Assembly (NCBI GenBank): GCA_040879145.1
Contig: JBBDKX010000036.1
Coordinates: 434 to 64,433, forward strand
DNA: 64,000 bases
Source: Candidatus Spechtbacterales bacterium
GTDB taxonomy: Bacteria; Patescibacteriota; Minisyncoccia; Spechtbacterales; 2-12-FULL-38-22
Direction: 5' to 3'
The notes under the pieces are model-generated. The model searched no databases. It had not been told where the DNA came from and was given only the letters and a program-made list of their open reading frames with translations. A program made the translations under genes and the position numbers. Shown piece by piece: positions 1-64,000 of this stretch. Position 1 is the first letter of the stretch, and each line of letters opens with the position of its first letter.

Positions 1-401
1 GTGACTCTTTCACTAATGGTCGCCCAATTCGTAAGTGTTCCCCCAAACCAACGATTTACCAGATAAGGCATTCCTACAGCTTCGGCTGTTTCTTTAACCG
101 CCTCGCGCATAGGAAGCTTGGTTCCCACAAACAATATAACCTTTCCCTCTTCTGCAAGGCTTTTTATAACCTCCAGGGCCTCATCAAGTTTTTCACTTGT
201 GCGAGCAACATCTATGATGTGTACATTGTTTCGCACACCAAAAATATACGGAAACATCCCCGGATGAACATGGCTTTTTAGGTGTCCAAATTGAACCCCA
301 GCCTCAATAAATACCCTTAACTCTTTGGGTATGTCTGCTATATTTTCTTCTTCTGTTTTTTTAACCTCAGCTTCTGAGGTCTCTTTTTTGGTTTTTGGCA
401 T
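1..401 (-). CDS. rpsB: 30S ribosomal protein S2, partial (N-terminal part; gene continues beyond window start)
   Basis: Reverse translation gives MPKTKKET...GVQFGHLKSHVHPGMFPYIFGVRNNVHIID...ILFVGTK...GMPYLVNRWFGGTLTNW, a classic S2 N-terminal region; ATG at 399-401. Confidence 0.85.
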   Translation of the reverse strand, partial: MPKTKKETSEAEVKKTEEENIADIPKELRVFIEAGVQFGHLKSHVHPGMFPYIFGVRNNVHIIDVARTSEKLDEALEVIKSLAEEGKVILFVGTKLPMREAVKETAEAVGMPYLVNRWFGGTLTNWATISERV

Positions 402-491
402 ATGCTTGAAAGTATACCTAAAAAAAATTTTTATGGCAACCCCTCTCTACAAAATTGATAAAAAAAAGAACCCGTTGTCAGCAGGTTCTTT

Positions 492-1439
492 TCAAAGTTC
501 TTTGTTGTTGTCACAATCCACACAATCATCAACATCCTCGGTTCTTTCATAATCTTCAATATGGTCAAGGTGATTTTTAATCAAGCTTTCATCATCAGTT
601 CCAAATATGCGGCGCCTAATAAGGTCTTTAAGCATAAATTTTCCACCGGCTCCGACTCCGAGTATAATAATTGTTATCATAAAGAACGGTGTAATAAATC
701 TTGGCAATCCAGCCACATCCAAGGCATTCAATATATATACCCCTGCTGTGAATACGGTAACACCCAACGCAACCAGTTCTCCGTGTCTTTTTTGCGGGAT
801 ACCCGGCCTTACTATAGCAAATATGACATTATGCGCGACATAGCTGGATAAAATAATACTGTAACTCCATAAGTAGTCATCAACAAGCCGGACGCCTCCA
901 AAAGCATCTACCGTTAAGAGCATCAGTATAATGCCTGTGGTATATACGCTTAAAAAATAGAGGGCGCTATTGTGCCTTTTGCGCTGCACTTTTGGCAAAG
1001 TTATGATTTTCGCAATTGATGCTAAGGTAATTATAGCCACTGTAATATCGATAGCTACAAAAGCCGCGTCCGGCATAATTTTGAAATTCCAAAACTGGAA
1101 ACCTGCCAACAGTCCTACAAAAAACAGTACAGCAACGAAGCCCGTACCAACAAACTCGCCGTAAGAAGGCTGTGTTTTGGCATTGCCATTACTGTTCTTT
1201 TTTTCTATCTGCTCTTTTCTCTTTCTTTCCCTGTACAAAAGCGTACTTAAGAGAGAATAAGATAAATCAGCTGCCGCATAGGCCGCAACCACAGACGGTA
1301 AAAGAATCTCATCTGTAAAGCGCTTTCCTGTTGCGGACCAAAAAACAAGCGCTGTTATCAGAAGAGTAAAAATCATAACCGCCCAACGCAACACGGGGAT
1401 AGCATCGCTTGGCGTTCTTTTTCCTATGAAATCCTTCAT
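492..1439 (-). CDS. hypothetical polytopic membrane protein
   Basis: 315-aa ORF with multiple hydrophobic helices; no recognisable motif. Confidence 0.55.
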   Translation of the reverse strand: MKDFIGKRTPSDAIPVLRWAVMIFTLLITALVFWSATGKRFTDEILLPSVVAAYAAADLSYSLLSTLLYRERKRKEQIEKKNSNGNAKTQPSYGEFVGTGFVAVLFFVGLLAGFQFWNFKIMPDAAFVAIDITVAIITLASIAKIITLPKVQRKRHNSALYFLSVYTTGIILMLLTVDAFGGVRLVDDYLWSYSIILSSYVAHNVIFAIVRPGIPQKRHGELVALGVTVFTAGVYILNALDVAGLPRFITPFFMITIIILGVGAGGKFMLKDLIRRRIFGTDDESLIKNHLDHIEDYERTEDVDDCVDCDNNKEL

Positions 1440-1583
1440 CTTAAACCACCTCCTTTCTTTCTGGATTGTTCAAGTTCTGCTTAAATTTAAACACAATTAG
1501 TTTTTTTTGACAACAACGCAACCACAACAAGTACTCACGGACGAATAAGCTTACGTCTTTCTTTATTTAGCCATACAAGGGGT

Positions 1584-1612
1584 TTACATGAAATTATATT
1601 TGCTATATAATA
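1584..1612 (+). promoter_or_regulatory. sigma70-like promoter upstream of rpmE (TTTACA-17-TATAAT)
   Basis: tttaca tgaaattatatttgcta tataat directly 5' of rpmE. Confidence 0.4.
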
Positions 1613-1642
1613 TTTTTGTTTGTTACACATTTAATATTATTC

Positions 1643-1900
1643 ATGAAAAAAGGAATACATCCCGAATACCATACAAAAGCAAAAGTAAAGTGCGCTTGCG
1701 GCACTGAATTTATAGTTGGCTCTACACTTAAAGAAACTGAAGTTGAAACCTGCAGCAGGTGCCACCCCCTGTACACAGGACAGGAACGCGGAGCTATTAA
1801 AGGAGGACGTGTTGAAAAATTCCAGGAACGTCTCCAGAAAAAAGAGGGCTACAAGAAAAAATCTGAAAAACGAGCACGAAAAACCGAAGAAAAAACCTAA
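1643..1900 (+). CDS. rpmE: 50S ribosomal protein L31
   Basis: [10 protein letters not shown]...CxC...[10 protein letters not shown] motif set typical of L31; the track ORF is extended upstream. Confidence 0.9.
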
Positions 1901-2024
1901 GCTCGCTTCGCTCGCTTAAACCGCTGATAAATGCAGATAAAGCTGATAAGATGCGGATAGTATCGGCATAGAATCTGTTAAAATCAGCATAAATCCGCGG
2001 TTATTGTGAGGCAAAGCCGAACAG
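1901..2024 (+). repeat. intergenic repeat family R1, copy A (head gctcgcttcgc + phased GCNGAT/ATCNGC array + ttattgtgagg..gccgaaca tail), ending at the prfA start codon
   Basis: About 80% identical to copies at 42873-43002 (+) and 51780-51903 (-). Confidence 0.65.
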
Positions 2025-3071
2025 ATGATGGCCTCTGAAGAAAGAAAAAAAATAAAAGAAGAGTATGATTCTATTACAAATAGCCTCTCGTCTCAAGAGG
2101 TTATTTCGGATCATAAAAAATTACAGGAACTTTCAAAGAGGCATCGTGAACTAAAAGAGTTGCTTGATATACAGGAAAAAATAGTTAAAGTTGAAAAAGA
2201 AATACAGGAAAATGAGCAAATAGCCGAAAGTGAGACTGAAGAAGAACTCAAAACGATGGCAGAAGAAGAACTTGAAAAAGACAAGATTTTGCTGGATGGC
2301 TTACAAAACGACTTAAATGAAAAACTATATCCTGAGCCGGGCGCGCATATTAATGAGGTAATTATGGAAATACGAGCGGGAGTAGGCGGAGATGAGGCAG
2401 CGCTTTTTGCGCAAAATCTTTTTAATATGTATACAAGATACGCGGAGCTAAACGGATGGAAATTAAATATCATAGAGGAAAGTATAAGTGATCTAAAGGG
2501 TATAAAAGATGTAACACTTGAAATATCCGGTGAGGGGGTGTATTCAAAACTCAAAAATGAGAGCGGAGTGCACAGGGTGCAAAGAGTGCCTGAAACCGAA
2601 AAAAACGGCAGATTACATACCTCAAGCGCCTCTGTGGCGGTTTTACCCAAAGCGAAGCCTATAGATATTGAAATAAAACCGGAAGATGTAAAAATTGAAA
2701 CTTTTCGTTCTTCAGGGCCGGGAGGGCAAAATGTCAACAAAGTAGAAACAGCTGTGCGTGTAATACATATACCTTCCGGTATTGCTGTAGCATCCCAAGT
2801 GCACAAAAAACAAGCGCAAAACAAAGAAGCTGCCATGACACTGCTGAGAAGCCGCCTGCTTCAGCAAAAGCAGGAAGAGGCAGAAAGAAAGATACGTGCC
2901 GAAAGAAAAGAGCAGATAGGTTCCGGGGACAGAAGTGAAAAAATAAGAACCTACAACTTCCCGCAAGACAGAGTAACAGACCACAGAATAAACCACTCAT
3001 GGCATGGCATTGATAAAATTATGGCCGGTTACATTGACGAAATAGTTGCAGAAATAAGAAAAGAATTGTAA
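2025..3071 (+). CDS. prfA: peptide chain release factor 1
   Basis: SGPGGQNVNK GGQ motif and an RVQRVPETE PxT-type loop (here PET); 348 aa. Confidence 0.92.
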   Translation: MMASEERKKIKEEYDSITNSLSSQEVISDHKKLQELSKRHRELKELLDIQEKIVKVEKEIQENEQIAESETEEELKTMAEEELEKDKILLDGLQNDLNEKLYPEPGAHINEVIMEIRAGVGGDEAALFAQNLFNMYTRYAELNGWKLNIIEESISDLKGIKDVTLEISGEGVYSKLKNESGVHRVQRVPETEKNGRLHTSSASVAVLPKAKPIDIEIKPEDVKIETFRSSGPGGQNVNKVETAVRVIHIPSGIAVASQVHKKQAQNKEAAMTLLRSRLLQQKQEEAERKIRAERKEQIGSGDRSEKIRTYNFPQDRVTDHRINHSWHGIDKIMAGYIDEIVAEIRKEL

Positions 3072-3075
3072 AATA

Positions 3076-3168
3076 GCAATCCATCGGCAAGCTCAGGATA
3101 CTGAGTTTATCGAAGTATAGAAAATCCATCGGCAAGCTCAGGATACTGAGTTTATCTAAGTATGGAAA
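3076..3168. repeat. tandem direct repeat, 2 x ~46 bp
   Basis: aatccatcggcaagctcaggatactgagtttatcgaagtatagaaa repeated with 3 mismatches immediately after the prfA stop. Confidence 0.7.
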
Positions 3169-3392
3169 TCCTGGCGCTTAAAATATCGGCTCCATGGAAA
3201 CGTTCCTTAATTGTTCCTTAACAACCCTACGACCACTTCAAACTTGAGAGCATAAGCTTTCATTTATTAACGCTTATAAAACTAATTTTTATCCGGCTCT
3301 CAATTTGAAGTTCAGACTTGCAGTTTTAAATATGGTTTTTAAAAATTTGTTTAAACCTGTAAGTCTCGATTGAGAATAGGACAACCTCTACC

Positions 3393-4100
3393 ATGCAAAA
3401 CGACAACAAAGTGCTATTGCCACATCTTACGCAAACAACAGAAAATATTTCAGCCAGCTCTGCTCAAAATAGCGGACAGACAACGCAAAGCTTCAATTCA
3501 AATTTCATAGTAACAGTAGCTGATTCAGGCGCAACTGAACTATCCGGACCTCGATTTCATGAAAAAACACAGAAAACAGAAAAATCCTACAACAATGGGT
3601 GGGGTGGAAAAATAAAAAACACCCTAAAGAAAAAAAAATCTGTTATTGTAGCATTTGGAATTATTCTTACTTCCATCGTGGGAGGAGTTCTTCTTGCAAG
3701 TACGCTTAACTCAGGAACAGAAAGCCTGCAGTCAAACTTAACTGCGGCAGTAAATACTGAGACAGTAGTAACAACAAATAATACAAGCACGCTGAATATT
3801 ACATCTGAAAGCGCGACGGGAGAAATCACACAAACTGCAAGTTACGGCGAAGGTACAACTCATCTTGCCAGAAAAGCTGTATCTGAATACCTTGCTGTAA
3901 GCGGTGTTGAACTAAACGCGGAACAAAAAATATACGCGGAAGATTACTTGCGAAAAGCAACAGGCTCACAATCTCTTGAAGAAGGAGATGTGTTAATATT
4001 CGCGGCAAGCAACATAAAATCCGCTGTTGATGCCTCACTGGCACTCCAAGAGTGGCAACTAAACAACCTTTCCCAGTACACACAAAACGTACAGTTATAA
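3393..4100 (+). CDS. hypothetical membrane-anchored protein, Ser/Thr/Asn-rich
   Basis: 235-aa ORF with a single TM helix (VIVAFGIILTSIVGGVLLA), followed by a terminator. Confidence 0.5.
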   Translation: MQNDNKVLLPHLTQTTENISASSAQNSGQTTQSFNSNFIVTVADSGATELSGPRFHEKTQKTEKSYNNGWGGKIKNTLKKKKSVIVAFGIILTSIVGGVLLASTLNSGTESLQSNLTAAVNTETVVTTNNTSTLNITSESATGEITQTASYGEGTTHLARKAVSEYLAVSGVELNAEQKIYAEDYLRKATGSQSLEEGDVLIFAASNIKSAVDASLALQEWQLNNLSQYTQNVQL

Positions 4101-4107
4101 AACTAAA

Positions 4108-4133
4108 AACCCCGCATTGCGGGGTTTTTAGTT
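4108..4133 (+). terminator. rho-independent terminator (aaaaccccgcattgcggggttttt)
   Basis: Perfect GC stem plus a T-run after the 3393-4100 ORF. Confidence 0.6.
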
Positions 4134-4228
4134 TTATTTCAAAAGGGATCTACGCGCTCCGACGGCACTATCGTCGCCGGAACTGCGTAGTAATAAATAA
4201 TACTACATAATTTAAAAAATGTCAATAA

Positions 4229-5776
4229 TTATCGGCCTTCCAGTATGTCTATATCTCGTTGATACTCTGCCGCTCTTTTCATAACCTGGTCTCCGTAAAA
4301 CCTGTTGACACTCAAATTCCTCGTACAACTGCCTGAGTAATATATAAGCGCGGAACACCACTCAGAATTATATGTCTGGGCTCTCGCTCCACCATCGCCC
4401 AGCTTTACAGCAGAAGCGACAAAGGCGTCCAGTATAAGCCAAGGGTCCGCCGGACGTCCTAAGAGTGAAGAAACTCTGCTATGATACCCTAGCCACGTTG
4501 TCGGCAAAAATTGTGCCGGGCCCATAGCGCCTCCATAGCCAAATGGATACGGTGTATGTGCCGGACAACTAATAGATCCGTCCGCGCCTATTGTGGGCTT
4601 TGCGGAAGTTGTAATAGCATTATTAACACACATTGCAGGCCAACAAGACACTCTTGTATTATATGGATCCCGTCCAACACTTTGTGTAATTTGCAAAAAG
4701 GCCTGAACATCATTTCTTGCGTGGTCCGCTCTCATTATTCTTGGAATAAGGCTACCACTGTTTACTCCTCTTCCCATACCTGTCTCATCTACCAAAGTGC
4801 ACTGCCCAACATTTGCACCCCAAGAACTTTCCTGTTTTAAGATAGACAAAAGAAGTGCCGGGCGAACACCTGTAATTTCTCCCGCCCGCTTAGCATAGTC
4901 GTATGCCTCTTCAAAAGTTACCGCGATACCCGCGCCTTCAAGACGAAAGATTTGATTTCTAACTTCCTGTATTGTTTTTTGTTTTATCTCTGCGATTTCC
5001 CTGTATTCATATTCCTTGGACTTACTGGCATCAAGAAGATTTTCTTTTTCATCTACCTTTTCTGCAACCTGGGCTCTTTGAATAGTTTGTATTTGTAAAA
5101 ACTGTGACTGCTCATCCCTTTTTGCTTCCATTTCACGCTGTTCCTCTTCTATATCCGCCTTTATCTCTTTTACATCATCTAAGGTGAGTTTTAGCCCCTC
5201 CTGTAAATTTCTCCTTCTTGCAATATCATTAAAGAAATCCGAAAGCGTGTCCCCCATCAATAAAATTTCTACAGATGAAGTGTCTTCCATCTTATAAAGC
5301 CCTAAAATAATACTGCTCAAAAGTTGTTTTTGTTTCTCTTCCTTTTCACTTAACTCTTCTATTGCCTGCTGGTTTGTACTAATAGCAACCCCGGTTTGCT
5401 GTATTACCAGTTGAGTCTGTTGCTGTTGTAGGCGTATTTTTCTTATCTCTGCCTCAAGTATGGCAATATCTCTTTCATAACTTGCAGCTTCCTGACTATG
5501 TTTGTTTAATTCACCCTGTATTTCGTTAAGTTCCGCCTGAAGAAGTTCCAGCTGTTGTTGTAATTCTTTTTTTTCCTGTTCTATGGTTTTTTGATTTGTC
5601 GCAGAACCCTCCTCCTGGGCAAGCCCCGTAAAACCAAAAGAAAACACTGCAAAAGCAATAAAAAAAACCGATACAGACAAGCACATTACCAAAACGTTAA
5701 AGCGTCGCAGGCAGTGTGTATCTACCGGTTTTTTATTTATATTAAATTTTAGAGGGTCCTTTTTCATTATCCCCAT
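4229..5776 (-). CDS. coiled-coil protein with a C-terminal lytic transglycosylase-like (MltB/SLT) domain, N-terminal TM anchor
   Basis: GAMGPAQFLPTTW motif typical of lytic murein transglycosylases, and a long Q/E-rich coiled coil. The track ORF start at 5842 overlaps rplY, so an internal Met at 5776 is more likely. Confidence 0.65.
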   Translation of the reverse strand: MGIMKKDPLKFNINKKPVDTHCLRRFNVLVMCLSVSVFFIAFAVFSFGFTGLAQEEGSATNQKTIEQEKKELQQQLELLQAELNEIQGELNKHSQEAASYERDIAILEAEIRKIRLQQQQTQLVIQQTGVAISTNQQAIEELSEKEEKQKQLLSSIILGLYKMEDTSSVEILLMGDTLSDFFNDIARRRNLQEGLKLTLDDVKEIKADIEEEQREMEAKRDEQSQFLQIQTIQRAQVAEKVDEKENLLDASKSKEYEYREIAEIKQKTIQEVRNQIFRLEGAGIAVTFEEAYDYAKRAGEITGVRPALLLSILKQESSWGANVGQCTLVDETGMGRGVNSGSLIPRIMRADHARNDVQAFLQITQSVGRDPYNTRVSCWPAMCVNNAITTSAKPTIGADGSISCPAHTPYPFGYGGAMGPAQFLPTTWLGYHSRVSSLLGRPADPWLILDAFVASAVKLGDGGARAQTYNSEWCSALIYYSGSCTRNLSVNRFYGDQVMKRAAEYQRDIDILEGR

Positions 5777-5795
5777 TATAGCACAACAGAGAAAT

Positions 5796-6542
5796 TTATT
5801 CGGAGTCTTCCTCAGCTTCGCGTTCTTCTCTCTTTTCTTCACTTTCTGTCTTTATTTCAGCAATCTTATCATCTTCATCTCCCTCAAGAGTTTCGTCTTC
5901 TTCTTCTTCCGGTTCTTCCTCGCGCGGTTCTTCTATCTTAAATACAACTTCATCCTGTTCAACTTGGGCAGTAACTGTTGAAGGAAGGTTAAGGTCCTGA
6001 ACCAATATAGAATCTTCTATGTTTTCTAATACGGAAATATCCACCTCAACTCCATGTATAAGATCCTTCGGTAGTGCCTTAATGGGTAGCTCGTACATGT
6101 TTTGAACCAAAACACCTCCCTGCTCTTTAACAGCGGGGGCCTCGTTAATACTCTCAATATCAATAGAAATTTCAATTTCCGTATCCATAGGAAGCTGATA
6201 AAAATCAATGTGAACAAATTCCCCACTTACAGGATGTACCTGTACATCACGTACAAGAACAACGTTATCCTCCTCCTCCTGTTTTTGTGCCTGTGTGTCC
6301 TTATTATCTTCTCCTCTTTCTTTTTCTGCTTCAGACTCCTCTGTCTTTACTTTCATATCTAACGCTATCAAAGTTGTTTCTCCCGCCTCTTTATAGACAT
6401 TTAAAAACGTCTTCTTATTCACAGAAAGAGATATTGGTTTTATCCTGGGGCCATACATAACACCGGGAATTGAACCTTCCTTTAGAAGGTCTTTTGCTTT
6501 TATTTTATCAGGGTCTCGTTTTTTTACTTTTAGATGCAACAT
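5796..6542 (-). CDS. rplY: 50S ribosomal protein L25 / general stress protein Ctc, with an acidic C-terminal tail
   Basis: N-terminal MLHLKVKKRDPDKIKAKDLLKEGSIPGVMYG..., characteristic of L25/Ctc, and an E/D-rich tail. Confidence 0.8.
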   Translation of the reverse strand: MLHLKVKKRDPDKIKAKDLLKEGSIPGVMYGPRIKPISLSVNKKTFLNVYKEAGETTLIALDMKVKTEESEAEKERGEDNKDTQAQKQEEEDNVVLVRDVQVHPVSGEFVHIDFYQLPMDTEIEISIDIESINEAPAVKEQGGVLVQNMYELPIKALPKDLIHGVEVDISVLENIEDSILVQDLNLPSTVTAQVEQDEVVFKIEEPREEEPEEEEDETLEGDEDDKIAEIKTESEEKREEREAEEDSE

Positions 6543-6691
6543 GGTTTTGTTCGGCTCCGTCTCACAAAAAGTATAAAGTATAGAGTATGAAGTATAAAGG
6601 GTGCTTGTAAAAAGCTTTGCTCTATACTTTATACTGTATACTCTATACCTGAACGAGCGTGAAGCGCGAGTTTTAAGCTCGCGGAGCGAGC

Positions 6692-7024
6692 TTATTCTTC
6701 TAATGCCTTGTGGAGCTCCAGAACATCATCAGCTGTTATGGGCTTCATCTTCTTAAACTTATCTATATCTTCTTTTGCCATATCCGTCAACATGCCAACC
6801 GTTGTTACAAATCCGGTTCCACTCTTTAAGACGAAAACTATAGCAGAACTCTTGCACTCTGAACACTGTGTATATATATGGCTCAATTCCGGTTTGCGCG
6901 CCAAAACATGCGCGTTTCTTGCCTGAAAAGAAATTCCGCAAACCGAGCAATTTCCTATATATTTAAACTCGAAGTCTGTCTTGCGCATAAGTGATATATT
7001 ATTATAAATACCGCTGAATGTCAA
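6692..7024 (-). CDS. hypothetical small protein with CxxC...CxxC zinc-ribbon-like cysteines
   Basis: 110 aa; CSVCG and CSEC pairs. Confidence 0.45.
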   Translation of the reverse strand: MTFSGIYNNISLMRKTDFEFKYIGNCSVCGISFQARNAHVLARKPELSHIYTQCSECKSSAIVFVLKSGTGFVTTVGMLTDMAKEDIDKFKKMKPITADDVLELHKALEE

Positions 7025-7026
7025 AG

Positions 7027-7893
7027 CTATGCCTTGCCTGCTGCTCCAAATATTTCTAATTTCTGCTTTACAACCTCAGCTACCGCATTTCTGGCTACAT
7101 CAAGATACTTATAGGGAGCAACTTCATCTGGGTTTTCCTCCAGGGATTTACGCAAAGCATCTGTATAAGCAACTCTGAGCTCTGTTGATATGTGTATGTT
7201 GTTAAACCCCATATCTACCAGTTTTTTCATATCCTCATCGCTAATACCGCTGCCTCCATGCAATACAAATGTCACATCGGGCAAAGCAGCTCTTAGTTTT
7301 TCAACAAGTTCAAAACGAATTTGTGGCTTATTGGCAGCGATACCGTGTAAGTTTCCAATAACCGGCGCGAAGCGGTCTATACCTGTACGCTCAACAAATT
7401 CCACGGCCTGCTCCGGTTGTGTATAGCTGTCCTCCGGTATTTCAACAACCTCTTTATATATTTTAGAGGACTCGGTCGCAAAATATCCGAGTTCTCCTTC
7501 TACTTCAACCTCGGGCCGCGTGCTTTTTACATAGTCCACAACCTTTTTCACGCCTTCTATATTATCCTTATAACTTTCTTTTGAAAGGTCCGCATGTACT
7601 GAGTCATATCCGGCTTCAAACGCCTCAATAGCGGCGTCAGGGGTTTTGTGGTGATCGGCGTTCAAAAAAACAGGTATACCCTCTGTCTCTCGAAAACTCC
7701 GTACCAGATACAGTGCCTGTTTTGCGCCAACAAACTTCTGCTCCCCCTCAGATGTTCCCAAAACCACGGGGGCTTTTAATTCTCTTGCCGCGTCTAAAAT
7801 ACCGTTTAACTGGGCAAGACTGGCAAAATTGAAGTGTCCAACTGCCCATTTTTCTTTAAGCGCGCGCTTGTGTATTTCTGTAAGTGTTTCCAT
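7027..7893 (-). CDS. fba: class II fructose-bisphosphate aldolase
   Basis: HFNF..LNADHH..VLHGGSG motifs typical of class II FBA. Confidence 0.9.
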   Translation of the reverse strand: METLTEIHKRALKEKWAVGHFNFASLAQLNGILDAARELKAPVVLGTSEGEQKFVGAKQALYLVRSFRETEGIPVFLNADHHKTPDAAIEAFEAGYDSVHADLSKESYKDNIEGVKKVVDYVKSTRPEVEVEGELGYFATESSKIYKEVVEIPEDSYTQPEQAVEFVERTGIDRFAPVIGNLHGIAANKPQIRFELVEKLRAALPDVTFVLHGGSGISDEDMKKLVDMGFNNIHISTELRVAYTDALRKSLEENPDEVAPYKYLDVARNAVAEVVKQKLEIFGAAGKA

Positions 7894-7906
7894 TATAATT
7901 TTAATT

Positions 7907-9166
7907 CTATAACTGTATAGAGCCTTTGTGAAAATTATCTATAATTAATTCCTGTCTTTTTTCTTTGCCCACATATCTTTTAAATATCTCATTCCATAAA
8001 GCCTCATTCTGGTGGTAGTTGAACCTAGTAGGATCTCCCGATTTTTTTGAAACAAGAGACATCGCCGTATCTTCCATGTCAAAACTTACAAGCTGCTGCT
8101 CTCCTTCGTTATTCTCAAAATAACCTGCCACCCAGTCCAAATCATTCCAGAATTCAAGCCCTATCTCATCAAATTTTTCCCCAAAAGCAACCGCATCATC
8201 CTCTCCTCTTCTCCAGTGCAGAGATTCGGGATTTACACGGGGTAAAAATATTCTGGGATCCTCTGGGTCTACTTTCCATAAATACCGCTGAACAATAAGC
8301 CACTCCCCTTTTCCAATGGAATTTTTTTCGGGAACATCGCCACGCAAGAATGATAAAAATCTTTCATTAAATTCAGGGGTTTCCGCGTGTTTTTGAAAAA
8401 GCCTACTGTAAAAACTAACTTCATGAAAATAGTGGAAAAATAAAGCAAAATCACGCAAAAGCGCGCCATGCGCATTCTGATCTATCGGGTTTAAAAATAT
8501 AACTCCAAACTCCTTAAGATGACTTACGTTGTGGTGTTTTTTTGCCACAAATTTTCTGGCTATCTCTTCCCACTCTGGTCCCAAAACTCTAAGCTCTATC
8601 TGTCTTTTTTCAAAATCATCAGGTGTAAATTTTATATACGCGACGTCAAATGCCTTATGCATCCACTCATCTTTCTCTGTAAAGCGGAGCGCGCTCATAA
8701 CATCCATAACGTCCTCTTTTTCTAAAAGCTCATCTACATTTTTATATCCCAGATATTCAATAGTTCCCTCCGGAGGATATGCTCTTAATATTTCTTCTGC
8801 CTTCTCTTTTTTAAGAAAAAATCCACTGTCTTCTGATGTTATCTGATAAGCTGTGTTTCTAATTTTTTCAAACACATCCTTAACGCCTTGAGGTGTAGAA
8901 ACATCATCGCGCGTGATTCCTATATATTTATAAAGCTCTTCTTCGCCTTCATCTGCTTTGTCTGTAAGTGCGTCTATAACGTCCTCGGCCTTAGAGTTCC
9001 ATGATAACCCAAACTGCTCCAGGCGACTTTCTGTGTGCTTATCCATATCTTTTTCCATGCTTTCAATTACGCCTGATACTCCAACGATATCCTCCATATC
9101 TTTTTCAAGTTTTTCAAAAACTTCGGGGTCCACGTTTGCAATTTTTGAAAGTTTTGTTCTCGTCAT
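7907..9166 (-). CDS. hypothetical protein (419 aa) embedded in the glycolytic gene cluster
   Basis: Long intact ORF between fba and the PfkB kinase; no motif recognised. Confidence 0.55.
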   Translation of the reverse strand: MTRTKLSKIANVDPEVFEKLEKDMEDIVGVSGVIESMEKDMDKHTESRLEQFGLSWNSKAEDVIDALTDKADEGEEELYKYIGITRDDVSTPQGVKDVFEKIRNTAYQITSEDSGFFLKKEKAEEILRAYPPEGTIEYLGYKNVDELLEKEDVMDVMSALRFTEKDEWMHKAFDVAYIKFTPDDFEKRQIELRVLGPEWEEIARKFVAKKHHNVSHLKEFGVIFLNPIDQNAHGALLRDFALFFHYFHEVSFYSRLFQKHAETPEFNERFLSFLRGDVPEKNSIGKGEWLIVQRYLWKVDPEDPRIFLPRVNPESLHWRRGEDDAVAFGEKFDEIGLEFWNDLDWVAGYFENNEGEQQLVSFDMEDTAMSLVSKKSGDPTRFNYHQNEALWNEIFKRYVGKEKRQELIIDNFHKGSIQL

Positions 9167-10161
9167 TATATTTTTATTTCCTTAATTTCTAATTTTCCAA
9201 ATTTATCAGTAGAGTCGTTCTTTTTAAGAATTCCATTATTTGCCCCCCACTCGCCGACTACTCCGGTAGCATTGGTACTTCCCGCTTGTATGGCTTCGAG
9301 TATACTTTGTCCGCGCATTATAACACTTGTAAACCCGGAGCCAAAAGCATCCCCCGCACCTGTTCTGTCTTTAAACACAGGCTCTTTTAACGCTGGGGCT
9401 TCCCACTTTGTTTTTCCATCAGACACAGCCACACCTCCGGATCCTTTAGTCATAACAGCAATACCTTTAACCCAGCTGTCTAATTTTTCAAATACTTTGT
9501 GTTCATCTTTGTAATCTTCTCCTGTTAAATGCGCGGCCTCTTCCTGGTTTACAAACAAAATATCAACCTTATCAAGTAAAGGAATTAAAGACTCTCCCGA
9601 CTCAAGCTGTGTAGAGCCCGGATTCAATGCTATCTTAACTCCTTTTTCATGGGCTGTTGTTACCAACTCTTCAAATATCTCGGAGCTATCTCCTCCCATG
9701 TGGGTCACATATATCCATTTGGTACTTTGGAGCAAATTAAAATTAAACTCACTTTTTGGAAAATGTGCCGAAGCGCCCCTGTAAACAAAGATGCTTCGTT
9801 CTCCCGAAGTTGAGTGCACAATAACCGAATAGGCAGTTTTGTATTCATCACTGCCTATTATATGCTTTGTCTCAACTCCGGCCTTTTTAAGCTGTTCTTT
9901 AATGGTATTTCCTTCGGAATCATTTCCTGTTTTAGAAACCAGCGCAGCATTAAACCCCTGATTGGCAAAAGTAACTGCGGCGTTAACAGCACTGCCTCCG
10001 GTAGTAAGGTAAATGTTATCTATTTCTACTTTAGAGCCAGCAGGAATACAAACACCTTCCCCTGTTGAAAAATGTTCACTCTTTAAGGTGGTTAAAGCGC
10101 CGCTTTCAAGAAAAACGTCGCGTGTTGCGGAACCAATTGTTATAACATCAAATTTTGACAT
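9166..10161 (-). CDS. PfkB/ribokinase-family carbohydrate kinase (possibly a 6-phosphofructokinase-like role, given context)
   Basis: DRTGAGDAF anion-hole motif and a GG dipeptide region typical of the PfkB family. Confidence 0.8.
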   Translation of the reverse strand: MSKFDVITIGSATRDVFLESGALTTLKSEHFSTGEGVCIPAGSKVEIDNIYLTTGGSAVNAAVTFANQGFNAALVSKTGNDSEGNTIKEQLKKAGVETKHIIGSDEYKTAYSVIVHSTSGERSIFVYRGASAHFPKSEFNFNLLQSTKWIYVTHMGGDSSEIFEELVTTAHEKGVKIALNPGSTQLESGESLIPLLDKVDILFVNQEEAAHLTGEDYKDEHKVFEKLDSWVKGIAVMTKGSGGVAVSDGKTKWEAPALKEPVFKDRTGAGDAFGSGFTSVIMRGQSILEAIQAGSTNATGVVGEWGANNGILKKNDSTDKFGKLEIKEIKI

Positions 10162-10209
10162 ACTTATATTTTAACACAAAGTCAAAATATAAGAAAAAAC
10201 AACTATGTA

Positions 10210-11883
10210 CTATATTCTCTCTGCAAGATCGCGTGATACCTGCTCTAAAATAGCGCCGCTCATGTTAATAGCATCTTCAAAATTATTCACAACTCCGTCT
10301 AATTGAGCTTCGTAGACCTCATTTAGAATTTTCCCAAATTGGTGTCCCGGTTTCGCATTAAAGTGCTCTATTAAATGCCTTCCTTTAATTAGCGGGTCTG
10401 GTTTTTCATGTCCCACATTAAGTTCTTTAGCTCTTTGCAATAAAAAAACAGCGCCATCCTCACGCCATGCGTTAGTTGTTCCTCTGCCTTTAACATCTGC
10501 CTCCATCACCAAAACAAGCTCTTCAATACTTGCGGGTCCCAGCCGGCGAGCCAGGCGGTTAATAGTGGCGTCAGAAAGTTTTTTCTCCATAATATGCTCC
10601 TTGTTCATGGCCAAAAACATATGTTCCTGAATTAAAGGAAGCACGCGTGACTCTATCTCTTTGCCAAACTCCATTTTTGATAAAAATTTCTTTGCGGTTA
10701 AAACTCCCGCCTTCTCATGTCCGTGACTTATCCATCTTCCGTCTTTGTTTTCGGTAACATCCGGTTTGCCCACATCATGCAAAAGAGATGCAAGCATTAT
10801 TACAAGAGCATCATCTCCTTCCAATTTTTCTCTTGCTACTATGCTGGCGGCAACATCAGTCGTCATTTTTGTATGTATCCACACATCGCCTTCCGGATGC
10901 CACTCTTTTTCCTGCGGAGTACCCTCTAAAGCAGTAATTTGAGGGTGCAAAACTTTTAATGCGCCTGTTTGAAGCGCAACCTCCAACCCAACTGAAGGAC
11001 GCCTGCTTTTTAAAAGTAGTTTTTTCCACTCTTCTGTTATTCTTGCTGTGGGTAATTCTTTAAACTCATCTTCTTTGGTTATTTGTCGACACAGTTTAAG
11101 TGTTTCATCATTAACTTTAAATCCAAAACGAGCAGCAAATTGCGCCACACGCAAAACACGCAGAGGGTCGTCAATAAATGTTTTTGGATCTGTAGCGCGC
11201 AACACTCCTTTCGCAAGATCTTTGTGTCCGCCAAAACTATCTATTATTTCTCCTGTAAGCGGGTCCTGCGCAAGTGAATTTATTGTAAGGTCGCGCCTGC
11301 GCGCGGCCTCTTTTGGAGTAAGTCCGGGGTCGCCCTTTATTTCAAAACCCCTGTGCCCGTTTCCGTTTTTTGATTCGGTTCTTGGAATTGATATATCAAA
11401 TTCATCTTCGCCAAATTTTGCTTTTATAACACCAAAAGACCGACCCACAGTATCCATATGATCGGGGTTAATTTTTTCTAATATGCTCTCTATTTTGGAA
11501 AGTTCAACGCCGTATATTTCAATATCATAATCCTTACACTCTCTACCTAACAGCGCGTCTCTGACACCGCCACCCACCAAAAGAGCTCTCCCTCCTACCT
11601 GTTTTATTTCTTTTGCTAAACCTATAGCGGGCGTGGGAATATCTATAATACGCTCACCTTTCGCGGTAATTTTTTTCCACACACCTCCCCTTGCCTCAAA
11701 TACCCCAACCGGCCTCTCTTTCTCAAATACTTCCCTCATATCACCTTTATACGTAGCGAAAACAACCTGTCCGTTAACAGGGTCTATTAATTGCGTAATT
11801 GTAACACGCGTGCCTTTTGGCTGCCTTGCGCGCATTGTCAAAAACGGAGGTATGCTTTTGTAGATAGTTGGTTTACAAGTCAT
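10210..11883 (-). CDS. cca: CCA-adding tRNA nucleotidyltransferase with an HD domain and an ~85-aa N-terminal extension
   Basis: LLVGGGVRDALLG..DYDIE head motif, and a HD..HDVGK phosphohydrolase region. Confidence 0.85.
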   Translation of the reverse strand: MTCKPTIYKSIPPFLTMRARQPKGTRVTITQLIDPVNGQVVFATYKGDMREVFEKERPVGVFEARGGVWKKITAKGERIIDIPTPAIGLAKEIKQVGGRALLVGGGVRDALLGRECKDYDIEIYGVELSKIESILEKINPDHMDTVGRSFGVIKAKFGEDEFDISIPRTESKNGNGHRGFEIKGDPGLTPKEAARRRDLTINSLAQDPLTGEIIDSFGGHKDLAKGVLRATDPKTFIDDPLRVLRVAQFAARFGFKVNDETLKLCRQITKEDEFKELPTARITEEWKKLLLKSRRPSVGLEVALQTGALKVLHPQITALEGTPQEKEWHPEGDVWIHTKMTTDVAASIVAREKLEGDDALVIMLASLLHDVGKPDVTENKDGRWISHGHEKAGVLTAKKFLSKMEFGKEIESRVLPLIQEHMFLAMNKEHIMEKKLSDATINRLARRLGPASIEELVLVMEADVKGRGTTNAWREDGAVFLLQRAKELNVGHEKPDPLIKGRHLIEHFNAKPGHQFGKILNEVYEAQLDGVVNNFEDAINMSGAILEQVSRDLAERI

Positions 11884-11898
11884 GCTTTTTAAACTTAC

Positions 11899-11926
11899 TT
11901 AGCACCCTCTGAGGGTGCTAAGTAAG
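11899..11926. repeat. 28-bp hairpin-forming repeat (ttagcaccctctgagggtgctaag), left copy
   Basis: Near-palindrome; a second copy at 12503-12530 brackets the tRNA-like/ZnF segment. Confidence 0.7.
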
Positions 11927-12037
11927 ACAGAAATTATCCTCACCTGAGTCTCCACTGGGCATTGCCCATGGAGAGAGTGGAAACTCAGGTGAGGACAGGA
12001 GACAACACGATTAAACGTGTTGTCTCCTGTGTTGTCT

Positions 12038-12274
12038 TCAGTGCGAAAACGCGCTGAAGACGGACCGCAGAAACCTCTTCTTTTGGGGCTTCTCGGTCGG
12101 AGTGGGGGCAGTGGTGGAGGTGGAAACCGCAGCTGTCTTGTTGCGATTCTCCGCATTGCGCCGACGCTCGTTGCGACTGCCGCGGGTAACTCCACCACGG
12201 TCGTGATACACGGAATGAGTCTCCGCATATCGATTTGGAACGCGCTTCCCACATCCGGAAACATTGCACTTCAT
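12038..12274 (-). CDS. small Arg-rich protein with an N-terminal C2H2-like zinc finger (C3,C8,H20,H24)
   Basis: MKCNVSGCGKRVPNRYAETHSVYH (C-x4-C-x11-H-x3-H), preceded by the strong RBS aaggaggagcaaATG; lies within the GC-rich island. Confidence 0.4.
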   Translation of the reverse strand: MKCNVSGCGKRVPNRYAETHSVYHDRGGVTRGSRNERRRNAENRNKTAAVSTSTTAPTPTEKPQKKRFLRSVFSAFSH

Positions 12275-12344
12275 TTGCTCCTCCTTAAGGTACGTTTGAG
12301 GGACTTTCCCTCATATAAAAGCAAGTTTTTGATGCTTTTATTCG

Positions 12345-12420
12345 TGGCTGAACCGGGATTCGAACCCGGTATACTTTACCGCTTGAGGCGGAGTTTTCCA
12401 CACGTTGCCGTGCTCAGCCA
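12345..12420 (-). ncRNA. tRNA-like element (perfect 7-bp acceptor stem, perfect T-arm GGTTCGAATCC, degenerate D/anticodon arms; anticodon loop reads CCUCAAG, i.e. UCA)
   Basis: Reverse complement GGCTGAG...CCGGGTTCGAATCCCGGTTCAGCCA; a possible pseudo-tRNA or att-site remnant. Confidence 0.35.
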
Positions 12421-12502
12421 TGCGAGAGGCAGTTTACGACTTGCCCAGGTCGAAATATGCTACATGCCGTTCCTCCTTAGAAAACCTGCTCCTATGAACC
12501 CC

Positions 12503-12530
12503 TAGCACCCTCTGAGGGTGCTAAGAGTTC
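12503..12530. repeat. 28-bp hairpin-forming repeat, right copy (cctagcaccctctgagggtgctaaga)
   Basis: Same palindrome as at 11899-11926. Confidence 0.7.
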
Positions 12531-12573
12531 TTTTCGTGGAACGTGTTACCCTACCGACCTAGGGTTCGCCAAA

Positions 12574-12987
12574 TCAAATCATTGAATTGGCGTGCACCAT
12601 CCAGTTACGGATGGCTTGACCTGTCTGGGCCTCGTAGAAGCCCAGATGGCGGAAGACCGAGATCTTCCGACTCTCTCCCGTCTCGGGATCGGTCTCTTCG
12701 ACCGACTCCCGGCGGGAGAAGGCATACAGGACCTGTATGCTGTATGCCGCCAGCTCGTACTCGAGCTGCGGCATCAGGAAGGGCGCTCCGCCGATCATAA
12801 CGGCTTCGACACCTTCCTCTCGAGCGAGTGCGGCAAGCACCCTCGCTCGCTTTGACACCTCATCGGGTGTCGGTAGCTCCTCAAAAGTGAGAAGCTTCTG
12901 TACGAGCTCCTTGTTCTGGGGCTCATACGCCCCCGCCTCCACCTGCTCAGGCGAGGCGGCGTGCTGGGTTAAATTGAGGATGAACAT
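12574..12987 (-). CDS. hypothetical protein (137 aa) in the GC-rich island
   Basis: RBS ggagaaaggaaacaagATG; MFILNLTQHAASPEQ...VMIGGAPFLMP; the track ORF was trimmed to the RBS-supported Met. Confidence 0.5.
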   Translation of the reverse strand: MFILNLTQHAASPEQVEAGAYEPQNKELVQKLLTFEELPTPDEVSKRARVLAALAREEGVEAVMIGGAPFLMPQLEYELAAYSIQVLYAFSRRESVEETDPETGESRKISVFRHLGFYEAQTGQAIRNWMVHANSMI

Positions 12988-13024
12988 CTTGTTTCCTTTC
13001 TCCGTCCCGGGCATTTGCCTAGAA

Positions 13025-13219
13025 TCAGAACTTGAACCTTCTAGGAGCTTTGATTTCAACAACCATGCGAAGTGCACCAAGCACTCCGGCGATGGCCACG
13101 AAAACGGAAAGGTGCTTTAACATCCACGGGCATACAAATTTCAGAGACACGTACATAGCGCCTCCTGAAACTGCCGCTCCGGCGATGGCCACACCAACAA
13201 CGAACAATATGTTCTTCAT
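13025..13219 (-). CDS. small two-helix membrane protein (64 aa)
   Basis: Strong RBS aaaggaggaaataATG; hydrophobic AIAGAAVSGGA and VFVAIAGVLGAL segments. Confidence 0.45.
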   Translation of the reverse strand: MKNILFVVGVAIAGAAVSGGAMYVSLKFVCPWMLKHLSVFVAIAGVLGALRMVVEIKAPRRFKF

Positions 13220-13547
13220 TATTTCCTCCTTTAGGAAATTTTCTCCCGCTTACTCGTTATTCAGCGGAAAGTTTAAAGAGCTACGATGTTTGTTTAAACA
13301 CCGGGAATGAGTACTTCAACGCGCTGTGCTTGCTCAGTATAAAATATGCAACATTTACTTTTATCCTGAGTTTACCGAAGGACTCCTTCTCGAAGTTTAA
13401 TAAAAAGAACTCTTACGGGAAGAGTTCTTTTTATTATTGCCTCACTCCAGCCGAAGCCAGGGTGGGTAATAGTTGCGAATAAATCGCAGCGCTGTGATTT
13501 AAAACTCTCTCCAAAGTTTTATTCTATTTTAAAGGTGAGTTTGTTTA

Positions 13548-14030
13548 AAAACTCATAATGAGAGGGACAAGCCTTTATAAAATATATTTGCCTCCCTCTC
13601 CTTATAAATTTTTAAACTGATTTTAAGAACTCAGAATGAGAGGGCAAAGCGTGTTGTATAACTTTTTGCCTCCCTCTCCTTCCGAATGCTTAAACCTATT
13701 GTTCACTATTTACTGCTAACTGATTTTGTGAGGTACTGATAGCGAGAGAGTCAAGGTATGTAGTATTACTTTTGACCTACTCTCTCCCTATCAATATCTC
13801 AATTTTTACTTTTCATTCTATATTTACATTATAACATGCTTTAAATTATTTGTCAAGGGTTTTTAGTGATTTTGTAAAAATTTATGACAAAAAACTTTTT
13901 TCACTTTCCTTTAAGAACATCGCCATTATATCATACAACAAAAAATCTGTCAACCCCAATCGACAAAAAATTTAAATTTTTGTGAGGGGTTAAAAGCTTT
14001 TTTGACATTATTTTACCACCCCTCTCCTTT
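13548..14030. repeat. array of about 4 imperfect hairpin repeat units (gagaggga...tccctctcc core) in a ~1-kb non-coding AT-rich region
   Basis: Units at ~13548-13610, 13627-13690, 13738-13800 and 13982-14030; the first two are tandem with a ~78-bp period. Confidence 0.5.
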
Positions 14031-14087
14031 TTCCAGTAAACGGCAAAATAAAAAAACTGCCTATCGGCAATTTAAAATTTATCTAAA

Positions 14088-14286
14088 GGATTTCTGGTAT
14101 TAATTTTATTCCGTCGTAAGCGGGAATGAGAGAGCTTTGTGCAAATACCCGAAGCGAGTAGAAAAACGGCTCTGCCGCGAGGCCTATCCCGAAGGGTAGC
14201 TGGCGTTTTTCGTAAACGAGCGAGGTTGTCCCGCATTTCTTGAAGCGAACGAATGGCAGCGTGGAATAAAATTATACCAGAAATCC
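14088..14286. ncRNA. structured element with ends pairing (24-bp terminal inverted repeat) around a GC-rich core; copy 1 of 2
   Basis: Shares the core ttttattccgtcgtaagc...gggaatgagRgagctttgtgcaaatacccgaagc...gcgaacgaatggcagc..gtggaataaaat with 57396-57652; the outer stems differ but stay complementary in each copy. Confidence 0.4.
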
Positions 14287-14287
14287 T

Positions 14288-15307
14288 TTACTTCTTTTTT
14301 CTACCTATCACCATTTTAGATCGTTTTACTATATGCTCAACATCCATTTCAAAAACCCCAAAAAGCTCATCCGGTTCGCCACTCTCTCCAAACCTGTCCC
14401 TCGTTCCTATAAACTCCTGGGGCACAGGATAATGCTGGCTTAAATATTCACTTACCGCCGAACCCATGCCTCCTAAAATATTATGCTCTTCCGCTGTTAC
14501 TATAGCTCCTGTTTTTCTAACAGACGCCTCAATGGTCTCACCATCCAACGGCTTTATTGTATGACTGTTTATAACTTCCGCCTTGATCCCCTCCTCCTCT
14601 AATTCTTTAGCAGCTAATAGGGCTTTATAAACTAAAGGCCCGCATGCAACGATAGTTACATCTTTGCCTTCTGTAATTACATATGCCTTGCCTACCTCAA
14701 ACGGAGTTTTTTCTGTAGTGAACACAGCATAATTCGCGCGTCCAAGGCGCAGATAAGCAGGGCCGGGGCGTTCTGCCAGTTCCATGGTCGCTCTCTTTGC
14801 TTCATGTACATCCGCGGGAGCCACAACTGTCATACCCGGATGTGTCCTCATTAAAGCAATGTCTTCAAGCGCCTGATGTGTCGCGCCGTCAGGGCCTACA
14901 GAAATTCCCGCGTGAGAGCCCACAACTTTTACATTTATTTCTTTACTCTCTTCAGCTCCCCAGCTATTATAACTTATTGTTGTCCGTATCTGCTCATTGT
15001 TGCGCCCGGGAGAAAACACGGCATAAGACGACATAAAAACAATCTTTCCCGCGGCTGCCATTCCACTGGCAATAGTAGCGAGATTTTGTTCCGCCACTCC
15101 AAGCTCTACAAATCTTTCGGGGAATTTTTCGGCGAAAAAATGAGTGTTTGTGCTTTCTGTAAGATCGGCGCACAAAGCAACGATTTTCTCGTTTTTCTCC
15201 CCAGCTTCAAGCAGACCCTTTCCATAGCCGGCACGGGTTTTAGCCTTTTCTATTTTATCCACATCAAAAAGATTTGATACTAATTTTAGCTTTTTATTTA
15301 TTTTCAT
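14288..15307 (-). CDS. tkt: transketolase, C-terminal (pyrimidine-binding / C-terminal domain) subunit of a split enzyme
   Basis: Tkt central/C-terminal domain sequence; pairs with the N-terminal subunit just upstream. Confidence 0.88.
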   Translation of the reverse strand: MKINKKLKLVSNLFDVDKIEKAKTRAGYGKGLLEAGEKNEKIVALCADLTESTNTHFFAEKFPERFVELGVAEQNLATIASGMAAAGKIVFMSSYAVFSPGRNNEQIRTTISYNSWGAEESKEINVKVVGSHAGISVGPDGATHQALEDIALMRTHPGMTVVAPADVHEAKRATMELAERPGPAYLRLGRANYAVFTTEKTPFEVGKAYVITEGKDVTIVACGPLVYKALLAAKELEEEGIKAEVINSHTIKPLDGETIEASVRKTGAIVTAEEHNILGGMGSAVSEYLSQHYPVPQEFIGTRDRFGESGEPDELFGVFEMDVEHIVKRSKMVIGRKKK

Positions 15308-15509
15308 GATTTTGCTTATAAAATATACAATAGCAGAACATTAATAATTTGAGTGCAATTCTAGGCGCGGCTGGATGTTGAGGATAGCGAGCGAAAAGAA
15401 AGCTTGCTTTCTTTTCCGAGCGACGCAGACAATGCTTTGGAACACAGCGGAATTTGCATAATGGCAAATGAAGCGAGTACCGCAGGCCGCAACAACGAAA
15501 TGTGCCAAA

Positions 15510-16379
15510 TTATTGGTGTTCGCTTTCAATTTTACCTCCTAATGTGCGTAGGTCTTCTAAAGCTTCCTTCAATTCTTCCTTCGTTCCCGGAGGCTTGCCG
15601 TGCCACTCAAATTTATTCTCCATAAACTCAACTCCATATCCGGGAATTGTATTTGCAATTATCATAACAGGTTTCTCCTGTATAGCTTCGGCCTCGCGAC
15701 ATGCTTCCACAATATCAAGTATACTGTGGCCGTTTATCTCAATTACATGCCAACCGAAACTTTCGTATTTATGGTCCAAAGGTTCAAGTGGCATTATATC
15801 CTCTGTGTTGCCGTCTATTTGGATATTATTGCGATCCATAATCGCGGTTAAATTGCTTAGGTGGTATTTCGAGGCAAACATGGCACTTTCCCATGTATTA
15901 CCCGCATCCTGCTCTCCGTCGCTTACAAGGCAGTATGTTCGCCATGGTTTACCATCCATTTTTGCGGCGAGAGCCATTCCCGCCGCCTGTCCAAGACCGC
16001 TACCAAGCGGACCGCTTGTAGTTTCCAAACCAGGCAATGCTCCCCTGTGCGGGTGACCTTGCAAACGGGTGCCTAACTTGCGCAAAGTTTTAAGTTCTGT
16101 TCGTGGAAAATACCCCGCGTGTGCAAGAGTTACATACTGTACGGGGCAAATATGTCCATTGGAAAGTATAAGGCGATCTCTGTCTTCCCAGTCAGGGTTT
16201 TTAGAGTCATGGTCTAAAACATGAAAATACATGGCCGTAAAAACATCGGCCATGCCTAAAGGGCCGGCGCTGTGTCCGCTCCCTGCCTCAAAAAGCATCT
16301 CTAAAATGTCTTTTCTGATTGCATTGGCTTTTTTCTCCAAAGCCCTCTGTTTTTCTGAACTAATACTTAAAATCGGCAT
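15510..16379 (-). CDS. tkt: transketolase, N-terminal TPP-binding subunit
   Basis: GHSAGPLGMA...SNGH..DGEQDAGNTWE TPP-binding motifs. Confidence 0.88.
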   Translation of the reverse strand: MPILSISSEKQRALEKKANAIRKDILEMLFEAGSGHSAGPLGMADVFTAMYFHVLDHDSKNPDWEDRDRLILSNGHICPVQYVTLAHAGYFPRTELKTLRKLGTRLQGHPHRGALPGLETTSGPLGSGLGQAAGMALAAKMDGKPWRTYCLVSDGEQDAGNTWESAMFASKYHLSNLTAIMDRNNIQIDGNTEDIMPLEPLDHKYESFGWHVIEINGHSILDIVEACREAEAIQEKPVMIIANTIPGYGVEFMENKFEWHGKPPGTKEELKEALEDLRTLGGKIESEHQ

Positions 16380-16546
16380 AATTATTGTGTGGAGTGATTT
16401 TTAAATAAACGCCGTTGCAAACGCATACCCATAAAATGATTTTGTATTGTAAATTTATGCCACACTTTTGCTTCGCAGCGTTTGCAGTGGCAAAAATTTG
16501 CAATACAAAATCTATAAATAAAAAGAGTGGGGTGTTTATTTAAAAA

Positions 16547-17212
16547 TCACGAAACACTCTCTTGTAATTCTTCTATTGCCTTCTTCGGGTCGTTGCTGTT
16601 CCAGATGTATGAACCGCTCACTATCGCGTTCGCTCCCGCCTCAACCGCCTGTTTTGCGGTTTCGGGATTCATTCCCCCGTCTACCTCTATTGTAAGCTTT
16701 GGGTACTCTTGACGTAAAGTGGAAATCTTGACCAAACTTGCTTCCGCGTTAAAACTTCCTCCATAATATCCGAGACTTCCCGCAAAAATTAAAACAGCAT
16801 CTACATCATTTAAAAACTCGTCTAAAACAGTTATTGGTGTTTCGGGCAAAATAGCTATGCCCGCCTCTTTTCCCGCGTCTTTTATTTTTTTAATAATTTC
16901 GGCGTGTTGGGATGTAGCTTCGTAATGAAAGTAAATCCGCGCAACTCCCGAATCCTTTTCTTCAGAGTTCCCCGTTATCCAGGCATCTATTACATTTTCG
17001 GGTTCCGCCACCATTAAATGCGCTTCAATGAATACACCCGGGTCAATATCGTGCAAGGCAACAGGATCGCCCCAGGTTTTATTAGGCGCGAAATCGCCGT
17101 CAGCCGCATCCAAATGCATCCAGCCCACATAATTTTCAACAGCCCTTATTTTTTCCTCAACCTCTTTCTGAGTACGGACGGTTATCGAAGGTATTATTTC
17201 TATGTTTGTCAT
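16547..17212 (-). CDS. rpe: ribulose-phosphate 3-epimerase
   Basis: HLDAADGDFAPN..HLMV..IEVDGG..GSYIW pattern of Rpe. Confidence 0.85.
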   Translation of the reverse strand: MTNIEIIPSITVRTQKEVEEKIRAVENYVGWMHLDAADGDFAPNKTWGDPVALHDIDPGVFIEAHLMVAEPENVIDAWITGNSEEKDSGVARIYFHYEATSQHAEIIKKIKDAGKEAGIAILPETPITVLDEFLNDVDAVLIFAGSLGYYGGSFNAEASLVKISTLRQEYPKLTIEVDGGMNPETAKQAVEAGANAIVSGSYIWNSNDPKKAIEELQESVS

Positions 17213-17224
17213 AAGTTTCACTTG

Positions 17225-18127
17225 TTAGTTTTCTTTTTTATTATCTTCAACCTTAACATCCGAACTTTTAAGCGCCTTTAAATTAAGATAAAGCTCCACT
17301 GTGTAAATAATCGGTATCGGCATTAATAACCAACTTATTAAATCTGTTATATTTTGCCCAGTTTCAGGATAACTTATAAAAAGAATACCTAAAACAAGTG
17401 AGAGAAATATTGTAAAGATTGAAAAAATAACAATCATAAATGCCCATCGACTAAGATAACCCCACAAATCTCTTTTTATATATTCTTTACTTTTTCTTAA
17501 CGCATCCATGCCTACCGCATTCTCAAGAACAACGATAGTCGTTGCTAAACCATAAAATACGGCAAATATTACACCAGGAATTATTAAAAGAAGTAATCCC
17601 CCAAAAACAATTAGTCCAACAAGTATGGCTGTACCCAGATATTTAAAAAAATAATCTTTCGCCTGCTTATACAAAATAAAAACTCTTTTTTCATCTTTGT
17701 TTTTTATCGCCAATACAAGTGCTATCTGTTGAAGAATAAATACGGGTATTATTACCAAAATAGCAACAATACCAGCCATAAACGCATATCTGTCATCAGA
17801 TACTACATCCTTACCGGTAACCAAAAATAATGCGCCCAAAATAATAAATATCCAAAAAATCGGTATGCTAACAATACCCAGAAATGTACCCAATCTTTCT
17901 TTGTATGTACGTATGCTCCTGCTTAAAATTTCACTCCCTTTCATCATTTTGTCCGAGGAATACTCCAAGCTTTGACTAACAATCTTCTCGCTTTTAATAT
18001 ATAAAAATGCCTCTTCAATTTCTTCTTCTTTAAACTTGCGAAAACGCAAAGCCACCCGTATCTCAGTCTCGGACACACCCTCTTCCAATTGTTTTTTTAT
18101 ATAATCTATTATCTCCTGATTAGGCAT
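17225..18127 (-). CDS. hypothetical polytopic membrane protein with a cytosolic N-terminal domain
   Basis: 300 aa with 6-7 hydrophobic helices. Confidence 0.55.
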   Translation of the reverse strand: MPNQEIIDYIKKQLEEGVSETEIRVALRFRKFKEEEIEEAFLYIKSEKIVSQSLEYSSDKMMKGSEILSRSIRTYKERLGTFLGIVSIPIFWIFIILGALFLVTGKDVVSDDRYAFMAGIVAILVIIPVFILQQIALVLAIKNKDEKRVFILYKQAKDYFFKYLGTAILVGLIVFGGLLLLIIPGVIFAVFYGLATTIVVLENAVGMDALRKSKEYIKRDLWGYLSRWAFMIVIFSIFTIFLSLVLGILFISYPETGQNITDLISWLLMPIPIIYTVELYLNLKALKSSDVKVEDNKKEN

Positions 18128-18175
18128 GGTTTTTTGCTTGTTAGTTTAAATTATATCCTTAGAAAACTCCTGCTC

Positions 18176-18667
18176 CTAACCGGACATATCTATTTTTTTA
18201 ATTCTCCTAACGTGGCGTTCTTCGCCTGTGAACGGCGTTTCCAACCATAACTTTATTGCCTCCTCTGCCTCGTCGTCAGCTAAAAATCCGGATGCCAGAG
18301 AAAGAACGTTTGTATCATCATCTTCCCGGCTTAAAATTATCATATTATGAGGCTTGTCTTTTCTCCCCTGCCCCATTTCAGATATATCGGATGGCTCGCC
18401 GTAATACACAGCCGCGCGCACGTTATCAAAACGATTTGCCGCGATAGCCTCGCCCTGCCCGTTAAAGCCCAAAATTATCCCCCTTGTTTCTTCAGGGTCA
18501 TTTGCCACGGCTTTTGCCACGGGTTTTATAAAATCGGGGTAATCGTCCGCCTTATCGTACTCATACGCTCCCATATCGTCATACTCATATCCCCACTCCT
18601 GGAGCCAAACCTTTATTTTCTCTTTTAAATTGTATCCAGCGTGGTCACTGCCTAAATAAATCTTCAT
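18176..18667 (-). CDS. rpiB: ribose-5-phosphate isomerase B
   Basis: MKIYLGSDHAGYNLK... RpiB/LacAB signature. Confidence 0.9.
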   Translation of the reverse strand: MKIYLGSDHAGYNLKEKIKVWLQEWGYEYDDMGAYEYDKADDYPDFIKPVAKAVANDPEETRGIILGFNGQGEAIAANRFDNVRAAVYYGEPSDISEMGQGRKDKPHNMIILSREDDDTNVLSLASGFLADDEAEEAIKLWLETPFTGEERHVRRIKKIDMSG

Positions 18668-18687
18668 AAATTATGTGGTTGCCGGGG

Positions 18688-18775
18688 TCAGACCCCTCCC
18701 GCTTCGCTCAAGCGGTCTGACCCCAACTTTTAACTCAAACCCTGCATGGTCGCTTCCTAAATATATTTTCATAAG
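18688..18775 (-). pseudogene. orphan, diverged 5' fragment of an rpiB-like gene (MKIYLGSDHAGFELK) fused to a GC-rich hairpin
   Basis: atgaaaatatatttaggaagcgaccatgcagggtttgagttaaaa, followed by the palindrome ggggtcagacc...ggtctgacccc. Confidence 0.5.
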
Positions 18776-18776
18776 T

Positions 18777-19232
18777 TTAATCTAAAAATTCTTTAATATA
18801 TTTAATTGTAGGCTGATACCATTCTTTGATCGGGCGAAACGGCATATCATCTGCCAGGTACTGCACTTCAACCCTTAATATGTGCATATCGCGGTCTTCT
18901 TCCAGTTTTTCAACGCCGATTGCTTCTTCAAGAGGCTGTATGCGATTATTTATTTCTTCAAGCTTTTCCTTGTACTCATCTATAAATTTTTCACTGACCT
19001 TTTCCAATTCTGACAAAGCTTCTTTTAACCTGTCTTTATTGGCACCCTCGTTTGGAATATATCTTTGCACAGCGCTTTCAGTAATTATATCATTATATTT
19101 TTCAACAATACCGTAAAAACCATCGCGGAGATGGTTAAAAACTTCCCGGCCTAATTCTTTCTTTTCTTTATAAAGCCCGGCGATACTTTCCCAATCATTA
19201 TTTTCACGTTCAAATTTTGGTTTTTCAGGCAT
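18777..19232 (-). CDS. hypothetical protein (151 aa)
   Basis: Intact ORF; no motif recognised. Confidence 0.5.
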   Translation of the reverse strand: MPEKPKFERENNDWESIAGLYKEKKELGREVFNHLRDGFYGIVEKYNDIITESAVQRYIPNEGANKDRLKEALSELEKVSEKFIDEYKEKLEEINNRIQPLEEAIGVEKLEEDRDMHILRVEVQYLADDMPFRPIKEWYQPTIKYIKEFLD

Positions 19233-19236
19233 ATTT

Positions 19237-19875
19237 TTATTTTATTCCCAACTTTTTAAACTCTCTTTTTAAATCTTCTATTCCCCTAAATAAAACAGCA
19301 TCCATGCCCACTGCTTCAGCGCCGTCTATATTTGGCTGAAGGTCATCTATAAATACTGATTCTTCCGCTTTAACCTCTAATTTTTCAAGCGCTAATTTAT
19401 AAATTTCAGGACGTGGTTTATACAAATCTACCTCATTAGATAAAATAACCTCGTCAAAATGCTCTAAAAAGCCGAAATTCTTAAACACCTTCACATGATC
19501 ATCTATCGTATTTGAGATTATGCCAAGCTTATATTTACCGGGAGCCCTAAGTCCTTTTATTAATTCTACCATTTTTTTGTCCGTTCTTACCGTGCGCTTA
19601 TACACACCCGGGAATATATCATCCAAAACTTCATCTGCGGGGGGCTCAATATTTAACGCCTTACAAACTCTTTTCCAAAATTCAATATCCGTTATCTCCC
19701 CTGCCTGCAAAGTATCTATTTCGGCATTAAATGCCTGCATGTATTTCTCTTTCTCAACGGAAAAAAGCCCGATAGCGTAATCGTGCAGGCTGTCGTTGTT
19801 CCAGCGGGTTAAAATTACCCCACCTATGTCAAAAATTATAGCTTTTATTGTTGGATTTTTTTTCATTCTATTCAT
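19237..19875 (-). CDS. HAD-superfamily hydrolase
   Basis: IIFDIGGVIL motif I; HAD-like spacing of the later motifs. Confidence 0.75.
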   Translation of the reverse strand: MNRMKKNPTIKAIIFDIGGVILTRWNNDSLHDYAIGLFSVEKEKYMQAFNAEIDTLQAGEITDIEFWKRVCKALNIEPPADEVLDDIFPGVYKRTVRTDKKMVELIKGLRAPGKYKLGIISNTIDDHVKVFKNFGFLEHFDEVILSNEVDLYKPRPEIYKLALEKLEVKAEESVFIDDLQPNIDGAEAVGMDAVLFRGIEDLKREFKKLGIK

Positions 19876-20012
19876 TTTAACATACGTACTGCCGATTCTA
19901 GAAACTAAAAACCGGCATAATGAACCGCACCCCATTTAGTGGACACGAAAACGTCCACTTTTTTGTATTTTGATACAAAAGAGAATACAATTAATTCAAT
20001 AAACAAAAAAAT

Positions 20013-20426
20013 ATGAGAAAAGAATTCACCCAGGATGAAATAAGAAGGTTAAACTCCAATGATGGCGTACAGAGCTGTACATCCAAGAGTATAACATTCA
20101 CCGAGACATTTAAAACAAAGGCTCTAAAGAGGTATGCGGATGGCCTAATGCCGATTCAGATATTCAGAGATATGGGCCTGGATGTTAACATAATCGGAAG
20201 AAAAACTCCCAAACGATGCATAGAAAGATGGAGAAAGCAGCTTAAAACAGAAGGTAGCCTTAAAGATAGTCGGGGCAAGCATTCTAAAGGAGGAGGCAGA
20301 AAACCAAAAGAAAAGATACCTAAAGATGAAAAGGAAAGAATAAAGTATCTTGAAGCCAAAGTGGCATATCTTGAGAAAGAGAACGCTTTTTTAGCAAAGC
20401 TCCGGGCCAAAAGAAAGGAGGAGTAA
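20013..20426 (+). CDS. IS3-family transposase OrfA (HTH + leucine zipper)
   Basis: 137 aa with a basic/LZ C-terminus KYLEAKVAYLEKENAFLAKL. Confidence 0.85.
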   Translation: MRKEFTQDEIRRLNSNDGVQSCTSKSITFTETFKTKALKRYADGLMPIQIFRDMGLDVNIIGRKTPKRCIERWRKQLKTEGSLKDSRGKHSKGGGRKPKEKIPKDEKERIKYLEAKVAYLEKENAFLAKLRAKRKEE

Positions 20427-21286
20427 TAATACTCAGGCCGCATCAGAAGTATGCTATTATCAGGAGCATACACAAGAACATTAAGATACTCTGCGAAATA
20501 GCAGAAGTATCAACAAGCGGATACTACAAAAGGCTCAAAACCGCGGATGATAAAGATAAGGACTACGAAGACTATCTGACTATCAAAAAGATATGCCAAA
20601 AAGGCAAAATGAGGTGGGGATATCGCAGAGTATGCATGGAATTAGATGGAAAGATGAACCACAAGAAGATCCTGCGCATAATGAACAAGTACGGACTTCT
20701 GGCAAAAACAAGGAGAGCCAATCCTTACAGGCAGATGGCTAAAAAGACCCAAGAACATAGAACCTTTCCAAATATATTAGATCGCAATTTCAAACAAGAA
20801 CATCCGCGCTCAGTATTTTGCGCAGATATCACATATCTTCCTTTTAATCACCGTTTCGCGTATCTGTCTGCCGTGAAGGACATAGCCACCAAGGAAATCG
20901 TAGCAGCACACCTTTCCATGCACATAGACGTGGAACTGGTGATAAGGACCATGGAAAAGTTCCGTAAAGATTCGTATATGCATAAAGAAGCCCTGATCCA
21001 TTCAGATCAAGGCTTCCATTACACCAATCCGGAGTTCATTGCGCTAACGAAACAGCTTAGATTAACGCAGTCAATGTCTAGAAAAGGAAATTGCATAGAC
21101 AACGCGCCAATAGAATCTTTCTTCGGGCACTTCAAGGATGAGATAGATTACAAGTCATGCAGAACATTTGAAGAATTAGAAATGCTCATTAACAATTACA
21201 TAGACCATTACAACAACGAAAGGAGGCAATGGGAATTAAAAAAGATGACCCCCGTACAATACAGAGATCATCTTTTGATGAAATAG
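20375..21286 (+). CDS. IS3-family transposase OrfB (DDE integrase core), expressed by a -1 frameshift from orfA
   Basis: The -1 frame opens at 20375; slippery heptamer T TTT TTA at 20387-20393; STSGYYKR, HSDQGFHYT and NAPIESFFGHFK motifs. Confidence 0.85.
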   Translation, partial: ERERFFSKAPGQKKGGVIILRPHQKYAIIRSIHKNIKILCEIAEVSTSGYYKRLKTADDKDKDYEDYLTIKKICQKGKMRWGYRRVCMELDGKMNHKKILRIMNKYGLLAKTRRANPYRQMAKKTQEHRTFPNILDRNFKQEHPRSVFCADITYLPFNHRFAYLSAVKDIATKEIVAAHLSMHIDVELVIRTMEKFRKDSYMHKEALIHSDQGFHYTNPEFIALTKQLRLTQSMSRKGNCIDNAPIESFFGHFKDEIDYKSCRTFEELEMLINNYIDHYNNERRQWELKKMTPVQYRDHLLMK

Positions 21287-21338
21287 CCGCTTTTTTATTC
21301 GTGTCCACTAAATGGGGTGCGGTTCATTATGCCGGTTT

Positions 21339-21629
21339 TTAGTTTCTTCTCTGAATTTCCCTGTATACTACTGAGCGATGTTCTATCAATAAAATATATA
21401 TATTGCGCCCGTTTACCTTAAAAATAATCCTGTAATCCCCCACTCTTAATTTTCTATACCCTTTCAAATTTTGCCGCAATGGCTGGCCGAATATTTCAGG
21501 ACGCGTTGAAAGCTTTGTCTCTATGCTCTCTTTGATGCGCTTTTGCCAGATTTTACTTAATTTGGGAATATCTTCAGAAATAACAAGCGGATGATATTCT
21601 ATACTAAACTTACTTCCAGGCATTTTCAT
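21339..21629 (-). CDS. RelE/ParE-family type II toxin
   Basis: LRVGDYRIIFKVNGRNIYILLIEHRSVVY; the stop codon lies inside the IS3 right terminal repeat. Confidence 0.8.
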   Translation of the reverse strand: MKMPGSKFSIEYHPLVISEDIPKLSKIWQKRIKESIETKLSTRPEIFGQPLRQNLKGYRKLRVGDYRIIFKVNGRNIYILLIEHRSVVYREIQRRN

Positions 21630-21834
21630 GCTTTACATATTTTACATTTTTTATATCACGCTTCTCAGCCATCTCGCCTAAAACAATATCCTCTTCAACC
21701 ACAAGCGCTTCTTTCAAAAGTTCAAGTGTTTTTGTGGCAACAGGAACATCGTCCCTCTTGGCAAGGGCTGATAACGCTTTTTCCATTTCCTCAGAAACAG
21801 AAAGATTTATTCTTTTTTTGGTTTTATAAGCCAT
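21610..21834 (-). CDS. ribbon-helix-helix (CopG/RelB-like) antitoxin
   Basis: MAYKTKKRINLSVSEEMEKALSALAKR...; overlaps the toxin start by 20 nt. Confidence 0.7.
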   Translation of the reverse strand: MAYKTKKRINLSVSEEMEKALSALAKRDDVPVATKTLELLKEALVVEEDIVLGEMAEKRDIKNVKYVKHENAWK

Positions 21835-22064
21835 ATACTTATATGTAACAAATTTGTAACACTGTGTCAACACCTATCTTAACTGCGCGGTTTATGTTTT
21901 TCATTATATAAATGTAGTAATTTTGATCCCACACCACATCGGATGCGAGACAGGTATTTAGATGATATATGTAGAAATTGATAAAATTTGGCGTAATACA
22001 AGGCGTAAGCGAGGAGCGGAATAAGGCGTAGGTGATAACTACGTCGTTGAGCACCGCAGGCAGG

Positions 22065-22323
22065 CCCTCTATTTAAAATACAGAATTCATTTAGCGGAGC
22101 GTATATTCTCCATATTCGAGGCGTGAGGAGTGAAATGCACAAATGTGCATGAGCGACGAAAACAAAGAATATGGAGAATATACGCCCGCCCTTTGGGAAG
22201 CAAAATAATGCACTGCCTGCTGTGTTGCTCCTCGCTTGCGATACTATGGCATCGCCACACTCGTCGCGCCGTGCATCCAGTGCATTATTTTGCTTCTAAA
22301 GCGTATTCTGTATTTTAAATAGA
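22065..22323. repeat. ~260-bp multi-hairpin palindromic element bounded by 22-bp perfect inverted repeats
   Basis: Outer repeat ccctctatttaaaatacagaat / attctgtattttaaatagaggg; inner 19-bp and 16-bp inverted repeats. Confidence 0.45.
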
Positions 22324-22365
22324 GGGCTAAACGCAGTAGTACGTCAAATTTTAAATTTCCTTTCC

Positions 22366-24024
22366 TTACTTATGGTCTATGTGCTTCATTGCATACTCCA
22401 TACTACTATTCACCTTCTTTCCCGGGTTAAAAATATTTTCGGAATCAAATATATTTTTTGTTTCTTCAAAGAGGTGGTATATTTCCTCGCCGTACATCTG
22501 CTTAAGGTACGGGCTACGTATTAAGCCGTCGTTGTGCTCGGCGGTAATTGACCCTTTATATTCTAAGACCAAGTCATATATCTTTTTGGAAACTATAGGA
22601 ATTTTTGCCCTCTCCTCTTCGCGGCTTAAATCCATCAAAGGAATTATATGAAAGTTTCCGCTTGCCGCATGCCCTGCAATTGTCTCTTTGATTCCGTACT
22701 CTTTTAAAATTGCGTGCACTTTTGGCAAAACCTCGGGCAAATGTTCGGGTTTTACTATAAAATCATCAATAAAAGGCGCTGTTCTTTTTCCTTTTACATG
22801 CTCTCGCAATAAACTAAAACTCTTTCTCCGAATAACAAAGTACTTTTCACTCTCCTCGTTTTCGTACAGATAACGAACCTTCGCGTTATATTTTCCAAGA
22901 ATTTCGCGCGCCTTTTCCAGTTTACGCTCCGCCTCTTCCTCTTCGTTCTCAGCAAATTGGGCAAGTATTATCATTTTTGGCAATTTCATCATACGGAGTG
23001 TAATAAGCGCTTCGGGAATAAATTTAACCAAAAGTGAAAGTAGGTTTTCTCCCGGAACCATTTTTGCAATACTTGGGAAAAACCTCAAAGCCAACTTAAG
23101 TGTCTCATCATCAAAAGCTTCTATCGCCTCCGGTTCCAGCTCCAAAAGTTCGTTTACCATTTGCGGCAACTCTTTAATATCCGGTAAAAATATTGCCGCT
23201 AATTTTGTATAAGGCTCGGGGGTTATAAGTTGTATTTCAGCTTCTGTCATAAAGCCAAGCGTACCCTGCGCGCCAACAAAAATTTGCGCCATGTTAAACT
23301 CCCCTTTTTCTCTGTCCCAAATATCCCAGAGTTTATACCCGGCTGAATTCTTAGCTACATCCGGCTTTGCTTTTTTGATAGCATCGTAATTGTTTTCTAC
23401 GAGCTCATGCATCTTTCTGTAAACTTCGCCCTCAAAGTTGTCTTGAGCTTTTTTGCGTTCTAACTCCTCTTTCATGATTTTTCCAAACTCATACTCATTG
23501 CCGTCCGCCAGTACCATTTTTACCTTATTTACAAATCGCTCCGTTTTTCCATGGCGCGTTGTTTTTTCACCACCCGAATTATTATTTACTATACCCCCCA
23601 TGGCGGCCAAACTCTTTGAGGCCGGGTAAGAAGGCATAAGTAGATTCTTTTCCAAAGTTGCCTTTTCAAAGTCTCTGTAAAAAACTCCCGGCTGTGTGCG
23701 AGCTGTTTTTGTACTCTCATCTATTTCAAAATGATTCATGTGTTCAGTAAAACTAAGCACTACACTCTCAGTAAGCGGACCGCCGGTCATGTCAGTTCCC
23801 GCGGAACGCGCGGTTACAGAAACATCTTTCCCGGCTCTTTTCTGTTCAGCAGCAAACTTAACCGCCGCTTTAACATCGGCGACGTCCTTTGGAAACACAA
23901 CCACAGCGGGCTTAATTTTAAACAAGCTCGCGTCGGTTGAGAATTTCTCAAGAGTGGCATCATCTGTCTTAACTTCTCCTTTTATTAAATTTTTTAAATC
24001 AGATTCTAAATTCATACTTGACAA
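22366..24024 (-). CDS. FAD-binding oxidoreductase (GlcD / D-lactate dehydrogenase-like family)
   Basis: FAD-binding PCMH-type N-terminal region; 552 aa. Confidence 0.8.
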   Translation of the reverse strand: MSSMNLESDLKNLIKGEVKTDDATLEKFSTDASLFKIKPAVVVFPKDVADVKAAVKFAAEQKRAGKDVSVTARSAGTDMTGGPLTESVVLSFTEHMNHFEIDESTKTARTQPGVFYRDFEKATLEKNLLMPSYPASKSLAAMGGIVNNNSGGEKTTRHGKTERFVNKVKMVLADGNEYEFGKIMKEELERKKAQDNFEGEVYRKMHELVENNYDAIKKAKPDVAKNSAGYKLWDIWDREKGEFNMAQIFVGAQGTLGFMTEAEIQLITPEPYTKLAAIFLPDIKELPQMVNELLELEPEAIEAFDDETLKLALRFFPSIAKMVPGENLLSLLVKFIPEALITLRMMKLPKMIILAQFAENEEEEAERKLEKAREILGKYNAKVRYLYENEESEKYFVIRRKSFSLLREHVKGKRTAPFIDDFIVKPEHLPEVLPKVHAILKEYGIKETIAGHAASGNFHIIPLMDLSREEERAKIPIVSKKIYDLVLEYKGSITAEHNDGLIRSPYLKQMYGEEIYHLFEETKNIFDSENIFNPGKKVNSSMEYAMKHIDHK

Positions 24025-24054
24025 ATAAATTAGCTTATGCTATTATGTTCATAC
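24025..24054 (+). promoter_or_regulatory. near-consensus sigma70 promoter (TTGACA-17-TATTAT)
   Basis: ttgacaaataaattagcttatgctattatg on the + strand. Confidence 0.4.
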
Positions 24055-24055
24055 C

Positions 24056-24187
24056 GTTAAGGAGTTGTGGGACCCTTATATGGTTTTTTACCCGAATCGC
24101 TCACCGTGAAGGGTACCCGTGTCTATTGAGTGAGATGGACTGAAGCCACAGTGCTGATCCGCTGTGATGTTCGAGGGTTTTTTCTTC
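24056..24187 (+). ncRNA. candidate small RNA (~130 nt) ending in gagggttttttc
   Basis: Consensus promoter, no ORF and a T-run end; no + strand gene lies downstream. Confidence 0.3.
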
Positions 24188-24347
24188 CAAAAGCCGGTCA
24201 GGGCATCCCACACTTTAAACCCGTATGCTGCGCGCTGCGGGTTCTCTTATTTATATAATGTGGAAATTTTCAGATTTTGACGCAAATCTACCTGCCTGCC
24301 GGCAGGCAGGGGCGCTGACAACGAAATGCACCAAATTTTAAAGTTCA

Positions 24348-25376
24348 TTAAACTAACTTCCCAACATCAACAACATGCTTAAGCAAAGCCCCTGTATACC
24401 CCCACTCATTATCGTACCAAGCCATAATCTTTACCATGTCGCCGTCAACAACTCTTGTAAATGTCAGGTCCGCTATTGAAGCGTGAGTGTTGCCTATAAT
24501 ATCTGTAGAAACAAGCGGTTCCTCAGTTACTGTAAATACTCCTTCCCATTTTTCCTCTTTAGCGGCGTTTCGCAGAATGTCGTTTATCTCTTCAGTTGAG
24601 GTTTTTCGCTTTGCCAAAAACGTAAAATCTATAATAGAGCCCACGATCACAGGAACACGAATTGCCACAGCGTCAAATTTATCACTTAAATCAGGTACGG
24701 CTTTTGCCGCAGCCAGTGCCGCTCCTGTGTGCGAGGGAATAATGTTCATTGCCGCCGCCCTTCCTCTTGTGTGGTCTTTTGAGTTTGGGCCATCAACCAG
24801 TGACTGTGTCGCGGTGTAGCCATGCACTGTCGTCATCATGCTTTTTACAATTCCCGGCTCATTTAGCATTATTGCCGCCACAGGAACTACGGCATTTGTA
24901 GTACATGAAGCGTTTGAAGTTATTTTTGCAAGCTCTTTGTTGGAAAGCTCTTCTTTGTTTGTACCGGCCAAAGGATGTGGAGTTTCTTCATCTTTTGCGG
25001 GTGCTGATATTACCACTCGCTTTGCTCCCGCATCCAAGTGGGCCGAGGACTTCTCTGTGCTTGTGAAAAATCCCGTACTCTCCACAACAACATCAACGTC
25101 CAACTCTTTCCATGGAAGCTCCGCGGGTTCTTTTTGGCTTAAATAAGGATACTTCTTCCCATCTACCACAAGATAATTGGCTCCACCACTAACTTCTGTT
25201 TCTACTTTTTTATTATAAGGTCCGTAAGCCGAATCGTACCGCAAAAGATAAGCTATATTGTCTATTGTTGTTAAATCATTAATCGCAACCACCTCAAGCT
25301 CTTCCAACTCAAGTGCTTGTTTAAATACTGCGCGGCCTATTCGGCCAAAACCATTTATTGCTATTTTAGTTGACAT
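24348..25376 (-). CDS. gap: glyceraldehyde-3-phosphate dehydrogenase
   Basis: INGFGRIGR...SNASCTTN motifs. Confidence 0.93.
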   Translation of the reverse strand: MSTKIAINGFGRIGRAVFKQALELEELEVVAINDLTTIDNIAYLLRYDSAYGPYNKKVETEVSGGANYLVVDGKKYPYLSQKEPAELPWKELDVDVVVESTGFFTSTEKSSAHLDAGAKRVVISAPAKDEETPHPLAGTNKEELSNKELAKITSNASCTTNAVVPVAAIMLNEPGIVKSMMTTVHGYTATQSLVDGPNSKDHTRGRAAAMNIIPSHTGAALAAAKAVPDLSDKFDAVAIRVPVIVGSIIDFTFLAKRKTSTEEINDILRNAAKEEKWEGVFTVTEEPLVSTDIIGNTHASIADLTFTRVVDGDMVKIMAWYDNEWGYTGALLKHVVDVGKLV

Positions 25377-25427
25377 ATTTTTAAACTATTTCACCCAAAG
25401 GCTAAACCGTCTCCGGCGAAAATTTTA

Positions 25428-26138
25428 TTAATTAATAAACCCCGAAAGAAAATCACCCACAAAATAGGCAACCACAGCGGCAAGACCTGCAACCAGCAAC
25501 ATCTCAAATCCTCCTGCCCACCACTTTTTATCTGAATACATAGTTCGCGCGCTACCAACTAAAAACATGGCTCCGCCCGCAAATATGCTCGCGTACAAAA
25601 ATTGATTTGTTATAACGCTGTCATAAAAAATAACAAAAGGCAAAAGCGGGATAGTTCCTGCTATTATAAAAGCTACAAGTGTCACAATAGATGCCTTAAC
25701 CGCGTCTGAGTTTGTTGTAATAGATAAGCCCCTTCTTTCAAAAATTATAAAATCTAAAAAGAATTTTTTATTTTTTATAATAAGAGGTGTTATTGTTTCG
25801 GCGTCTTGCGCGCTATACCCCTTTCCGCTAAAAATTTCCTTTACTTCTTTTTTTGCATCTTCGGTGGACGTATCAAACACTCTTTCTTCTTTGGACAACT
25901 CGCTTTCATACTGGTCGCTTTCAGATTTAGTTCCCAAATAATTTCCCGCCGCCATAGAAATACCGTCAGCCAAAACATTTGCAAATCCTAATATCAAAAC
26001 AACAACAGGGCTCAGTGAAGCTCCCACAACTCCCGCAACAATAGCAAAAGTTGTAACAATACCATCGCTTGCGGCATACACCGCATCTTTAAGATAATTT
26101 TCTGCCAAATTATTTATTTTTCCTATCATATTAAACAT
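25428..26138 (-). CDS. VIT1/CCC1-family iron/manganese transporter
   Basis: AASDGIVTTFAIVAGVVGA motif; 5 TM helices. Confidence 0.75.
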   Translation of the reverse strand: MFNMIGKINNLAENYLKDAVYAASDGIVTTFAIVAGVVGASLSPVVVLILGFANVLADGISMAAGNYLGTKSESDQYESELSKEERVFDTSTEDAKKEVKEIFSGKGYSAQDAETITPLIIKNKKFFLDFIIFERRGLSITTNSDAVKASIVTLVAFIIAGTIPLLPFVIFYDSVITNQFLYASIFAGGAMFLVGSARTMYSDKKWWAGGFEMLLVAGLAAVVAYFVGDFLSGFIN

Positions 26139-26215
26139 TGTAATACACTCTTGTACTTAGAGCAAAATTTTCTGTGTATAAAAAAGCCCCGGAAATTACC
26201 GGGGCATCAAAAGTA

Positions 26216-26743
26216 CTAATTAAAAACAGGGTCTAATTCCTCAAAAAGATAGTGGATCAAATCACGCAATTTGTGGCTGAATTCTGTAACATCTTTTGTG
26301 TCAAAATCAAAACCCATGTCCTCAGCGCCTTCAGGCACGAGGTCTATATATTCAGAATGCGTACGCGACTTTTTAACAATAAAGCGCAAAAGATCCAACA
26401 TAAGCTGAGGACGGCTCTCATTAAATCTATCGTACACAAACGGGTAACGGGGAAAAGCGTTTCTAACTCCTTTCTTTACAAGCTCCTCCTGCTTTTTGCG
26501 GTATGCTTCCACGCCGGCCTTGCTGCTTTTGGCATCAAGCCCTATCCAAAGATGTAAATTTCCGGTGCCTTTTATCTCAATATCAACACCTTGATAGTCA
26601 AGCTTTTTGGAAGATGTAAGCAGTATCGGAGCATTGTACTCATCCCGAAGCGCGTACAAAGCATTAATTACTTCTCTTTCAGTAAAATCGCCTTTTTCAC
26701 GCGCGAGTTTATCAAATGTCTGCAAAGAAGCTCTCCTGTGCAT
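26216..26743 (-). CDS. hypothetical protein (175 aa)
   Basis: Intact ORF. Confidence 0.5.
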   Translation of the reverse strand: MHRRASLQTFDKLAREKGDFTEREVINALYALRDEYNAPILLTSSKKLDYQGVDIEIKGTGNLHLWIGLDAKSSKAGVEAYRKKQEELVKKGVRNAFPRYPFVYDRFNESRPQLMLDLLRFIVKKSRTHSEYIDLVPEGAEDMGFDFDTKDVTEFSHKLRDLIHYLFEELDPVFN

Positions 26744-26861
26744 GCGTTAACCCTTTGCCTTTCTGTTTTGCTTAAAGAAACCTACAATAATATATACTTT
26801 TTATTATATTATGTCAAGGTTTAAAATAAAAAAGACCTGTATTTTACAGGTCTTTTAAAGA

Positions 26862-27197
26862 TCATAAATACTGTCCCATGCCTTCGTCTTCTTCCTGTTG
26901 TGAAGTTTGATTGCCGTGCTCACCCCGTTCTCTATAAAACATGCCTGCATACTGCTCCTGCGCGCGAGCTATCTCATTTTGAAGTAATATGCGGCCGGTT
27001 TGAAACCCGGTATTATACCCGGACTCATATCCGGCCTCATGTCCGTCAGTATGGCCTGCTTCGTAAGCGGATGAGTTTATAATTACCAAAACATCCTTTT
27101 CTGACACGCCCTGCTTTCTAAGCCGGTCAAAACGTTTAAAAATATCGTTTGCAAGAATCTTGTTAGGGTCGTTGTCGTCTGAGACAGAAGTATCCAT
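26862..27197 (-). CDS. hypothetical acidic protein (111 aa)
   Basis: Intact ORF. Confidence 0.45.
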   Translation of the reverse strand: MDTSVSDDNDPNKILANDIFKRFDRLRKQGVSEKDVLVIINSSAYEAGHTDGHEAGYESGYNTGFQTGRILLQNEIARAQEQYAGMFYRERGEHGNQTSQQEEDEGMGQYL

Positions 27198-27314
27198 ACA
27201 AAAACCTCCTTTTGTTAATCATGTGCTAAGTTTATAATTATATTTTTGAAGAGATTTGTCAATAAAAAAATAGGCCCACAACTTACTTTAAATAAGTTGC
27301 GGGCCTCTTGGTAC

Positions 27315-27590
27315 TCACAGATACCCACCTTGGCTGGACAGTTCTGCCTGCGGTGGCTCGCTGGCGGGTCTTTGTCGTTGTTGCATCTGCTGGATGGCAA
27401 GAGCCATGCCCTGCTCTCTGCCTGCCTGCATATTAACCTCAGCAACTTTCTGAAGGTTCACACCTATCAGAAAAGACTTTTCTGCGATACTCTTTTGAAT
27501 ATTGGCCTGGGACAGCCCTTCAGCGAGCAATGCTGGCCGAAGGGCTTCAGCTGTTTCCAGAAAAATCTCCAGAATAGGATTGTTCATCAT
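27315..27590 (-). CDS. hypothetical small protein (91 aa) with a strong RBS, GC-rich
   Basis: aaaggaggaaaatgATG. Confidence 0.5.
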   Translation of the reverse strand: MMNNPILEIFLETAEALRPALLAEGLSQANIQKSIAEKSFLIGVNLQKVAEVNMQAGREQGMALAIQQMQQRQRPASEPPQAELSSQGGYL

Positions 27591-27647
27591 TTTCCTCCTT
27601 TCTATGATAGAGCCCCGGGTTCCAAAGAACCCGGGGCCGGTTGGTGC

Positions 27648-27785
27648 TTAGGATTCCTTGTCCTTGGAATCCTGCTTCTTCTTGTCGGCCTTCTTGTCGG
27701 CGCGACGTCGCTTGTTGGTGGGGTTGGGCGGTCCGCAGACCGGCCCGTCGCACCCACAACGACCACCAATGACCTTTTGAGCCAT
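27648..27785 (-). CDS. 45-aa Cys-rich basic peptide (MAQKVIGGRCGCDGPVCGPPNPTNKRRRADKKADKKKQDSKDKES); not in the ORF track (under 60 aa)
   Basis: RBS aaaggaaagaaATG; followed by a perfect 11-bp GC hairpin (27612-27640). Confidence 0.35.
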   Translation of the reverse strand: MAQKVIGGRCGCDGPVCGPPNPTNKRRRADKKADKKKQDSKDKES

Positions 27786-27828
27786 TTCTTTCCTTTCTTG
27801 CTTCACTAAAAGAGCGAAGCGGGTCTTG

Positions 27829-28029
27829 TTACTTCACAGGAATATGACTTACGTCAAATCCCTGAAGCTCGCACTGTTCGGCCTGCCAGCCGGTGATATA
27901 AAAGCCCGAGTATTCCTCAGACTGCTCTATCCACCGGACACATTCCGCTTCCTCCGCCCTGTTGACCCCCATGTGCAGCACAAGCCACACAAGCAGAAAA
28001 AACAGGAAAAACAGAATTGCATTTCGCAC
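27829..28029 (-). CDS. small secreted or membrane protein (66 aa), GTG start
   Basis: ggaggtagcactGTG; N-terminal hydrophobic ILFFLFFLLVWLVL. Confidence 0.4.
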   Translation of the reverse strand: MRNAILFFLFFLLVWLVLHMGVNRAEEAECVRWIEQSEEYSGFYITGWQAEQCELQGFDVSHIPVK

Positions 28030-28165
28030 AGTGCTACCTCCTTCAAGGTACTAACTGACAACATTATATCATACTTTATATAATTTGTCCAGTATTTCTG
28101 GCAAGGACTGTCCTTGCCAGAAAATATATTTCAAAAGTTGTCCAGCACTACCATGAGTCATTAAT

Positions 28166-28184
28166 ACACCGGTCTGACCGGTGT
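28166..28184. promoter_or_regulatory. palindrome ACACCGGTC-N-GACCGGTGT, copy 1 of 3; flanked on both sides by the palindrome ctggcaaggactgtccttgccag
   Basis: Other copies at 28719-28737 and 29351-29369, all intergenic within the small-gene island. Confidence 0.5.
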
Positions 28185-28228
28185 CTGGCAAGGACTGTCC
28201 TTGCCAGACATGCATGCGAGTAAACAAT

Positions 28229-28268
28229 AAAAAGCCCCCGCACTATCCAGCTGGAGTGTGGGGGCGAA
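28229..28268 (-). terminator. rho-independent terminator for the 28278-28616 gene
   Basis: Reverse complement gcccccacactccagctggatagtgcgggggc + ttttt. Confidence 0.6.
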
Positions 28269-28277
28269 TCCCGGATA

Positions 28278-28616
28278 TTATTCCGGGATTATGTCTGACT
28301 TTTTGCAATGTTCTATAAACTTTCGTACAGATTCTTCATACTTTTCCCTGCTAAAATTCGGCATATCTTTCCTAAGATGATAGGGAATATTGCCCTCTAT
28401 AGAAGGTATAACTACCCCACCTCTTTCAAACCTTCTGCGCTCGTTTTGCGGCAAATCCAAAAAAATATCTATATCTTTTTCGGTGTAACCTGTAATTCTG
28501 TATTCCCGCTCAGCACTTTGTACAGGATACGAACGAGAGGGATTTCTTCTAAAAAATTTCCTCAAAATTCTGTGCGCGCACTTTCTCTCATCTCTTCTAA
28601 AAAGACTCATCCGCAA
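28278..28616 (-). CDS. hypothetical basic protein (112 aa)
   Basis: Intact ORF. Confidence 0.5.
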   Translation of the reverse strand: MRMSLFRRDERKCAHRILRKFFRRNPSRSYPVQSAEREYRITGYTEKDIDIFLDLPQNERRRFERGGVVIPSIEGNIPYHLRKDMPNFSREKYEESVRKFIEHCKKSDIIPE

Positions 28617-28685
28617 CTCCTTTATTTATGAACTGCCAATATCATAACAAAAAACCAATCTTAGTCAACCAAATTTTAATATTAA

Positions 28686-28712
28686 ATGGGAAAACCGGTT
28701 TTCCCATTTAAT
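28686..28712. terminator. palindromic hairpin aaatgggaaaaccggttttcccattta (second copy at 40478-40504)
   Basis: Perfect stem; T-rich flanks. Confidence 0.5.
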
Positions 28713-28718
28713 TTTAAA

Positions 28719-28737
28719 ACACCGGTCTGACCGGTGT
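28719..28737. promoter_or_regulatory. palindrome ACACCGGTCTGACCGGTGT, copy 2
   Basis: Identical to copies 1 and 3. Confidence 0.5.
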
Positions 28738-28789
28738 AAAAAAAGCCCCGCACGTTGAAGTTTGGGGCTTCTTGTGCGGGGCTAAAGAG

Positions 28790-29224
28790 CTATGTAAGTG
28801 CGATTTTGGATCCGTTTGAAAGTATCCAGAATACAAAATCGTTTTCTGGGATTCCAATCTTAGCTCCAACTTCGCGGAGTCGCTTGTGAATCTTTTCCGG
28901 AACAGTGCCGGTTTGTGATTCCACGCCCAGAATCGCATTTACAAGATTCGCAAAAAGGTTGAGGGACGCTGCCTCCTCCTGCGTCATACCTACTTCAAGA
29001 CGTTTACTGACCAGAGTCCGCTTCAGTTCCCAAGCGGGACCTTCTTCCGTCTGACGATGGCGCGCGCCCAATCTCTCAAGAGCGCCTCTGATCTTTCGCT
29101 CTGCAGATGCTAAATTGCCCTCCAGCGATTCCACTTTACAGGAGTAGGATTCATGCAAATTGTTCCTGTTGTCAAGAACGTGATGTAGGTGACCCCATTC
29201 CTCAACGGTGAGTTGAATTTTCAT
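28790..29224 (-). CDS. hypothetical protein (144 aa), GC-rich
   Basis: RBS gaaaggaaaaagaATG; a terminator hairpin at 28740-28788 follows. Confidence 0.5.
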   Translation of the reverse strand: MKIQLTVEEWGHLHHVLDNRNNLHESYSCKVESLEGNLASAERKIRGALERLGARHRQTEEGPAWELKRTLVSKRLEVGMTQEEAASLNLFANLVNAILGVESQTGTVPEKIHKRLREVGAKIGIPENDFVFWILSNGSKIALT

Positions 29225-29350
29225 TCTTTTTCCTTTCTTCGGGTTTTGCAAATACTGCGAAAAGTATATCACAGTTAAACTAAAAAATCAAGTTTCAGTT
29301 TTAATTCTCGGCAATTTTTATATTTGGATGCAATTCTAAAAATCATTAAT

Positions 29351-29369
29351 ACACCGGTCTGACCGGTGT
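29351..29369. promoter_or_regulatory. palindrome ACACCGGTCTGACCGGTGT, copy 3
   Basis: Identical to the other copies. Confidence 0.5.
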
Positions 29370-29431
29370 ATAGCAAGGTCGGTACTTAAAAAAGATCTGC
29401 CGAAGCAACTACATCTTTCTCAAATACTGCC

Positions 29432-29510
29432 CTGTGTAACTATTTTTAATTTTGCTAACTTCTTGCGGTGTGCCTTGTGCTACGACATACCCGCCCTCAT
29501 CACCTCCTTC
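29432..29510 (-). repeat. orphan duplicate of the last ~78 bp of uvrA (encodes ...[10 protein letters not shown])
   Basis: 78/79 identical to 29889-29967 (the true uvrA 3' end); flanks the GIY-YIG insert. Confidence 0.85.
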
Positions 29511-29575
29511 CCGATTTTGTTCAAATCTACGATTTGACCCAAAATCGTGGATCCTCGATTTCTCAACAACAGTTG

Positions 29576-29821
29576 CTATTTTTTATTGATAAGCCGCTCA
29601 ATGGCAGCTCGACTTTTCCATCCTTTGATTTGCTTCTCTCTCCTGCGCGCCTCGCTAAGCGTTTTATACTCTTCTAAATGCACTAATTCCCAAGGCTGAG
29701 CTGTCTTAGTGGATTTAACACAACCTTGATTATGTCGCTCTAAGCGACCCAATATATCATTACAAGACCCGATGTAATAAATACCTTTATTTAAAGATTT
29801 AATAATATAAATATAGTACAT
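29576..29821 (-). CDS. small stand-alone GIY-YIG nuclease-domain protein (YhbQ/UPF0213-like)
   Basis: [30 protein letters not shown]...KGWKSR. Confidence 0.75.
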
Positions 29822-29854
29822 AGATAGCAACTGTTGGAGAAATCGGGACAGGCC

Positions 29855-32689
29855 CTATTGATTTAGGACCTTTCGGAGGTATTGACCAGTGTAACTATTT
29901 TTAATTTTGCTAACTTCTTGCGGTGTGCCTTGCGCTACGACATACCCGCCCTCATCACCTCCTTCCGGTCCTAAATCAATCAAATGGTCGGCGTTTTTCA
30001 CAATATCCAGATTGTGCTCTATAACCAAAACTGAATTTCCTGTTGTAACAAGATCTTTAAGTACGCTTAAAAGTTTATTTACATCATCGGGATGCAGTCC
30101 TGTTGTGGGCTCGTCCAAAATATACAGAGTTTGTCCCGTTCCCCTGCGCGCAAGCTCTGTCGCAAGCTTTACCCTTTGCGCCTCCCCTCCGGAGAGCTGT
30201 GGCGCGGGCTGGCCTAAATGAATATACCCAAGTCCTACCTGAGCCAAAACATCCAGCTTGTTACGAACATAGGGTATGTTTTCAAAAAACTCGCGGGCTT
30301 CATCTACTGTCATCTCCAAAACATCGTGAATATCTTTTCCTTTGTATTTTATTTCCAAAACTTCTTTGTTATATCTTTTCCCTCCGCATGTTTCACACTC
30401 CACATAAATATCGCTCATAAAAAACATTTCTACCTTTGTTACTCCCCCACCCCTGCAACGCGAACACCTGCCACCTTTTACATTAAAGCTAAAACGACCA
30501 GGCTTATATCCACGTGCCCGCGATTCAGGAAGCCCCGCAAAAAGTTCACGAACCGGAGTAAACACATTTGTATAGGTTGCGGGATTACTGCGAGGCGTTC
30601 TGCCTATGGGCGACTGATCAATTACAATAGCTTTATCCAGATTATGCAAACCGATGATGCTTTTATGCTCGCCGGGCATGGTGTGCGCGCCGTGAAACTC
30701 TCGCCTTAATACTTTTGCCATAACATCATTTACAAGCGAACTCTTGCCCGAACCCGAAACACCTGTTATTGCAACAAGTTTGCCGAGCGGAATTTTCACA
30801 TCAATGTTTTTTAAATTATTGTGCCTTACTCCCTTAACGGTTAGATATTTTTGCGCATTACTTTTATTTTTTGGAATTTGAGCTTTGACATTTGACATTG
30901 GCATACGTTCGCCTACACGGCGTTTGCCATTCATATATTCCCCCGTCAGCGATTTAGATTTAAGGAGTTGATTATAAGTTCCCTCAAAAACAACCTCTCC
31001 CCCGTGTTTTCCCGCACCCGGACCAATATCTATAATATAGTCTGCTTCTTTTATGGTTAGCGTGTCGTGTTCTACGACCAAAACACTGCTACCCAAATCC
31101 CGCAACTCCTTCATGGTATCTATAAGGCGCTTTTGGTCCCGTGCGTGAAGACCGATTGAGGGTTCGTCCAAAATATACAAGACCCCGGCAAGATGTGAAC
31201 CCAGTTGTGTCGCAAGTTGAATGCGCTGCGCCTCTCCCCCGGACAAAGTTCCGGCCTGACGGGACAAAGTTAGGTAGTGCAACCCTACTCTACGCAAAAA
31301 ATTAAGCCTGTTGACTACCTCTTTAACTACCGGCTCCATTATCTTTTTTTCCGCGCTATTAAAATCTTTACTGTTAGGCAATTCAGAAAAAAAGACGTGC
31401 GCGTCATTAATGTGGTAGCTTACAACATCGTAAATGTTTTTACCTGCTATTTTTACAGACAGGGCTTCTTTTTTAAGACGCTTACCCTGACAAGCGGGAC
31501 AGTTGCGAATATTCATATATTTTTCTATCTCCGCGCGAGTGTGCTCACTCTCAGTCTCCTTGTGCCTGCGTTCCAAATTAGGTATTACGCCTTCCAGGTT
31601 TTCATCTCCGTAAAGTACAATATCCAAAGCTGACTTAGGCAAATCTTTTATCCTCACACTCATTGAAAAACCATACTTTTGACTCATCCTGTGGAGTATC
31701 GTCCAATACCATCCCTGGCGGCCAACCCTATGCGAAGCCATCATCCAAGGACGTATAGCTCCCTCATCCAGTGTTAAGTTTTTATTCGGCACAACAAGCT
31801 CAGGGTCAACTTCCATCTTTGTACCGAGGCCCGAACACTCGGGGCAAGCGCCGTAAGGACTATTAAATGAAAAAGTGCGCGGTTCTACCTCGCGCATGCT
31901 AAACCCGCACTTAGGACAAGCAAACTTTTCAGAAAAAACATGCTCGTCATACACAGGTTGAACCTGTGTATTTTTATGTAAAACTATTAGCTGTCCCTTT
32001 CCTATCTTTAAGGCCGTTTCTATGGAATCTAAAAGCCGTATTTTATCAAGCTCCTTTTCTATTTCCAACTTATCTACAACAACATCTATTGAGTGCTTTT
32101 TCTTAGGATCCAATTCTTTCCCCAATGCTTCTGCGAACGCCATGATAGTGCCGTCAACCCGCGCACGCACAAAACCCGCACTTCCAACCTCTTCTAAAAT
32201 TGCCTTATGCTCACCCTTCTTTCCTGAAACAAGAGGTGCTAAAATCACAACTTCGCCCTTCAGTTTTTTAACTGTTTCCGATATTTCCTGTGGACTGGAT
32301 GCCTCAATTAAAATATTACAATTAGGACAATACGGCTTTCCAATATGCGCAAACAAGAGCCGTAAATAATCGTATATTTCTGTTATCGTGCCCACCGTTG
32401 AACGTGGATTTTTGGAAACCGTCTTTTGGTCTATCGCGATTGCGGGAGAAATACCCTCAATGCTGTCCACTTCCGGCTTATCCATGACACCCAAAAACTG
32501 CCTGGCGTAACTTGAAAGTGATTCTACATAACGTCTTTGGCCTTCCGAATATATGGTGTCAAAAACAAGTGAGCTTTTACCTGAACCGCTTACACCCGTA
32601 AAAACCACAAGACTATTCTTGGGAACATCAATATCTATATTCTTTAAATTGTGGGTTTTAGCGCCCTTTATTTTTAGTTTATTGGTCAT
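29855..32689 (-). CDS. uvrA: excinuclease ABC subunit A
   Basis: Two ABC ATPase modules (GVSGSGKSSL twice); zinc fingers CPKCGFSMREVEPRTFSFNSPYGACPEC; 944 aa. Confidence 0.95.
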   Translation of the reverse strand: MTNKLKIKGAKTHNLKNIDIDVPKNSLVVFTGVSGSGKSSLVFDTIYSEGQRRYVESLSSYARQFLGVMDKPEVDSIEGISPAIAIDQKTVSKNPRSTVGTITEIYDYLRLLFAHIGKPYCPNCNILIEASSPQEISETVKKLKGEVVILAPLVSGKKGEHKAILEEVGSAGFVRARVDGTIMAFAEALGKELDPKKKHSIDVVVDKLEIEKELDKIRLLDSIETALKIGKGQLIVLHKNTQVQPVYDEHVFSEKFACPKCGFSMREVEPRTFSFNSPYGACPECSGLGTKMEVDPELVVPNKNLTLDEGAIRPWMMASHRVGRQGWYWTILHRMSQKYGFSMSVRIKDLPKSALDIVLYGDENLEGVIPNLERRHKETESEHTRAEIEKYMNIRNCPACQGKRLKKEALSVKIAGKNIYDVVSYHINDAHVFFSELPNSKDFNSAEKKIMEPVVKEVVNRLNFLRRVGLHYLTLSRQAGTLSGGEAQRIQLATQLGSHLAGVLYILDEPSIGLHARDQKRLIDTMKELRDLGSSVLVVEHDTLTIKEADYIIDIGPGAGKHGGEVVFEGTYNQLLKSKSLTGEYMNGKRRVGERMPMSNVKAQIPKNKSNAQKYLTVKGVRHNNLKNIDVKIPLGKLVAITGVSGSGKSSLVNDVMAKVLRREFHGAHTMPGEHKSIIGLHNLDKAIVIDQSPIGRTPRSNPATYTNVFTPVRELFAGLPESRARGYKPGRFSFNVKGGRCSRCRGGGVTKVEMFFMSDIYVECETCGGKRYNKEVLEIKYKGKDIHDVLEMTVDEAREFFENIPYVRNKLDVLAQVGLGYIHLGQPAPQLSGGEAQRVKLATELARRGTGQTLYILDEPTTGLHPDDVNKLLSVLKDLVTTGNSVLVIEHNLDIVKNADHLIDLGPEGGDEGGYVVAQGTPQEVSKIKNSYTGQYLRKVLNQ

Positions 32690-32849
32690 AAATTTATAGG
32701 AGTTAGGCTTTAGCTTTTTAGCTTCTTAGACGTTATTTTTGTTTTTCCTACAAAGCTAAGAACCTAACTCCTAAGACCTACTCACGAAGTAAGCATACCA
32801 TTATACAGTGTTGTCAATAGTTAATCAAGTAGTGTACAATATGTCCGCA

Positions 32850-34187
32850 ATGAACAAAAATGTATCGATAGAGAAGATAAAAGAACTCCCCCAAAAACCA
32901 GGCGTGTATTTTTTAAAAAATAAAAACGGGGATGTTTTTTACATTGGAAAAGCAATAAACATAAAAAGCAGGGTGCAAAACCATAAAAACAACAGTGACC
33001 TTTTTAAACCTGAAAAAATACATACTGTTGAGTGGGTGGAAACTGTAAACGAGATAGAAGCGCTCTTAAAAGAGTCTGAGTACATAAAAAAACTTAACCC
33101 AAAAATGAACATCCGCCTGCGAGATGATAAAAAATATTTTTATGTAGGAATTACCGGCGAAGATTTGCCGCGGATATTTATTACCCACCAACCACTCAAC
33201 AAGAAACAAGGTACAAGGATACAAGAAACAAACAAATCTCAAATTACAAATTCCAAACAAAAAGCTAAAAGCCAAAAGCTAAAAGCTATAACCTACTTAG
33301 GTCCCTATACTGACGGAGGGGCTTTAAAGTTGACCCTCAAATACCTAAGAAGGCTTTTTCCTTACTACACAACAAATCCAAAACGGCCTCTTTCCGCTAA
33401 AAAACATGGCAAGCTCCTCTGTTCTTACTGCCATCTCGGATTATGTCCGGGTCCGGAACCTAAAAAAAGCGAGTACCTAAAAAGTATCAAAGTAATGAAG
33501 CAAATCCTTAAGGGCAGAAAAAAGAGCGTAATAAGCGCCCTCAAAAAAGAGATGAAAGAAAACTCCAGACTGGAGAAATTTGAAAAAGCGGCCGAACTTC
33601 GCAATATTGCTCAATCCGTTGAAAATATCTTTTCTCACAACACAGTCCTGCCATGGAATGAAGAAGTCAGTAGCAAGCGAACAGATATGGGAACTGCCGA
33701 ATATCTTGCAAATCTTGTTGGATCAAAAAAACCAATACACTCCATTGAGGGTTACGACATATCAAATATTCAGGGAAAAGAACCCACAGCATCAATGGTG
33801 CGATTTCAAAACGGAAAGCCGGAAAAAAACTTATACAGAAAATTCAATATCAAATCTCCGGATGAACCCAACGACTACCTAATGATGCGCGAAGTTGTCA
33901 GGCGACGATTAAAAAACAACTGGCCCCTTCCGGACCTCATGCTTATTGACGGCGGTCGCGGACAATTAAATTCAGTTCTTGTTGAACTTCGCAGTGCAAA
34001 AGTTAACATACATGCGGTATCTCTTGCTAAGCGCGAGGAGGAGTTATACCTGCCCAAACAAGTAAAACCCATTCCCCTAAATACAATGCCCAGTGAAGTT
34101 GAAAACCTTTTGCGCTATGCCCGGGATGAAGCGCACAGATTTGCTGTAAGCCACCACCGCCAAAGACACAGAAAAAAATTCCAATAA
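32850..34187 (+). CDS. uvrC: excinuclease ABC subunit C, short form lacking the C-terminal (HhH)2 domain
   Basis: N-terminal GIY-YIG (PGVYFLKNKNGDVFYIGKA) and the endonuclease V-like region IEGYDISNIQG; ends ~150 aa short of a typical UvrC. Confidence 0.8.
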   Translation: MNKNVSIEKIKELPQKPGVYFLKNKNGDVFYIGKAINIKSRVQNHKNNSDLFKPEKIHTVEWVETVNEIEALLKESEYIKKLNPKMNIRLRDDKKYFYVGITGEDLPRIFITHQPLNKKQGTRIQETNKSQITNSKQKAKSQKLKAITYLGPYTDGGALKLTLKYLRRLFPYYTTNPKRPLSAKKHGKLLCSYCHLGLCPGPEPKKSEYLKSIKVMKQILKGRKKSVISALKKEMKENSRLEKFEKAAELRNIAQSVENIFSHNTVLPWNEEVSSKRTDMGTAEYLANLVGSKKPIHSIEGYDISNIQGKEPTASMVRFQNGKPEKNLYRKFNIKSPDEPNDYLMMREVVRRRLKNNWPLPDLMLIDGGRGQLNSVLVELRSAKVNIHAVSLAKREEELYLPKQVKPIPLNTMPSEVENLLRYARDEAHRFAVSHHRQRHRKKFQ

Positions 34188-34255
34188 TCTTGCGTAGGGC
34201 ATTGTTTTGTTTGGATTTTTTTGATATCCTAAACTTATAACTTTTAAATTTAATT

Positions 34256-34615
34256 ATGTTGTTTACTTCAGTGCTAAAAATAGTTGTTAACGCGTTTGCC
34301 ATATACTTGGCATCTTTGCTTTTAGACGGCGTACAACTAAATATACCGAACGAATCACAGTGGCAGTATTACGCTATCTTCGCTTTAATTGGTTTTGTAA
34401 TATGGTTTGGCAATACAGTAATAAAGCCGGTTCTTAAAGTATTGACTTTTCCGCTCATTCTTGTAACATTCGGTTTGTTCAATGTTGTGCTTAACATGCT
34501 TATTTTGTGGGGTGCAGACCTACTGCTTCCTCAATTAGAAATAACAGGATTTCTAACTCTGTTGTGGGCATCATTAATAGTTTCATTTATTAACGGCTTA
34601 CTATTTTTTATATAG
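34256..34615 (+). CDS. DUF360 / phage-holin-4-like small membrane protein
   Basis: 4 TM helices; GtrA/YvlD-like topology. Confidence 0.55.
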   Translation: MLFTSVLKIVVNAFAIYLASLLLDGVQLNIPNESQWQYYAIFALIGFVIWFGNTVIKPVLKVLTFPLILVTFGLFNVVLNMLILWGADLLLPQLEITGFLTLLWASLIVSFINGLLFFI

Positions 34616-34730
34616 CTCGCTTCGCCTGCCTGTGCGTGAACGCACGCAGACAGGCTCGCAGGTATCAGGTTTTAGGTTTTAGGTATTAGACTAATATCTA
34701 ATACTTAGTGCTTAAAACCTATTTGTGAAC
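34615..34730 (+). repeat. intergenic repeat family R2 copy (gctcgcttcgc + GC hairpin cctgcctgtgcgtgaacgcacgcagacagg + AT-rich aggtatYaggttttag hairpin)
   Basis: Homologous copies at 36988-37100 (+), 42132-42275 (-), 55128-55262 (-) and 58796-58913 (-). Confidence 0.65.
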
Positions 34731-34740
34731 GAAGTTAACT

Positions 34741-34825
34741 CCGACGCTATCAAAATCTTTGATTTTGTTATAGCGTCGAGGATCCACGATACCGCAAGCG
34801 AATCAAAGATTCGGGTGGTATCGGG
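34741..34825 (+). promoter_or_regulatory. double-hairpin leader element (E3) immediately 5' of secG
   Basis: GACGCTAT[CAAAATCtttGATTTTG]ttATAGCGTC and CGATACCGCaag[CGAATCaaaGATTCG]ggtGGTATCG; about 97% identical to 37108-37195. Confidence 0.6.
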
Positions 34826-34833
34826 GCAAATAC

Positions 34834-35061
34834 ATGGATTTAAAAAACATTCTTCTAATTGCGCAGGTAATAATATCTATCGCGCTAATGACAACAATAC
34901 TACTCCAAAGAAGAGGCGCAAGCCTTGGGGCTACCTTTGGAGGTGGCGGCGGAGGAGGATACTACCAAAAAAGAGGGGCAGAAAAACTGCTTTTTAATGC
35001 GAGTATCGTGCTTTCTATGCTATTTATAGGAATAGCTTTTGTAATACTTGTGATCTCATAG
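34834..35061 (+). CDS. secG: preprotein translocase subunit SecG
   Basis: 75 aa, two TM helices and a Gly-rich loop (GATFGGGGGGGYY), as in SecG. Confidence 0.75.
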   Translation: MDLKNILLIAQVIISIALMTTILLQRRGASLGATFGGGGGGGYYQKRGAEKLLFNASIVLSMLFIGIAFVILVIS

Positions 35062-35136
35062 TTTGCTACGTTCATATAACATAGGTCGTATAACGTATAA
35101 CATCGCGCTTGCTTCGCGAGCACCTAAAAATGTTCT

Positions 35137-36987
35137 ATGTTCCAAGTTCTATGTTCTGTAATTTTGTGTGGCAAAACCGAACAAATGTTTAAAAGAAAGG
35201 AAAATAGACTACTTGCTAAGGAAGGGGCTAAAAAAGAAAAGGAAACCGTAAAATTTAGCCAGCGAATACATGATGGATATGTATCGCTGGTTTCTTTTGG
35301 TAAAGGAGTGTTCCACAGATTCAAACCTCAGGAAAAATATTTTGCGGGCATCGCCGCGCTTATTATTATAAGCTCTCTTTTTGCCATAGGTGTACAGGTG
35401 TACATAACAAAAACAAGCTCTGTTCCAGCCTTTGGCGGAGAATACAGAGAGGCAGTTATCGGTGTTCCGCGTTTTATAAATCCCGTACTTGCGTCTACTA
35501 ACGATGTAGATAGAGATTTGGTCCACCTTGTTTACTCATCTTTGGTGCGCTACGACAAAAATGGGGGTATAGTTCCCGATCTTGCAGAAGAATACACAAT
35601 ATCAGAAGACGGAAAACAGTATCGCTTTACTCTAAAAAACAACCTAAGGTGGGAGGATGGAACTCCCCTCACCGTCGATGATATTTTATACACGATAGGG
35701 CTCATACAAAATCCGCAGTACTCAAGTCCGCTGTTTCAAAGCTGGCAGGGTGTCCAGGTATTTAGCGAAGATAGCAGAACAGTAATTTTTGAACTATCCT
35801 CTCCTTATCCGGCATTTATAGAAAATGTCACCTTAGGAATCCTTCCAAAACACATATGGCAGGATGTAGATGAAAAAAATTTTGTTTTAACAGATTTGAA
35901 TTTAAAACCCATAGGTTCGGGGCTATACAAAGTTGAAAAATTCACAAAAGACAACGCGGGTTTTATATCCTCTTACACGCTTGTGCGCAACGAAAGATAT
36001 TACAACCAAAAACCGTTTATAAATAAGATTACTTTTAAATTTTTCTCATCAGAAACAGACACGGTAAAAGCTTATAACGCCAAGAGTGTAGACGGAATAT
36101 CTTTCATTTCTTCAGGGGTAATAACCGAAATGGAAGACAAAGAAGCCTTCAATATGCATGAATTTAAAATGCCAAGATATTTTTCCATATTCATTAACAA
36201 GGAAAAAAACGAGGCCTTGCAAGACCTAAAGGTGCGCCAGGCTTTAAGTTACGCCACCAACAGAAAACAAATAATAGACGGCGTTCTTTTAGGTTACGCG
36301 CAAGAGGTGGGAACCCCCATACCTCCCAACTTAACTTCATACTACAATGAAAGCGCTGAATTTTTAGACTACAATCCGGAAAAAGCGCGAGAACTTCTTA
36401 GAGAAGCGGGGTGGGAGGACAACAACGAAGATGGTATTTTAGAAAAAAGTACAGGGGAAGAAGATGCCGAAGTGCAGGAATTATCCTTAACCCTTGTAAC
36501 AGCGCAGCGTCCCGAACTTGAGCAGGTTGCGCAACTACTACAAGAGCAGTGGAGGCAAGTTGGAATCAACTTAAATTTTAAAACAGAAGAGTTGGGAGAA
36601 CTTCAACAAAGCACAATACGTTCGCGCAACTATGAGCTACTCATGTTTGGAGAGATTCTCGGAACCATACCGGATCCCTTCAGTTTCTGGCATTCTTCAC
36701 AAAAAAATGACCCGGGACTTAATCTTGCAAATTATGATAATAGGGAAATAGATAAGCTGCTTGAAGAGGCGCGGCAAGAGACAAACAAAGAGGCACGCAT
36801 TGAAAAGCTTAACGAATTTCAGCTCAAGGTAACGGCGGATGTGCCTGCAATATTCCTGTATGACCCCGCATATCTTTACCCTATACAAAAAAGCATACGA
36901 GGAATTGAACCTGTCTTTATGGTTGACAGCTCGTGGCGATTCGCAGACATACAAAACTGGTATATAGCAACTAAGAGAGTATTTTAA
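35137..36987 (+). CDS. ABC transporter substrate-binding protein, family 5 (oligopeptide/dipeptide type), N-terminally membrane-anchored
   Basis: SBP_bac_5-like sequence; the start may be an internal Met near 35185. Confidence 0.75.
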   Translation: MFQVLCSVILCGKTEQMFKRKENRLLAKEGAKKEKETVKFSQRIHDGYVSLVSFGKGVFHRFKPQEKYFAGIAALIIISSLFAIGVQVYITKTSSVPAFGGEYREAVIGVPRFINPVLASTNDVDRDLVHLVYSSLVRYDKNGGIVPDLAEEYTISEDGKQYRFTLKNNLRWEDGTPLTVDDILYTIGLIQNPQYSSPLFQSWQGVQVFSEDSRTVIFELSSPYPAFIENVTLGILPKHIWQDVDEKNFVLTDLNLKPIGSGLYKVEKFTKDNAGFISSYTLVRNERYYNQKPFINKITFKFFSSETDTVKAYNAKSVDGISFISSGVITEMEDKEAFNMHEFKMPRYFSIFINKEKNEALQDLKVRQALSYATNRKQIIDGVLLGYAQEVGTPIPPNLTSYYNESAEFLDYNPEKARELLREAGWEDNNEDGILEKSTGEEDAEVQELSLTLVTAQRPELEQVAQLLQEQWRQVGINLNFKTEELGELQQSTIRSRNYELLMFGEILGTIPDPFSFWHSSQKNDPGLNLANYDNREIDKLLEEARQETNKEARIEKLNEFQLKVTADVPAIFLYDPAYLYPIQKSIRGIEPVFMVDSSWRFADIQNWYIATKRVF

Positions 36988-37100
36988 GCTCGCTTCGCCT
37001 GCCTGTGCGTGAACGCACGCAGACAGGCTCGCAGGTATTAGGTTTTAGCTTTTAGGTATCAGACTAGTACCTAGTACCCACAACCTATTTTGTGAGGTGG
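36988..37100 (+). repeat. R2 repeat copy upstream of pgi
   Basis: gctcgcttcgcctgcctgtgcgtgaacgcacgcagacaggctcgcaggtattaggttttagcttttaggtatcag... Confidence 0.65.
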
Positions 37101-37107
37101 AGCGAAT

Positions 37108-37195
37108 CCCGACGCTATCAAAATCTTTGATTTTGTTATAGCGTCGAGGATCCACGATACCGCAAGCGAATCAAAGATTCGGGCGGTATCGGGAC
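37108..37195 (+). promoter_or_regulatory. double-hairpin leader element (E3), copy 2, immediately 5' of pgi/pmi
   Basis: Same two nested hairpins as 34741-34825. Confidence 0.6.
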
Positions 37196-37201
37196 AAAAA
37201 C

Positions 37202-38206
37202 ATGAATGAAAAAAATATAGACTCGTATAATATGAGGCAAATAATACTGGACTTTCCCAGGCAGTTCCCCGTCGGGTACGGTGCAGTTGGTGATGCGGGA
37301 AAAGAATTTACAAGCAAAGAGTTTAAAAACATAATTATCGCGGGAATGGGAGGGTCAGCGCTTGCGGGGGAGGTTTTAACACTTCTTTCAGGAGCATTAA
37401 AACTTCAACTACCTGTGTTTATACATCGAGATTACGGATTAAGCTCTATGGCAAACAAAAACAGTCTTATTGTAACCCTATCCTACTCAGGTAATACAGA
37501 GGAAACTCTTTCCGTGTATCAGGCAGCCAAAGAAAAGGGTATAACGCTTGCGGTTATTACAAGCGATGGAAGTCTTAAGCAGATGGCCAAAAAAGACAAA
37601 AAACCTTTAGCAATTGTGCCCGAGGGTATCCCCCCTCGCCTCGCAATTGGATATCAATTTTCTGCTCTTTTGGCTATACTTTCAAATGTGGGGATAATTG
37701 AACCAAAAGAAGATGTGGTGCAAAAAATATCCTCTGAGTTGAAATCCGCTGAAGTAATGAGTCTCGCAAAAGAATTGGTGGGTGAGATAAAAGAAAAAAC
37801 TCCCATAATATACTCATCCAAGGCAAATAGTCCCCTTGCATACATAATGAAGATACAGATAAACGAGAACGCGAAAAGACACGCTTTTTATAACTCGTTT
37901 CCGGAACTTAATCACAATGAAATACTGGGATACGAAAACTCAAACCCCGACAACTTCTTTGTCTTTATGTTGCGGGATAAAAACGACCACCCGAAAAATC
38001 AAAGAAGAATGGAAATAACAGCCAGACTGCTTGAAAAAAGAAAGTACAAAGTTAAATTTATTGACATTGAGGGTGAAAATATGTATAATAGAGCTTTCAA
38101 TGCCATACTTTTTGGCACTTGGCTCTCATATTATTTAGCTATACAAGATAGTATAGACCCCACTCCTGTTACCCTGATAAAAGAAATTAAACGCTCGCTC
38201 AGTTAA
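37202..38206 (+). CDS. bifunctional phosphoglucose/phosphomannose isomerase (SIS domain)
   Basis: IIIAGMGGSALAGEVL SIS motif; archaeal-type PGI/PMI family length. Confidence 0.75.
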   Translation: MNEKNIDSYNMRQIILDFPRQFPVGYGAVGDAGKEFTSKEFKNIIIAGMGGSALAGEVLTLLSGALKLQLPVFIHRDYGLSSMANKNSLIVTLSYSGNTEETLSVYQAAKEKGITLAVITSDGSLKQMAKKDKKPLAIVPEGIPPRLAIGYQFSALLAILSNVGIIEPKEDVVQKISSELKSAEVMSLAKELVGEIKEKTPIIYSSKANSPLAYIMKIQINENAKRHAFYNSFPELNHNEILGYENSNPDNFFVFMLRDKNDHPKNQRRMEITARLLEKRKYKVKFIDIEGENMYNRAFNAILFGTWLSYYLAIQDSIDPTPVTLIKEIKRSLS

Positions 38207-38301
38207 AACTTCGCTCTCTTTAGCTTTCAACTTCTGGCTTTTGAACCATTGCGTCAAAGGCGCAATATAAGCTAACAAGCTAAAAGCTATAAGCTAACTC
38301 T

Positions 38302-38385
38302 GCGCAGATGGCGGAATCGGTAGACGCGCTACGTTCAGAACGTAGTGGGCGCAAGCCCGTGGAGGTTCAAGTCCTCTTCTGCGCA
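38302..38385 (+). tRNA. tRNA-Leu (anticodon CAG), type II with a long variable arm
   Basis: GCGCAGA acceptor; GGCGGAATCGGTAGACGC D-arm; CTACG-TTCAGAA-CGTAG anticodon arm; GGAGGTTCAAGTCCTCT T-arm. Confidence 0.9.
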
Positions 38386-38387
38386 CA

Positions 38388-38544
38388 ATTTAACGAAGTG
38401 AAATTGAGAGTAGGAGAGGATGCAGAACCTCAGGAAGGGGTCCCACCAGAGGCGGGCAAGCAGGCCTGCCTGCCGGCTCGCCTCGCTCTCTCGGCGGAGC
38501 GGGCAGGCAGGGAAGCGGGGGGAGTCCTCTTCTGCGCACATGTA
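38388..38544 (+). repeat. GC-rich ~140-bp insert ending in an 18-bp direct repeat of the tRNA-Leu 3' end (agtcctcttctgcgcaca)
   Basis: Contains the CCTGCCTGCC...GGGCAGGCAGG palindrome (38465-38511); an attL/attR-like duplication. Confidence 0.6.
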
Positions 38545-38614
38545 TTATTATAAATTAACATACAAACTAATTAACACTGTATTCGAACTCTAAAGAATAC
38601 AATAATTTTGCATT

Positions 38615-40405
38615 ATGAATGCACAACAAAACACACAAAGAAGGTCTCCGCGTCCGCCTGCTATGCAGGCAGATTCGTCTGCGCACATATCAACAAGTAG
38701 AGACCCTCAAGCGCAAAAAACAAGTACAGCACCAGAATCAGTTGTAAAAATAATACCTATAGGCGGTCTTGAAGAAGTGGGTCGCAACATGGCGGCTATT
38801 GAATACCAAAACAAGGTATTAATAATTGATGTGGGTTTGCAGTTTCCGGAAGAAGATATGCCGGGAATTGATTACATAATACCCAACATCTCATACTTTA
38901 CCGAAAATAAAGAAAAGGAAATTGTGGGAGTGATAATAACCCACGGGCACCTGGACCATTTTGGAGCCATCCCGCACATAATACCCAAACTGGGAAACCC
39001 TCCTATGTTTGCCACGAAGCTAACAAAAGCTTTAATACTAAAAAGACAAACAGACCATCCTGAATCAGGTCCCATTGAAGTAACTGAGTTCACCAAAGAC
39101 GACGTTTTAAAACTACACCCTTTTGAAATAGAATTTTTCCATGTAAATCACAATGTTCCCGATAGTGTGGGTCTTGTAATAAAGACGCCCGAGGGAAACA
39201 TTATGCATACGGGTGATTTCAAGTTTGACCACTCCCCCGTAGGGGAAGAACCGGCTGACATAGGAAGAATAGTACAGCTTGCATCCCGGGGCATAGATGT
39301 TTTAATGTGCGACTCAACTAACTCGGAAACTCCCGGATACACACTAAGCGAAAGTGAGGTTCAAAGAAACCTTGAAGAGATAGTAAAAGCAGCGCCTGGA
39401 AGAGTAATTGCAGCAACTTTCGGCTCTCTTACAAGCCGCGTGCAGGAACTTATAAACATAGCCGAAAAACATGACCGATATGTTGTATTAGACGGTTATA
39501 CAATGCGGACAAACTACGAGATAGCAAAAGAGTTAGGATATATAAAATCACCGAGAGGCAGGGTCGTATCCATGAAAGAGATAAAAAAATACCCTCCAGA
39601 GAAGATTATAGTTATATGTACGGGAGCCCAAGGAGAGGGAGAAGCCGTGCTTATGCGAATTGCGAATAAAGAACACCAGCACATACAGTTGCAGAAAGGA
39701 GATTCTGTTATATTCAGTTCTTCAATAGTTCCCGGAAACGAACGTGCTGTACAAGGGTTAAAAGACTTACTAATGAGTCAGGGAGCTAAAATTTTCCATT
39801 CACAACTTATGGATATACACGCTTCCGGACACGCCTCAGCGGAGGACTTAAAGCTTATGTTTAACCTTGTAAAGCCTACATATTTGATACCCATACATGG
39901 ACACAGATATATGCGCCAGACCGAGGCAGACCTGGCTGAAAGCGTGGGTATACCTCAGGAAAACTCTATGGTTATTGAAAACGGGCGGGTTGTTACATTA
40001 AGTAAAAAAGATGGTTTGCAGGTAACAAAGGAGCGTGTGCCGACATCTTACGTTATGGTTGACGGACTCGGCATTGGAGACGTCGGACAGGTAGTCTTGC
40101 GGGACAGACAAGCACTCAGCCAGGATGGAATGCTTGTTGTTATAGCTGTTGTCGATTCAGAAAAAGGCAAGGTGCGGGGAAATCCCGATATAATATCAAG
40201 AGGGTTTGTGTACCTTAGAGAATCAAAACCTCTGTTAATGGATGTGCGCAAAAAAACCAAGGCAATAGTAGAGCACGCGGCAAGCGAGGGTGGCACCACA
40301 AACTGGGATTACGTAAAAGAAAACATACGCGATCAGCTGGGAAAACTACTTTTCCAAAAGACAAAGAGAAGGCCGATGATACTACCTGTTATCATACATA
40401 CCTAA
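38615..40405 (+). CDS. rnj: ribonuclease J (metallo-beta-lactamase / beta-CASP)
   Basis: VIITHGHLDHFGAIP, HTGDFKFD and a C-terminal RNase J domain; N-terminal Pro/Ser-rich extension. Confidence 0.88.
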   Translation: MNAQQNTQRRSPRPPAMQADSSAHISTSRDPQAQKTSTAPESVVKIIPIGGLEEVGRNMAAIEYQNKVLIIDVGLQFPEEDMPGIDYIIPNISYFTENKEKEIVGVIITHGHLDHFGAIPHIIPKLGNPPMFATKLTKALILKRQTDHPESGPIEVTEFTKDDVLKLHPFEIEFFHVNHNVPDSVGLVIKTPEGNIMHTGDFKFDHSPVGEEPADIGRIVQLASRGIDVLMCDSTNSETPGYTLSESEVQRNLEEIVKAAPGRVIAATFGSLTSRVQELINIAEKHDRYVVLDGYTMRTNYEIAKELGYIKSPRGRVVSMKEIKKYPPEKIIVICTGAQGEGEAVLMRIANKEHQHIQLQKGDSVIFSSSIVPGNERAVQGLKDLLMSQGAKIFHSQLMDIHASGHASAEDLKLMFNLVKPTYLIPIHGHRYMRQTEADLAESVGIPQENSMVIENGRVVTLSKKDGLQVTKERVPTSYVMVDGLGIGDVGQVVLRDRQALSQDGMLVVIAVVDSEKGKVRGNPDIISRGFVYLRESKPLLMDVRKKTKAIVEHAASEGGTTNWDYVKENIRDQLGKLLFQKTKRRPMILPVIIHT

Positions 40406-40426
40406 AATATAAAATTTTATCAAACT

Positions 40427-40453
40427 TAAAACCCCGCTTTACACGGGGTTTTA
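40427..40453. terminator. bidirectional rho-independent terminator aaaaccccgctttacacggggtttt
   Basis: GC stem flanked by A-run and T-run. Confidence 0.6.
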
Positions 40454-40500
40454 AGTTTGATATTTATATTTTGACTAAATGGGAAAACCGGTTTTCCCAT

Positions 40501-40656
40501 TTATTTTAACTCTTCCAAGGTATCCAAAAGCTCCTTTTCTTTACTTTCAAGCAATTCTTCACTACGAGCATCAACTATTAACCGTAACTTCGCCTCCGTA
40601 TTAGATGCGCGAAGCAAAAAGCTCCAATCGGGATACTCAACACGCAACCCGTCCAT
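40501..40656 (-). pseudogene. remnant of a second, diverged phosphohexomutase C-terminal domain (DGLRVEYPDWSFLLRASNTEAKLRLIVDA...)
   Basis: Homologous to the pgm C-terminus (DGARVNFEELEGWGLVRVSNTGPNLTLRFEA) but only ~45% identical; no N-terminal domains. Confidence 0.45.
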
Positions 40657-40742
40657 TTCATTGCAAGAATGGCGAGGTCGGACCTTGCCAAAAAAATGTA
40701 TCACAGCCGTGATACATTTTTGATACGATTTGATACAATTTT

Positions 40743-42131
40743 CTACCCCGCAACCCATTCTTTTGAGACAAAATCATAACGGGAAAGCTTTTCTCGGAAT
40801 ATTTGTTCTATTTTTTTTAAATTCTCTTCTGTTTTGGCTTCAAACCGAAGCGTGAGGTTGGGGCCGGTATTTGAAACACGCACAAGCCCCCAGCCCTCTA
40901 ATTCTTCAAAATTAACGCGTGCGCCGTCAATGTCTATAACAGCATAGCCCTCTTTTTTAAATTCCTCGGTTACTTCTTTTACAGTACCAAACTTTTTATC
41001 ATCCGGCGTTTCGGCGGTATAGCCCGGACTTGAAATATATTGCGGTGTTTCCGCCTCTAACTCTGAGACGCTTTTGTTCTGCTCTGAAAAATACTGCACT
41101 AAACTAACTGCCGCCATAGAGGCATCATCAAAACCATAGTAGTTGTGCTTTAAAAATATATGGCCGCTGAGCTCCGCCCCTAGCTCTGCTTTTTCTTTCT
41201 TCATAATTCTCTTAATATTTGAATGGCCAGTTGGCGCCATTACGGCCTCACCTCCGTGCGCCTCAATATCTTCGGGTAGCGCCTTTGAGCTTTTGACATC
41301 ATAAATTATCTTGGCTGCCGACTTATTTTCTAAAACAAGGCGGGATAAAAATATAGAAAACTTATCCGGCCATACAATTTGCCCTACTTCATCAACCATA
41401 CCTAAACGGTCGCCGTCACCGTCAAAGGCGAACCCGAAATCTGCCTTATTCTCTAAAACAACTTTTGCAGTATCTTCCATCATTTTAGTGTCAGCTGGAT
41501 TTGGCGTATAATTTGGAAAGTCAGCATCAGGTTTTGTATAACGCTCAACCACCTCACACCCTATGGTACGTAACAAGTCGGGAGCAAAAAGCCCTGCCGT
41601 GCCGTTGCCCGTATTTACAACTATCTTAAATTTCTTTTCAACATTTACACGCGATGATAGATCTTTTATATACTCCTTTTTTATATTTTCTTTTCTAACC
41701 CCTCCCCCATCGTGTTCTTCGAGATCATTATCCAATATCATTTTATACAGCCCTTTTAACTCCTTGCCCCCAAGCGTACTCGCAAAACCATCTGCCAGTT
41801 TTGCGCCGTTCCATCCTTTGGGGTTGTGTGATGCGGTTATCATTATGCCACCTCCTGTTTTAAAATAAAACTGCGCCCAGGACATCATGGGCGTCATAAC
41901 AGTACCTATATTTATTACTTTCCTGCCCGTAGATACAAGGCCTTTTATAGCAGCCTCGCGAAATTTCTCAGATGTTGAACGGCTGTCATTGCCTATTACA
42001 ACAGTTTCAATGCCTTTGCGCGCCAAATAGGTGCCGTATGCACGACCTATAAGCTCCAGAGAGCTAATATTTAGCTCATCGTTGCTTTCTCTTCCGCGTA
42101 TATCATATTGGCGAAAAATTGATTCATTCAT
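40743..42131 (-). CDS. phosphoglucomutase/phosphomannomutase (alpha-D-phosphohexomutase family)
   Basis: GIMITASHNPKGWNG active-site loop; all 4 domains. Confidence 0.88.
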   Translation of the reverse strand: MNESIFRQYDIRGRESNDELNISSLELIGRAYGTYLARKGIETVVIGNDSRSTSEKFREAAIKGLVSTGRKVINIGTVMTPMMSWAQFYFKTGGGIMITASHNPKGWNGAKLADGFASTLGGKELKGLYKMILDNDLEEHDGGGVRKENIKKEYIKDLSSRVNVEKKFKIVVNTGNGTAGLFAPDLLRTIGCEVVERYTKPDADFPNYTPNPADTKMMEDTAKVVLENKADFGFAFDGDGDRLGMVDEVGQIVWPDKFSIFLSRLVLENKSAAKIIYDVKSSKALPEDIEAHGGEAVMAPTGHSNIKRIMKKEKAELGAELSGHIFLKHNYYGFDDASMAAVSLVQYFSEQNKSVSELEAETPQYISSPGYTAETPDDKKFGTVKEVTEEFKKEGYAVIDIDGARVNFEELEGWGLVRVSNTGPNLTLRFEAKTEENLKKIEQIFREKLSRYDFVSKEWVAG

Positions 42132-42275
42132 AGATTTTATTTCGGCTCTACCTCACAAAATAGGTATTAGGTTTTAGCTATTAGGTATTACACTAGTGTA
42201 GCACCTAATAGCTAAAACCTAATACCTGCGAGCCTGTCTGCGTGCGTTCACGCATAGGCAGGCGAAGCAAGCTTG
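42132..42275 (-). repeat. R2 repeat copy upstream of pgm, with a perfect 25-bp inverted repeat AGGTATTAGGTTTTAGCTATTAGGT
   Basis: Reverse complement gcttcgcctgcctatgcgtgaacgcacgcagacaggctcgcaggtattaggttttagctattaggt... Confidence 0.65.
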
Positions 42276-42311
42276 TTGACTAATACACTTATTATGATAC
42301 CATATCTAAGT

Positions 42312-42869
42312 ATGTCAGACACAATAATAAAACCAAAAAAATCATATGAATTGTACATGCTTCTAAGCCCCGCGTCCTTTGATGGAGATGTTTCGGGTGT
42401 AGAGGAAGCTGTTGGTAAGATTTTACAAAAACATGGAGCACAAATAGAACGATCAGATAGGTTCACAAAAAAAGATTTAGCTTACAATATACAAAAATTT
42501 GGCTATGCGTACGCTGCAAGTGTTTATTTTTTTGCTCCAACTGAAAGTATAGAGGAAATAACAACTGAGCTAAATACATCAGATATAGAGTTTCTGCGAA
42601 TATTAATTACAAAAGCTCAAAAAAGACCTAAAATTTCTACAAAGCCACGCAGAACAAAACCAAAGCAAAATACGGAAGAAATGTCTAAAGAAAAGGTGGC
42701 TGTTACTGAAGCTAATCCTAAAAAAGAGGAGGTAGCATCAAAAAATACTGACGAACCAAACACAAAAAAAGAACAGAACCAAAAAAATGAAGACAAAGAA
42801 CCGGATGGAGATAAAATAACATTAGACGACATAGACAAGAGGCTTGATGAAATAATGGAACAACTATAA
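42312..42869 (+). CDS. rpsF: 30S ribosomal protein S6 with a long charged C-terminal extension
   Basis: YELYMLL...LAYNIQKFGYAYAASVYFFAP pattern of S6. Confidence 0.75.
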   Translation: MSDTIIKPKKSYELYMLLSPASFDGDVSGVEEAVGKILQKHGAQIERSDRFTKKDLAYNIQKFGYAYAASVYFFAPTESIEEITTELNTSDIEFLRILITKAQKRPKISTKPRRTKPKQNTEEMSKEKVAVTEANPKKEEVASKNTDEPNTKKEQNQKNEDKEPDGDKITLDDIDKRLDEIMEQL

Positions 42870-42872
42870 TTA

Positions 42873-43485
<613 letters not shown>

Positions 43486-43563
43486 GCTCGGACTAAAGCC
43501 CTCGTAATTTCAAATTTAGAATGCTGAATTTCAAATGAATGACTAAATGACCCAATGTTTCAA

Positions 43564-43623
43564 CCTGCCTGCCGGTCCCGACTCTCGATGAGAGTACGAG
43601 GACTCGAAATCGGAGCAGGCAGG
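43564..43623. repeat. GC-rich palindromic mini-element CCTGCCTGCCGG...GCAGGCAGG inserted between ssb and rpsR
   Basis: Same terminal motif as 24291-24310, 38465-38511 and 57619-57638. Confidence 0.55.
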
Positions 43624-43684
43624 AATTAAAGCATTAAAAAATTAAATTGAAATTTAAAATTTAGAATTTAAAATTTTTGCCAAA

Positions 43685-43891
43685 ATGAAAGAATGTCAAA
43701 TTTGTAAAAATCAAATGATGGTTGACTGGAAAAACGCAGAACTTTTGCGTCGTTTTATGGATTACGATTTTAAAATCATGTCCCCAAGAAAAACGGGAAC
43801 GTGCGCGAAACACCAAAGACAAGTTGCAAAAGCTATCAAAAGGGCGCGACAGGCAGGAATACTGCCTTATACACCAATGCTAAGCGACTAG
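43685..43891 (+). CDS. rpsR: 30S ribosomal protein S18
   Basis: ...LLRRFMDYDFKIMSPRKTGTCAKHQRQVAKAIKRARQAGILPY. Confidence 0.9.
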   Translation: MKECQICKNQMMVDWKNAELLRRFMDYDFKIMSPRKTGTCAKHQRQVAKAIKRARQAGILPYTPMLSD

Positions 43892-44006
43892 TTGTATTAT
43901 AAAAAGAACCTACAAAGAGGATCTTTATACTAAGTAAAACAGCAAACCAACACTAAAAAAACCGCTCCAATGGAGCAGTTTTTTTAGTGTTGGAAATTAA
44001 TATTTT

Positions 44007-45026
44007 TTAACTAACTGCTTTTAATATCTCCCTCTCTATCTCTTTTGCTACCTTACTATTATCTTTTAGAAATTCTTTGGCGCCTTCTATTCCCTGTCCC
44101 AATTTCTGATCTCCGTAACTAAACCATGCACCTGATCTCTTAACCACATCATACTTAACACCGGCATTAACCAAGTCACTCAAATAGGATATCCCTTCAT
44201 TATAGAAGATATCAAACTCGGCGGTTCTAAACGGAGGCGCTGTTTTATTTTTTACCACTTTGCTTTTTACCCTGTTCCCTATTATTTCTTCCCCGCTTTT
44301 TATTTTTGCGGACTGACGCACCTCTATGCGAACTGATGAATAAAACTTAAGCGCGTTTCCCCCTGTTGTGGTTTCCGGATTGCCGAACATAACACCGATC
44401 TTCATTCTTATCTGGTTAATGAAGATTATTGCGGTATCGCTTTTTTGGGCTATGGCTGTAAGCTTTCTGAGGGCTTTTGACATTAAACGGGCCTGTAGCC
44501 CGATCTGTTGGTCTCCCATCTCTCCCTCTATTTCTGCTCTTGGAGTTAAGGCAGCCACAGAGTCTATAACTATCAAGTCCAAGGACCCGCTGCGAACCAA
44601 ACTTTCCACAATATCCAATGCCTGTTCCCCGCTATCGGGTTGTGATATTAAAAGATCTTTCATTTTAACTCCTATGCGTTTTGCATACTCAGGATCAAGC
44701 GCGTGCTCAGCATCTATAAAAGCGCATAAACCACCCTTCTTTTGCGCTTCAGCTATTACATGCAGGGTGAGTGTTGTTTTCCCGGAGCTTTCAGGGCCAT
44801 ATACCTCGGTTATTCTGCTTTTTGGAACCCCTCCTCCAAGCGCGATGTCCAGAGAAATGGAACCTGTGCTTATTCTTTCTATTTTACTTTTTACATGCGG
44901 ATCCATCTGCATTATGGACCCTTCGCCAAATTTAGTTCTTATATCCTCCAATACCGCGCTTAAAGCGTTTTCATCTTTTTTCCCTTCCTTTGGTGCGGAG
45001 CTTTTTTTAGTTTCTTTTTTTGTCAT
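44007..45026 (-). CDS. recA: recombinase A
   Basis: GPESSGKTT Walker A; [28 protein letters not shown]. Confidence 0.95.
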
Positions 45027-45080
45027 AAAATTTTATTAACTTCTGTCTCAATTTTAACGTTAAAAACCTATAGGGTCAAA

Positions 45081-45710
45081 TTACAGCTTAAGTATCTTTC
45101 TCGCTGTCTCTACTTCTTTACCTGCAGGGCTTATGGCTTTAATAGTTATTGTGTTCAAACCGGCACTTAGAGGTACTCTAACTTCAAAGTTGCCGCCTTT
45201 TTGGGGTTCCACCTCCTGCCCGTCAATAAATATCTTTTCCGCGTTTTGAACCTCACCCTGAATAAACACAGAATCTTCTTCCGTTACACTACTAAAATCA
45301 ACGGGGTTAAGTACTTCAACTTGTGGAATCTCAGAAACAAGCTTTTGGTTAAAGTAAAAAAAAACGGCAAGAGCTATGCCTGAAAGCAAAACAACTGTAA
45401 GTATTATGTGTTTTGAAGTAATAATAAAAGAGGGTTGTGATATTTTTGTATCAGTTTCTGCACCTTTTTCAAGAAGGTCTTGATTCTCTCTCTCAAACTG
45501 CAATATAATCTCATCCGCGTTTTCATTGCAAGCTCCTGCCCACTTTTTAATAAACCCGCGTATGTATACGGGGCTTGGAAGTTTTTCAAAATCATTATTT
45601 TCCAGACGAAGCAGATACTTTTCCTGAATCTTAGTAGATTTAGATAATTCCTCTATAGACAACTCTGCATCCTCCCGCATCAATTTTAGATTTTCTCCTA
45701 TACTGGACAT
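45081..45710 (-). CDS. RodZ-like cytoskeleton protein (XRE HTH + TM + C-terminal domain)
   Basis: N-terminal HTH (IGENLKLMREDAELSIEELSKSTKI) and a KLPSPVYIRGFIKKWA RodZ signature. Confidence 0.65.
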   Translation of the reverse strand: MSSIGENLKLMREDAELSIEELSKSTKIQEKYLLRLENNDFEKLPSPVYIRGFIKKWAGACNENADEIILQFERENQDLLEKGAETDTKISQPSFIITSKHIILTVVLLSGIALAVFFYFNQKLVSEIPQVEVLNPVDFSSVTEEDSVFIQGEVQNAEKIFIDGQEVEPQKGGNFEVRVPLSAGLNTITIKAISPAGKEVETARKILKL

Positions 45711-45726
45711 AATTTTTTTAATTTAG

Positions 45727-47982
45727 TTAGGCCAAATACTCATCATCATCTTCTTCATATTCCTCATTATCCGCGTTTTCTTCAAGCATCTTTTGACCCG
45801 CCATATCCTCTTCCTCAAGATACACATCTCTGGGTTTTGAGCCTTCTGCCGGGCCGACAACGCCATTTTCTTCAAGCATATCCAAAAGACTCGCTGCGCG
45901 CGCGTATCCCACTCTTAACTTTCGCTGTAAGTATGAAGCAGACGCTTTTTGCGCCTCAATTACCAGCTGTTTTGCGTAATCGTACAGCTCATCGTCTGCT
46001 TTTGATAAGCCAGCGCCATCAAAATCTATAGAATGGTTTGGTGAATTAACTGCCCGCGGTGAAAAGTCTTTAACCTCCTCCACCCCACTCTCTTCGGTTC
46101 TGAGATTTTCTCTTTGTTTTCGCAAATGGTCTGTAACCTTTTTTATTTCTGTCTCGCTAACAAAGGCGCCCTGTACTCTCGAAGGTTTTGAACGATCAGG
46201 TGAAAGATAAAGCATGTCACCTTTTCCAAGCAATTTTTCAGCACCGCCCATGTCAAGAACTGTGCGTGAATCTACTTGAGAAGCAACCTGAAACGCCATG
46301 CGAGCTGTTATGTTGGCCTTAATAAGACCCGTAATGACCTCCACTGAAGGACGCTGAGTGGCAAGAACAAGGTGTATTCCAACGGCGCGAGCCATCTGAG
46401 CTATCCTTACGATAAGCGCCTCCACTTCCTTGCCCTTAGAAGACATAAGATCTGCAAGCTCATCTATAACTATTACTATATAAGGCAATTGGTCTCCCGC
46501 CTCTATAACCTTTTTGTTGTTATTATAAGAAAATATATCTCGGGAACCCACCTGAGAAAGCTCGTCAAACCTCCTTTCCATCTCGTTAACAGCCCACTTT
46601 AGCGCGTTAACAGCTTTACTATTGTCTACCACTATTGGAGCTAAGAGATGGGGTATATCAGCATAAACAGAAAACTCCACACGCTTTGGATCTACCATAA
46701 TAAAACGAAGTAAGCGCGGGTGGTTTTTGTAAAGCATGCTTAAAATAACAGCGTTAAGCGCTATCGTCTTACCACTGCCGGTAGAGCCGGCTATAAGCAG
46801 GTGGGGCATGCGACTAAGGTCTGCATAAACAGGTGCTCCTTTCACATCTCGACCCAGAGCCATGGTTAAATCACCCTCTGCTTCGGCAAACTTAGGATTT
46901 TCTATAAGATTTCGCAAACGAACCCATGTAGTAGCTTTATTTGGAATCTCAATACCGACAAAAGAACGACCCGGTATTGGTGCCTCTATTCTTATCGGAT
47001 GTGCCGCAAGCGCCAGGCTTAAATCATTGCCAAGAGCTGTAATACGCGCCAGTTTCACGCCCTCAGCCGGCTTTAAAGTATACTGGGTTACTGTCGGACC
47101 CACATTTACCTCGCCCATCTCAACATCTATTCCGAAATTCTGCAGAGTTCTCTTAATAATATTCGCGTTAGCCACAATATCACCGCTTGTAGGTTTTCCA
47201 GTTTCGGGCTCAAGTAGTTCTGAGGAGGGGAACTCATAATTTGCGAACTCACCCTGTGTAAGCTGTGTAAAAGACTCTTCTTTTTGTTTCCCCCTTTTTT
47301 TGTTTTGTTTTTTATTTTCAACCACGGAAGATTTAGGTTCTTCTTTTTGGTCTGCACCCCGCTCATCTTCTTCGTCTATTTCACTTTTAGATTTTTTCTT
47401 GAACTTCTTACCGGGAACTGCGCCTCCAATATCTAAGGCACCTTTTCTGATTCTTCTTTGCTCGGCAATTCCCTCCAGAAACTTACTCACATTAATATGA
47501 AATCCAAGAATTACAGAAATGGCTATAATTGAAAGCAAGAGTATAACAGCGGCTACTCCTCCCATAAAATGAAGAGGTACATACGAGAACAAATATCCCC
47601 AATAACCGCCCCGAAGTATGTGAACATCGCTTGAATATCCGCTTATTGCAAATATGCCTAAAACGCTGGAGAAAAACAAAAAAGCCGCCAACACGGTTGA
47701 TTTGTTTGACTCCCTACTCCAGGAAAATACAAAACCAAGCGCTACAGCGACAAGCACAAATGGCGCAACATACATACCCCACCCAAATATATTATTCAAA
47801 AATTCAGAAAATACCTCGCCGAACTGTCCGGCTTTATCAAACAAGCTTAAAAAACTCAAAAGAGCTATAGCTATAAGTGTCGTACTCCATATTCCTTTCT
47901 TTACACCCGGATCCAGCTCATGCTTCAATTTCTTCTTCTTTTTGGAAGACACTTTTTTAAGAGGTTTCTTCTTCTTTGCCAT
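45727..47982 (-). CDS. ftsK: DNA translocase FtsK/SpoIIIE
   Basis: 4 N-terminal TM helices; motor domain with the GSTGSGKT Walker A; the track start is a GTG at 48036, the Met at 47982 is more likely. Confidence 0.88.
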   Translation of the reverse strand: MAKKKKPLKKVSSKKKKKLKHELDPGVKKGIWSTTLIAIALLSFLSLFDKAGQFGEVFSEFLNNIFGWGMYVAPFVLVAVALGFVFSWSRESNKSTVLAAFLFFSSVLGIFAISGYSSDVHILRGGYWGYLFSYVPLHFMGGVAAVILLLSIIAISVILGFHINVSKFLEGIAEQRRIRKGALDIGGAVPGKKFKKKSKSEIDEEDERGADQKEEPKSSVVENKKQNKKRGKQKEESFTQLTQGEFANYEFPSSELLEPETGKPTSGDIVANANIIKRTLQNFGIDVEMGEVNVGPTVTQYTLKPAEGVKLARITALGNDLSLALAAHPIRIEAPIPGRSFVGIEIPNKATTWVRLRNLIENPKFAEAEGDLTMALGRDVKGAPVYADLSRMPHLLIAGSTGSGKTIALNAVILSMLYKNHPRLLRFIMVDPKRVEFSVYADIPHLLAPIVVDNSKAVNALKWAVNEMERRFDELSQVGSRDIFSYNNNKKVIEAGDQLPYIVIVIDELADLMSSKGKEVEALIVRIAQMARAVGIHLVLATQRPSVEVITGLIKANITARMAFQVASQVDSRTVLDMGGAEKLLGKGDMLYLSPDRSKPSRVQGAFVSETEIKKVTDHLRKQRENLRTEESGVEEVKDFSPRAVNSPNHSIDFDGAGLSKADDELYDYAKQLVIEAQKASASYLQRKLRVGYARAASLLDMLEENGVVGPAEGSKPRDVYLEEEDMAGQKMLEENADNEEYEEDDDEYLA

Positions 47983-47989
47983 TTTGTTC

Positions 47990-48110
47990 GGCTTCGCATC
48001 ACAAAACAAGATTACACTGATAATAACTGATACCACTGATGATTTTTACATGCATCAGCGTAATCAGCCATTATCTGTGATATCTAAGCGAGCGAAGCGA
48101 GCTTAGCGAG
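47990..48110 (-). repeat. degenerate R1-like repeat upstream of ftsK (3 x CTGAT direct + 3 x ATCAG inverted at ~10-bp phase, then the gagcgaagcgagc head)
   Basis: cactgataataactgataccactgatgatttttacatgcatcagcgtaatcagccattatctgtgat ... aagcgagcgaagcgagcttagcgagc. Confidence 0.5.
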
Positions 48111-51100
48111 CTATTTCTTTTTATTATAACCTGTTCCCGCTGGTATTATTTTACCAATAATTACGTTCTCCTTCAAACCTTTGAGTTCATCTTTACGCCC
48201 CTCTATAGCAGCTTGAATAAGCACTCTGGCTGTTTCTTGGAAAGAGGCCGCGGACAAAAAGCTATCAGTGGTAAGCGCTACTTTTGTAATACCTAAAAGC
48301 AATCTTGTTCCTTTTGCCTTTTCTTTTTTAGCATTTTCAAGCGTTTCATTAGCAATCTGGAACTGTGATTGCACAACTATCTCTCCGGGGCTAAACCTTG
48401 AATCTCCGGGTTCGCTAATCCTAACGCGAGAGAACATCTGGCGTGCTATAATTTCTATGTGCTTGTCATGGATTGTAGCACCGTGTGAGGTGTATATTTT
48501 TTGCACCTCATCAACAACATACTTTTGAACACCCTCCTTGCCCTTCTGCTTATACAGTTCTTTTAAGTCTATATTTCCTTCTGTCAGCTGTGCTCCCGGG
48601 GTAACAAGATCACCCTTTTCAACCCATAAAGCAACGTTCAAAGGTACCGCATACTCAACCACATCCTTAGCTTTAGATTTTTTACCTGATGATTTCTTGC
48701 TTTCTACTGTAACAGGCCCGTTGGAGGTTTTTATTTTTATAACGCGCGCCTTTTCTGTATCTTCAATAGCTTCAACCTTGCCATCCACCTCTGATATAGC
48801 GGCTTTACCCTTAGGGGTTCTAACCTCAAATATCTCTTCAATACGAGGCAGTCCCTGAGTAATGTCTGCGGTTCCTGCCACACCACCGGTGTGGAACGTA
48901 CGCATGGTAAGCTGAGTTCCGGGCTCTCCAATTGCCTGCGCGGCAATTACTCCAACCGCCTCGCCTGAGACAACTATTTCTCCTCTACCAAGATCTAAAC
49001 CGTAACACCTCGCGCATATACTCCCATCCTTGCAGGTTATAGGGCTAAATGCCTTAACCTCTCTAATACTGTCGTCGGCATCAATTTGCTTAGCTTTAGT
49101 ATAGTCTATAAAATCTCCCTTCTTAACGATTACAGTTTTATCTTTACCCTTAACAGATGCGGCTGCGACACGGCTATATATCTTTTCAGAAAATGCCTGC
49201 CCTGTATCTTTAATGTTTTCTCTTAGGAAAACAGCGCCCTTTACATCATCGCACTTTTTATTACGTACTATAAGGTCTTGTGTTACATCAACAAGCCGTC
49301 TTGTCAAATATCCCGCGGATGCTGTACGCAAAGCTGTATCCGCGGTACCTTTTCGCGCGCCATGTGTTGAAATAAAGTATTCAAGAGCGGTAAATCCTTC
49401 TTTGTAGCTACTCTCCACGGGCATCTCCATAATTTGTCCTGCTGGGTTCACAACAGAACCCTTCATGCCCATCATCTGCACCGGCTGAGACCACGAGCCC
49501 CTCGCACCGGAGGAAACAATAAGCGCGACTGAGCCATGCGGATCAAGATACTTTGGAACCATCTTTTCTACTTTACGCTTTGATTCGGCCCATACCTCAA
49601 TTATCTTGCTACGCCTCTCTTGTGTGCTCAAAAGCCCGTCTTCAAACTGTCCCTGTATCTCAGCTATTCTCTTGTGTGCTTCTTTTAATATCCCCGGCTT
49701 TTCATCCGGAACTTTAAGGTCGTCCATGCTCCATGTCGTGCCTGAAATTGTTGAGTAATGAAAACCAAGATTTTTAATCCTATCCAAAACTCCTACAGTC
49801 TCTTCAGCTCCAAACTCACGCAATATTTCCGCGGTAATATTCTTAAGCGCCTTAGAGTTAAGCTCTTCGTTAATAAACGGGTATTCTTCAGGAAGCGCGT
49901 CATTAAAAATCACTCTTCCCGCACAAGTCTCTATAAATCTTTCGTCTTCAGGAATATTCTTAAATTTGGGATTATCCCTATCAACCTTAAGTTTTATTGA
50001 TGCTTTTATATTCATAACTCCGGAGTCAAACGCGAGAATAACATCATCCATTGAGTAAAATGCCTCTCCTTCGCCCTTAGCTCCTTCTTTTATCTTACTC
50101 ATCCAGTAACACCCTAAAACCATATCCTTTGTGGGATTAACAATTGGTTCACCTGTAGCGGGCTTACTCAAGTTAACCGAAGAAAGCATAAGAGTTCTTG
50201 CCTCCTCCTGGGCTTCTTCAGAAAGCGGTAAATGCACAGCCATCTGGTCACCGTCAAAGTCCGCATTAAATGCGGTACAAACAAGCGGGTGTAACTGAAT
50301 CGCGTTACCCTCTATAAGTACAGGTTGAAATGCCTGTACACCTAAGCGGTGCAGAGTAGGAGCTCTGTTCAAAAGCACATACTTGCCTTCAATTACTCCT
50401 TCCAATATGGCCCACACCTCGGGAGGCGCGTCGTCTATCATATGATTAGCCGCGCGCACGTTATATGCGAGTTCTTTTTCTAAAATTTGATTTATAACAA
50501 AAGGTCTAAAGAGTTCAAGCGCCATCTTTTTAGGCAGACCGCACTGGCTTAAATCAAGCTCAGGGCCGACAACAATAACGGAGCGTCCCGAATAGTCCAC
50601 ACGCTTACCAAGCAAGTTTTGGCGAAATCTTCCCTGCTTTCCTTTTAGCATGTCCGCGAGTGATTTAAGCGCTCTTCTTCCGCCGGATGTTGCGGTAACA
50701 ACAGTCTTTCCCGGTCGCGCGGAATTATCCAGCAACGCATCCACCGCTTCTTGGAGCATTCTGCGTTCATTTCTAACAATAACTTCAGGCGCGTTAAGTT
50801 CAATCAGACGCTTAAGGCGATTATTTCTGTTAATCACTCTTCTATAGAGGTCGTTAAGGTCGCTTGACGCGTACCTGCCTCCATCCAATTGCACCATAGG
50901 CCTAAGCTCAGGAGGCAATATAGGAAGGTATGTCAGAAACATCCAGTCAGGATCTATGTCGGCATCTTTCATTCTTTGCGCTAAAATCAATCTGCGGTAT
51001 ACCTTCTTTTTCGCAACGGAATTTGTCCCCTTATCCTGTATCTCCTTTTTAAGTTCTTTAATGAGTTTATCAAGGTCAAGATCCTGCAATATCTTCTTTA

Positions 51101-51746
51101 CCGGTTCAGAACCTGTACTGGCCTCAAATATCTCACCATACTTTAGACTCATGTCGTGATAATCGTATTCATTCAAAATAGCAAGAAGTTTAAGATTCTT
51201 AAGTCTTGACAACTCTCTGTCGCGCAACTCTTTAAGTTTGGCTTTTTCTTTATCCTCTAAACCGCGTACCTTTTTCTTGTACTCGGCATGAACACGCTTG
51301 ATAGCATCTTCCTTTTTTTCACCATCCAAACTAATAACTATATAGTTCGCGTAATATATAACCTTCTCCAATTGTTGTATAGGAGCTCCAAGTATCATAC
51401 CCATCCTGCTGGGCACTCCTCTCAAAAACCAGATGTGGGCTATGGGGGTAGCAAGCTTAATGTGGCCCATTCGCTCACGCCTCACACTGCTACGTGTTAC
51501 CTCAACACCACACTTATCACAAATAACACCCTTATATCTTACCCTTCTGTATTTTCCACAATAGCACTCATAGTCCTTTTCGGGACCAAATATTCTCTCG
51601 CAAAAAAGACCGTCCTTTTCAGGCTTTTGGGTTCTGTAATTAATGGTTTCGGGCTTTGTAACCTCGCCATGCGACCACGAAAGAATGTCCTCGGGAGAGG
51701 CGATTTTTAATTGTATTGATTTTAGGTCTGATACTTTAAGGCTCAT
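48111..51746 (-). CDS. rpoC: DNA-directed RNA polymerase subunit beta'
   Basis: 1211 aa; NADFDGDQM catalytic motif and zinc-binding cysteines. Confidence 0.97.
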   Translation of the reverse strand: MSLKVSDLKSIQLKIASPEDILSWSHGEVTKPETINYRTQKPEKDGLFCERIFGPEKDYECYCGKYRRVRYKGVICDKCGVEVTRSSVRRERMGHIKLATPIAHIWFLRGVPSRMGMILGAPIQQLEKVIYYANYIVISLDGEKKEDAIKRVHAEYKKKVRGLEDKEKAKLKELRDRELSRLKNLKLLAILNEYDYHDMSLKYGEIFEASTGSEPVKKILQDLDLDKLIKELKKEIQDKGTNSVAKKKVYRRLILAQRMKDADIDPDWMFLTYLPILPPELRPMVQLDGGRYASSDLNDLYRRVINRNNRLKRLIELNAPEVIVRNERRMLQEAVDALLDNSARPGKTVVTATSGGRRALKSLADMLKGKQGRFRQNLLGKRVDYSGRSVIVVGPELDLSQCGLPKKMALELFRPFVINQILEKELAYNVRAANHMIDDAPPEVWAILEGVIEGKYVLLNRAPTLHRLGVQAFQPVLIEGNAIQLHPLVCTAFNADFDGDQMAVHLPLSEEAQEEARTLMLSSVNLSKPATGEPIVNPTKDMVLGCYWMSKIKEGAKGEGEAFYSMDDVILAFDSGVMNIKASIKLKVDRDNPKFKNIPEDERFIETCAGRVIFNDALPEEYPFINEELNSKALKNITAEILREFGAEETVGVLDRIKNLGFHYSTISGTTWSMDDLKVPDEKPGILKEAHKRIAEIQGQFEDGLLSTQERRSKIIEVWAESKRKVEKMVPKYLDPHGSVALIVSSGARGSWSQPVQMMGMKGSVVNPAGQIMEMPVESSYKEGFTALEYFISTHGARKGTADTALRTASAGYLTRRLVDVTQDLIVRNKKCDDVKGAVFLRENIKDTGQAFSEKIYSRVAAASVKGKDKTVIVKKGDFIDYTKAKQIDADDSIREVKAFSPITCKDGSICARCYGLDLGRGEIVVSGEAVGVIAAQAIGEPGTQLTMRTFHTGGVAGTADITQGLPRIEEIFEVRTPKGKAAISEVDGKVEAIEDTEKARVIKIKTSNGPVTVESKKSSGKKSKAKDVVEYAVPLNVALWVEKGDLVTPGAQLTEGNIDLKELYKQKGKEGVQKYVVDEVQKIYTSHGATIHDKHIEIIARQMFSRVRISEPGDSRFSPGEIVVQSQFQIANETLENAKKEKAKGTRLLLGITKVALTTDSFLSAASFQETARVLIQAAIEGRKDELKGLKENVIIGKIIPAGTGYNKKK

Positions 51747-51779
51747 ATTTTTGTTCCTACCTGCGCCGCATTATGCAAC

Positions 51780-51903
51780 GCGGCAGGCAGGCACTTCGTT
51801 CACATTAACCGCTGATATATGCTGATTTTGCGGATTTTATGCTGATAACATCCGCATCTATCTGCTTTTATCCGCATTAATCCGCGGTTTAAGCGAAGCG
51901 AGC
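51780..51903 (-). repeat. R1 repeat copy C, occupying the rpoB-rpoC intergenic spacer
   Basis: Reverse complement taagctcgcttcgcttaaaccgcggattaatgcggataaaagcagatagatgcggatgttatcagcataaaatccgcaaaatcagcatatatcagcggttaatgtgaacgaag. Confidence 0.65.
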
Positions 51904-54900
51904 TTAATTTTCTTCTTCAATTTCAACATTAAGACCCAGGGCCTTGAGTTCATTTACCAGCACGTTAAAGGATTCCGGTATGTTGGGTTTTTTAATAGAC
52001 TCTCCCTTTATAATACTTTCATACGCGGCGGACCGTCCCATAACATCGTCACTCTTAATGGTTAATATTTCCTGTAAATTATGTGCTGCGCCGTAACCTT
52101 CAAGCGCCCACACTTCCATCTCTCCAAATCTTTGTCCTCCAAACTGACTCTTTCCTCCAAGAGGCTGTTGGGTAATAAGTGAATAAGGTCCGATGGAACG
52201 CATATGTATCTTATCTTCTATCATGTGCACTAACTTAAGAACGTACATATACCCTACAGTAACATCCTGCTCAAAAGGCTCTCCTGTGCGCCCATCGCGC
52301 AACTGAATTTTTCCATTCTCAGGAAGTCCCGCTTTTTTCAGCTCTCCCTTAATATCCTCTTCGGTAGCACCTGAAAAAGTTGGTGTTACAGCCCTATATC
52401 CCAGCTCATGAGCGGCCCATCCAAGGTGAGTTTCAAGTATCTGTCCAATATTCATACGCGAAGGCACACCAAGCGGGTTAAGCACTATATCTACCGGAGT
52501 ACCGTCGGGCATAAAAGGCATATCTTCTTCCATTAAAACCCTGGAGATAACTCCTTTATTACCATGACGTCCTGCAATTTTGTCTCCCGCTTCTATCTTC
52601 CTTAGTTGAGCTACCTCTACCTGTATAGACTTAATAACTCCGGTGGGGAGCTTGTCCCCATTGTCACGGGAAAATACAGTAACTCCAACCACTCTTCCGC
52701 GCTTACCATGCGGAGTCCTCAAGGATGTATCTTTTACATCGCGGGCCTTTTCGCCAAATATCGCTCTAAGTAGTCTCTCTTCACTGGTAAGGTCTGCCTC
52801 ACCCTTAGGTGATATTTTTCCAACAAGTATGTCTCCGGGGTTTACCTCAGCCCCTATTCTTACAATCCCCTCCTCATCCAGGTCTTTAAGTTTATCTTCA
52901 CCCACATTCGGAATATCCGGTGTTGTTATTTCGGGTCCAAGCTTTGTTTCACGAACATCAATAGTAAAATCTTCTATATGTATTGAAGAAAGGGTGTCAT
53001 TCTTAACCAGGCGCTCACTTATAAGAATGGCATCTTCAAAATTACCACCTCTCCATGGCATAAAGGCAACTAATATGTTTTTACCCAATGAAAGCACGCC
53101 ATCACTTACAGATGAGGTGTCAGCCAAAAGATCTCCCTTCTTTATTTTATCTCCGGGCTTTACCTTCGGAGATTGATGTATTACTGTATATTGGTTTGAG
53201 TGTATAAAATTCTTAAGCTCATATTCTGTGGTTCCCTTTTTACTTTTTGTGGAGCTGTTTCCGTAGCGTACTACAATTTTATTGCCATCCGACTCTTCAA
53301 CAACGCCATTATCTTCAGCATATACTCCCAAACCGGAATCTTTAGCAATTTTCTCTTCAAGTCCTGTTCCCACAAGCGGAGCTTCGGGTCGTACACAGGG
53401 AACAGCCTGTCTTTGCATGTTCGCGCCCATCAATGCGCGATTTGCGTCGTCATGTTCCAGGAAGGGAATTATAGCTGTTGCAACAGATATGGACTGTCTT
53501 GGAGATACGTCCATATACTGCACATCTTTTTTATCAACAAAAGTCGGTACTCCTTTAATTCGCGCCTGCACAAGCTTATCTTTAAGGTTGTTGTTTGAAT
53601 CAACATTTGTAGCAGAAGAAGCTATGACATTTCTCTCTTCCTTTAACGCGTTCAAGAATTCTATATCCTTTGTCAACTTTCCATTTTTTACTACAAAATA
53701 CGGAGTCTCAAGAAAACCTAACTCATTAATTCTCGCGTAAGACGCCATTCGGGTTACGATTCCAACATTCGGACCTTCGGGAGTCTGTATGGGGCAAATT
53801 CTTCCGTAGTGAGACGGCTGCACGTCACGCACCTCAAAACCAGCGCGTTCACGCGTTAAACCTCCTGGTCCTGTAGCAGAGAGAATTCTTTTGTGCTCAA
53901 GTTCGCTCAATGGGTTTGTATTATCCATGAACTGCGAAAGTTGTCCTGTGGTGAAAAACTCCTTAACAACAGATGCAACAGGCCTCGCATTAACAAGCTG
54001 TACAGGAGTTACAGTATCAACATCCAGGGTAGACATCCTGTCCTTTGCAATCCTTTCCATTCGGGTAAGTCCTACACGCAATCTGTTTTGCAGTAGCTCC
54101 CCTATAGAGCGCACCCTTCTGTTTCCCAGGTGGTCTATGTCGTCAGCCTTGGCATCGGGATCTTCGTTCATGTGAATAACCTCCGCGATAACAGCTATAA
54201 GATCTTCTTTTTTAAGCACTCTGTCCTCAGGCTCAAACTCTGTTTTTTTAGGATCTTCTGTTTTAAATCCAAGCTCTTCAAATATTCCCCCTAAACGCTG
54301 ATTACTTTTCCATCGTCCGACATTTGACAAATCGTACCTGTCAAAGTTAAAGAACATGTTATCCAAAAGATTCTTTGCGTTATCCGCGGTTGCAAAATCT
54401 CCCGGACGTACGCGCTTATATATTTCAATATATGCCTCTTCAGCGCTCTTTGTTGTGTCTTGCTTTAATGTTTCTAAAATATAATCTATCTCTGAATTAG
54501 CTATGATTTTTTTAAACGCCTTTTGTATATCGGCGTCACTCATACCAAAAGTACGCAAAATAGTCGTTGCGGCAATTTTTCTTTTTCTGTCTATTTTTAG
54601 ATAAATAGCGCCTGAATAATGTGTTTCAAATTCAAGCCACGCGCCTCGGTTTGGTATTATTTTTGCCCCAAAACGCTGCTGTCCGCGTGACACCTCAGAT
54701 GTAAAAACAGCACCAGGAGAGCGTATCAACTGAGAAATCATTACTCTCTCAACACCATTTACAACAAAGGTACCCCTTGATGTCATAAGAGGAAAATCAC
54801 CAAGATATACTTCCTGTTCTTTTATCTCTCCGGTCTTTTTATTTTTAAGTTTTACAAGCGCGCGCAAAGCCGCCTCATATGAAGCATTCTGTTTGCGAGC

Positions 54901-55116
54901 GGTAGCCTCTGTATACTTGGGCTCTTCAAGGCGATACTCATCAAACCAAAGCTCAAGATCTTTACCGCCATAGTCTCTTATTGGGGATATTTCGCTAAAA
55001 AGCGCCTTCAATCCCTTATCCCAGAACCACTGATAAGACTCCCTCTGAACATCCAGAAGATTAGGGAGTTCTGCTTCTTTATATGTATGATGAGAAAAAA
55101 CTTTTATAGGAAGCAT
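51904..55116 (-). CDS. rpoB: DNA-directed RNA polymerase subunit beta
   Basis: 1070 aa; the rifampicin cluster and C-terminal catalytic region are conserved. Confidence 0.97.
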
Positions 55117-55127
55117 AAAATTTTATT

Positions 55128-55262
55128 CCTGCCTGCGCCGGCTACGCTAGCGCGGCAGGCAGGTTGCTTAGCCTTACAAGTAGGTTTTAGGTACTAGGGG
55201 TTAGGTATTAGTCTAATACCTAAAAGCTAAAACCTGATACCTGCTCGCGAAGCGAGCTTAAT
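55128..55262 (-). repeat. R2-like repeat upstream of rpoB (a variant lacking the inner GC hairpin but with an adjacent cctgcctgcgcc...gcggcaggcagg hairpin)
   Basis: Reverse complement gctcgcttcgcgagcaggtatcaggttttagcttttaggtattagactaatacctaacccctagtacctaaaacctac. Confidence 0.6.
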
Positions 55263-55512
55263 TTAAACAGACAAAAAAACACCTGCTCCGCAGATACGGA
55301 GTTTCTTTGAGACTGCTATTCAGTTTTATTTTTTACTTTTCAACCCCAAAATATTGATAGAACCCCCACCTCTAAGGGTTTATGATATACTCTTATACAT
55401 AATACCTGTGTTTAAAAAAAAGTCAACCCCAATCATATTTTGTAAAGCAAAATATGGAATTTTTAATGTTTTAATTTTCAAATCAAAAGATAAGGCAAAA
55501 ATGGAACAAAAG

Positions 55513-55695
55513 CTATTTTTTCCAATCCTTTATAATAATCTTGCCGTCTTTTTCTTCAACTACAACTTTTTGCCGCTCGCGCCAGCCGAGCTTTTTTACT
55601 ATCTCTTTTGGTAAAGTTAAACCAAACGAAGCGCCCTCGCGCCCTGTCCGCATTATTTTCCTTATATTTTTTTCTTCTAATTTCCGCCTGCCCAT
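55513..55695 (-). CDS. AbrB/MazE/SpoVT-family small DNA-binding protein (solo)
   Basis: IRKIMRTGREGASFGLTLPKEIVKKLGW...DGKIIIK swapped-hairpin pattern. Confidence 0.55.
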   Translation of the reverse strand: MGRRKLEEKNIRKIMRTGREGASFGLTLPKEIVKKLGWRERQKVVVEEKDGKIIIKDWKK

Positions 55696-55912
55696 ATTTT
55701 TTATTATATAATTTGTTATATAATAGTCAAACTTATCTGTTGCATAGTTTTTCTATTTCTATAAAAACTTTTTGAAAATCTTTGTTTATAAAAAATGTAT
55801 CAATAAATCTTTTTCTATTTTCTTCGGAAATATTAAGGATCTTATCTATCTTCCACGCCTCAAAACCCTGTGATTTGCCCTTTTCAACCTTAAGGTCATT
55901 TATATCTCCTTC

Positions 55913-56296
55913 CTATTGAAAAACATAAATCGCGCGCAGTACATTGTTAGTCATCCCTGTTATCTCATCATAAAAACGGCCTCTCATGGTCAAAATATAT
56001 TGAAGTTCGTCAATATTCGCCTCTATGCTTGCTTCTTCTTCAAGCTCCTTGACGGCTGCAGTTTCAAAGCTATCACCTATCTCAACATGCCCGCCAACCG
56101 AAGCGTCAAGCAAATCGGGATATGTATCCTTATCTTTAGCCCTGTGTTGGAATATTATTTTACAATCCGGAGTATACAACCATACGTGCACCTCTCTGTG
56201 CAATAAACCCTTTTCGTGTATATCCTCTCTTGTTGCCTCACCAATTATTTCTCCTTTTTTATTTACAATATTTAATTTTTCGCCATCTTTAGTCAT
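55913..56296 (-). CDS. Nudix hydrolase
   Basis: Nudix box GGHVEIGDSFETAAVKELEEEASI. Confidence 0.8.
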   Translation of the reverse strand: MTKDGEKLNIVNKKGEIIGEATREDIHEKGLLHREVHVWLYTPDCKIIFQHRAKDKDTYPDLLDASVGGHVEIGDSFETAAVKELEEEASIEANIDELQYILTMRGRFYDEITGMTNNVLRAIYVFQ

Positions 56297-56332
56297 AATC
56301 TTATAATAACAAAAACCCCGCCTTGTGCGGGA

Positions 56333-56725
56333 TTATCTCTTGTCAATTTTATTGGAATGGCTTTTCAGCCATTTTACAATGTCAGAAATTTCTAATTTAT
56401 CCTCAACTGTCTTTAATGCAAACTCAACCACCTCTTCATCAGTGGCTTTAAATATATATCCATTATTTTCCAAAAACACAGAGGCGACAGTTATTGCGGT
56501 TCGTTTATTACTGTCCACAAAAGGATGCTGTGTTATTATCTCCCGCAGATATACAGCGGCTTTTTCGTAAATACTGTTGTAAAGAATTTTTCCAAAAACT
56601 TTTTGTTTTGGCGCGCTTTCCAAACTCAAAACGGCGTGACTATCACGCACACCATGAGAGCCTCCAGTTTCATCAACTACCATGGAATGTATTAAAAGTA
56701 TTTGCTCTGAAGTTAAATAGCGCAC
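56333..56725 (-). CDS. Doc/Fic-family toxin
   Basis: HPFVDSNKRTA (Doc variant of the Fic motif). Confidence 0.8.
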   Translation of the reverse strand: MRYLTSEQILLIHSMVVDETGGSHGVRDSHAVLSLESAPKQKVFGKILYNSIYEKAAVYLREIITQHPFVDSNKRTAITVASVFLENNGYIFKATDEEVVEFALKTVEDKLEISDIVKWLKSHSNKIDKR

Positions 56726-56727
56726 AA

Positions 56728-56967
56728 TTATTTATCCGCTAATTCATTTAAAGCTCCTCGATAACGGTCAATGAAGTTCATAGTAAGCTTGGCTATCTTC
56801 TCATCTTCTTTAGATATCTCTGTGGCGGAATGTATTGTTATAACCTTATTCTTCCTATTGAAATTTACCTCAACATTATCACCCGGCTTTAAGCCCAGTT
56901 CTTTTAACGCTTTCTTTGAAAGGGTAACTCCTGCGGAGGTTCCTATTTTTATAACTTTTTGAGACAT
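56728..56967 (-). CDS. AbrB/MazE-type antitoxin (Phd-like partner of Doc)
   Basis: VIKIGTSAGVTLSKKALKELGLKPGDNVEV; 3 bp upstream of doc. Confidence 0.7.
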   Translation of the reverse strand: MSQKVIKIGTSAGVTLSKKALKELGLKPGDNVEVNFNRKNKVITIHSATEISKEDEKIAKLTMNFIDRYRGALNELADK

Positions 56968-57018
56968 ATTTTCAAAAATTAATATTATATAAGCTACACT
57001 ATATAATCTGCGCCGTTC

Positions 57019-57081
57019 GAAAAAAGAAATAAATTTTAAGAAAAAAGCAAGCTTTTTTCTTAAAATTTATTTCTTTTTTGC
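57019..57081. promoter_or_regulatory. 63-bp near-perfect palindrome (29-bp arms) upstream of the phd/doc-like operon
   Basis: gaaaaaagaaataaattttaagaaaaaagc aag gcttttttcttaaaatttatttcttttttgc. Confidence 0.55.
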
Positions 57082-57185
57082 TCGCTATCCTCGATTATAA
57101 TAACATTATAATATATGCAGGAATGCTGTCAATAGCTTACGCTTACCACAAGTACTCTTCTTGGGCACCAAACGCCTCGCCCGCC

Positions 57186-57295
57186 GTGTATATCCTCTCT
57201 TGTTGCCTCACCAATTATTTCTCCTTTTTTATTTACAATATTTAATTTTTCGCCATCTTTAGTCATACTCTTATTATACTAAAAAACCGCCCTCT
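57186..57295 (-). repeat. orphan duplicate of the Nudix gene 5' end (start codon + first ~26 codons, 85 bp identical to 56216-56300)
   Basis: gtgtatatcctctcttgttgcctcaccaattatttctccttttttatttacaatatttaatttttcgccatctttagtcata present twice. Confidence 0.8.
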
Positions 57296-57395
57296 TAGGC
57301 AGTCAGGCTTTTCAGATTTTGAATTAGTTCTATATCGCAAAAATTCTAAGATTTGCTTACACTCAACTCAACCAAGGCCGGAAACAGCAACCATT

Positions 57396-57652
57396 TTATT
57401 CCGTCGTAAGCCCGTCTCGCCTGAGGCTTGCCGAGGTGGACGGGAATGAGGGAGCTTTGTGCAAATACCCGAAGCTTATAAGAAAAGGGTCTTGCCTTTA
57501 GGCCTATCTTTTGCGTGTGGGCAAAAGTAGCTGTCGCTTTTCCGTTAAGTAAGCGAGGTTTACCCGCCGAAGCCTTGGCGTAGGCTGGGCTGTATTTGCC
57601 AAAGCGAGCGAATGGCAGCCTGCCTGCCGGCAGGCAGGCGTGGAATAAAATG
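57396..57652. ncRNA. structured element copy 2 (same core as 14088-14286), with a 14-bp terminal inverted repeat and an embedded CCTGCCTGCCGGCAGGCAGG palindrome
   Basis: Conserved blocks ttttattccgtcgtaagc, gggaatgagggagctttgtgcaaatacccgaagc, aggcctatc, gcgaatggcagc, gtggaataaaat. Confidence 0.4.
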
Positions 57653-57675
57653 GTTACTATTGGAGGCTAAATCAC

Positions 57676-58788
57676 CTACTCTACTCCTATGCTTCTAAAT
57701 GTTGAATGGCGGTAAATACTCTGCACTATTCCCAGCGCTAAAAACAAGGTTAAAAGGCTTGAACCTCCATAACTTACAAATGGTAGCGGAAGACCTGTTA
57801 TGGGAGCTATGCCAAAAGACATCGCGATATTTAGGAATAACTGAAAAATTATCATAACAGAAACTCCTATTATTGTTAGTCTTGCAAAGTTGTCACTCGC
57901 GTACTTGGATATCACAAAAAGACGCCAAAACAGAACTCCGTACAATAAAATAATTGCCAAAGACATAACTACGCCAAATTCCTCTATTATAGCCGCGAAT
58001 ATAAAGTCGGTGTGGGCTTCAGGTAAAAAGCCGAGCTGGCTTTGAGTTCCCTGGGCAAAACCCTTTCCCCACATACCGCCTGAACCCACAGACACTCTTG
58101 ACTGTATTGAATTATATCCGGTTCCATAAGGGTCGGCTGTAGGATTTAAAAAAGTATGTATTCTGTCTTTTTGATAGGGTTGTAGCATAAAGCTCCACGC
58201 CAAAGATGCAAGAATAATTCCGACCATTCCTAAAACTGCCAAATGCTTAACCTTAATTCCCGCCACAAGCATCATTCCAACCCAAATGACTGTTAATATC
58301 GCGAATGAGCCAAAATCGGGTTGTATTAAAACAAGCGCTGAGGGAATAAACACATACAATCCCGACACCACAATATGGTGCATTCTGTATATCTCAACAT
58401 GCCTCATAGAAAAATACTTAGCAAGAATAAATACAAGTATAAGCTTTAAAGGTTCAACCGGCTCTATATTTATAGGGCCCAACGGTATCCAGCTCTTAGC
58501 TCCCCTAACCTCCGGAGCAAATAAATAAACAATGAGCAAGCCAACTAACGCAAGGGCGTACAAAAACAACACAGGAGAAAAGTGAAGACGCAAAAGCCTG
58601 TAATCAATTGAAGAAAAGAAAAAAAATACGGCCACACCCAAACCAAGCCACACTAACTGTTTATAAAAATTCAAAAGATCGGGCTGGCTCAGGCTAAACA
58701 AAGAAACGAGTCCCACAACAACAAGTAAAATGGATGCTGTAAACAGCACCCAGTCATAACCCTGAAGTTTTTTGCCGAAATTGTTCAT
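57676..58788 (-). CDS. SEDS-family peptidoglycan glycosyltransferase (RodA/FtsW)
   Basis: 10 TM helices; LPLPFVSYGGSSLL conserved C-terminal motif. Confidence 0.85.
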   Translation of the reverse strand: MNNFGKKLQGYDWVLFTASILLVVVGLVSLFSLSQPDLLNFYKQLVWLGLGVAVFFFFSSIDYRLLRLHFSPVLFLYALALVGLLIVYLFAPEVRGAKSWIPLGPINIEPVEPLKLILVFILAKYFSMRHVEIYRMHHIVVSGLYVFIPSALVLIQPDFGSFAILTVIWVGMMLVAGIKVKHLAVLGMVGIILASLAWSFMLQPYQKDRIHTFLNPTADPYGTGYNSIQSRVSVGSGGMWGKGFAQGTQSQLGFLPEAHTDFIFAAIIEEFGVVMSLAIILLYGVLFWRLFVISKYASDNFARLTIIGVSVMIIFQLFLNIAMSFGIAPITGLPLPFVSYGGSSLLTLFLALGIVQSIYRHSTFRSIGVE

Positions 58789-58795
58789 AAAAAAG

Positions 58796-58913
58796 TTTTA
58801 GGTTTTAGGTATTAGGTACTAGGTTCTAGATATTAGTCTAATCCCTAAAAGTTAAAACCTGGTACCTGCGAGCCTGTCTGCGTGCGTTCACGCACAGGCA
58901 GGCGAAGCGAGCC
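58796..58913 (-). repeat. R2 repeat copy immediately upstream of the rodA/ftsW start
   Basis: Reverse complement gctcgcttcgcctgcctgtgcgtgaacgcacgcagacaggctcgcaggtaccaggttttaacttttagggattagactaatatctagaacctagtacctaatacctaaaacctaaaac. Confidence 0.65.
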
Positions 58914-58914
58914 T

Positions 58915-59793
58915 TTAGAAAATGCTCCAACCCTGGAATCGTTTAAACAGTTCGGGTAACTGAAAATAGTTGCGTGAATCAGCATCTCCTCTGGAACCCT
59001 CGGTTTCAATGGGTCTGTCTACTCCAAACTGTCTTACAAAGTTTTCATTCTTTAGTACATTAGAGTACGCGTATACATTATATTTTACAACATCATCCAA
59101 GGGTACAAATTGAGACCAAAACATTTCCACCTCTCTCATTTCACCCTCCAGTACTGTCTGTATGGATGTTCTGTTAACAGCAATTATATCTCCTCTACTA
59201 TCAAAAAGAATGCCAAAAACTCTTACATCCGTCAATCCAAATACAGAATTATTTTTAACAAACGCGGCAAGGCGCGCGTAAAAAACATTTGAATCCAACA
59301 ACCGCTCAAGTTTAAGGTCAAAGACATCCAAATTAAGGGAGATAAAATCGTCAAGCTGTCTCCACAGTACATCCCGAAAATCCAGGCTAACATCATCAAA
59401 AAAAGAATTCACCTCCATGTTTGTAAGCACAATATACTTTTCTTCTGCAGGTAGTATGTAGGAAGTTTCTTCTATAGCATGGACCTCTGACCCATTACTG
59501 GAAAATACAACTCTATATCGCAGTTCTTCTGCGCCGTGCTCAGGGTTTGGATTTCTAAGTTTAATAACAACATCGTAAACATTCCCCTGTTTTGGCAAAG
59601 CTTGTACGTCTAAAACCTCCAGACTATCTAAAGACGGGCCTTGGTCAGGTGTTTGATATGGTGTTTGGTATGGCTCTTCCGGCTCAGTATTATCCGCAAA
59701 AATACGGGCTAATAAAAAACCTCCCGCAGATATGGCAAGCCCCAGAACAGAAACAGTAATTACCAGTATTACTAATTGTTTTACAGATCTCAT
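58915..59793 (-). CDS. hypothetical membrane-anchored protein (292 aa)
   Basis: N-terminal TM helix; repeated PYQTP. Confidence 0.5.
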   Translation of the reverse strand: MRSVKQLVILVITVSVLGLAISAGGFLLARIFADNTEPEEPYQTPYQTPDQGPSLDSLEVLDVQALPKQGNVYDVVIKLRNPNPEHGAEELRYRVVFSSNGSEVHAIEETSYILPAEEKYIVLTNMEVNSFFDDVSLDFRDVLWRQLDDFISLNLDVFDLKLERLLDSNVFYARLAAFVKNNSVFGLTDVRVFGILFDSRGDIIAVNRTSIQTVLEGEMREVEMFWSQFVPLDDVVKYNVYAYSNVLKNENFVRQFGVDRPIETEGSRGDADSRNYFQLPELFKRFQGWSIF

Positions 59794-59883
59794 TATATAA
59801 AACCTTCTAATACATCCTTATACTATCATAAATTTAAATGTTGATTAATAGAAAAATCAACCAAAATAAAAAAACAGATATAA

Positions 59884-59989
59884 GGCGTCTACCTACTTTC
59901 CCAGCGCGAAGCTAGTATCATCGGCCTTAGAGGATTTCACTGCCGTGGTCGGAATGGGAACGGGTGGAGCACCTCCAGCATAAACGCCT
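59884..59989 (-). rRNA. rrf: 5S ribosomal RNA
   Basis: Reverse complement ...cccgttcccattccgaccacggcagtgaaatcctctaaggccgatgatactag...; terminal stem ggcgtc/gacgcc. Confidence 0.9.
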
Positions 59990-60043
59990 TATATCTGTTT
60001 TTTTGTTTTTATTAACACGAACAAAACCTAAAAAGTTATTCAA

Positions 60044-60060
60044 AAGAAACTTATAATTCC
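60044..60060. promoter_or_regulatory. 3' half of the 23S processing stem (cttataattccgcggtt), pairing with 63699-63715 (aaccgcggaattataag)
   Basis: 17-bp perfect complementarity flanking the 23S gene. Confidence 0.6.
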
Positions 60061-60415
60061 GCGGTTGAAACACTGACCGCTTTCCCTCTGTGTTTGTAAA
60101 AACACAGAGGTATGACTATTAGTACTACTCAGCTTAACCCCTCTCAGGGCTTACACTTATAGCCTATCAACCTGTTAGTCTAACAGGAGTCTAAGAGCTC
60201 TAATCTTGAGGCGGGCTTCGTGCTTATATGCTTTCAGCACTTATCCCTTCCGAACATAGCTACCCAGCGATGCTCCTGGCGGAACAACTGGTACACCAGA
60301 GGTTCGTTCACTCCGGTCCTCTCGTACTAGGAGCGAGTCCCCTCAAAGCTCAAGCGCCCACGGAAGATAGGGACCAACCTGTCTTGCGACGGTCTGAACC
60401 CAGCTCGCGTAGCGT

Positions 60416-60451
<36 letters not shown>

Positions 60452-60481
60452 CCAGCCCCAGGATACGCCGAGCCGACATCG

Positions 60482-60872
60482 CTGTCGATTTTTCTCTTGT
60501 TGCCAAGAGGATCGGACTATATCTTCATCCTATTGCGGACTTTAGGCGTTCTTAGCCATAGCCTCGCTTTTTATAATAGGAGTCGGCGTGTTGTCCTTCA
60601 AATTTTTTCGAAGAACCTCCCCTTTCGGGTCAGTCTCTACGGGGTCATAACCCAATTTGTATTCCATAGATGGAATAATATGTGGTTTAACGATCTGCTT
60701 AAGCAATGGAATACTCGATTAACCACAGGTCTTTGAAATTGAGTTAGACTTCCCACGGTATTGTCCATACGTATATTCTACCATTATTTGGTAGCGCTAG
60801 TGCATGGAGTTCACCGTTATAAGCCGAATTGTTTTTGTATGAGATTACTCTCATAGGCACCCCGATATGTTA
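60482..60872 (-). ncRNA. probable group I intron (~391 nt, no ORF) inserted at 23S position ~2500 (E. coli numbering) in the peptidyl-transferase region
   Basis: Interrupts GGCACCU | CGAUGUCGGCUC; 5' exon ends in U, insert ends in G; IGS GGGGUGCC pairs with the exon GGCACCU; UAGUC P7-like element. Confidence 0.6.
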
Positions 60873-61492
60873 AGGTGCCGAACCTCCCCGTCGATGTGGA
60901 CTCTCGGGGGAGACCAGCCTGTTATCCCCGGGGTAACTTTTATCTGGTGATCTTCCTCTTTTCTATAAAAGAAGGTCGGTTCACTAAGTTCTGCTTTCGC
61001 AACTCTCTACTCCAGTAAACTGGAGTAGAGTCTGTTACTTCCCTGAGATTAAAATCACAGGGTTTTACAGAGCGCGGCTTATTTGCCTTGCAGTAAAGCT
61101 GGCTTGTGCCTTTACACTATCGCTCCGATTTCCATCCGGAGCTAGCCAACCTTAATAAACGCCTCCGCTACCATTTAGGAGGCAAGCGCCCCACTTAAAC
61201 TACCTACCATCCACTGTCCCGAATGTGTTTAGCATCCGGTTAGTCACAGTATTTTGAAAGATGGGTATTTCACTGGCGACTCCACACTGGCCGAAACCAG
61301 CGCTTCAAAGTCTCCCCACTATGCTACGCAGCCAAAACACTGCAACAATAGAAAGCTGTAGTAAAGCTCCCGGGGTCTTTCCGTCTATCCGCGGGTAACC
61401 GGCATCTTCACCGGTACTGCATTTTCACCGGGCTTCTCGTCGAGACAGTTGTCCAGTCGTTACGCCTTTCGTGCGGGACAGAACTTACCTGC

Positions 61493-61541
<49 letters not shown>

Positions 61542-62341
61542 CGGCGCTTGTATCACCAGCTTTCCAGCGAACTGGAAAACCAACAATACTTAACGTTCCG
61601 GCATTGGTCAGGCGTCACCCCCTATACATCCCCTTACGGGTTCGCAGGGAGCTGTGTTTTTGATAAACAGTCGCTAGACAGACTTTAGCTGCGCCCTATA
61701 TTGCTATAGGGAAGGCATATCCCTAAGTTACGCCTAGTTTTTTTGCCGAGTTCCTTGACGAGAACTCACCCGTTCGCCTTGGTATACTCTACCTGCCCAC
61801 CTGTGTCGGTTTGCGGTACGGATTCATATCTATTAACCTTAGAAGCTTTTCTCGGAAGGTTGCTGGGAGGAATAATCTCCATTACAGAGACTTTTCCCGA
61901 CGCTTAGAATTGCCTTACGGCCACCTGGGCATTTCTCCCAGGCATTCCTTACGCAAGGAACACAAATCCAATAACATGCTCCCCTTACTAACCTCCGTCA
62001 CTCCGTCGAATAAATATGAAGAGATGGAATATTAACCATCTGTCCATCCCCGTGACCCTTTCGGGCCCCGGGTTAGGGCCGCCTAACCCTTGGCTGATTG
62101 ACATTGCCAAGGAAACCTTGGGCTTTCGGCGTGGGGGTCTCTCACCCCCATTGCGGTTACTCATGCCAACATTCTCTCTTCCTGCCGCTCCACCATGCCT
62201 TACAGCACAGCTTCAGCGCAACAGAAATGCTCTCCTACCACACACTACCCAAAGGTAGTGCATCCACGTCTTCGGTAGTAAACTTTAGCCCCGTTAAATT
62301 TTCAGCGCAGAAACTCTCGACTAGTAAGCTGTTACGCACTT

Positions 62342-62374
<33 letters not shown>

Positions 62375-62878
62375 AGCTGTTTGTGAATTTCTACATCTTT
62401 TCCCACTTAGTTTACATTTAGGGACCTTAGACTGTGATCTGGGCTGTTTCCCTTTTGAACATGGAGCTTAGCCCCCATATTCTAACTTCCTGCTATGACT
62501 TGATAGAATTCGGAGTTTATCTGATCTTACTCAGCAAATGCCTCGCAAGACCAATTAGTGCTCTACCTCTACCAAGATAAGGCAGGAGCTAGCCCTAAAG
62601 CTATTTCGGAGAGAACCAGCTATTACCAGGCTCGATTAGCTTTTCACTGCGACCCACGGCTCATCCCCTCCTATTGCATCAGAAGTGGGTTCGGGCCTCC
62701 CCCCGGTCTTACCCGGGGTTCACCCTGGCCATGGGTAGATCGCCTGGCTTCGGGTCTATTGCGTGCTACTTTAATTCGCCGTATTAAGACTCGGTTTCCC
62801 TATGGCTTCGTTCGTTAAAGAACTTAGCCTGCAACACACAATAACTCGTTGGCTCATTCTGCAAAAGGCACTGCGTCA

Positions 62879-63013
62879 CCCCTCACATGGAATGAATCCT
62901 GCTTACATTTCACTAAAAAGTGATGATGTTTTTAGCATTATTTTAATTTAAGAATATTTCCTGAACTACGATTTTACCCGCAGGCCAAGAAATATTCATT
63001 CCATGTGAGGGGC
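62879..63013 (-). other. ~135-nt AT-rich expansion hairpin in 23S domain I (replaces the short E. coli hairpin ACGCTTAGGCGTG)
   Basis: cccctcacatggaatgaat ... attcattccatgtgagggg closing stem. Confidence 0.5.
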
Positions 63014-64000
63014 TCCGCATCCTTGTAGGCATATGGTTTCAGGTTCTATTTCACCGCCCTCACCGGGCTACTTTTCACCTTTCCCTCACGGTACTTGTTC
63101 GCTATCGATCACCAAAGATATTTAGCCTTACCCGATAGGTCGGGTAGATTCACCCGAGATGGACGTGTCTCGGGCTACTCAGGATACACAACCGGTAATC
63201 AAAACTTTTAAAATACGGGGCTTTTACCCTCTTTGGCCGCCCTTTCCAGGGTCATTTTTCTAAGTTCTTCATACGTTATGTCGTGTCCTACAACCCCATT
63301 TTGTGCAAGCACAAAATGGTTTGGGCTCCTCCCTCTTCGCTCGCCGCTACTAAGGGAATACGTGACCTAATGGTCTTTTGTATCTTTTCCTCCGCTTACT
63401 GAAATGTTTTACTTCAGCGGGTACGGTCTCCGGCATAAAGCCGGAGTACTGTGGGTTTGCCACAGTGGGTTTCCCCATTCGGAAATCTCCGGATCAAAGG
63501 TTGCTACGCACCTCCCCGAAGCTTATCGCAGCTACGCCACGTCCTTCATCCCTCTTTGGTGTCAAGGCATCCACCATATGCCCTTATAAAATGTTACAAC
63601 ACTCAACGGAATAAGTGTTGTAACTACGGTCAATGTAGATCTAACTCTGAGTCGTAAAGGAAGGGTCTAAAGACCCCCTACAAACCAAAGTTAGATAACC
63701 GCGGAATTATAAGACTCTCTTGTTAGTCCTCTATCTATCAAATAAAATCAAACTTGAAAGATAAAGGACAATTGTATTCCATATAAATATAGAATACGGA
63801 TAACTTTTTATGTCTTGTCGTTGTCCTCTAACTTTTCCTGTAAAGTTTTGAGGACATATGAATCTCATAGAAAGACCTACAAGATTATTTGACAAAGTTC
63901 AACAAAAAAGCCGCTCGCAAGCGACTGTCTGAGTGCGCGCAAATTGTGGCGCATTAGCCGCTTGTCTTAAATTTCTTTATTGAGCTTTTTTGCATACTCA

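Follow-up and report, generated by a model that had tools for sequence, protein, structure and literature searches.

A Doc toxin-antitoxin cassette bracketed by a duplicated Nudix gene start in a Spechtbacterales genome, and a tentative homology-driven route for its insertion

The Nudix locus and its cassette

In the window, i.e., the whole stretch of 64,000 nucleotides analysed here, a small toxin-antitoxin (TA) cassette separates the body of a Nudix gene from its native 5' region. The locus comprises the following features:

55733-56296, minus strand: Nudix (isopentenyl-diphosphate-isomerase-like) gene
56215-56323, minus strand: repeat copy A, joined to the Nudix body (repeat search)
56314-56334, minus strand: intrinsic-terminator-like hairpin directly after the Doc stop (terminator scan)
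56324-57184, minus strand: cargo of 861 bp, holding promoter, palindrome, antitoxin, toxin and the 5' half of the terminator stem
56333-56725, minus strand: Doc (Fic-fold) toxin, 130 aa, GTG start, motif HPFVDSNKR (profile searches)
56728-56967, minus strand: antitoxin, 79 aa, AbrB/MazE-fold doc_partner type (profile searches)
57020-57079, no strand: perfect palindrome of 60 nt, arms of 29 nt and spacer of 2 nt (repeat search)
57105-57132, minus strand: sigma-70 consensus promoter TTGACA-16-TATAAT, 12/12 matches, at the upstream end of the cargo (promoter scan)
57129-57266, minus strand: orphan ORF, 45 aa, made of 27 aa of Nudix N-terminus and 18 unrelated residues, with no Pfam match
57185-57293, minus strand: repeat copy B (orphan), a 26-nt 5' region with a TATAAT-like box, then ATG and 27 Nudix codons
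57285-57304, minus strand: terminator-like hairpin with T-run, ending an upstream structured non-coding element (terminator scan)

The two copies bracketing the cassette form a direct repeat of 109 nt (56215-56323 and 57185-57293), retrieved by a repeat search of the window with 94% identity and a spacing of 970 nt, and composed of 26 nt of upstream sequence followed by the Nudix ATG and 27 codons. Since the repeat holds the gene start, one complete gene start stays attached to the Nudix gene. Inside the repeat lies an exact run of 83 nt (56215-56297 = 57185-57267), a length far in excess of what chance would yield in 64 kb; the 7 mismatches all fall within the 26 nt adjoining this run (clustering, P=4e-5). 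The start-codon duplication reported by the sequence-only reading is real at both sites, except that the orphan copy extends to about 57293 instead of stopping at 57266. The native upstream sequence runs uninterrupted into copy B, and this repeat anatomy bears out the position that had been proposed for the cassette. An independent Logan unitig of 947 bp, namely L001 (SRR27977663), is 100% identical to the window from 57214 to 56268 and therefore spans both inner junctions; it is the one exact match to the cassette and has the same arrangement.

The Nudix N-terminus, including the part encoded by the repeat, aligns with the N-termini of family homologues. The gene had been regarded as intact, but an in-frame TAG at 55913-55915, codon 128, is a nonsense mutation replacing a Tyr present in 7/7 aligned homologues; past the TAG, the reading frame remains conserved. 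At 67% identity, the closest Nudix homologue has no synteny to the window, nor was synteny found in three Nudix homologue contexts (61-62% identity). No Nudix relative was found by a protein search of genome contigs and an exact-protein look-up, and the searched collections hold no close relative of the locus and hence no empty-site allele for it.

Regarding the cargo, the Doc toxin matches Pfam Fic (6.9e-15) and NCBIfam TIGR01550 DOC_P1 (77.6 bits for a cut-off of 38.65) and carries the Doc-type motif HxFx(D/N)(A/G/S)NKR, with H67, F69, D71, N73, K74, and R75 invariant in an alignment of 20 homologues. Its closest homologue in the searched collections is 63% identical, and viral contigs provide only two matches, both distant, at 36% identity. 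The antitoxin gene lies directly upstream in the same operon and its stop codon is found 2 nt before the GTG of Doc. As in Phd/Doc of phage P1, a Fic-fold Doc with the motif HxFx(D/N)xNKR is preceded by an antitoxin gene nearly abutting that of the toxin, but the antitoxin of the window differs in exhibiting an AbrB/MazE fold (doc_partner) instead of Phd/YefM. It matches TIGR02609 doc_partner with E=2.2e-12 and 47.2 bits, i.e., under the curated cut-off of 55.9, with weak matches to AbrB, MazE, and ChpS as well as to "addiction module antidote" and AbrB chains of known structure; Pfam, NCBIfam, and structure-chain searches gave no match to a Phd/YefM fold. Judging from these profiles, the pair would fall outside Phd/Doc in the strict sense, which needs a Phd/YefM-fold antitoxin. 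As such, the earlier description of a "Phd/Doc-type" cassette stands for the Doc toxin, the AbrB-type antitoxin and the duplicated gene start, but not for the fold that the name implies. The GC of the cargo (0.31-0.39) is like that of its neighbours, and a foreign composition was rejected.

Respective to the signals, the 3' half-stem and T-run of the terminator following Doc fall inside copy A, and those of the hairpin at 57285-57304 inside copy B. The palindrome, first described as near-perfect and 63 nt long, is present and even perfect, but spans 60 nt; as RNA, it corresponds to an extended A/U-rich hairpin with a U-run behind it. No second copy occurs in the window, and its Rfam matches were dismissed as below-threshold, microRNA-like noise. 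It had been put forward as the operator of the antitoxin, yet no counterpart with such 29-nt arms exists among 47 related cassettes and, because it is not conserved in the TA family, a role as family operator is unlikely. What does recur in most of these 47 relatives is a dyad, ATTATAAT-N1-5-ATTATAAT, located 5-18 nt from the antitoxin ATG, which is a candidate regulatory element of the antitoxin operon.

Recurrence of the bracket in the window and in other genomes

The same architecture is encountered at uvrA, as the sequence-only reading had it, where a GIY-YIG ORF lies between two copies of the 3' end of the gene:

29415-29511, minus strand: orphan copy of the uvrA 3' end, encoding the same 32 residues as the attached copy
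29576-29830, minus strand: GIY-YIG nuclease ORF, 84 aa, the cargo between the two copies
29870-29966: attached copy of the uvrA 3' end, partner of the orphan copy

These uvrA copies differ in 7 codons, and 7/7 differences are synonymous. The two other gene-terminus duplications listed for the window fared less well. Around rpiB, no DNA repeat of at least 20 nt was found close to 18176-18667, and tblastn retrieved no orphan RpiB fragment; at tRNA-Leu, a 3'-end repeat exists but is just 18 nt long, and it surrounds a 134-nt REP-like hairpin. A 243-nt repeat (34607-34847 / 36982-37215) was rejected as a gene-terminus duplication, being an intergenic REP-plus-leader that ends at two different start codons. 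The junction core expected to be shared did not materialise, no 7-mer being common to the four junction sets of the window. Of the common integration mechanism at gene ends that the four duplications had suggested, the regeneration of the gene end is what survives, as it recurs among 160 related loci, but without a shared junction motif.

Defining a tight bracket as a repeat of at least 30 nt around antitoxin and Doc, we count 13 among the 105 distinct Doc loci of other genomes and 8 among 2146 control segments (Fisher P=3.5e-13), which corresponds to a ~33-fold enrichment around TA cassettes; among relatives at least 43% identical, the count is 7/39. Roughly 20 sister loci of the window bracket were collected. 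Repeats vary from 33 to 119 nt, the cargo measures ~0.4-0.9 kb, and hosts are mostly Patescibacteria. Most bracketing repeats are the terminus of the adjacent gene, the neighbours being verified with Pfam, i.e., the 3' end of S10 (L139 and L157), RpoC (L142), SecA (L003), or MnmA (L111), and the 5' end of MetF (L036). The targets of this one TA family encompass S10, rpoC, secA, mnmA, metF, purL, and Nudix, and the sister loci retain intact S10, RpoC, SecA, and MnmA ends. In every case so far, the cassette has the orientation of the adjacent gene. Such brackets are also carried by PIN, ParE-like, and Gp49/HTH pairs, and the same bracket surrounds a GIY-YIG gene at a tRNA (L167). The TA cassette bracketed by a duplicated gene start can be considered, with little doubt, a recurrent architecture.

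The 3' end of S10 is the site of arrays, in which copies of the gene end separate Fic, Phd-like/Doc, and AbiEii cargo. This site holds unrelated Doc cassettes in two lineages, where Doc is 49% and S10 80% identical, and S10 relatives lacking a cassette have a single copy of the gene end, with a differing downstream context.

Origin of the second copy and route of insertion

Across seven loci, the copies of a bracket differ by 58 synonymous and 15 non-synonymous changes, a synonymous excess (P=7e-12) that holds even if one copy had drifted neutrally. At L139, three copies encode an identical 33-residue S10 C-terminus with a DNA identity of 80-85%, and one orphan copy is nearer to the functional S10 end of another lineage (87%) than to the neighbouring copy. 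Because the differences are overwhelmingly synonymous, we infer that the orphan copy in the sister loci would be an imported gene end, functional in its source lineage. In the window, the 83 coding nt are identical and this test of synonymous divergence is therefore inapplicable.

We tentatively favour a homology-driven insertion of the cassette, to which we give somewhat less than an even chance. The extra copy would come from another lineage and not arise at insertion and, if it is indeed an imported gene end, the cassette and its flanking gene-end copies would behave as one unit that carries its own homology along. Once DNA has been taken up (natural competence being assumed for this Spechtbacterales lineage), the copies would meet the single orthologous gene end of the recipient, and ordinary RecA recombination would insert the cassette, rebuild the bracket and leave the gene whole, by either (i) Campbell-type integration of a looped-out circle, or (ii) a double crossover to which one copy contributes its left part and the other its right part. 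A dedicated recombinase would not be needed, and the addictive TA pair would then resist loss; recA and ssb are present. In the window, the event would have parted the Nudix gene from its native upstream region, and a nonsense codon now lies in the gene. Several points go against homology-driven insertion, namely that the 7 mismatches confined to the 26-nt part require an extra step (as under any model), that it does not account for how a bracketed copy first came about at a new target gene, and that neither an empty-site allele nor a close relative was found for the window locus.

A tyrosine or serine recombinase acting in trans would be another way to the same bracket, with the repeat as attL/attR, the cassette as a recombinase-less cis-mobilisable element whose attP holds a gene-terminus copy, and the arrays as tandem accretion at the same attB; we consider it rather doubtful, yet deserving serious attention. 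Integrative elements insert in the ends of tRNA and protein genes and regenerate them, recombinase-less cis-mobilisable forms as well as tandem accretion exist, and a gene end regenerated by a diverged copy borne by the element is their classical signature. The brackets match this signature, with copy A restoring the Nudix start, and the likeness extends to a terminus duplicated in the manner of attL/attR, to a diverged and functional replacement end and to arrays at one site; the synonymous divergence of the copies fits equally well. A recombinase in trans also agrees with the S10 3'-end arrays of L139, where mini-copies of 13-14 nt are centred on the stop codon, and with the 18-nt tRNA-Leu 3'-end repeat of the window; such lengths fall short of what RecA requires and rather resemble the core of a site-specific recombinase, or decay products. 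At L111, a large serine recombinase gene is found ~320 nt beyond the orphan MnmA copy, which speaks for a recombinase in trans and against homology-driven insertion. On the other side, neither the cargo nor the 43 window ORFs scanned (~64 kb of genome, with eight ORFs lacking a Pfam match) contain a tyrosine or serine recombinase, and the sole mobility gene found in these ORFs encodes an IS3-type DDE transposase (20609-21286). Further differences from integrative elements reside in the cargo of ~0.4-0.9 kb, the variable repeat length (33-119 nt), the lack of a core common to the four junction sets of the window, and the presence of one cargo family at many unrelated targets, every one of them calling for a site-specific enzyme of its own.

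If, instead of being imported, the repeat were the recipient's own sequence, it would have arisen in situ as a long target duplication at insertion, through widely staggered breaks and fill-in or through replication template switching, a route put forward for restriction-modification (RM) units. The perfect identity of the 83-nt coding part in the window is as expected for a recent duplication, an 8-nt microhomology (ACAAGAGA) exists between the 3' end of Doc and the repeat end, and such duplication is documented for RM systems that lack mobility genes, the repeats there measuring 30-400 bp (PMC2853133). The near-exclusively synonymous differences at the sister loci and at uvrA in the window are incompatible with a neutral orphan stemming from a fresh duplicate, and the 26 nt beside the perfect 83 nt differ at 7 positions; an in-situ origin thus appears unlikely.

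The orphan gene start with its own upstream region also resembles a decayed paralogue, i.e., the 27-codon stub of an eroded second Nudix gene or of a larger tandem duplication, next to which the TA pair would have been acquired independently. This origin is very improbable, considering that identity breaks off sharply after codon 27 and nothing similar follows, that an eroded paralogue would hardly keep 83 nt perfectly identical, and that the bracket recurs around TA cassettes with the enrichment given above. Hardly credible at all is an assembly artefact, in which an uninterrupted Nudix locus and a separate 970-bp circle, or a tandem of repeat and cargo, collapsed through the 83-nt repeat: the k=31 Logan unitig breaks off inside the repeat on either side, after 30 nt, so that graph topology alone permits either resolution, but each copy has its own specific upstream 26-mer and these lead to different neighbours, the MAG contig runs unbroken through the region for 65.7 kb, for which k-mers or reads of more than 83 nt would be required (their use being presumed), and the same architecture is found in many independent assemblies.

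Relation to known mobile units

A DNA transposon or IS was rejected for the cassette, as the repeat search found no terminal inverted repeats joining the cargo ends at 56324 and 57184 and the duplication measures 109 nt where 2-14 bp would be expected. An integron cassette was likewise discarded. Integron TA cassettes are alike in being minimal, with direct repeats of 60-120 nt between them and sometimes arrays, but the repeat of the window is the start of a protein-coding host gene and not an attC hairpin, and no integrase (IntI) gene was found in the scanned ORFs. Among the collected loci, the non-CPR ones L016, L017, and L019 may be integron-type cassettes.

The minimal mobile elements of Neisseria, reportedly described by Saunders and Snyder in 2002, are said to be cassettes devoid of mobility genes, swapped through transformation and through homologous recombination within the conserved genes on either side. 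Theirs are two different flanking genes with no duplication, whereas both arms are here the same gene end.

The closest known phenomenon is the insertion with long target duplication of RM units, which Nobusato et al. are said to have reported in 2000 (Gene 259:99). Like the inserts so defined by the Kobayashi laboratory, the cargo of the window lacks a mobility gene and is shorter than 20 kb, and its bracket of 109 nt exceeds the 30-bp minimum for the direct repeat; by the same definition the cargo should be an RM unit, and it is a TA pair. RM units of this kind are addictive and devoid of mobility gene, with variable direct repeats (tens to hundreds of bp) present only once in genomes without the unit (PMC2853133; Furuta, Abe and Kobayashi 2010). 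Their repeats often overlap a gene end and the cases are mostly from naturally transformable bacteria, with no mechanism established (PMC2853133). The likeness covers the small addictive unit, the absence of a mobility gene and the direct repeats of variable length. The differences are that (i) the cargo is here a type II TA pair, and also a GIY-YIG gene, instead of an RM system, (ii) it lacks a nuclease that could introduce the proposed double-strand break, (iii) the hosts are mostly Patescibacteria, and (iv) the synonymous differences between copies point to imported ends rather than to target duplication. The full-text literature searched, from which subscription journals are largely absent, yielded no report of long target duplication around TA cassettes.

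How chromosomal TA pairs move between genomes without a mobility gene is a long-standing loose end. With the Nudix locus and its sister loci, the long-target-duplication architecture now also covers TA and GIY-YIG cassettes as well as Patescibacteria. New is the evidence from sister loci that bracketing copies differing almost solely at synonymous sites are probably imported functional gene ends. The consequence is a testable contrast between portable homology arms and a recombinase in trans. On a broader scale, it is possible, though we would sooner doubt it, that small TA and GIY-YIG cassettes constitute a recombinase-free mobile class, using gene-terminus copies as portable homology arms, moving by transformation and RecA, and building arrays at hotspots; if true, this class would span ultra-small DNA-scavenging bacteria as well as other phyla, with integron-like arrays at the 3' end of S10. 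In practical terms, the brackets create truncated orphan gene starts and ends that can mislead annotation, and they may accompany the decay of the target gene, as at the Nudix gene of the window.

Duplicated start of the Nudix gene and the enclosed toxin-antitoxin pair

A repeat search of the window revealed a direct repeat of 109 nt (56215-56323 and 57185-57293; 94% identity, spacing 970 nt), of which one copy (copy A) is attached to the body of a Nudix gene and the other (copy B) is orphaned, i.e., detached from it. The duplicated gene start around a toxin-antitoxin (TA) cassette, first proposed in a sequence-only reading, is thereby confirmed, both inner junctions being spanned by a 947-bp unitig of an independent Logan assembly (SRR27977663; 100% identity from 57214 to 56268). 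The first 83 nt of the copies are identical (56215-56297 = 57185-57267) and comprise, on the minus strand, the ATG of the Nudix ORF with 27 codons (MTKDGEKLNIVNKKGEIIGEATREDIH), preceded by a single upstream base; this coding part aligns with the N-termini of homologues and stops just past an invariant His. The 7 mismatches are confined to the other 26 nt (P=4e-5 under uniform divergence); this contrast of 0/83 vs 7/26 may stem from gene conversion acting on the coding part, or from a junction that arose between two terminators. Each of the two terminators at this locus straddles a repeat boundary, with the 5' half-stem outside and the 3' half-stem plus T-run within.

Features of the Nudix locus
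57661-57383, minus: structured non-coding element, ending in the terminator 57304->57285
57304->57285, minus: terminator of this element (terminator scan)
57185-57293, minus: copy B, with TATAAT-like box, ATG and 27 codons, continuing into a 45-aa orphan ORF
57184-56324, minus: cargo of 861 bp, starting with 52 nt ahead of the promoter
57132->57105, minus: promoter TTGACA-16-TATAAT, perfect consensus (promoter scan)
57079-57020: perfect palindrome with 29-nt arms, then 52 nt
56967-56728, minus: antitoxin gene, 79 aa
56725-56333, minus: Doc toxin gene, 130 aa, 2 nt past the antitoxin gene
56334->56314, minus: terminator after Doc (terminator scan)
56215-56323, minus: copy A, joined to the Nudix body

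Judged by its profile matches (Pfam Fic, 6.9e-15; NCBIfam DOC_P1, 77.6 bits for a cut-off of 38.65), the toxin is securely assigned to Doc, and the H, F, D, N, K, and R of its motif HPFVDSNKR are invariant across 20 homologues. The same kind of evidence assigns the antitoxin to the AbrB/MazE-like “doc_partner” type (TIGR02609, E=2e-12, under the curated cut-off; AbrB, ChpS, and MazE matches weak). The early description of a Doc toxin with an AbrB-type antitoxin thus holds, but not the label of Phd/Doc type, the antitoxin not being of the Phd/YefM fold; as a TA pair, it is a Doc/doc_partner module of the ordinary kind.

The palindrome, earlier put forward for testing as the antitoxin operator, is present in the window cassette only among 47 related cassettes compared, which rules it out as the conserved operator of the family. 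What recurs in these 47 is a short dyad, ATTATAAT-N1-5-ATTATAAT, located upstream of the antitoxin gene at 5-18 nt from its ATG, which probably forms the -10 region and operator and implies a very short or absent leader. The dyad was seen in most family cassettes, including those of Doc-family loci L084, L085, L088, L099, L102, L115, L124, L126, L133, L138, and others. The palindrome itself is unique within the window and its position is downstream of the perfect-consensus promoter; at the RNA level it makes an A/U-rich hairpin of 29 bp with a U-run behind it, and the 141-nt region holding it has a fold energy of -37.9 kcal/mol (z=-4.9). A putative role would be that of a bidirectional terminator or insulator, or of an attenuator, separating the orphaned Nudix 5' region and the cargo promoter from the TA genes; it may also be a by-product of insertion.

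The Nudix gene had been considered intact, which it is not: its ORF ends at a TAG (55913-55915) following codon 127, after which the frame is open for 58 conserved codons. Homologues are 182-193 aa long with a Tyr at the TAG position in 7/7 aligned, and the NCBI annotation of this Candidatus Spechtbacterales MAG contig (65,748 bp) gives the 127-aa product alone. The TAG could be a recent nonsense mutation (pseudogene), a sequencing error, or a site of read-through. Just downstream lies a solitary 60-aa AbrB/MazE-type ORF (55513-55695, minus; Pfam MazE_antitoxin 1.3e-8, weak doc_partner match), without toxin partner and preceded by a near-consensus promoter (55730->55703), which could represent either a regulator on its own or what is left of a second TA cassette.

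Gene-terminus brackets within and beyond the window

Three further gene-terminus duplications had been suspected in the window. At uvrA the same architecture is indeed found: an 84-aa GIY-YIG ORF (29576-29830, Pfam 4e-19) is bracketed by the 3' end of uvrA (29870-29966) on one side and, on the other, by an orphan copy of it (29415-29511) that is 92% identical and encodes the same 32 residues. At tRNA-Leu(CAG) a 3'-end repeat exists, but of only 18 nt (38369-38388, 38521-38540), around a 134-nt insert whose core is a GC-rich, REP-like GCAGGCCTGCCTGCC...GGGCAGGCAGG hairpin. Similar GCAGGCAGG hairpins and AGGTATTAGGTTTTAGG repeats occur in many intergenic regions (e.g., 34614-34722, 36987-37095, 42162-42279, 51749-51791, 55121-55245, 58793-58919). 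At rpiB, the repeat search found none.

No close relative of the Nudix locus was found in the collections (best Nudix 67% identical, best Doc 63%, no synteny), so the recurrence of the architecture was tested instead. The comparison set comprised 160 Doc-relative loci, 80 from genomes and 80 from metagenomes (mostly groundwater Patescibacteria), a bracket being defined as a direct repeat of at least 30 nt ending at most 450 nt upstream of the antitoxin and restarting at most 250 nt past Doc. Such a repeat occurred in 13/105 distinct loci with enough flank vs 8/2146 equal-sized control segments of the same loci (odds ratio 38, Fisher P=3.5e-13), and in 7/39 when only relatives with 43% identity or more are taken. 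The flanks of two more cases (L082, L103) were too short for these to be counted.

Most bracketing repeats correspond to the terminus of the adjacent gene, namely, as verified by Pfam, the 3' end of S10 (L139/L140/L169 and L154/156/157), RpoC (L142), SecA (L003, a Saccharibacterium), or MnmA (L111), and the 5' UTR and start of MetF (L036, Binatia). By inspection only, these are joined by purL (L037, Nostoc), an AsmA-like gene (L066, Nitrospira), a TIR-like gene start in three copies (L049), and a gene start beginning MSDPIIQEIKSR (L121); three cases are intergenic (L100, L016, L019). The cassette has the orientation of the target gene in 12/12 gene-terminus cases, where the downstream copy starts 0-15 nt past the Doc stop codon or overlaps it; the cassette unit is therefore a minimal operon. 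Other bracketed cargo in the fetched loci includes PIN, ParE-like, Gp49/HTH, and DUF4160/DUF2442 pairs, as well as a 98-aa GIY-YIG ORF lying between two copies (47 nt, 87% identity) of the 5' part of a tRNA gene (L167, 4350-4800). This last case adjoins a Nudix homologue of 60% identity and shows the same architecture, although cargo and target differ.

The S10 3' end is a hotspot (L139 2693-7200; L157 1794-5772) with arrays of varied addiction/defence cargo (Fic, antitoxin/Doc, AbiEii, an 845-aa protein). Behind each cargo stands a copy of the final ~100 nt of the gene, diverged at synonymous sites, and then come 13-14-nt mini-copies. L157 reads S10, copy, Fic protein, copy, antitoxin/Doc, copy, AbiEii pair, remnant copy, while in L139 three long S10-end copies separate the TA pair and a two-gene cargo, and past them lie 13-14-nt mini-copies of the last S10 codons with hairpins between. 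The Doc cassettes of L139 and L157 are 49% identical vs 80% for their S10 proteins, the site having therefore been struck independently; S10 relatives without cassette (L170, L172) have a single copy of the S10 end.

Origin of the copies and possible routes of insertion

Differing codons between copies, scored in the coding frame (synonymous, non-synonymous)
Window uvrA: 7, 0
L139: 16, 0
L154: 11, 1
L049: 8, 1
L023 (Doc-family locus): 9, 6
L111: 5, 6
L121: 2, 1

Over the seven loci, 58 differing codons are synonymous vs 15 non-synonymous, when ~40% synonymous is expected from neutral drift of an orphan from a fresh duplicate (P=7e-12). The three L139 copies encode an identical 33-residue C-terminus at 80-85% DNA identity, and one orphan is closer to a functional S10 end from a different lineage (87%) than to its own neighbour. 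Both observations argue that the copies diverged mostly as parts of working genes and that, at these sister loci, the extra copy arrived with the cassette from a diverged genome.

Bracketing by gene termini, and its recurrence, are observed; as to the route, we tentatively prefer that the copies serve as portable homology for RecA-driven insertion. A looped-out circle with one gene-end copy would integrate through a single RecA crossover or, alternatively, a linear fragment through a double crossover in which one copy contributes its left portion and the other its right. Both would rebuild the bracket and leave the target gene whole, in any genome with a sufficiently similar orthologous gene end, which fits the predominance of conserved housekeeping targets. 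The scanned window ORFs include recA and ssb.

A trans-acting site-specific recombinase combined with tandem accretion is rather unlikely, for all that the S10 mini-copies (L139), the tRNA-Leu 3'-end repeat, and a serine recombinase adjoining the orphan copy in L111 speak for it. The idea of gene-end-regenerating insertion of small cargo stands through its recurrence, but without a recombinase in cis or a common core: Pfam scan of 43 window ORFs (eight without match) found no tyrosine/serine recombinase, the sole transposase/recombinase-type match being an IS3-type transposase (element 19900-21347), and the supposed att-like core failed on junction comparison, no 7-mer being common to the four junction sets.

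For the very recent event of the window itself, where the synonymous-divergence test is inapplicable because the coding part is identical, in-situ long target duplication is also conceivable, albeit improbable. Insertion with long target duplication is described for restriction-modification units, with repeats of 30-400 bp, without mobility genes and by a mechanism stated to be unknown (PMC2853133, PMC3874152). The brackets described here match it in architecture but differ in cargo (TA pair or GIY-YIG) and host (mostly Patescibacteria); the regeneration of gene ends also resembles att-site regeneration by integrative elements. Furuta et al. remarked that such insertions are mostly in naturally competent species (PMC2853133), which the portable-homology model fits. 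No account of this architecture for TA cassettes was found in the full-text literature, subscription journals being largely outside this search; the present data extend it to TA and GIY-YIG cargo in Patescibacteria and add the synonymous-divergence evidence.

Further elements of the window

The IS3-family element has 50-nt perfect terminal inverted repeats, an HTH_Tnp_2 ORF, and an rve integrase-core ORF, and is directly adjoined by a ParE-type toxin ORF (21339-21629). A 243-nt direct repeat (34607-34847 and 36982-37215, 87% identity), made of an intergenic REP-like element and two hairpins (leader), ends at the start codons of different genes, i.e., a secG-like gene (34834-35061) and a PGI-type SIS gene (37202-38206), and may be a shared leader/regulatory element or a mobile intergenic module.

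The structured non-coding element at 57383-57661 has an unannotated RNA-like counterpart in the same orientation at 14085-14290, with which it has a closing stem (TTTATTCC/GGAATAAA) and a core of 35 nt (CGGGAATGAGRGAGCTTTGTGCAAATACCCGAAGC; 97% identity) in common, with compensatory change in variable stems (CUAUCCC-GAA-GGGUAG vs CUAUCUUUUGC-GUGUGG-GCAAAAGUAG). The copies sit 13-15 nt past the stops of minus-strand genes, namely a transketolase C-terminal part and FtsW/RodA. Neither reaches the Rfam gathering threshold (57383-57661 without match at E<=1), and no homologue was found in 1.1 Mb of fetched loci. The GC-richer segment 11900-13100, whose ORFs are without Pfam match, looks foreign and is bounded by exact 23-nt hairpin repeats (TTAGCACCCTCTGAGGGTGCTAA; 11900-11922, 12503-12525). 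Tandem repeats of 78 nt (13544-13699) and 45 nt (3078-3167) are also present, as well as a group I intron within the 23S rRNA gene (60493-60884; Rfam 51.2 bits, gathering score 50).
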